Source: Gemmatimonadota bacterium
GTDB taxonomy: Bacteria; Gemmatimonadota; Gemmatimonadetes; Longimicrobiales; Gaopeijiaceae
Length of the DNA stretch: 24,207 bases
Direction of reading: 5' to 3'
Assembly (NCBI GenBank): GCA_039589315.1
Contig: JBDHHQ010000064.1
Location: 1-24,207 of the forward strand
The notes beneath the pieces are model-generated. The model did no database searches and was not told where the DNA came from. It worked only from the letters and a program-made list of their open reading frames with translations. Positions 1 to 24,207 of the stretch are shown here, in pieces. Numbering within the stretch: position 1 is the first letter of the stretch; each line of letters starts with the position of its first letter. A program made the translations under genes and the position numbers.

Positions 1-319
1 CCACGACTACGATTGGGGCTGTGACACCAGCAGCCCGCCCCTGGTCCTGGCGGTTGCCGACGACGGGACCGACACGGAGGGAGCCGGCTGAGCCGGTCCT
101 GACCGCTCTCCGTTGTGAAGGTGTCCCTCCGAGGGGACAGCCTGGCCCAGTCGCCTCTCGCTCGCCCTACCCGTCAAGATCTTTCCGTCCAACGCGTTAC
201 ACCTATGGACACGCTCAGGCACGGGCGTTGCCTGACGTCTGAACCGCTGGCGAGAGCGTGCCGGCTACGGAGCCGGAGCGTGGGGACCAGCCGGGTGGTC
301 CAATGGACGGGGAGGGAAG

Positions 320-841
320 ATGAACATCCGGATCGGCTGGAGCGTGGTGGCCGCGTCGCTCGCCCTCGCGGGTGGAGCGACGCAGGCCCCCGGACAGGAG
401 AGCGAAGGCGGGTACACCGGCCCAAAGCAGGTCATCTCGACGAACCCCTTCGGCATGGTGTTCGAGTGGTTCAACCTGGAGTACGAACGGCGGCTGAGCG
501 ACACGTTCTCCTTCGGGTTCGCCGGCTCGTACGTGCCGCTGGACTCGGGGGACGACCACTACATCAGCGGGAATGCGCTGGCCCGCTACTATCCACAGGG
601 GAGAGCCCTGTCCGGCTTCTACTTCGGCGGACGTACGGGCATCTATGACGTCAACGACGGCGGTGGGACCGAGGTCTTCTTCGGCGCCGGCTTCGAGATC
701 GGCTACACGTGGCTGCTGGGCCCGAATCGGAACTTCCAGCTCAGCCTCGGCGCCGGGGCCAGCCGGCTCTTCGGGGGCACGCTCGACGACTCGGCGGCCA
801 TCCCGACTGTTCGGCTGCTGAACGTGGGGTTGGCGTTCTGA
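320..841 (+). CDS. Secreted outer-membrane beta-barrel-like protein (DUF3575-like)
   Basis: 173 aa. GGGAGGG SD upstream of ATG, N-terminal signal-like segment, alternating aromatic/Gly beta-strand pattern (ISTNPFG, NLEYER, ARYYP, GFEIGYTW) and C-terminal Phe (VGLAF). Confidence 0.7.
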   Translation: MNIRIGWSVVAASLALAGGATQAPGQESEGGYTGPKQVISTNPFGMVFEWFNLEYERRLSDTFSFGFAGSYVPLDSGDDHYISGNALARYYPQGRALSGFYFGGRTGIYDVNDGGGTEVFFGAGFEIGYTWLLGPNRNFQLSLGAGASRLFGGTLDDSAAIPTVRLLNVGLAF

Positions 842-871
842 AGTTGATCGAGGCGCCGCACGGGTGTCTCG

Positions 872-1807
872 CTAGACCGAATGCAGGCGTTCCCGGAGCG
901 CCCTGAGATGGCCGCCGCGCCGCTCGGGGCGTGTTCCTGTCGCGCCGCCCTCGTCGAGGACCGGCACGTCAACCGCGCCGAATCGGTGTTTGAAGAGAGC
1001 GACGCCGGGTTGACCCTCGCTGATACCCAGGTTGACTGCCGCCACGCCGTCCCGGGCCGCTCGGCTCAGCAGCTCCTTCACTGCCAGGTACATGGCGCTG
1101 ATCGCTCGTCCGTCTGCCGACTGGGCCGCGAGCCAGGCGACTCGGTGCGACCCACGGTCGAGCGCCAGGACGGAGGCCACCACGTTCCCGGCGAGCTCGA
1201 CCTGGTGAAGCCGCCCCAGGCCCCGCGCGCAGACCTCGCGGATCAGCATCTCGGGGTAGCGGTACCAGTGGCCTCGAGACGATCCGGCGTACAGGGCGAG
1301 GAACGCCTCGGGATCGCTGGTTACCGAGGGGGTGGCACCGGCCAGTGCTGCCAGGCGCAGCGCTCGCCGGCCCTTGGACCGCAGCCGAGCCTCCACGCTC
1401 GTGCCTCGGGACAGGAGCACCACGCCGGTCCAGCCGCCCACGACGCCGCCGTGGTGATGCGTCGTGGTGCCCTTCGCCCCGGGAAGTGGCACGGACCGGC
1501 AGTGGATCCGCTCGACGCCGGCACGCCGCCGCGCGAGCTCCAAGACGGCCTTGACCTCGGCCTTGTGGAGCCGGCGGGTCGCGTGCACCCCTCCGTAGCT
1601 CAGAGGGAGGGACTCGGCCCGGCCGTCCTTCGCCAAGAGCGCCACGGCCGCGAGTGTGCCGTCGCCCAACGCGAAGCCGCAGCTCACGTCGGTATACTGG
1701 GGGAAGCAGGCGATCCACGCCTCTCGGTACTGGGGCAGGTCGAATGGACCGCCGCTCCGCTCCAGGAGCTGCAACGCCCTCTCGTCGTCCACCAACCGGA
1801 GGCTCAC
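872..1807 (-). CDS. FemAB-like / Acetyltransf_6 GNAT-fold acyl- or aminoacyl-transferase
   Basis: GTG at 1807 overlaps the methyltransferase TGA (GTGA); 311 aa. Motifs SLPLSYGG, RSKGRRALR, VNLGIS and GVALFKHRFGA are typical of FemAB-related GNATs. Confidence 0.7.
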   Translation of the reverse strand: MSLRLVDDERALQLLERSGGPFDLPQYREAWIACFPQYTDVSCGFALGDGTLAAVALLAKDGRAESLPLSYGGVHATRRLHKAEVKAVLELARRRAGVERIHCRSVPLPGAKGTTTHHHGGVVGGWTGVVLLSRGTSVEARLRSKGRRALRLAALAGATPSVTSDPEAFLALYAGSSRGHWYRYPEMLIREVCARGLGRLHQVELAGNVVASVLALDRGSHRVAWLAAQSADGRAISAMYLAVKELLSRAARDGVAAVNLGISEGQPGVALFKHRFGAVDVPVLDEGGATGTRPERRGGHLRALRERLHSV

Positions 1808-2694
1808 GACGGGCCCCTGTGGCAGAGATAGTACAGCCACCAGTGCTCGCTCAGGTCCGCCTCGAGCCGCGCCGTGCACTCCCGCCCATCCGGAGTGAAG
1901 ACGCGCACCTGGTGGAATCCCGCATCCCGAAGCTGCCTGACCTGCTCGGCGGGTCGCACGTAGTACTTGCGGATCTGGATTCGCTCGTCCGGCGCGTCGT
2001 AGAAGCCCGGGGAGAACTCGTACCGGGGGCGCTCCTCGGAGATCAACCGATACGGCACCCTCGCCAGGCTCGCCGGAGCCCCGTTCAAGCGCCGCCAACG
2101 CACCGCGCCCGCGACGGCACGCCGCAGGAGCCGGGCACTTCGCCGGACACGAGCCCCGGACCGCAGGCCGACCGTCATGGCTTCAGCGGCGGCCCGAGTC
2201 ACGGAGCTCCGGCGCCGGGCGAAATCGAGGTTGTGGGAAGAGAAGACGAAGGCCCCTCCCGGCCGGCTGAGTCGAGCCATTTCGGCAAGGCATGCCAAGC
2301 GGTCCGCATGGTCCCCGACGAGGTCGATGCCGTTGAAGCTGAAGAGCACGACGTCGAAGGAGGCGGTCTCCAGCTCCGGCAGCCGACGCGCGTCGCCTTC
2401 GGCAAACCGGCAGTCCCGGTGGAAGCGATCATCGAATCGCGCCGCTGCCGCGTCCACCATGGGTCGAGACACGTCCACGCCCAGGTAGCTGGCCACCAGG
2501 GGAGCGAAGTGGAGCGTCGTGCGTCCCGCACCCACGCCCATGTCCAACATCCGACCGCCCTGCAGGGAGGGTCGGAGGACGTCCAGGATCCGCCGTTCCG
2601 GCTCCAGCAGCCAATCCAGCGCTGTGTACTCGCCCACGACGTCGGACCGCTCGAAGTAGGCCTCTGTCGTCTCGGGCGTCGCCGGGATCCTCAC
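1804..2694 (-). CDS. Class I SAM-dependent methyltransferase
   Basis: GTG at 2694 overlaps the ABC transporter TGA (GTGA); 296 aa. Motif I MLDMGVGAGRTT, then YLGVDVS, EGDARRL, FDVVLFSFNGID and RPGG. Confidence 0.85.
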   Translation of the reverse strand: MRIPATPETTEAYFERSDVVGEYTALDWLLEPERRILDVLRPSLQGGRMLDMGVGAGRTTLHFAPLVASYLGVDVSRPMVDAAAARFDDRFHRDCRFAEGDARRLPELETASFDVVLFSFNGIDLVGDHADRLACLAEMARLSRPGGAFVFSSHNLDFARRRSSVTRAAAEAMTVGLRSGARVRRSARLLRRAVAGAVRWRRLNGAPASLARVPYRLISEERPRYEFSPGFYDAPDERIQIRKYYVRPAEQVRQLRDAGFHQVRVFTPDGRECTARLEADLSEHWWLYYLCHRGPS

Positions 2695-4550
2695 CGAACG
2701 CCGCCGCCTCCCGCGGAGCCGCTCGCCAGGCCGGCTGGCCAGTAGGCGGCGGCCTGAGCCTCGAACAGGTGGGCGTACGTGCCGCCCAGGCCCATGAGGT
2801 GCTCGTGCGTGCCCACTTCGATGATGCGGCCCCGGTCCATGACGTAGATGCGGTCGGCCATGCGCACCGTGGAGAAGCGATGGCTGATGACCAGGACCGC
2901 CCGGTCCCGTGCGATTCTTCGCAGCTCCTCGAACACCTGGGCCTCGGCGGCGGCATCCAGCGCGCTGGTCGGCTCGTCGAGGACGAGCAGGTCCGACTCC
3001 GAATAGAACGCCCGAGCCAGCGCGATCTTCTGCCACTCCCCGAGCGACAGCTCCTCCCCCTTCTCGATCCACGTCCCGAGCATGGTGTCGTAGCCACGGG
3101 GCAGGCTGCCGATAACCCCATCCGCCCCAGCCCTCCGCGCCGCCGACTCCACGTCCCCCGGGACGGGATCCCTCGCGACAGCGCCGAGCCGGATGTTCTG
3201 TCTCGCCGACATCTGGTACCGGGAGAAGTCCTGGAAGACGACCGCGATGCGCCGGCGGTACTCCCGGGGGTCCATGTCCCGCAGGTCCACGCGGTCGACG
3301 GTCACCACGCCGTCATCGGGATCGTAGAAGCGGCAAAGCAGCTTGACGAGCGTCGTCTTTCCCGAGCCGTTCGCACCGATCAGAGCCACCATCTCGCCTG
3401 GTGCGACGTCGAGGGTGACGTCGTGGATCAGGTCACGGTCGCTCGTCGGGTACCGGAAGCTCACGCCTTCGACGGCGAAGCCGACACTGATCGGGGCAGG
3501 GACCGGCTGCGGTCGCTCCGGAGCGCTCACGGACGGCTCCAACGAGAAGAACTCGTCCAGCATCCCGATGAACAGGTTGTCCTCGTAGAGGCCGGCCGCC
3601 GCGGAGAAGGCCGACTGGAGCAAGGACTGTCCTCGCTGGACGGCGCCGAAGTACATGACCAGGTCACCGATGGTCAGTCGCCCCTGGACCGTCTGATAGG
3701 CGATGAAGGCATACGATCCGAAGACCACGGCCGAAACGACGACGTGCGTGAGGACTTCGGCCTGGCTGCGGCGCCTGGACAACGCGATCCGCTCGCCGCG
3801 GAGCTGAGCTCGCAGCCGTCGGAACCAGTCGTCCAGGAAGGGGCCGAGATCGTAGAGGCGCACCTCCTTCGCGTGCTGCTGCCCTGTCAGCAGCCACTGA
3901 ACGTAGTTCGCCTTGCGCTGGATCCCGGCCCGGTCGACCTGCCACTGGTAGGTCTCGTTGGCGAACCTGATGCGAACGATCAGAGCAGGAATCACCGCCA
4001 CGAACAGCAGGGCGGACAGGAGCCAGTGGACCGCCGCCAGCAGCACGATGATCCCCACGATCGTCGCGCTACTTTGACCCAGCGTCAGGAGGTTGCCCAG
4101 GATCCGCTGCGGCCGGAAAGGCCCCTCCAGCTGCGCGCGGTGGAGCGTGTCGAAGTACTTGGGGTCTTCGTAGTACGAGAGGTCCACCTCCAGGGACTTG
4201 CGGTGCAGCTCCTCGAGCACGTGGTCCGTCACCAGGTGGCCCTGCGCCTCCGAGGCCAGGCCTCCTAACGTGCGCGTCACCGCGGTGACCAGCGCGATGC
4301 CTCCGGCGATCGCGATGAGAACCAGCACCCCTCCGAAGCCCTCTTCGCCCTCGCCGGCCACACTCAGAGTGACGGCGTCGACGACGAGCTTCATCAGATA
4401 GAGGGCGATGAGCGGAAGGGCGGCCTGCACCAGAACGAGGCCCGTGCTCACGGCGGTCCATCCGGGGGCTGCCGTCGTGACGAGCTTGAGGGCCCGGCCG
4501 AGGCGGACATGGCGCCGTACCCACCGCGAGAGAGCTCCGGGCACATTCAT
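2691..4550 (-). CDS. ABC exporter, fused permease plus ATPase (lasso peptide D-protein-like)
   Basis: ATG at 4550 overlaps the B2 TGA (ATGA); 619 aa. N-terminal TM helices, Walker A GANGSGKTT, Q-loop VFQDF, signature LSLGEWQ, Walker B LLVLDEPT, H-loop ISHR. Confidence 0.92.
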   Translation of the reverse strand: MNVPGALSRWVRRHVRLGRALKLVTTAAPGWTAVSTGLVLVQAALPLIALYLMKLVVDAVTLSVAGEGEEGFGGVLVLIAIAGGIALVTAVTRTLGGLASEAQGHLVTDHVLEELHRKSLEVDLSYYEDPKYFDTLHRAQLEGPFRPQRILGNLLTLGQSSATIVGIIVLLAAVHWLLSALLFVAVIPALIVRIRFANETYQWQVDRAGIQRKANYVQWLLTGQQHAKEVRLYDLGPFLDDWFRRLRAQLRGERIALSRRRSQAEVLTHVVVSAVVFGSYAFIAYQTVQGRLTIGDLVMYFGAVQRGQSLLQSAFSAAAGLYEDNLFIGMLDEFFSLEPSVSAPERPQPVPAPISVGFAVEGVSFRYPTSDRDLIHDVTLDVAPGEMVALIGANGSGKTTLVKLLCRFYDPDDGVVTVDRVDLRDMDPREYRRRIAVVFQDFSRYQMSARQNIRLGAVARDPVPGDVESAARRAGADGVIGSLPRGYDTMLGTWIEKGEELSLGEWQKIALARAFYSESDLLVLDEPTSALDAAAEAQVFEELRRIARDRAVLVISHRFSTVRMADRIYVMDRGRIIEVGTHEHLMGLGGTYAHLFEAQAAAYWPAGLASGSAGGGGVR

Positions 4551-5011
4551 GACGTCGGCCGATCCGATCGGGCCGGCCCCTGTGGCTCGGAAGCTCCGGT
4601 CAAGGTCGGAAACACGGCGTAGCTCGAGGGAGAGTGCTCTCCGCCGATGAGGATCCGTCCCTCGCTTTCCACCCATGCGTGGGCCTCGAAGCGTCCGTCC
4701 AGGCGCGTCGCGCCGAGGCGTATCGTGGCCGGAGTCCCGACGCGCCGAAGAAGCAGGACGAGAGCGACTGCCTCCACAAGGCAACGATTCCGCCGGACGA
4801 GCCTCTTGCTCACGGCTCCGACCGCCCAGGACAGGCGCTCGGGATCGGGCCCGAGACGTTTGCGGGTGGAGATCCGGCCAGTGAGGTCGACCACGCGAGG
4901 GAACGGAATCACGAGTAGACACAGCCGGGTCAGAGGAACTGCCCAGAGGGCGGACCTCAGGGCTCTCCGTTCCCCCCGGCTCAGTTGCGTCAGCCTCCAG
5001 AGCGTCTTCAG
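4547..5011 (-). CDS. Lasso peptide leader peptidase B2 (transglutaminase-like Cys protease)
   Basis: Catalytic-type motifs RCLVEAVAL and FEAHAWVE. The frame is open upstream of the track start (4912) and reads LKTLWRLTQLSRGERRALRSALWAVPLTRLCLLVIPF, a typical B2 N-terminus. The start is uncertain: CTG at 5011, or a frameshift from ATG at 5019. Confidence 0.88.
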   Translation of the reverse strand: MKTLWRLTQLSRGERRALRSALWAVPLTRLCLLVIPFPRVVDLTGRISTRKRLGPDPERLSWAVGAVSKRLVRRNRCLVEAVALVLLLRRVGTPATIRLGATRLDGRFEAHAWVESEGRILIGGEHSPSSYAVFPTLTGASEPQGPARSDRPTS

Positions 5012-5115
5012 GTTCTCATCCCCGCGTTGAGCGACCTGGCTGTCCGGTCCGCTTCCTCGCTTCGGGACCGTGCGCCGCCTGCAGGGGCGGCGAGACCCCG
5101 CTCACCGAGCCGTCC

Positions 5116-6045
5116 ATGCAAGATTCGTACGCCCGGAGCGCCCAGGGAGCCTGCTACGGCTTCGAGATCCAATCCGCGCTGCCGTTCCGTTACCTTCGCA
5201 CCGGCGGTGGCGTCCCCCTCGCCGTCGAAGAGACCGAAGACGATCTGTCCCGCGGTCCCGGTGACCTTCTGCAGACCTGGAGCCCCGTTACCGGCCGACG
5301 TGCGCTGATCGAGGTCTACCGGCGCACGGACGGCCACACGGTGAGGATCGGCGAGGCGGCGCCCCACTGGTTTCGTCTGTCGACCGACGGCGAATCGATC
5401 CAGGTCTCGGCGACCCCCGACGTGCTGTATCGCGAGATGCTCCTGTGGACGACGCCGGTCACCGTGGCTGCCGTCCAGTCGGGAGCCCTGGCCCTTCACG
5501 CCGCTGCCGTGGACCTGGACGGAGGGGCCGTCCTGTTGGCCGCCCCCAGCGGGTCCGGCAAGACCACCACGGCGACGGCATTCCTGGATCGCGGTCTCCG
5601 GGTCCTCTCGGAAGACCTGACCTGCTGCCGGGTCGAGTCGGGGGTCCAGGTCCTGCCGGGACCGGGCCTCGTCAAGCTCCGCCACGACGTCAAAGCGCTG
5701 CTCTCTTCGGAGGCTCTCTCCCCGGTCCTCGAGACACCCGAGAAGGCACACTATGCCATCGCTCCGGAGCTCAGGGGAACGGGGGACCCCGTGCCGCTCC
5801 GTGCGATGGTCTTCCTGGCGGTTCACGACGGGGCCGTCGAGCTCCGGGACGTCTCGCCCGCTCAGGCCTTGAGGGATCTGTGGGCCATGAGCTTCTACCT
5901 GCCCGACGACGAGAGCCGAGGCAGGTGCTTCGAGGGACTCGGCCGTCTTGTCGCCGGCGTACCGACGTATCGACTCGCCAGGCGTCTGGACCCCGAGAGC
6001 CTCGCCGCAACCCTCGACACGCTGGTCGAGCGATTCGGTGGCTGA
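5116..6045 (+). CDS. HPr-kinase-like P-loop Ser kinase (lasso peptide kinase type)
   Basis: 309 aa. ALHAAAV, Walker A APSGSGKTT and LSED match the HPrK C-terminal fold. It sits inside the lasso cluster. Confidence 0.8.
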   Translation: MQDSYARSAQGACYGFEIQSALPFRYLRTGGGVPLAVEETEDDLSRGPGDLLQTWSPVTGRRALIEVYRRTDGHTVRIGEAAPHWFRLSTDGESIQVSATPDVLYREMLLWTTPVTVAAVQSGALALHAAAVDLDGGAVLLAAPSGSGKTTTATAFLDRGLRVLSEDLTCCRVESGVQVLPGPGLVKLRHDVKALLSSEALSPVLETPEKAHYAIAPELRGTGDPVPLRAMVFLAVHDGAVELRDVSPAQALRDLWAMSFYLPDDESRGRCFEGLGRLVAGVPTYRLARRLDPESLAATLDTLVERFGG

Positions 6046-6068
6046 GGCCGAGATCTGCGCTCGGAAGC

Positions 6069-7862
6069 TCAGCACGTCGAGAGAAACGCGTGGACGGCAG
6101 CCAGATCCTTGGCCCAGAAGAACTCCCAGAGATCGCACTCCTGCCTCCTGATGCGCTGGTCGAGCAGCGCGTAGTCCACGCCGGGCATCCGGAAGTCTCC
6201 GGGGTCGCTCAGCCACCGGCGGAGGGCGCCGTAGTCGATTCGGTCGAAGATGGCGTCGTTGAAGATGGTCTTGTCCTCGCGATCCAGGATCACGTCGGGG
6301 ACCCGGCCCCGTAGCAGATCCCGCACGAGAGGCTTGCTCCCCCGTCGAGGGAACTTCACGTCTGCGGGTAGCCCGAGGAAGAGCTCCCACAGGTCCAGGT
6401 CGGCCCAGGGGCGACGCACGCTGACCCCGGTGAGCGACTGAATGGCGTCGTCGGCCTCGAACGCCAGCGTCGGCCCGTCGAAAGGAGACAGTTGCTCGTC
6501 CCGCCACCCCGTCCAGCCGCTCACCGGCAGATCCGGGTTCATTCGGGTGGGGTCGAGCCAACGAGGGCGGCGGCTCTCCCGCCCGTTCGCCAGGTGGGCA
6601 CCGGCCCTCGTCCTGCGCCAGAGGAAGTAGGCCTTGGGCATGAACGAGTGGGCGACGGCGCGGGCCTGTCTCTTCAGAGGTTCCCCTTGTGCCCGGCGGC
6701 CGGAGAGCTCCCGGAGCGCGGGACCCAGCTTGCCCCTCGTGAGGAGGTGGCTCAGGAGGTGCCGCCTCATGTCGAAGACGAACTCGGCCATTTCGCCGGT
6801 GAGGGTGTTCCGGTACCCGAGCTGCCTAGCCAGCGTCAGGTGCTCCACCGTCTCCGCCAGGGAGATCACAGGAATGGGACTGTCCACCAGGCGTACCCAG
6901 TCGCGGATCCGGTCCGTTGGCCTCGCCGTCGACTCGTACGTGTGGAGCGGCATTCCCAGCTCCTCGGCGACGGCCCGGATGTAGTAGGACTCGTCCACCG
7001 CCGGTTGATCCGGATAGACGGTGGAGAGGGCCGGCAGCGGCCGGCCGAACCGCTCGGGGTAGAGCGGGGCTCCATACGCCGCGATCGCGGGTGAATCCAC
7101 CCCACCGCTCAGGGACACCACGTCGTCCCCAACCAGACAGCGATCCACGGCCTGGGTCCAGAGACCGTCGAAGCGTTCCTGGAGCTCTCCGGGCCCGATC
7201 CGGCTCCGCTCGAGGTTCTTGCCCGGTGCCCAGTACCGGAGACTGCGTTCCGATTCGCCGCGGGCCGTGAGGAGACGAGCGGGCAGGAGCCTCGCCACGC
7301 CGGCGAGGGCGCACCGGTCGGGGGTACCCCGGCGCCCGTAGAAGATGTCCTCGAGCATCTCCGGATCGGGGGAGTACGCGATCTGCGCGCCGGCCACCAC
7401 CTGCTTGGCCTCGGCGCCGACGTAAACGCCCCGGCGATCGGCACGGAAGAAGAGGGGGCGTGAGCCCAGCTGGTCGCGGAACGCCCAGAGGGTCCGCCCG
7501 TCGGTGACCACGACCTGATACGCACCCCGGAGCCTCTGGGGAGTGTCGGTTCCGAAGGCCTCCCAGCACGCCGCGATGGCCTGGGCAGGAGCGCGTCCGG
7601 GGGCGCCGTGTCCTTCCGCCCGCAGCGCGCTCCGCAGCTCGTCCAGGTTATCCAGGAATCCCGAGAACGCCACGACGACGTCACGACCCTCACAGAGGCC
7701 TGAAGCCCCGATGCCGTCGCCTTCGGAGACTCCCAGCACCGCCCGTTCGCGGACGGCCAGGCTGATCTCCCGGCCTCGGTGGGGGGACGCGGCCAGCATG
7801 GCCTTCACCCGGGCGGGCCTCAACTCGGAGTCCCTGAACAGTATACCGGCCACGCACCCCAT
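6069..7862 (-). CDS. Lasso cyclase / macrolactam synthetase (asparagine synthetase AsnB-like)
   Basis: ATG at 7862 (MGCVAGILF); 597 aa. HRG, RDQLGSRPLFF, PP-loop SLSGGVDS, DESYYI, RRPWADLDL and KPLVR...R.DK motifs. It lacks the Cys at position 2 of true AsnB and lies directly downstream of the precursor. Confidence 0.88.
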   Translation of the reverse strand: MGCVAGILFRDSELRPARVKAMLAASPHRGREISLAVRERAVLGVSEGDGIGASGLCEGRDVVVAFSGFLDNLDELRSALRAEGHGAPGRAPAQAIAACWEAFGTDTPQRLRGAYQVVVTDGRTLWAFRDQLGSRPLFFRADRRGVYVGAEAKQVVAGAQIAYSPDPEMLEDIFYGRRGTPDRCALAGVARLLPARLLTARGESERSLRYWAPGKNLERSRIGPGELQERFDGLWTQAVDRCLVGDDVVSLSGGVDSPAIAAYGAPLYPERFGRPLPALSTVYPDQPAVDESYYIRAVAEELGMPLHTYESTARPTDRIRDWVRLVDSPIPVISLAETVEHLTLARQLGYRNTLTGEMAEFVFDMRRHLLSHLLTRGKLGPALRELSGRRAQGEPLKRQARAVAHSFMPKAYFLWRRTRAGAHLANGRESRRPRWLDPTRMNPDLPVSGWTGWRDEQLSPFDGPTLAFEADDAIQSLTGVSVRRPWADLDLWELFLGLPADVKFPRRGSKPLVRDLLRGRVPDVILDREDKTIFNDAIFDRIDYGALRRWLSDPGDFRMPGVDYALLDQRIRRQECDLWEFFWAKDLAAVHAFLSTC

Positions 7863-7951
7863 TTGGCTCAGTCGAGCGACCGGGACCGCCCAACCGGTCC
7901 GGCCCACATCCCGCCGTGCCGATGGCGAGTCTGCTCTGGGGCACGTACGAA

Positions 7952-7985
7952 CGAGGGCCCTGGGACAGATGCCCCAGGACCCTCG
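7952..7985 (-). terminator. Strong stem-loop between precursor and cyclase (partial terminator or mRNA stabiliser)
   Basis: Minus-strand RNA CGAGGGUCCUGGG-N8-CCCAGGGCCCUCG forms a 13-bp stem. Its single non-Watson-Crick pair is a G-U wobble only on the minus strand. It is followed by a weak UUCGU tract. Confidence 0.65.
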
Positions 7986-8019
7986 AACCGCAGTGCGGAT
8001 GTTGCTTCGAACGATCGGG

Positions 8020-8187
8020 TTACTTCGACCCGCAGCCCGGCCAATCCGCGTCGCTTCCGCCTGACATTTCGCAGAACTTGTCGTAATGCCAGGTGGCTCC
8101 GCCGCCCTTCTCGTTCCCACCGGGAGTGGTCCACGTGTTGTCGGCGATGGAGCCCAACTCCCTGACGAACGGCTTCTCGTAGTCCAC
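8020..8187 (-). CDS. Lasso peptide precursor, 55 aa: MDYEKPFVRELGSIADNTW-TTPGGNEKGGGATWHYDKFCEMSGGSDADWPGCGSK
   Basis: GTG start 5 nt after AGAGGAGG. The leader matches YxxPx(L/V)xxxGxxxxxT. The core is Gly-rich with Glu at position 7. Flanked by the RRE and the cyclase. Confidence 0.9.
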   Translation of the reverse strand: MDYEKPFVRELGSIADNTWTTPGGNEKGGGATWHYDKFCEMSGGSDADWPGCGSK

Positions 8188-8236
8188 GAAAGCCTCCTCT
8201 CGAGGATGGTGACGCGTCACTGCCAAGAGAAGGAGT

Positions 8237-8253
8237 TGCAAGCATCGTACCCA
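8237..8253 (-). promoter_or_regulatory. Sigma54 (RpoN) -24/-12 promoter candidate for the precursor
   Basis: Minus strand TGGGTACGATGCTTGCA has GG-N10-GC spacing, close to consensus TGGCACG-N4-TTGCW. About 50 nt upstream of the precursor start. Confidence 0.65.
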
Positions 8254-8320
8254 GTGCCTCGCTTGGCTGCTTGCCCGACCACCGTGGGTTTCCGCGTCCC
8301 TCGAGGGGTGCCAGGTGTTG

Positions 8321-8336
8321 CATCGGTCCACCGATG
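8321..8336. promoter_or_regulatory. Inverted repeat CATCGGT-cc-ACCGATG, candidate activator-binding site
   Basis: Perfect 7-bp arms about 70-85 nt upstream of the sigma54-like element, a plausible position for an enhancer-binding-protein site. Confidence 0.35.
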
Positions 8337-8381
8337 GTGACGTGCATCAGCGACGCTCCCGGTTCCTCGATGCTGACCGCG

Positions 8382-8684
8382 TCATTCGACGAAATCGACC
8401 AATCCAAGCTCTGCCAGGTGCTGGCAGAGCTCCAGCACGTCGTCCGTGACGACCTCGGGTGCGGCGCCGTACTGCTCGACGATCGCGTCCCGTAGCTCAG
8501 CGATGAGGCGCGGCTCACCGATGAGCTCCCAGATTCGCGCGCCCACCTTCTCGAGCGAGAAATAGCCTCCCGAGCGCAAGCTCAGAATCACGATCTCGTC
8601 GTCCAGCCGCGTGGAAACCTGGTCGGGAGCCGCCACCACCCTGGTCGAGAGGTCGGCCAGGAACTGCGGGTCACCGGATTTCAC
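8382..8684 (-). CDS. PqqD-family RiPP recognition element (lasso B1/E protein)
   Basis: About 100 aa from GTG 8684 (GGAGAGG upstream). DEIVILSLRSGGYFSLEKVGARIWELI...EQYG...DVLELCQHLAELGLV is the typical PqqD/RRE pattern. Confidence 0.9.
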   Translation of the reverse strand: MKSGDPQFLADLSTRVVAAPDQVSTRLDDEIVILSLRSGGYFSLEKVGARIWELIGEPRLIAELRDAIVEQYGAAPEVVTDDVLELCQHLAELGLVDFVE

Positions 8685-8760
8685 GGTTCGATAGGCCTCT
8701 CCCCGCGGGGCCGCCGGTGGCCCGCGGGCTGCACGTTGCACCTCGTTCGGGATCGCGGAA

Positions 8761-10062
8761 TCAAGCCGCAGGTTCCGTGCCACGGGACGGTGCTTCAGCA
8801 TTACGATGACCGCGCCAGATTTCCTGCAGGCGAGTGGGATCGCGCAGGTACCCGCCTCCGAGTCGTGCCCAGCGAAGGGCCGGGTACACGAACGACAGGC
8901 TTCGGGGCAGCCGTGCCGCACCGAGATCGCGGTGCGTGGGCGTGAACAGCCGTCGACCGAGATACCGCACTCGATCCCGACGGCGCTCCCGGACCGACAC
9001 GTCGAACGAAACTCGCTCAGCGAGGGCTGGGACCGGCCGGGATTCGAACAGGAGCCACCGTTCCACGTCCACGGCCAGCCGGCGGGCGGCGGGATCGTCG
9101 TCGAGGGCCCGAGCGATCAGCGGCGGCACGGCGGCGTCCAGGACACGCTCCGCCAACGCTACGCCAAGGAGCAGCATCCGCCGCACCCCCAGCTGCCGTG
9201 CCAGGACCAGCGCCTCCTGCCAGTCCTCGGGTGAAGTGATCCCCGCGATGCCCGCCATGTCGGCGATCCACTTGACCCTGGGCCACGGATAGGGTCCGTG
9301 CTTGGCACCGTGGACCGCGAGCACGATGGGCGTGAGCGCCGGGGGAAGGAGCAACGCGTCTCTTCGCTGGAGCTGTCCCATCACCGCGCGGTCCCAGACC
9401 AGCTCCTCGTCCAGGTCGGCGGTGAAGAACTTGCGCGCGAATGCCCAGTGGAGGTCGACGCTCATGCGGTCTCGCGCCCGAGAGAACGGCAGGGCGTATT
9501 CCACCGCCCGCGCCACGCGATGCCGTGCCCCGGAGGGCTCGTACCACGGTGCGTATCCCCGGTCCCGCAGGATCGTCGAGGCCCGGTCCACGTGCTCGGG
9601 CTTGACCAGGACGTCCAGGTCCGAGAACTCGCGAAGAGCCAGGTTGCCGTACACCTGCTCGGCAAGGACGGGGCCCTTGAACGGGATGGCTGGCACCCCG
9701 CCATCGCCCAGGTCCTTCAGGAGCCCCATCAACTCCACGATCTGGTACAGGTTACGGCGCCCGAGCTCGTGGAAACGACCTCGCAAAGAGGTCATCAGGG
9801 TGCCGGGGACCTTGTCCGGCGCAGCGACCGACAGACCGTGGTACAGGAGCGGGACGGTGCCGTGACGGCGGGCCAGCTCCACGACCCGGTCCCAATCGAC
9901 TTCCTCGTCCAGCAGCTCCGACACGAGACGGGAACGCGCCTCGTCCATATGGGCCCGCGCACAGTGGAGGAGCAGCGCCACCTCCAAGGAGCGATCAGAC
10001 GGCCGGGCCGTCGTTCCCCGGGCGTCCGTTCCCGCCGTCGTGCTACGAGCGTGCGCGGCCAC
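8761..10062 (-). CDS. Nucleotidyltransferase family protein (NTP_transf_5)
   Basis: Motifs LLLHCAR, VDWDRVVELARRHG, IPFKGPVLAEQVYG...REFSDLDVLV, VDLHW and HGAKH...KWIAD. Start uncertain (GTG 10062 with GAGGG SD, or TTG 9987). Confidence 0.85.
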   Translation of the reverse strand: MAAHARSTTAGTDARGTTARPSDRSLEVALLLHCARAHMDEARSRLVSELLDEEVDWDRVVELARRHGTVPLLYHGLSVAAPDKVPGTLMTSLRGRFHELGRRNLYQIVELMGLLKDLGDGGVPAIPFKGPVLAEQVYGNLALREFSDLDVLVKPEHVDRASTILRDRGYAPWYEPSGARHRVARAVEYALPFSRARDRMSVDLHWAFARKFFTADLDEELVWDRAVMGQLQRRDALLLPPALTPIVLAVHGAKHGPYPWPRVKWIADMAGIAGITSPEDWQEALVLARQLGVRRMLLLGVALAERVLDAAVPPLIARALDDDPAARRLAVDVERWLLFESRPVPALAERVSFDVSVRERRRDRVRYLGRRLFTPTHRDLGAARLPRSLSFVYPALRWARLGGGYLRDPTRLQEIWRGHRNAEAPSRGTEPAA

Positions 10063-10178
10063 GCCGTCCCTCGGTTCATGGGTCGAGTAAAAGTCCCTGG
10101 GCGGGCGCTCACGAAGGAGACGACCGTCGGACCGCCGGCGACCGACCCTTCGAGCCACGCCCAGGCCCACTGAACCGC

Positions 10179-10195
10179 AGCAAGTGCCATGCCTG
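10179..10195 (-). promoter_or_regulatory. Second sigma54 -24/-12 promoter candidate, upstream of the nucleotidyltransferase-RRE unit
   Basis: Minus strand CAGGCATGGCACTTGCT gives GGCATG-N4-TTGCT with exact GG-N10-GC spacing, in intergenic DNA and oriented into the cluster. Confidence 0.6.
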
Positions 10196-10331
10196 GGCAG
10201 GGCGACACGTGCACCGCACCCTACCGAACCACCAGATCCGTCGTCGCGCGGTGGACGAGGGCGCCCTCCGCCCCGCTGACCGTGAGCTCGTCCGTCCCCG
10301 TTGGCGTGCCGCCGGTGGGCGGTCCGCCCCT

Positions 10332-10361
10332 CGTGCGGCGCTCCCTCCCTGTCCTATCTTC
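10332..10361 (+). promoter_or_regulatory. Sigma70-like promoter candidate for iaaA
   Basis: GTGCGG-N16-TATCTT. A very similar element lies upstream of mmsA. Confidence 0.4.
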
Positions 10362-10458
10362 GCCGACGGACAACTCCCTCCCCACCCGAAAGCTGGCATG
10401 GAGCCTGGCCCTGGACGAGCGAGCCGAGCCCGCGGTAGCCGGTTTCAAAGGAGATCGC

Positions 10459-11451
10459 TTGAGCGGAGACACCGAGGATCGGATCACCGAGGATCGGATC
10501 AGCGAGGTTCGGATCGAGCAGGGCGTCGCGATCCACGGAGGCGTCGGGACGCTCCGTCGGGACGAGATGACCCCGAGCCTGGAGGCGGAGTACCGGGAGG
10601 CGCTGACACGCTCACTCCAGGCCGGCAACGAGGCGCTTCGCTCAGGAGGTACGGCGGTCGACGCGGCCTGCGCCGCCGTTCGGGTCATGGAGGATTCGCC
10701 GCTATTCAACGCGGGACGCGGGTCCAACTTCGACGAGCGTGGCGTCGTCAGCATGGACGCCTCCATTATGGACGGAGACACCCTGGACGCCGGTGCGGTG
10801 GCCGACGTCACGGATGTGCGGTACCCCGTGGATCTGGCGCGGCTGGTGATGGAGCGATCCGAGCACCTCATGCTGACGGGGCCGGGCGCCGCAGCGTTCG
10901 CCCGTGCGAGCGGCGTGGAGGCCACGGAGGCGTCGTTTTTCCACACGGAGCGTCGTTGGTCCGACCTCCAGCGGGCGAAGGAGAGCGGAGGCGCTCGGCC
11001 GAACGTGATCGGATCCGCGGGTCCCACCGGGCGCGCCGGGACGGTGGGCGCGGTGGCCAGGGACCATGCGGGTCGGCTCGCGGCCGCCACTTCCACCGGC
11101 GGCATGGCCAACAAGACCTGGGGACGCGTGGGAGATTCACCGATCATCGGGGCCGGCACGTATGCGAGCCGGCTGTGCGCGGTCTCCTGCACGGGCTGGG
11201 GCGAGTACTTCATCCGCCATGCGATCGCCCACGACGTCCACGCCCGTATGGCACACGGCGGGGTCAGCCTCGCCCGAGCCGTGCACGGCGTCATCTGGGA
11301 CACGCTGGAGGCCCAGGTACCGGGCGCCGGAGGGCTCGTCGCCATCGACAGGGACGGTAACGTGGAGCTGTGCTTCAACACGCCAGGCATGTATCGCGGC
11401 TGGATCGATAGCGGCGGGGCGCACCACGTGGCCGTCTACCGGGAGGGTTGA
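10459..11451 (+). CDS. iaaA: Isoaspartyl peptidase / L-asparaginase (Ntn hydrolase, IaaA type)
   Basis: TTG start after AAGGAGA. Motifs AIHGG, EDSPLFNAGRG, MDASIMDG, GTVGAVA (nucleophilic Thr), ATSTGG, GRVGDSP and SCTGWGEYF. Confidence 0.92.
   Translation: MSGDTEDRITEDRISEVRIEQGVAIHGGVGTLRRDEMTPSLEAEYREALTRSLQAGNEALRSGGTAVDAACAAVRVMEDSPLFNAGRGSNFDERGVVSMDASIMDGDTLDAGAVADVTDVRYPVDLARLVMERSEHLMLTGPGAAAFARASGVEATEASFFHTERRWSDLQRAKESGGARPNVIGSAGPTGRAGTVGAVARDHAGRLAAATSTGGMANKTWGRVGDSPIIGAGTYASRLCAVSCTGWGEYFIRHAIAHDVHARMAHGGVSLARAVHGVIWDTLEAQVPGAGGLVAIDRDGNVELCFNTPGMYRGWIDSGGAHHVAVYREG
10471..10515 (+). repeat. In-frame 15-nt tandem repeat, 3 copies
   Basis: ACCGAGGATCGGATC ACCGAGGATCGGATC AGCGAGGTTCGGATC, encoding TEDRI-TEDRI-SEVRI. 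Confidence 0.85.
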
Positions 11452-11454
11452 GCG

Positions 11455-12102
11455 TTGGCGCGGTGTCCTGGGTGGCGGCTGATCGCCTGCGGCATCGCCG
11501 CGGCTTGGGGATGCGAGACCGCCGAAGAGGTCACCCCGGCGGCGCCGGCCGGGGGGCGCCCGGCCCTGGCCCACGTCCGGGTCGAGCCGGCCAGCGTGCA
11601 ACTGGCATCCCTCGGCGAGTCCATCCGACTCACGGCCGCGCCCCTCGACATCAATGGCACCACCGTGGATGGGGCCCTGGTCACCTGGGCGTCGTCGAGC
11701 ACGGCCGTTGCTGTGGTCGGCTCCACGGGTCTGGTGACGGCGCGGAGCAACGGCTCCGCCACCATCGCGGCCTCGGTCACCGCACGGGGGGGGCACGCGG
11801 TCGGCAGCGCGGGCATCTTCGTGGCCCAGCAGGCAGCCGCCTTGACAGTGTCCCCACCGGACGGTTCCGTGGCACCCGGCGGCACCGTGAAGCTCGAGGC
11901 AGCTGTGGTCGATGCCCGCGGCAACCCCATCGCCGCTCCCAACGTCATCTGGAGCACGACCGACCCGTCTGTCGCGACCGTCGACGAAGGGGGGCTCGTG
12001 ACGGGACTGAGGGAGGGACGCGTGACCATTATCGCCGGTAGCGGCGGCGCCTCCTCCAGGGCGTCGGTGACGGTGGAGCCACGAGGTCGTACGAAGCCGT
12101 AG
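11455..12102 (+). CDS. Lipoprotein with two bacterial Ig-like (Big_2) domains
   Basis: TTG after GGGAGGG. Lipobox-like AAAWGC. Two repeats: VTWASSSTAVAVVGSTGLVTARSNG and VIWSTTDPSVATVDEGGLVTGLREG. Confidence 0.8.
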   Translation: MARCPGWRLIACGIAAAWGCETAEEVTPAAPAGGRPALAHVRVEPASVQLASLGESIRLTAAPLDINGTTVDGALVTWASSSTAVAVVGSTGLVTARSNGSATIAASVTARGGHAVGSAGIFVAQQAAALTVSPPDGSVAPGGTVKLEAAVVDARGNPIAAPNVIWSTTDPSVATVDEGGLVTGLREGRVTIIAGSGGASSRASVTVEPRGRTKP

Positions 12103-12187
12103 TGAGGGCCGCCGCGGGGGGCTCCCCCGGCCCAGCACGGTCCCGCCCGGCGTGCCCCGGGGGCGCGAGCCACCCCCTCGCTCCCGG

Positions 12188-13945
12188 TTACGGCGACTCC
12201 GGCAGCGGGAGGCCCGGTCGCCAGCCTCCGGCGTGCAGCGCCTCCACGAGTCGCAGCACGGCGTCGCGTTGGGCCTGGGAGGAAAGCAGGATCAGGTCCC
12301 CGTCTCGTGCCCACTCCAGCAGGGTTCTGGCGGCCGATGTTTCGTCCTCGTGGACCGACACCGTCTGCTCGGGAGCACCGGCCCGCGCGAGCTCGGAGCG
12401 GATGATCTCGGGAACCTCGCCCCTCTGCCGGCCCCGCAAGTACTCGCCGAGCTCCTTCACGGCCACGCGCTCCGGCCCCAGGGCCCAGGCGGCCCGGGCC
12501 AGGTCCCGGATGGCCTCGTCGCCCCGATCGCCGGCGTGGCCAACCATCAGACCGACCCGGCGGGGCGCGAGGGCCCGCACCAACTGCCCGACGGCCTGGA
12601 AGCCGTGGGGATTATGGACGTAATCCACGAGGATCCACAGATCTCCCACCTCGAATAGGTTGGTGCGGCCGGGGCTCCGCTCGGGCGTCGGGTCGAAGGA
12701 CACGAGCCCCTGCCGGATGGCATGGTCGTCGATCCCCAGCGCACGGGCGAGCGCGGCGGCGCCGAGGGCGTTGGCGACGTTGTAGGCGGCCAGGCCGCCG
12801 AGGGCGGCGGGGACCATGGTCACATCCAGCAGGGGCGCGGTGGACCCGGGCTCCTTTCGCACCAGCCAGCCCTCGCGCACGATCCACGCCACCTCGTCGG
12901 GACCGACCCAGGACGGCAGGCCCCGGCGGCCCGAGCTGGCTGCGGGGTGCGCTCCGTCGGCCGAGATCCAGGTGATGGGCCGGCCCAGCGCCCGGGCGGA
13001 AGGCGCCAACACGGGATCGTCGGCATTCACGACCAGGGGCACCCCGTGGCGCACCGCCTTGGCCACCACGAGCTTGGCGGTGGCGACGTCCTGCACGGTG
13101 GCCACACCCCACTCGCCCAGATGGTCCTCCGCTACGTTGGTCACCAGGGCCGCATGGGCCCGGTCGAGTGCCAGGCCCCGGCGCAGCATGCCGCCCCGGG
13201 CCGTCTCCAGAACGGCCACCTCGACGCGCGGGTCGCGCAGCAGCGCGCGAGCACCGCCCGGACCCGACCAATCGCCGCCATCGGCCAGGGCGCCCTCGAC
13301 GTAGATTCCGTCCGTGCACGTGAACCCGACCTTCCGTCCGGCCGCCTCCACGATCTCGGCCACCATGCGCACGGTCGTGGTCTTGCCGTTGGTCCCCGTC
13401 ACGAGCACGCGGGGGATGTCGTGGAGTTCGGCCCAGGGCACCCGGGCCGGGTCGGGCAGGTCGTCCACCGCCCAGACCCGGCTTCCGGTGCCCAGACCGA
13501 CCGACGCGTGGTCGTCGTCGGACAGGAACGTCAGGCCTCGCTCGGCAGCTGCGGCTCGCAAGCGCAGCAGCGCGGGGTTTCGCTCCCGGTCGATCAGAGC
13601 CTGGAGGCGTGGTGTGACGACGGCCAGTGGTTCCACCGACTCCGACCGACCGACCTCCGCGGCGGCGGCGGCCCAGGCCCATTCGTTGACCTCGGTGGCG
13701 GCGTACAACGCATCCACCGGAGCCGAATGAAAGACGGTCACGCCCTGTTGATATGTGCGCGTGGCGAGCTCCCGATCCCCCCAACCCACGCCCTGGAGGA
13801 TGCTGGCGGCATGGGTCCGCCACGCCTCGAGGAAGGGATCCCGCACGGTCTCCTCGACCCGGCCGTCGATGACCGCCCCGGCGCTGTCGGCCAGGAGGTT
13901 CGGGCCCGTCAGGCGCCTGGAGTCCTCGAGCTCGACGATGGCCAT
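12188..13945 (-). CDS. Cyanophycin synthetase-related Mur-ligase protein lacking the ATP-grasp domain
   Basis: ATG 13945 (MAIVELEDSRRLTGPNL); 585 aa. Motifs VTGTNGKTTT, AVLETARGG, TNVAEDHLG, VNADD, PGRTN, DYVHNP and GDR are collinear with the C-terminal half of the neighbouring CphA. Confidence 0.8.
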   Translation of the reverse strand: MAIVELEDSRRLTGPNLLADSAGAVIDGRVEETVRDPFLEAWRTHAASILQGVGWGDRELATRTYQQGVTVFHSAPVDALYAATEVNEWAWAAAAAEVGRSESVEPLAVVTPRLQALIDRERNPALLRLRAAAAERGLTFLSDDDHASVGLGTGSRVWAVDDLPDPARVPWAELHDIPRVLVTGTNGKTTTVRMVAEIVEAAGRKVGFTCTDGIYVEGALADGGDWSGPGGARALLRDPRVEVAVLETARGGMLRRGLALDRAHAALVTNVAEDHLGEWGVATVQDVATAKLVVAKAVRHGVPLVVNADDPVLAPSARALGRPITWISADGAHPAASSGRRGLPSWVGPDEVAWIVREGWLVRKEPGSTAPLLDVTMVPAALGGLAAYNVANALGAAALARALGIDDHAIRQGLVSFDPTPERSPGRTNLFEVGDLWILVDYVHNPHGFQAVGQLVRALAPRRVGLMVGHAGDRGDEAIRDLARAAWALGPERVAVKELGEYLRGRQRGEVPEIIRSELARAGAPEQTVSVHEDETSAARTLLEWARDGDLILLSSQAQRDAVLRLVEALHAGGWRPGLPLPESP

Positions 13946-13961
13946 GACAGGGCGGCGGAGA

Positions 13962-16757
13962 TCAATCGGACTGTTCGGGCGCCAGGTGTATCCCGCGCTC
14001 ATCCCGGATCAAGCGGCCCCCCAACGCCACCGAATGCTGGGCCAGGTTCGGCAGTGCCGCCGCTGGAGCCTCGTGGTCCGGGGCCTCTGCTTCGGACGAC
14101 GGCGCCGCATCCGGATGGAACTGGGTGATCTGATTCCAGGTGCGTTGGAGCGCATCCCCGAAGATCAGGATGAGGTCATCGGGCTGTCCCATCCTCAGCG
14201 CGGCGTCCACGGCATCGGCCTCAGGCGGAATCACGTCGACCTGGTCGGGTGAGACGCCTTCCTCCAGCAGCGTCTCGGCCAGCATACGGGGAACCTCGTC
14301 GGGCTGTCTCCCCCGGAGCACGTCGTCGCGGCGGCAGATGTAGTGGTCGAAGTGTCCGGCGACGTTCCTCGCCACCTGTTGGATGTCCTGGTCCCGGCGA
14401 TCCCCCGGCGCCGCCACGACCACGAGCTTCCGGTTCGAGACGGTGAGCTGATCCACGAGGTGGCACATGGCTGCGACCGCGTCGGGGTTGTGGGCGTAGT
14501 CCAGGATTACGCGGAACGGATGCTCCGCGAAGACGTTCATCCGTCCGGGCGCCTGGAAGAACGAGGAGTCGAACGTCCGAAGCCCGTGCCGGATGTCCTC
14601 GAGCTTCACGCCACCGCAATACGCCATGGCGGCCGCGAACATGGCGTTCTGGACGTTGTGCAGGGCCCGGCCGTCGAGCGTCGCGGGCACCAGGTGGGTC
14701 CACAGCAGGGGCATGTGCCCACCCCGGTCGTACAGGGTGATCATGTGGCCGTTGATGCCCTCCTCGAGGCCGATGGCCCGCCCGCCCGCACGGACGTGCT
14801 CCCTCACGAGCTCGTGCCCGGGATTGGTAGTGACGTAGAGGATGTGATCGGCCTCCGTGTGACCGGACATCCGGAGGCACAACGGGTCGTCGGCGTTGAG
14901 GACGGCCGTGTCCTTGGCGGCTTCGATGACCACGCGCTTCACCTCGGCGAGCTGCTCGATGGTCTCGACGCCCCTGAGGCCCAGGTGATCCTCTCGGACG
15001 TTGAGACACGCGCTCACGTCTGCCCGTTGGTACCCGAGCCCGGACCTGAGCAGCCCACCACGGGCCGTCTCGAGGACGGCAACGTCGACGGAGGGATCCC
15101 GGAGGATCATGCGGGCAGACCGGGGCCCCGTCATGTCGCCGGCCAGGGTCAGCTGACCGTCGATGTACACCCCATCGGTCGTGGCCAGCCCGACCTTGTG
15201 TCCCGCCAGCTTGTAGATGTGCGCGAGCATGCGGGCCGTCGTGGTCTTCCCGTTGGTGCCCGTGACGGCCAGGATGGGGATGCGCGCGGGAGTTCCCGGA
15301 GGGAACAGCATGTCCAGGACCGGCCCGGCCACGTCGCGCGGGATGCCCTCGGCGGGGTTGGTGTGCATGCGGAACCCTGGGGCCGCGTTGACCTCGCAGA
15401 TGATCCCGCCGCCACCCTTGTAGGACAGCGAGATGTCCTCGGTGATGAAGTCGATCCCCGCCACGTCCAGACCGACGGCCCCCGCTGCCCGCCGTGCCAT
15501 CTCGGCGTTGTCCGGATGGATCACGTCGGTGAGGTCCACGGCGGTGCCGCCCGTCGACAGGTTGCCGGTGGACCGCAGATACACGACCTCGCCACGGGCG
15601 CACACCGTGTCGGGGGTGTAGTGCAGGAGGTCAAGGAGACGCTTGGCCTGGTAGTCGAGCTCGATGCGCGTGAGCACCTTCTCGTGGCCGATCCCCCGGC
15701 GCGGATCCCGGTTCACCTCCTCCACCAGCTCCGTGATCGTGCTCTCGCCGTCGCCCACCACGTGGCCGGGCACCCGCTTGGAGACGGCCACCACCTCGCC
15801 ATCGATGACAAGTATTCGGTGGTCGAACCCTCGGGCGAAGCCCTCGACCAAGACGCCCCGCGAGTGCTCTCGCGCCTTCTCGTAGGCGACGCGGACGTGC
15901 TCCGGGTCGGCGATGTCCAGCGATACACCCCGACCATGGTTCGCGTTGAACGGCTTGACGACGACCGGATAGCCGATCTGCGCAGCGGCCCGCACCGCGT
16001 CGTCCTCGCTGTACACGAGCCGTTGCTCGGGAACGGGAAGTCCCAGATCGGCCAGGATCCGGTTGGTCTCCTCCTTGTCGGACGCGATCTCCACCGCGAT
16101 GTGCGGCGTACTGGACGTGACGGTGGCCTGGATGCGCTGTTGCCACCTGCCGTGTCCGAATTGCACCAGCGAGTAGTCGTTGAGGCGCAGCCAGGGAATG
16201 TCGCGTGCCTCCGCTGCGCGGACCAACGCGGCGGTGCTGGGGCCGAAGGCCTTCCGTTGGACGAACTTGATGAACGAATCCCGCTCGGACTCCCAGTCCA
16301 CGTCGGTGGGGACGTCGCTTACGCCTTCCCGGGCCGCTTCCGGGAGCAGGCCCAGGAGCAGCCTGCGGGCCAGGCGCCCCGCGGCGAGGCCCACCTTCTC
16401 GGCATGGTATTCGTATACGACGTCGTACTGTCCGGGCTCGCCGTTGCTCCGCGTCTTGCCGAAGGTCACGTCCTGGCCGGCGACGTTCTGGAGCTCGATG
16501 GCCACGTGCTCGAGGACGTGGCCCAGCCACGTGCCCTCGTCCTCGTGAAGCCTGCGCACGAAGCCGCCAGGCTCACCGTACGAGCAACCGTGCTCACGGA
16601 GTCCGGGCAGCGTCTCCAGAAGTGGGTCGGTGAAGGCGGGCCCGAGGCGTACCGAAGGCCACGCCTCCAACGGACCCAGGTCCACACGGAATCGGATGAC
16701 GGGGAAGGAAGCGTAGATGCTGGGGCCGACGTAGACGGCGTGCTCGACGATCTTCAT
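13962..16757 (-). CDS. cphA: Cyanophycin synthetase CphA1
   Basis: N domain (GPSIY, HGC...GHVLEHVAIELQ), ATP-grasp domain (VVKP...NHGRGV, NLSTGG, EVNAAPGFRMH) and Mur-like domain (VTGTNGKTT, ETARGG, DYAHNP, PGDRRD). Alternative ATG at 16772. Confidence 0.96.
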   Translation of the reverse strand: MKIVEHAVYVGPSIYASFPVIRFRVDLGPLEAWPSVRLGPAFTDPLLETLPGLREHGCSYGEPGGFVRRLHEDEGTWLGHVLEHVAIELQNVAGQDVTFGKTRSNGEPGQYDVVYEYHAEKVGLAAGRLARRLLLGLLPEAAREGVSDVPTDVDWESERDSFIKFVQRKAFGPSTAALVRAAEARDIPWLRLNDYSLVQFGHGRWQQRIQATVTSSTPHIAVEIASDKEETNRILADLGLPVPEQRLVYSEDDAVRAAAQIGYPVVVKPFNANHGRGVSLDIADPEHVRVAYEKAREHSRGVLVEGFARGFDHRILVIDGEVVAVSKRVPGHVVGDGESTITELVEEVNRDPRRGIGHEKVLTRIELDYQAKRLLDLLHYTPDTVCARGEVVYLRSTGNLSTGGTAVDLTDVIHPDNAEMARRAAGAVGLDVAGIDFITEDISLSYKGGGGIICEVNAAPGFRMHTNPAEGIPRDVAGPVLDMLFPPGTPARIPILAVTGTNGKTTTARMLAHIYKLAGHKVGLATTDGVYIDGQLTLAGDMTGPRSARMILRDPSVDVAVLETARGGLLRSGLGYQRADVSACLNVREDHLGLRGVETIEQLAEVKRVVIEAAKDTAVLNADDPLCLRMSGHTEADHILYVTTNPGHELVREHVRAGGRAIGLEEGINGHMITLYDRGGHMPLLWTHLVPATLDGRALHNVQNAMFAAAMAYCGGVKLEDIRHGLRTFDSSFFQAPGRMNVFAEHPFRVILDYAHNPDAVAAMCHLVDQLTVSNRKLVVVAAPGDRRDQDIQQVARNVAGHFDHYICRRDDVLRGRQPDEVPRMLAETLLEEGVSPDQVDVIPPEADAVDAALRMGQPDDLILIFGDALQRTWNQITQFHPDAAPSSEAEAPDHEAPAAALPNLAQHSVALGGRLIRDERGIHLAPEQSD

Positions 16758-16796
16758 CAGACTGGCGTCCATCTCACCGCCCGGCCCGCCAAGGAC

Positions 16797-17663
16797 CTAA
16801 GCGGGCAGAATGTGCTCGTGCGAGGCCTCTCGGGTGTTCAGATCGAAGGACCAGCCATCGATCAGGAAGTGGATTCGCACGTTGACCACGCAGACGGGCT
16901 GGCCCTCGGAGCGCGCGTAGAGGTTGGAGTACTCCATGTCCGCGGGATCCACCACCGTGATGCTGCCGCTGCCCACGACCTCGAGGCGGTCGTCGGGACC
17001 GATGAAGGCGGCGGTGTCCTCACCGAGACCGAGGCCGACCGCGAAGGGGTTGAGACCCAACGCCGTCATGAGGCGCCCGAGGCGGGCCCGTCGCACGAAG
17101 TGGTGGTCCACCACCACGCGGTTGGTGAGCCCGAGTCCGGGCGCCATGGTCACGAGCCCGCCCTGGGGAAGGAGGCCTTCGCCGCCGAAAGCGATCATGT
17201 GCTCCGACATGAAGCCCGCGCCCGCGGAAGTGCCGGCAACATGGGTCCCTCTCGCGCTGGCGTCGCGGATCGCGCGAGCCGCGGGCGTGCCACCGAGGAT
17301 GGTGGAGAGACGGAGCTGGTTGCCGCCGGTCATGAAGATCCCGTCTGCGTCGCGCAGACCGCGGATCCATTCGGCCCGTTCGCAGTCCTCCCGCCGTGCG
17401 AAGGGAAACGCCCGAGCCGCCCGGACCCCGAGGTCGTGGAAGATCTGCTCGTAGCCCGAGCCCGTGTCATCCAGCTCCGACGCAGTCGGGATGATGGCGA
17501 TCCTGGCTTCGGCCCCGCCGCAAAGATCTGCGAAACGGGAGAGGATCTTCGGATCCCGGAACTTCTCCTCTGCCCCGCCGATGGGCACGATGAACCCCTC
17601 GCGCGTGCCGTCGCGCGTGCGCGCCGCCGAGGGATGGCGCTCTGTGGACTGGGTGCTCGCCAA
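16797..17663 (-). CDS. cphB: Cyanophycinase (peptidase S51), intracellular
   Basis: TTG 17663 with GGAGG upstream. Motifs IGGAEEK, IPTAS, FMTGGNQLRL, nucleophile GTSAGA, DHHF and GLGEDT. No signal peptide; directly upstream of cphA. Confidence 0.93.
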   Translation of the reverse strand: MASTQSTERHPSAARTRDGTREGFIVPIGGAEEKFRDPKILSRFADLCGGAEARIAIIPTASELDDTGSGYEQIFHDLGVRAARAFPFARREDCERAEWIRGLRDADGIFMTGGNQLRLSTILGGTPAARAIRDASARGTHVAGTSAGAGFMSEHMIAFGGEGLLPQGGLVTMAPGLGLTNRVVVDHHFVRRARLGRLMTALGLNPFAVGLGLGEDTAAFIGPDDRLEVVGSGSITVVDPADMEYSNLYARSEGQPVCVVNVRIHFLIDGWSFDLNTREASHEHILPA

Positions 17664-17833
17664 GATCGATGGACCTCCGAATCCGCCAAATGATGTCCCC
17701 GCAGGGCGCGTGCGCTCAACCCCCTCACCCACGGCTCCGGCGTGAAGATATCCCTTTTCCGGGGACAGGTAAGGGGAGCGCCGGACGGTGGCGCCTGTCC
17801 GGGCTGGCCAACCGCTCAGGGGGCGGCCGGTCG

Positions 17834-17864
17834 CGTGCGCCGCTCCTCGCCCGATCCTATCTTC
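17834..17864 (+). promoter_or_regulatory. Sigma70-like promoter candidate for the mmsA operon
   Basis: GTGCGC-N17-TATCTT about 40 nt upstream of ATG 17903. A divergent TATCTT at 17745-17750 on the minus strand faces cphB. Confidence 0.4.
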
Positions 17865-17902
17865 CCCCCTGACCCGTAGCGTCTCCACCACCCGAGGGCA
17901 CC

Positions 17903-19378
17903 ATGACGCTGACCGCTGCATCCGCTTCGACCACGGATCCCGTCGCGAACTTCGTGGGCGGCCGCTGGGTCGGCGCCACGGCCACGGAGTACCTGCCGGT
18001 CACGGATCCGGCTACCGGCGAACGCCTGGGACAGGTACCCCTGTCCACCGCCTCGGACGTCGACGCCGCCGTCGCTGCCGCGCGAGCTGCGTTCCCGGCG
18101 TGGCGCAGCACACCGGCCGTGGAGCGGGCTCGGGTGCTGTTCCGCCTGAAAGGCCTGCTCGACGAGCACAAGGAGGAGCTGGGCAGGAGTCTGAGCCGGG
18201 AGCACGGGAAGGTCCTCACAGAGTGCCTCGGAGAGGTCCAGCGGGGAATCGAGAACGTGGAGCATGCCTGCGGCATCCCCACGCTCATGATGGGCGAGGC
18301 CCTCGAGGACATCGCGCCCGGGATCGACTGCTCCACCGTGCGCCAGCCCCTCGGGGTGTTTGCCGTCATCACCCCATACAACTTCCCCGTGATGATCCCG
18401 CTCTGGTTCTGGCCGTACGCGGTGGCTACGGGGAACACGGTGGTGCTGAAGCCCAGCGAGCAGGATCCTCTGACCCACCAACGGATCGTCGACCTGGCCG
18501 CGAACGCGGGGCTGCCACCGGGAGTACTCAACGTGGTCCACGGCGCGCGCGACGCGGTGACCCGGATCCTGGAGCATCCCGACATCATGGGCGTGTCCTT
18601 CGTGGGCTCCAGCGCCACGGCCCGCCACGTGTACGGCGTCGCGGCGGCCCACGGCAAGCGGGTACAGGCGCTGGGGGGCGCGAAGAACCACATGCTCGTG
18701 CTGCCCGACGCCGACTACGACGTGGCCACCAGGGCACTGATGGGCTCGATCTTCGGATCGGCGGGTCAGCGCTGTCTCGCCGGAAGCGTCGTCGTGGGCG
18801 TCGGCGAAGCCTACGGACCCATCCGGGAGCGCCTGCTCGACGGGGCCCGGGCGCTGCGGTTGGGCCGTGGCCTCGACGAGGGCGTGGACGTGGGCCCGGT
18901 GATCTCGGCGACTCACCGGGAGCGGGTTCGGGGCCTCGTGGACGAGGGCGTCGGGGGCGGCGCGACGCTGGCATTGGACGGGCGGGATGCCACGGTCGAC
19001 GGCCTGCCGGACGGCCACTGGTTCGGTCCCACCGTCTTCGAGGACGTGGCCCCCGACATGAGGATCGGGCGGGAGGAGATCTTCGGGCCGGTGGCGGGCC
19101 TCACCCGGGTCTCGTCGCTGGACGAGGCCGTCGCCCGGGTCCACGAGAACCACTACGGCAACGCGGTCTCCATCTTCACCACCAGTGGCAAAGCGGCCAG
19201 GGAGTTCCGCTACCGGGCCGGCATCAGCATGATGGGTGTCAACATCGGGGTCGCCGCTCCCATGGCGTTCTTCCCGTTCGGGGGATCCAGGGCCTCGTTC
19301 TATGGTGACCTCAAGGCCCAGGGAACCGACGCCATTCAGTTCTACACCGACCGGCGGGTCGTCATCTCCCGCTGGTAG
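17903..19378 (+). CDS. mmsA: CoA-acylating (methyl)malonate-semialdehyde dehydrogenase
   Basis: 491 aa ALDH with ITPYNFP, LKPSE, SFVGSS, GKRVQALGGAKNH, GSAGQRC, EEIFGPV and GVNIGVAAPMAFFPFGG. Confidence 0.9.
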   Translation: MTLTAASASTTDPVANFVGGRWVGATATEYLPVTDPATGERLGQVPLSTASDVDAAVAAARAAFPAWRSTPAVERARVLFRLKGLLDEHKEELGRSLSREHGKVLTECLGEVQRGIENVEHACGIPTLMMGEALEDIAPGIDCSTVRQPLGVFAVITPYNFPVMIPLWFWPYAVATGNTVVLKPSEQDPLTHQRIVDLAANAGLPPGVLNVVHGARDAVTRILEHPDIMGVSFVGSSATARHVYGVAAAHGKRVQALGGAKNHMLVLPDADYDVATRALMGSIFGSAGQRCLAGSVVVGVGEAYGPIRERLLDGARALRLGRGLDEGVDVGPVISATHRERVRGLVDEGVGGGATLALDGRDATVDGLPDGHWFGPTVFEDVAPDMRIGREEIFGPVAGLTRVSSLDEAVARVHENHYGNAVSIFTTSGKAAREFRYRAGISMMGVNIGVAAPMAFFPFGGSRASFYGDLKAQGTDAIQFYTDRRVVISRW

Positions 19379-19393
19379 CACGAGGGAAGGCTC

Positions 19394-20731
19394 ATGCATC
19401 AGACCGACGAATCCACACGAATCGGCGGAGCCGTGGTCGCCCACCGCAGCGCGGAGCTCCAGCGGTCAGAACGGGACCATCTGTACTGCCTCATGCACTA
19501 CTACGAGGACCCCGTGGTCATGGACCACGCCCTGGGCGCGTGGGTCACCGACGTGGACGGTCGGCGCTACCTCGACTTCTTCAGCGGGATCCTCACCACC
19601 TCGTTGGGACACTGTCACCCCCGCCTCGTGGACCGGATCCGGGACCAGGCGGGCCGCCTGGGTCATACGTCCACCCTCTACGTGACGGAGGCCCAGATCG
19701 ACGCGGCTCGGCGGCTGGGGGAGATCGCACCCGGCCGGCTCAGCCATTCGTTCTTCACGAACAGCGGCACCGAGGCCATCGAGACGGCGATTACGCTGGC
19801 CCGCATCGCCACGGGCCGCCACGAGGTGGTGGCGCTTCGGCAGGCGTATCACGGGCGCAGCTCCCTGGCCACGGCGCTGACAGCCCACGCCGGCTGGAGG
19901 CCTCTCGCCAGCTCGGTGACCGGGATCACGCACACCCTGTCCCCCGATCCCTACCGCTGTCCCTTCAGGCAGCCGTGCGACGAGACGTGCGTAGACCGGT
20001 TGGCGGAGGACCTGGTTCAGGTGATCGAGACGACGACCAACGGGCAGCCCGCGGCTCTCATCGCCGAGACCATCCAGGGCGTCGGTGGCTATGTGGTCCC
20101 ACCGGATGGCTACTTCCAACGCATGGCGGAGGTCATCCGTTCGTACGGCGGGCTGCTCATCATCGACGAGGTCCAGGCCGGCTTCGGGCGAACCGGCACG
20201 CATTGGTTCGGGATCGAGCACTGGGGCGTGGAGCCGGACATCATGGTCATGGCCAAGGGCATCGCTGGCGGGATGCCGGTAGCGGCCACCATCACTCGAC
20301 CCGAGATCGCCCGGCGTTGGACCGGGAAGACCATCTCGACGTTCGGCGGCAACCCGATCTGCATGGCGGCCATGGCCGAGACGCTCCAGGTCATGGCAGA
20401 GGAAGACGTGCCGGCGAACGCGGCGGCCAGAGGTGAACAGCTGCGGCAGGGGTTGCAGGCGCTCGGGCGAGAGCACGCCTGGATCGGGGACATCCGCGGC
20501 ATGGGCTTGATGCAGGCCATGGATCTGGTGGAAGACCCCGTCACCAAGGAGCCGAGCCCGGCCAAGGCCAAGGCGCTCATGGAGGCCACCCGGGACCAGG
20601 GGCTGCTCCTGGGGCTGGGCGGCCTGCACGGCCACGTGGTGCGTATCGGACCGTACCTGCTCGTGACCGAGGCAGAGGTGGACGACGCCCTGGGGCGCCT
20701 CGCCCGGGCGTGCGCCGCCATCGACGAGTGA
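19394..20731 (+). CDS. Class III PLP aminotransferase (beta-alanine / AGXT2-like)
   Basis: Motifs YLDFFSGI, SLGHCHP, TNSGTEA, YHGRS, ETIQGVGG, DEVQAGFGRTG, MAKG (PLP Lys), TFGGNP and RGMGLM. Confidence 0.88.
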   Translation: MHQTDESTRIGGAVVAHRSAELQRSERDHLYCLMHYYEDPVVMDHALGAWVTDVDGRRYLDFFSGILTTSLGHCHPRLVDRIRDQAGRLGHTSTLYVTEAQIDAARRLGEIAPGRLSHSFFTNSGTEAIETAITLARIATGRHEVVALRQAYHGRSSLATALTAHAGWRPLASSVTGITHTLSPDPYRCPFRQPCDETCVDRLAEDLVQVIETTTNGQPAALIAETIQGVGGYVVPPDGYFQRMAEVIRSYGGLLIIDEVQAGFGRTGTHWFGIEHWGVEPDIMVMAKGIAGGMPVAATITRPEIARRWTGKTISTFGGNPICMAAMAETLQVMAEEDVPANAAARGEQLRQGLQALGREHAWIGDIRGMGLMQAMDLVEDPVTKEPSPAKAKALMEATRDQGLLLGLGGLHGHVVRIGPYLLVTEAEVDDALGRLARACAAIDE

Positions 20732-20741
20732 GCCGCATCCC

Positions 20742-20897
20742 TTGATCGCCGGCCTCCCGCTGCCGTCCTGGATCCTCATCGTTCTCTCGGTGGGCCTGGG
20801 CCTCGGTCTCGAGCTCTCGTTCTACCGCTCGTATCGCAGGCGAACGGGAGCACAGCGGCGGCGCGGGGCCTCCGGCACGTCCTCACCGAGGCACTGA
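20742..20897 (+). CDS. Small single-TM protein (51 aa), putative symporter accessory subunit
   Basis: Translated by hand: MIAGLPLPSWILIVLSVGLGLGLELSFYRSYRRRTGAQRRRGASGTSSPRH. It fills the gap between the aminotransferase and the symporter, with a hydrophobic helix followed by a basic tail. Confidence 0.6.
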   Translation: MIAGLPLPSWILIVLSVGLGLGLELSFYRSYRRRTGAQRRRGASGTSSPRH

Positions 20898-20903
20898 CGA
20901 CCG

Positions 20904-22379
20904 TTGCGATCCGCCACCATCGTCGGCGTTCTGGTCGTGTACCTGATCGTCCTCCTGGCCATCGGCGTGTGGGGTGGCCGGGAATCGAAGAGCGTCGCCG
21001 GCTATTTCGTGGCCGGGAAGAAGCTCCCCGCGTGGGTCATCGCGTTCAGCTCGAACGCTACGGGCGAGAGCGCATGGCTGCTGCTCGGGCTCACCGGGAT
21101 GGGCTACCTGGTGGGAATCCACGCCTTCTGGATCGTCATGGGGGAGGTGCTGGGCGTGGCCATGGCCTGGGTGTTCGTGGCGCGGCCCTTCAAGGAGTAC
21201 TCGGACCGGTACGACGCGATCACCGTCCCCGACTATCTGGAGGAGCGCTTCCGGGACACCGGCCATCTGCTCCGCTTCATCGGCGTCTTCATCATCATCA
21301 CGATGGTCATGGCATACACCGCCGCCCAGCTCACGGCGTCGGGCAAGGCGTTCGACTCCTTCCTCGGCACGAGCTACGTGGGCGGCGTGCTCATCGGCGC
21401 GGTGGTGATCCTCTACTACACCACGGTGGGCGGCTTCAAGGCCGTGGCGTACAGCGACTTCTTGCAGGGTGTCCTGATGCTGGGCTGCCTGGTCACGCTG
21501 CCCATCGTCGGGATCGCGGCGGCCGGCGGCTGGACGGAGCTCATGGCGGGCCTGGGAGCCCAGGACCCGGCCTTGCTCCGCCCCATGGGTTCGCTGGGCC
21601 TGACGGTGCCGGGCATCGTCAGCGCAGCCGGCTTCCTGGCGGTGGGGGTGGCGTTCCTGGGCTCACCCCAGCTCCTGACGCGGTTCATCGCCGCTCGTGA
21701 CCAGGAGCAGATCGTCCAGGGAGGGCTCTGGGCGGTGCTGTGCATGATCGGCTTCGACACGGGCGCGGTCCTCGCCGGGATGAGTGGCCGCTACCTGTTC
21801 CCCGGCCTCGAGGATCCGGAGACCATCCTGCCCGTCATGAGCGAAGCGCTCTTCCCGGCGTTCTTCACGGGGATCTTCCTGGTCGTGGTGCTCGCGGCCA
21901 TCATGTCCACCGTGGACTCGCTCCTGATCCTGGCGTCTTCTGCAGTGGTGCGCGACCTGGTCCAGCAGGTGTTCCACCCCCACGTTCCCGAGCGACGCCT
22001 GTCCCTCTACGGGAAGCTCGTCACCGTGGTTATCGGCGCCGGTGCTCTGGTCCTGGCCTTGGGCGAAGTCCGGGTGATCTTCTGGTTCGTCCTGTTCGCC
22101 TGGTCGGGCCTCTCCTGCGGGTTCACGCCGGTGGTGCTTTGCTCCGTGTTCTGGAAGGGCACCACGCGGGCGGGCGCCGCGGCGGGCATGGCGGGTGGCT
22201 TCCTGGTCACCGTCCTGTGGGTGATCCTCTTCAAGGCCGCCACCTACGACCTCTACGAGATGATCCCGGGCTTCCTGAGCGGGCTGGCCCTGACGGTGGG
22301 GGTCAGCCTGATGACTAGACCGCCCGAGGGGGCGGCCGAGGAGCTGGAGTCGGTGTGGAACGTGGTCGGGCGGCCGTGA
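20904..22379 (+). CDS. Sodium:solute symporter, PutP-like
   Basis: 491 aa with many TM segments. Motifs YFVAGKKL, ESAWLLLGLTG, TVPDYLEERF, GGFKAVAYSDFLQG, GSPQLLTRF and LAAIMSTVDS. Substrate not determinable from sequence. Confidence 0.88.
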   Translation: MRSATIVGVLVVYLIVLLAIGVWGGRESKSVAGYFVAGKKLPAWVIAFSSNATGESAWLLLGLTGMGYLVGIHAFWIVMGEVLGVAMAWVFVARPFKEYSDRYDAITVPDYLEERFRDTGHLLRFIGVFIIITMVMAYTAAQLTASGKAFDSFLGTSYVGGVLIGAVVILYYTTVGGFKAVAYSDFLQGVLMLGCLVTLPIVGIAAAGGWTELMAGLGAQDPALLRPMGSLGLTVPGIVSAAGFLAVGVAFLGSPQLLTRFIAARDQEQIVQGGLWAVLCMIGFDTGAVLAGMSGRYLFPGLEDPETILPVMSEALFPAFFTGIFLVVVLAAIMSTVDSLLILASSAVVRDLVQQVFHPHVPERRLSLYGKLVTVVIGAGALVLALGEVRVIFWFVLFAWSGLSCGFTPVVLCSVFWKGTTRAGAAAGMAGGFLVTVLWVILFKAATYDLYEMIPGFLSGLALTVGVSLMTRPPEGAAEELESVWNVVGRP

Positions 22380-22475
22380 GAGCGGGGCGAGCGCGGCGGC
22401 GAGCCATGAGTCCCCGAGGCCCCGCTCGGCGCCCGCCCGGATTGTGGAACGACGAGGCGTGAGTGGCACCCACCC

Positions 22476-24185
22476 GTGAGTGACCAGCGTGGGGCGAGCG
22501 ACGGCCCCTCCGGCGACGTGGGCCAGGAGGATCCGGGCGAACCTCGGTTCTCGGCCTGGGACGCGCTCCTGGCAGTGCCGGTTCTGGTTGCCCTGTGGCC
22601 CCTCGTCCGCGGTTGGCCTCGCGGTCACGATTGGCGCCATGAGCTCGTCAAGATCGCCGAGTTCGGACACGCGGTCGGAGCCGGCCAACTGCCGCCGCAT
22701 TGGGCCGAGAACCTCTACGGCGGGCTCGGTTCGACCATCTTCCTCTTCTATGCCCCCGTGTACGCCGCTGTGGCCAGCGCTGCCGGCGCGGCATTGGGAT
22801 CGGTGCCCCGGGGCGGGGTCATCGCACTGATCGGATTCACGATCCTGGGCGCCTACACCATGTATCGCGCGGCTGTCCACATGACCGGCGGTGAGGCCCA
22901 GGCCGGGCGGATCGCGGCAGCCGTCTTCATCCTTCATCCCTATCTGATCGGGGACGTGCTGCTGCGGAGCGCCACCTCCGAGTTCGCCGCCCTGTGCGTG
23001 GTGCCCCTGGCCTTGTGGGGGGTCTTCGAGCTGCGTCGTCGACCGCACAAGGGCGCCGCCCTGCTCGCCGGTGGCCTCGGGCTCACCGTGGTCACCCACA
23101 ACATCACGGCGCTGGTCATGTCCGCCATCGTGGCCGCAGCGGGAGCCTGGCTGTATCGGGGCCGGGGTGAGCGTTCGGCGTGGCCTTGGCTGTTGCTGGG
23201 CATGGGACTGGCGCTGGGCCTGTCGGCGTTCTTCTGGCTACCGGCTCTGGCGCTCAGGGATCTGGTGCAGACCGACAGCATGGTCACCGGTCGGTTCGAC
23301 TTCCGCGAGAACTTCCCGGCCTTCGGCTCGCTGTTCGGTTACTCCCGCTTCTTCGGCGCCGGCTGGCTGGCCGCGCTGATTCTGGCCGCCGGCCTCGCCG
23401 GAGCCCTCCGGTGGCGCCGTGACGCGTCCGCCGGGGCGATCCGCTTTCTGGTCGCCGTCGCCTTGGCGCTGGTCGCGCTGATGACGCCCCTCACCACGGT
23501 CGTTTGGGAGCACACGCCTCTTCTGCCCTATCTCCAGTTTCCATGGCGGCTCCAGGGGCCGTTGGCGGTCGTCACCGGGTTGCTGGCGGCTGGCCTCTTC
23601 TCGCAGCGAAGTCGGCATTGGCCGTCCGGGCGGCGCCACGGCCTCGAGGCGGCGGTCCTGGCTCTGGCCCTCGCGAACTCCCTGCCCCACCTCCTCGCCG
23701 GCCAACCGCTCACCCCCGAGGAAAGAGCCTGGACCGAGGCGGCACTCACCCCGGCAGCCCTGAGCTCCGGCGTCTTCAGGGCTTCCGTCCTCGACGAGTA
23801 CCTGCCCGTCTCAGCCGATCCCAGCGCCCTGGCGGAACGATCCAGCCGCGGAGCTCCGGTGCGAGCCCCCCTGGGAGCGGTGACCACCGTGCACCGGGAC
23901 CTGGGCTCGCGGATCTCGTTCGACGTGGCAGCGGAATCGGAGAGCTGGCTCACCCTCCAGAGGTGGGGTTTCCCGGGCTGGGAGGCCCGGATCGAGGGTC
24001 GGATCGCCGCCACCCGGGTCGACTCCCTCGGGCGGCTTCAGGTCCGTGTCGGAGCCGGCTCTGGCAGGGTGGAGCTGCGGAAGCGCGCTCCCGGGGCTCG
24101 GCGCGCAGCGCTGGTGCTCAGCGCGTTCGCCTGCCTGCTTTGGACGGGCCTCGTCCTGAGTGCCCGGCGTGAAGGGCGCGCGTAG
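22476..24185 (+). CDS. Polytopic membrane protein, PTPS-related / YfhO-like (GT-C-type glycosyltransferase candidate)
   Basis: GHDWRHE, PHWAENLYGGLGSTIFLFYAP, HPY...R...EF, THN, LSAFFWLP, LQFPWR, DEYLP and FPGWEA motifs, with multiple TM helices. Confidence 0.72.
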   Translation: MSDQRGASDGPSGDVGQEDPGEPRFSAWDALLAVPVLVALWPLVRGWPRGHDWRHELVKIAEFGHAVGAGQLPPHWAENLYGGLGSTIFLFYAPVYAAVASAAGAALGSVPRGGVIALIGFTILGAYTMYRAAVHMTGGEAQAGRIAAAVFILHPYLIGDVLLRSATSEFAALCVVPLALWGVFELRRRPHKGAALLAGGLGLTVVTHNITALVMSAIVAAAGAWLYRGRGERSAWPWLLLGMGLALGLSAFFWLPALALRDLVQTDSMVTGRFDFRENFPAFGSLFGYSRFFGAGWLAALILAAGLAGALRWRRDASAGAIRFLVAVALALVALMTPLTTVVWEHTPLLPYLQFPWRLQGPLAVVTGLLAAGLFSQRSRHWPSGRRHGLEAAVLALALANSLPHLLAGQPLTPEERAWTEAALTPAALSSGVFRASVLDEYLPVSADPSALAERSSRGAPVRAPLGAVTTVHRDLGSRISFDVAAESESWLTLQRWGFPGWEARIEGRIAATRVDSLGRLQVRVGAGSGRVELRKRAPGARRAALVLSAFACLLWTGLVLSARREGRA

Positions 24186-24207
24186 GGATAGGTTGGATTC
24201 CCACCGC

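Follow-up and report, generated by a model that had tools for sequence, protein, structure and literature searches.

A lasso-related peptide cluster family with a conserved internal lysine, acid and serine in its precursor core

The nine-gene cluster at positions 872–10062 of a 24,207-nt Gemmatimonadota sequence (hereafter, the window) is one of a large family of clusters for peptide modification, most of them from uncultured bacteria; the family keeps the leader and enzymes of lasso peptides and drops the rule that the ring is closed at an acid in core positions 7–9. Because the family has no conserved normal ring position, yet a fixed Lys-to-acid spacing, the side-chain amine of an internal Lys is likely to close the ring, and not the peptide N-terminus as in true lasso peptides. 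For the window member, we give about an even chance to the reading, drawn from sequence, that the cyclase joins the side chain of Lys8 to Asp17 (or Glu21), after which Ser would be phosphorylated and further decorated. Our literature search found no description of this precursor or cluster family, and none of a lasso ring-forming enzyme that closes a ring through a Lys side chain. A sequence-only reading of the same DNA had called the locus an undescribed lasso-machinery RiPP cluster with an atypical precursor; these points are borne out, and the family-wide misfit of the core to a normal lasso ring, which that reading passed over, is a stronger point than the combination of four tailoring enzymes on which that reading was built.

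Gene content and conservation of the cluster

Profile and ORF analysis placed all nine genes, with their expected domains, in 872–10062. Four genes on the minus strand, encoding a 311-aa FemAB-like GNAT (872–1807; Acetyltransf_6, PF13480, 32 bits, cut-off 22, with a weak match to FemAB-type TIGR03019), a 296-aa class I SAM methyltransferase (1804–2694; PF13649, 63 bits, and PF08241), a 619-aa MsbA-like ABC exporter recognised by domain profiles (2691–4550) and the lasso B2 leader peptidase (4547–5011; NF033537, 86 bits, cut-off 33), overlap by 4 nt (ATGA/GTGA) at each junction, and this suggests that they form a single coupled operon. The Cys77, His111 and Trp113 positions of B2 are invariant in 26 aligned B2 proteins; its start is probably the CTG at 5011, and the frame upstream of it is conserved in a second genome of the same genus (G001). 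The kinase gene (5116–6045) lies on the plus strand, opposite to the rest of the cluster, and encodes a 309-aa HprK-like peptide kinase that scores under the Pfam and NCBIfam cut-offs (TIGR04352, 53.9 bits), aligns to HPr kinase structures and keeps the invariant His128, Walker-A Lys149 and Asp167, with Glu166 at the first Asp position, as in the family consensus. The remaining minus-strand genes encode an asparagine-synthetase-like macrolactam synthetase of 597 aa that is homologous to lasso cyclases (6069–7862; PF00733), the 55-aa precursor (8020–8187; GTG start preceded by GAGGAGG), a 100-aa stand-alone RRE of the PqqD-like B1 type (8382–8684; PF05402, 59.5 bits; NF033536, 54.2 bits, under cut-off) and an NTP_transf_5 nucleotidyltransferase-like protein (8761–10062, with the start between 9987 and 10062; PF14907, 179.8 bits). 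The locus therefore carries the RRE and B2 cysteine peptidase of lasso clusters, the former by PF05402 and the latter with NF033537 above cut-off.

Gene order is identical in G001, spread over two contigs with the break within the cyclase gene, and its precursor gene differs from that of the window by five synonymous codons and one non-synonymous codon. A lasso-leader pattern search of the window genome returned this precursor only. A promoter scan gave 0 sites, and terminator-like sites were at chance (3 vs 2.9 expected). Two cyanophycin-synthetase genes downstream form a separate neighbouring locus. A beta-aspartyl peptidase (10189–11451), considered as an isopeptidase, was discarded because it turned up in this genome and G001 alone and adjoins the cyanophycin genes.

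The cyclase has intact SGGxDS and RxxK motifs and no N-terminal glutaminase Cys, and its homologues agree (LSGGxDS in 119/120, RxxK in 114/120, Cys at residue 2 in 1/120). Since the ATP motifs are kept without the glutaminase Cys, the amine is likely supplied by the peptide. An Asn-synthetase-like enzyme with an ATP site and no glutaminase Cys is what a lasso cluster should encode, yet this one reaches only 93.9 of the 525 bits required for NF033535. Its AF2 model (pLDDT 92.7) has the fold of AsnB, beta-lactam synthetase and TsnB9, with no lasso cyclase among the PDB matches listed, and the family cyclases form one clade (support 0.98). A complex prediction of cyclase, ATP, Mg and precursor scored 0.02 and was used neither for nor against any reading. 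The cyclase had no plasmid match at E 1e-40, and no RNA dataset was among those listed by a sequencing-run search. Cyclase Glu356 occurs in 89/99 loci of the motif type described below and in 2/5 others, a link to core type that is only suggestive.

The family includes 201 cyclases (among the candidates scored) and 309 precursor clusters at 50% identity, and those of its hosts that carry a name are mainly MAGs of Actinomycetota, Chloroflexota and Gemmatimonadota. Gene co-conservation was counted in the 41 loci whose flanks were complete. The kinase (40/41) and NTP_transf_5 (35/41) are core genes of the family. The RRE is present in 39/41 and B2, the sole protease among the recurring cassette genes, in 38/41; a two-gene ABC-2 type exporter replaces the MsbA-like one in 31/41. 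The methyltransferase and GNAT pair, in contrast, is a rare add-on (1/41). The proposal that all four tailoring genes define the family thus survives the co-conservation check of the nine genes for the kinase and NTP_transf_5 and fails for the methyltransferase and GNAT, the four being found together only in the window and G001. The pair occurs in three lineages (the window genus, L052 and L078), and in L052 and L078 the contig carrying it has no NTP_transf_5. The GNAT clade comprises the window genome, G001, L052 and L078, with none in 400 other genomes of the phylum or in 400 other genomes of the class of L052; the GNAT adjoins the methyltransferase in every locus where it was seen, its Atlas matches are Acetyltransf_6/FemAB (0.96), and a PDB sequence search gave no match. 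The methyltransferase falls in a separate top group of 54 proteins above 260 bits, and its PDB matches are generic. Two proteins of the methyltransferase clade match two cyclases in the length of the longest contig (29546 and 10891), a hint that further copies may be co-located.

The conserved pattern of the precursor

The precursor leader (residues 1–19; 8131–8187, minus strand) is of lasso type, with YxxP, Gly12 and Thr18 at position -2 of the cut site. Tyr3, Pro6, Gly12 and Thr18 are conserved across the family, the last three without exception in 62 aligned leaders; NF033521 was matched at E up to 1 by 39 of the 62 (best 1.8e-05), the window member giving no match. The invariant Thr at -2 fits the normal B2 cut site. 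The core (8020–8130, minus strand) has 36 aa plus the stop and contains Cys20 and Cys33; an arm of Thr1–Glu7 precedes Lys8 (8107–8109), Asp17 (8080–8082), Glu21 (8068–8070) and Ser23 (8062–8064).

A search with the single precursor sequence recovered two near-identical copies only, and the precursor family was gathered from cyclase-adjacent loci and a profile. Among 113 unique cores that lie beside these cyclases and were selected by leader alone, 104 contain D/E-x3-4-E-x-S, and every one of the 104 has a Lys 6–11 residues upstream of the first acid. This Lys stands 8 or 9 residues before the acid in 90/104, compared with a mean of 16.5 and a maximum of 29 upon shuffling. Asp or Glu is absent from core positions 7–9 in 82 of these cores and present in 22, and only 2/22 sequence-cluster representatives have an acid there. 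In the pooled set, in which the motif counts of 150 added precursors are circular because the profile used to choose them contained the K/D/E/S columns, Lys is found in 244/246 motif-bearing cores, at positions ranging from 5 to 47, with a Lys-to-acid spacing of 8–10 in 229/244; an internal E-x-S/T is found in 240/246, partly by motif definition. Acids at positions 7–9 occur in 54/246 pooled cores vs 56.7 by shuffling, which is the chance level, so that the conserved Asp/Glu of lasso cores is missing across the family. The sequences counted are related, and their independence is overstated; the automated counts also carry blemishes (L060 is a misfit, the Lys of L025 is misassigned, and a few cores offer two Lys to choose from). 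Atlas matches to the precursor (0.89) are to unnamed clusters and serve as a lead only.

Cysteines bear on the fate of the N-terminal arm. The number of arm cysteines is odd in 52 cores, and in 50 of these 52 the total is even, with arm cysteines pairing with Cys beyond the Lys. Cys3 and a Cys directly after Glu occur both together in 32 cores, singly in 2 and not at all in 211, and cores with arm cysteines occupy several distinct branches in the tree of cyclases (L078/L083, L086/L091, L061, L067, L108, L013). Because Cys3 co-occurs with the Cys after Glu, the arm is likely retained.

Ring closure and alternative readings

Under the Lys8 reading, the RRE would bind the YxxP leader, and a B2 cut after Thr18-Trp19 would release the 36-residue core with its 7-residue N-terminal arm. 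The cyclase would adenylate the acid, probably Asp17 and possibly Glu21, and attack by Lys8 would give a 10-residue side-chain lactam with arm and tail; the data do not tell the two acceptors apart. The kinase would phosphorylate a Ser, most likely the near-invariant Ser23 of E-x-S and alternatively Ser35 near the C-terminus, and NTP_transf_5 would put a nucleotide or sugar on the phosphate, as proposed for PsmN. A Cys20–Cys33 disulfide would form after ABC export. The methyltransferase and GNAT would act as an optional module, with the freed N-terminus, Lys18/Lys36 or the appended sugar as candidate targets. With about 35 atoms, the predicted ring would exceed those of lasso peptides in size, and the product could plausibly be branched or locked by a disulfide. 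A doubtful extension has the cyclase homologue making two lactams, one between the Lys side chain and Asp and the other between the new N-terminus and the Glu of E-x-S, since the family conserves two amines as well as two acids, and the pairing of Cys3 with the Cys after Glu puts the N-terminus beside that Glu. If true, this would be a new RiPP class, with a bicyclic, possibly interlocked phospho-glycosylated peptide and a variable loop of 5–47 residues, in several phyla.

Several observations stand against closure through Lys8. Two of them favour long-leader lasso peptides, a rather unlikely reading in which the core would be cut again behind the conserved Lys, exposing Gly9, and a normal ring would join Gly1 to Asp9 in the new numbering. 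Counted inclusively, the residue after Lys sits 8–9 from the acid, as in a normal lasso core: it is Gly in 115, Asp in 60 and Ser in 40 of 244 cores (together 215/244), rings of 8–9 would result in 194/244, and the Glu-acceptor subfamily would have a ring of 8 in 15/15. Moreover, four loci nested in the cyclase clade (L018, L139, L136, L155) have normal-looking Asp8 cores without the motif, and the clade is therefore likely able to use an N-terminal amine. However, the arm cysteines pair across the proposed cut, the recurring genes include no second protease, and Thr never varies at position -2 of the normal cut site; the ring sizes would also span 6–11, with Pro, Met, Leu, Ile and Glu found after Lys. 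The normal nucleophile would also serve in a large ring from Thr1 to Asp17 or Glu21, with the Lys kept for recognition or acylation, for example. There is some conservation at core positions 1–4 (Pro or Cys at position 3 in 63%, Gly at position 4 in 57%), and Cys3 pairing puts the N-terminus close to E-x-S, but this ring would range from 14 to over 50 residues, whereas lasso cyclases, as described in PMC13352647, tolerate even a one-residue change poorly. No acyltransferase common to the family was found in the 41 full-flank loci to account for the invariant Lys, and we regard this ring as unlikely.

The window core also has Glu7, which makes a normal 7-residue ring formally possible. An ordinary paeninodin-type lasso with a Thr1–Glu7 ring and all four tailoring enzymes acting, close to what the sequence-only reading had in view, would also agree with the overlapping B2-ABC-methyltransferase-GNAT operon and with a leader, RRE, B2, kinase and NTP_transf_5 matching those of paeninodin and pseudomycoidin clusters. 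It is nevertheless quite improbable: Glu7 is kept in only 2/12 listed cores of its own closest subfamily, both near-identical, and the chance-level acids at 7–9, the NF033535 shortfall of the cyclase and the rarity of the methyltransferase and GNAT pair all stand against it. That there is no ring at all, the carboxylate being amidated or capped with ammonia to leave a linear peptide that carries phosphate and sugar and is linked with polysaccharide loci, we think very improbable. Asn-synthetase-like RiPP enzymes also amidate or form nitriles, according to PMC13060819, glycosyltransferase or polysaccharide genes lie near 34/41 full-flank loci, and the kinase, NTP transferase and RRE kit is shared with linear polyphosphorylated peptides as reported in PMC13381572; yet the cyclase is without the glutaminase Cys, and the fixed Lys-to-acid spacing would be left unexplained.

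If the cyclase does use the internal Lys, it would staple side chains at a set spacing, whatever the long variable arm. Such closure would be new chemistry for the lasso cyclase family and a useful cyclisation tool. Lasso mining tools assume that the N-terminal amine closes the ring at an acid in positions 7–9, and Lys closure, if true, would explain how expression screens restricted to predicted lasso masses could overlook these peptides.

Comparison with known systems

In lasso peptides, the alpha-amine of residue 1 closes a ring through which the tail is threaded, and the acceptor is, by the definition in PMC9266682, a conserved Asp or Glu at core positions 7–9. The window cluster resembles those of paeninodin (pade) and pseudomycoidin (psm) in its split RRE and B2, Asn-synthetase-like cyclase, HprK-like kinase, NTP_transf_5 and ABC exporter, and the kinase and NTP_transf_5 are co-conserved with the cyclase. 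Clusters of this kind have been reported from within loci for capsular polysaccharide (PMC9266682; PMC13381572). Whereas paeninodin and pseudomycoidin use the N-terminal amine, an acid at 7–9 and a C-terminal Ser, an internal Lys...Asp...E-x-S is conserved here. The window precursor ends in Ser-Lys, which weakens the analogy drawn with the paeninodin kinase; across the family, 58/104 cores have a C-terminal Ser, and 85/104 have Ser within the last two residues. The kinase of paeninodin and pseudomycoidin type is described with His-Lys-Asp-Asp, whereas that of the window has Glu-Asp.

Class V lassos (gelatinamin A, lariocidin B) have an isopeptide bond formed by the side-chain amine of a Lys, and in the gelatinamin type the clostripain-like transpeptidase GelP is reported to close a second ring from Lys2 to the C-terminus on an Ala1–Asp8 lasso (PMC13178200). 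The lasso-related peptide predicted here is alike in this use of Lys. It differs in that no clostripain-like transpeptidase was found in the window or among gene families recurring in three or more loci, so that the cyclase is the candidate. It counts against the Lys8 reading that the Lys side-chain lactams known from lasso peptides come from this separate transpeptidase and not from the cyclase (PMC13178200). Graspetides and microviridins carry Lys-to-Asp/Glu side-chain lactams at fixed spacing, made by ATP-grasp ligases; they share the idea of a fixed-spacing Lys–acid lactam, but 872–10062 encodes no ATP-grasp ligase.

Lasso genes with a neighbouring gene for a GNAT or a SAM methyltransferase are also known from albusnodin/IatT and lassomycin/StspM. 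StspM was reportedly modelled on the mitomycin-O-methyltransferase-like family; the window enzyme, of Methyltransf_25/11 type, differs from it in family description, and the suggested lassomycin-type methylation, the work of StspM/LasF-like O-methyltransferases, is a weak parallel. So is albusnodin for the GNAT, which at 311 aa and as a FemAB-like Acetyltransf_6 protein differs in size and description from the 178-aa AlbT (PMC12070363). Albusnodin-type lassos pair a small AlbT/IatT GNAT with a core Lys10, whereas the FemAB-like GNAT is in 1/41 loci here. Linear polyphosphorylated peptides, as described in PMC13381572, share an RRE, HprK-like kinase, NTP transferase and MsbA-like transporter, and have a signal peptidase and no cyclase, whereas the cyclase was the means of assembling the present family, and 38/41 of its loci encode B2.

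Cluster layout, flanking genes and distribution

The window is one complete contig. All nine genes that the sequence-only reading placed at 872–10062 were found with the domains it had named. From 10062 on the minus strand, the order is NTP_transf_5, RRE, precursor (55 aa, GTG start, GAGGAGG site) and Asn-synthetase-like cyclase, followed by the kinase on the plus strand, convergent with the cyclase. B2, the ABC exporter, the methyltransferase and the GNAT are on the minus strand with a four-base overlap at every junction. Gene order is the same in the congeneric genome G001, where it is spread over two contigs, and the precursors of the two genomes differ by five synonymous codon changes and one non-synonymous change. 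No in-frame ATG, GTG or TTG lies ahead of the conserved N-terminal helix of B2 (5005–5025, minus strand); downstream of a G-rich site, an ATG starts a frame of three codons, whose stop overlaps the likely CTG start of B2. Because a second genome (locus L009) shares this arrangement, it is not a sequencing slip, and CTG initiation, re-initiation or a −1 shift are candidate routes of translation.

Outside the window genus, the genes that flank the cassette (DUF3575, beta-aspartyl peptidase, Big_2 and cyanophycin genes) did not recur with it. The cyanophycin locus (10189–17921; order identical in G001, L010) encodes a beta-aspartyl peptidase, a Big_2 protein, a 604-aa CphA-like protein with no ATP-grasp match, a full cyanophycin synthetase and a cyanophycinase. 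A 569-aa membrane protein (22476–24185) had no Pfam or NCBIfam match; by eye only, its appearance is of GT-C type.

Among 8000 candidates scored, 201 cyclase relatives had E up to 1e-20, with identities mostly of 42–55% in the 120 listed; the nearest named relative (L012, 91%) is labelled Gemmatimonadota. Loci were gathered with a 34-sequence cyclase alignment (best 80 of 115 confirmed genome loci and best 80 of 309 metagenome loci), and most of the named hosts listed are Actinomycetota, Chloroflexota or Gemmatimonadota MAGs. A single match listed comes from a named strain, Phytoactinopolyspora halotolerans (L091), which has cyclase and precursor, with kinase, B2 and NTP_transf_5 all absent within 10 kb. 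Cassette distribution is patchy, since among the 60 nearest relatives searched a close match occurs only in G001 and a further genome, G029. The family forms one clade (support 0.98) in a 54-sequence tree, separate from AsnB-like proteins and from the second, more typical lasso-type cyclase of L061. That locus (7618–18939) holds two adjoining lasso-type cassettes, one of the window family and the other with the more typical cyclase and an Asp9 core.

Tailoring genes across the family

Co-conservation was scored in 41 loci having 8 kb or more of flank on each side; six listed repeats (L095, L096, L110, L126, L152 and L158) were left out, and the remaining loci are still partly kin. The precursor is present in 41, the kinase in 40, RRE in 39, B2 in 38, NTP_transf_5 in 35 and an ABC-2 exporter in 31, whereas the clades of the window's methyltransferase and GNAT occur in one locus each, so that co-conservation holds for the kinase and NTP_transf_5 and fails for this pair. 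Commoner accessories than the pair are a 2OG-Fe oxygenase (13/41), a HemK/PrmA-like methyltransferase (10/41) and a sulfotransferase (9/41); glycosyltransferase or polysaccharide genes lie near 34 of the 41. In all, HemK/PrmA-like methyltransferases of about 400 aa were seen in 32 (e.g., L021:12085–13284; L089:14458–15657), the oxygenase in 23, usually adjoining a GT2 gene, and sulfotransferases in 19.

The methyltransferase and GNAT pair was found in three lineages (the window genus, L052 and L078), always within or touching the cassette, and searches of 400 further genomes from the phylum and 400 further ones from L052's class found no member of the GNAT clade. For these reasons the pair looks cassette-specific yet optional. 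Because the cores of the three lineages are unlike, action on a site common to them, for instance the free N-terminus or an appended sugar, would fit. NTP_transf_5 is absent from the L052 and L078 contigs, and thus all four tailoring genes were seen together only in the window genome and G001: the four-enzyme combination, first read as the mark of an undescribed multiply modified family, is real but local.

Lysine-to-acid spacing and the candidate ring

With a leader-only profile, 136 of 164 loci yielded a total of 139 precursors. Their unique cores number 113, and 104 of these contain D/E-x3-4-E-x-S. A Lys stands 6–11 residues ahead of the first acid in all 104, and at 8 or 9 in 90 (shuffle mean 16.5, maximum 29); 82 have no acid at core positions 7–9, the defining lasso position according to PMC9266682. 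A precursor profile search gave 309 clusters at 50% identity, and its best 150 pooled with the locus set gave 259 unique cores. The motif is present in 246 of these and the Lys in 244 of the 246, although motif counts in the added 150 are circular, as the search profile holds those columns; arm length (core residues before the Lys) and cysteine pairing depend far less on that profile. Lys-to-acid spacing is 8–10 in 229 of 244, while Lys position ranges from 5 to 47, and acids at 7–9 occur in 54 of 246 (56.7 expected). The precursor profile search also returned P0389 (199 aa), in which a lasso-like leader unit occurs in four copies; it may be a multi-core precursor belonging to another family.

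The window core has Lys8, Asp17, Cys20, Glu21, Ser23 and Cys33. The predicted cyclase model (pLDDT 92.7) resembles AsnB, beta-lactam synthetase and TsnB9 in fold. Of 120 homologues, 119 retain LSGGxDS and 114 retain RxxK; the glutaminase Cys is missing, with a Cys at residue 2 in just one of the 120. With ATP motifs kept and that Cys gone, the enzyme likely adenylates a carboxylate and takes its amine from the peptide; simple amidation would be highly improbable. B2 would cut at the normal site, as Thr at −2 is invariant, and the cyclase would then join the Lys8 side-chain amine to Asp17, the most likely partners because the constant distance runs from Lys to acid and not from the N-terminus to acid. 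We put closure through Lys at about an even chance. Glu21, with spacing about as tight, is possibly the alternative acid. The same distances make a large N-terminal ring improbable, and an ordinary Thr1–Glu7 lasso is still harder to credit, since of the 12 subfamily cores listed just two, near-identical to each other, have Glu7.

In the main rival, a second cut follows Lys: Gly, Asp or Ser comes directly after it in 215 of 244 cores and would form normal 8–9 rings, and normal-looking Asp8 cores are carried by four loci of the cyclase clade (L018:12061–12314; L139:4125–4226; L136:969–1079; L155 near 4108). We nevertheless consider it unlikely, since a second recurring protease is lacking and the arm cysteines are paired: cysteine number is even in 238 of 244 pooled cores and in 50 of the 52 with an odd count before Lys, and Cys at core 3 and Cys directly after Glu occur together in 32, one alone in 2 and neither in 211. 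Arm cysteines pair with those after Lys, which is most simply explained by an arm that is retained in the product and adjoins E-x-S. Two of the four Asp8 cores start with Lys1, and three of the four cyclases have lost the Glu of the TGE motif; these loci are a possible reversion to normal lasso cores and a natural control pair. On the Lys-closed reading, the kinase would phosphorylate the Ser of E-x-S (58/104 family cores end in Ser; the window precursor does not), and NTP_transf_5, by analogy with PsmN, likely decorates the phosphate.

Relation to known systems

What outweighs the four-enzyme set is that a widespread, lasso-derived family departs from the ring rule in its cores, and does so in a specific and testable manner. 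In the literature covered, which leaves most subscription papers and MIBiG outside, neither this family nor a Lys ring made by a cyclase was found described. The nitrilobacillin paper (PMC13060819) counts about 300 uncharacterised asparagine-synthetase-like RiPP enzymes, and the metanodin paper describes four split-B soil clusters with no product at predicted lasso masses; some of these clusters, or of the entries in large lasso-mining supplements, may belong to this family.

In its parts the window cluster resembles those of paeninodin and pseudomycoidin, but paeninodin-type substrates end in Ser (PMC9266682). Lacking a conserved acid at 7–9, the family is not filed with the lasso peptides. 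In graspetides, Lys side-chain lactams are made by ATP-grasp ligases. In class V lassos, such lactams are described as the work of a separate transpeptidase (PMC13178200), whereas here the cyclase itself is proposed; if the Lys link is true, this would be a new class.
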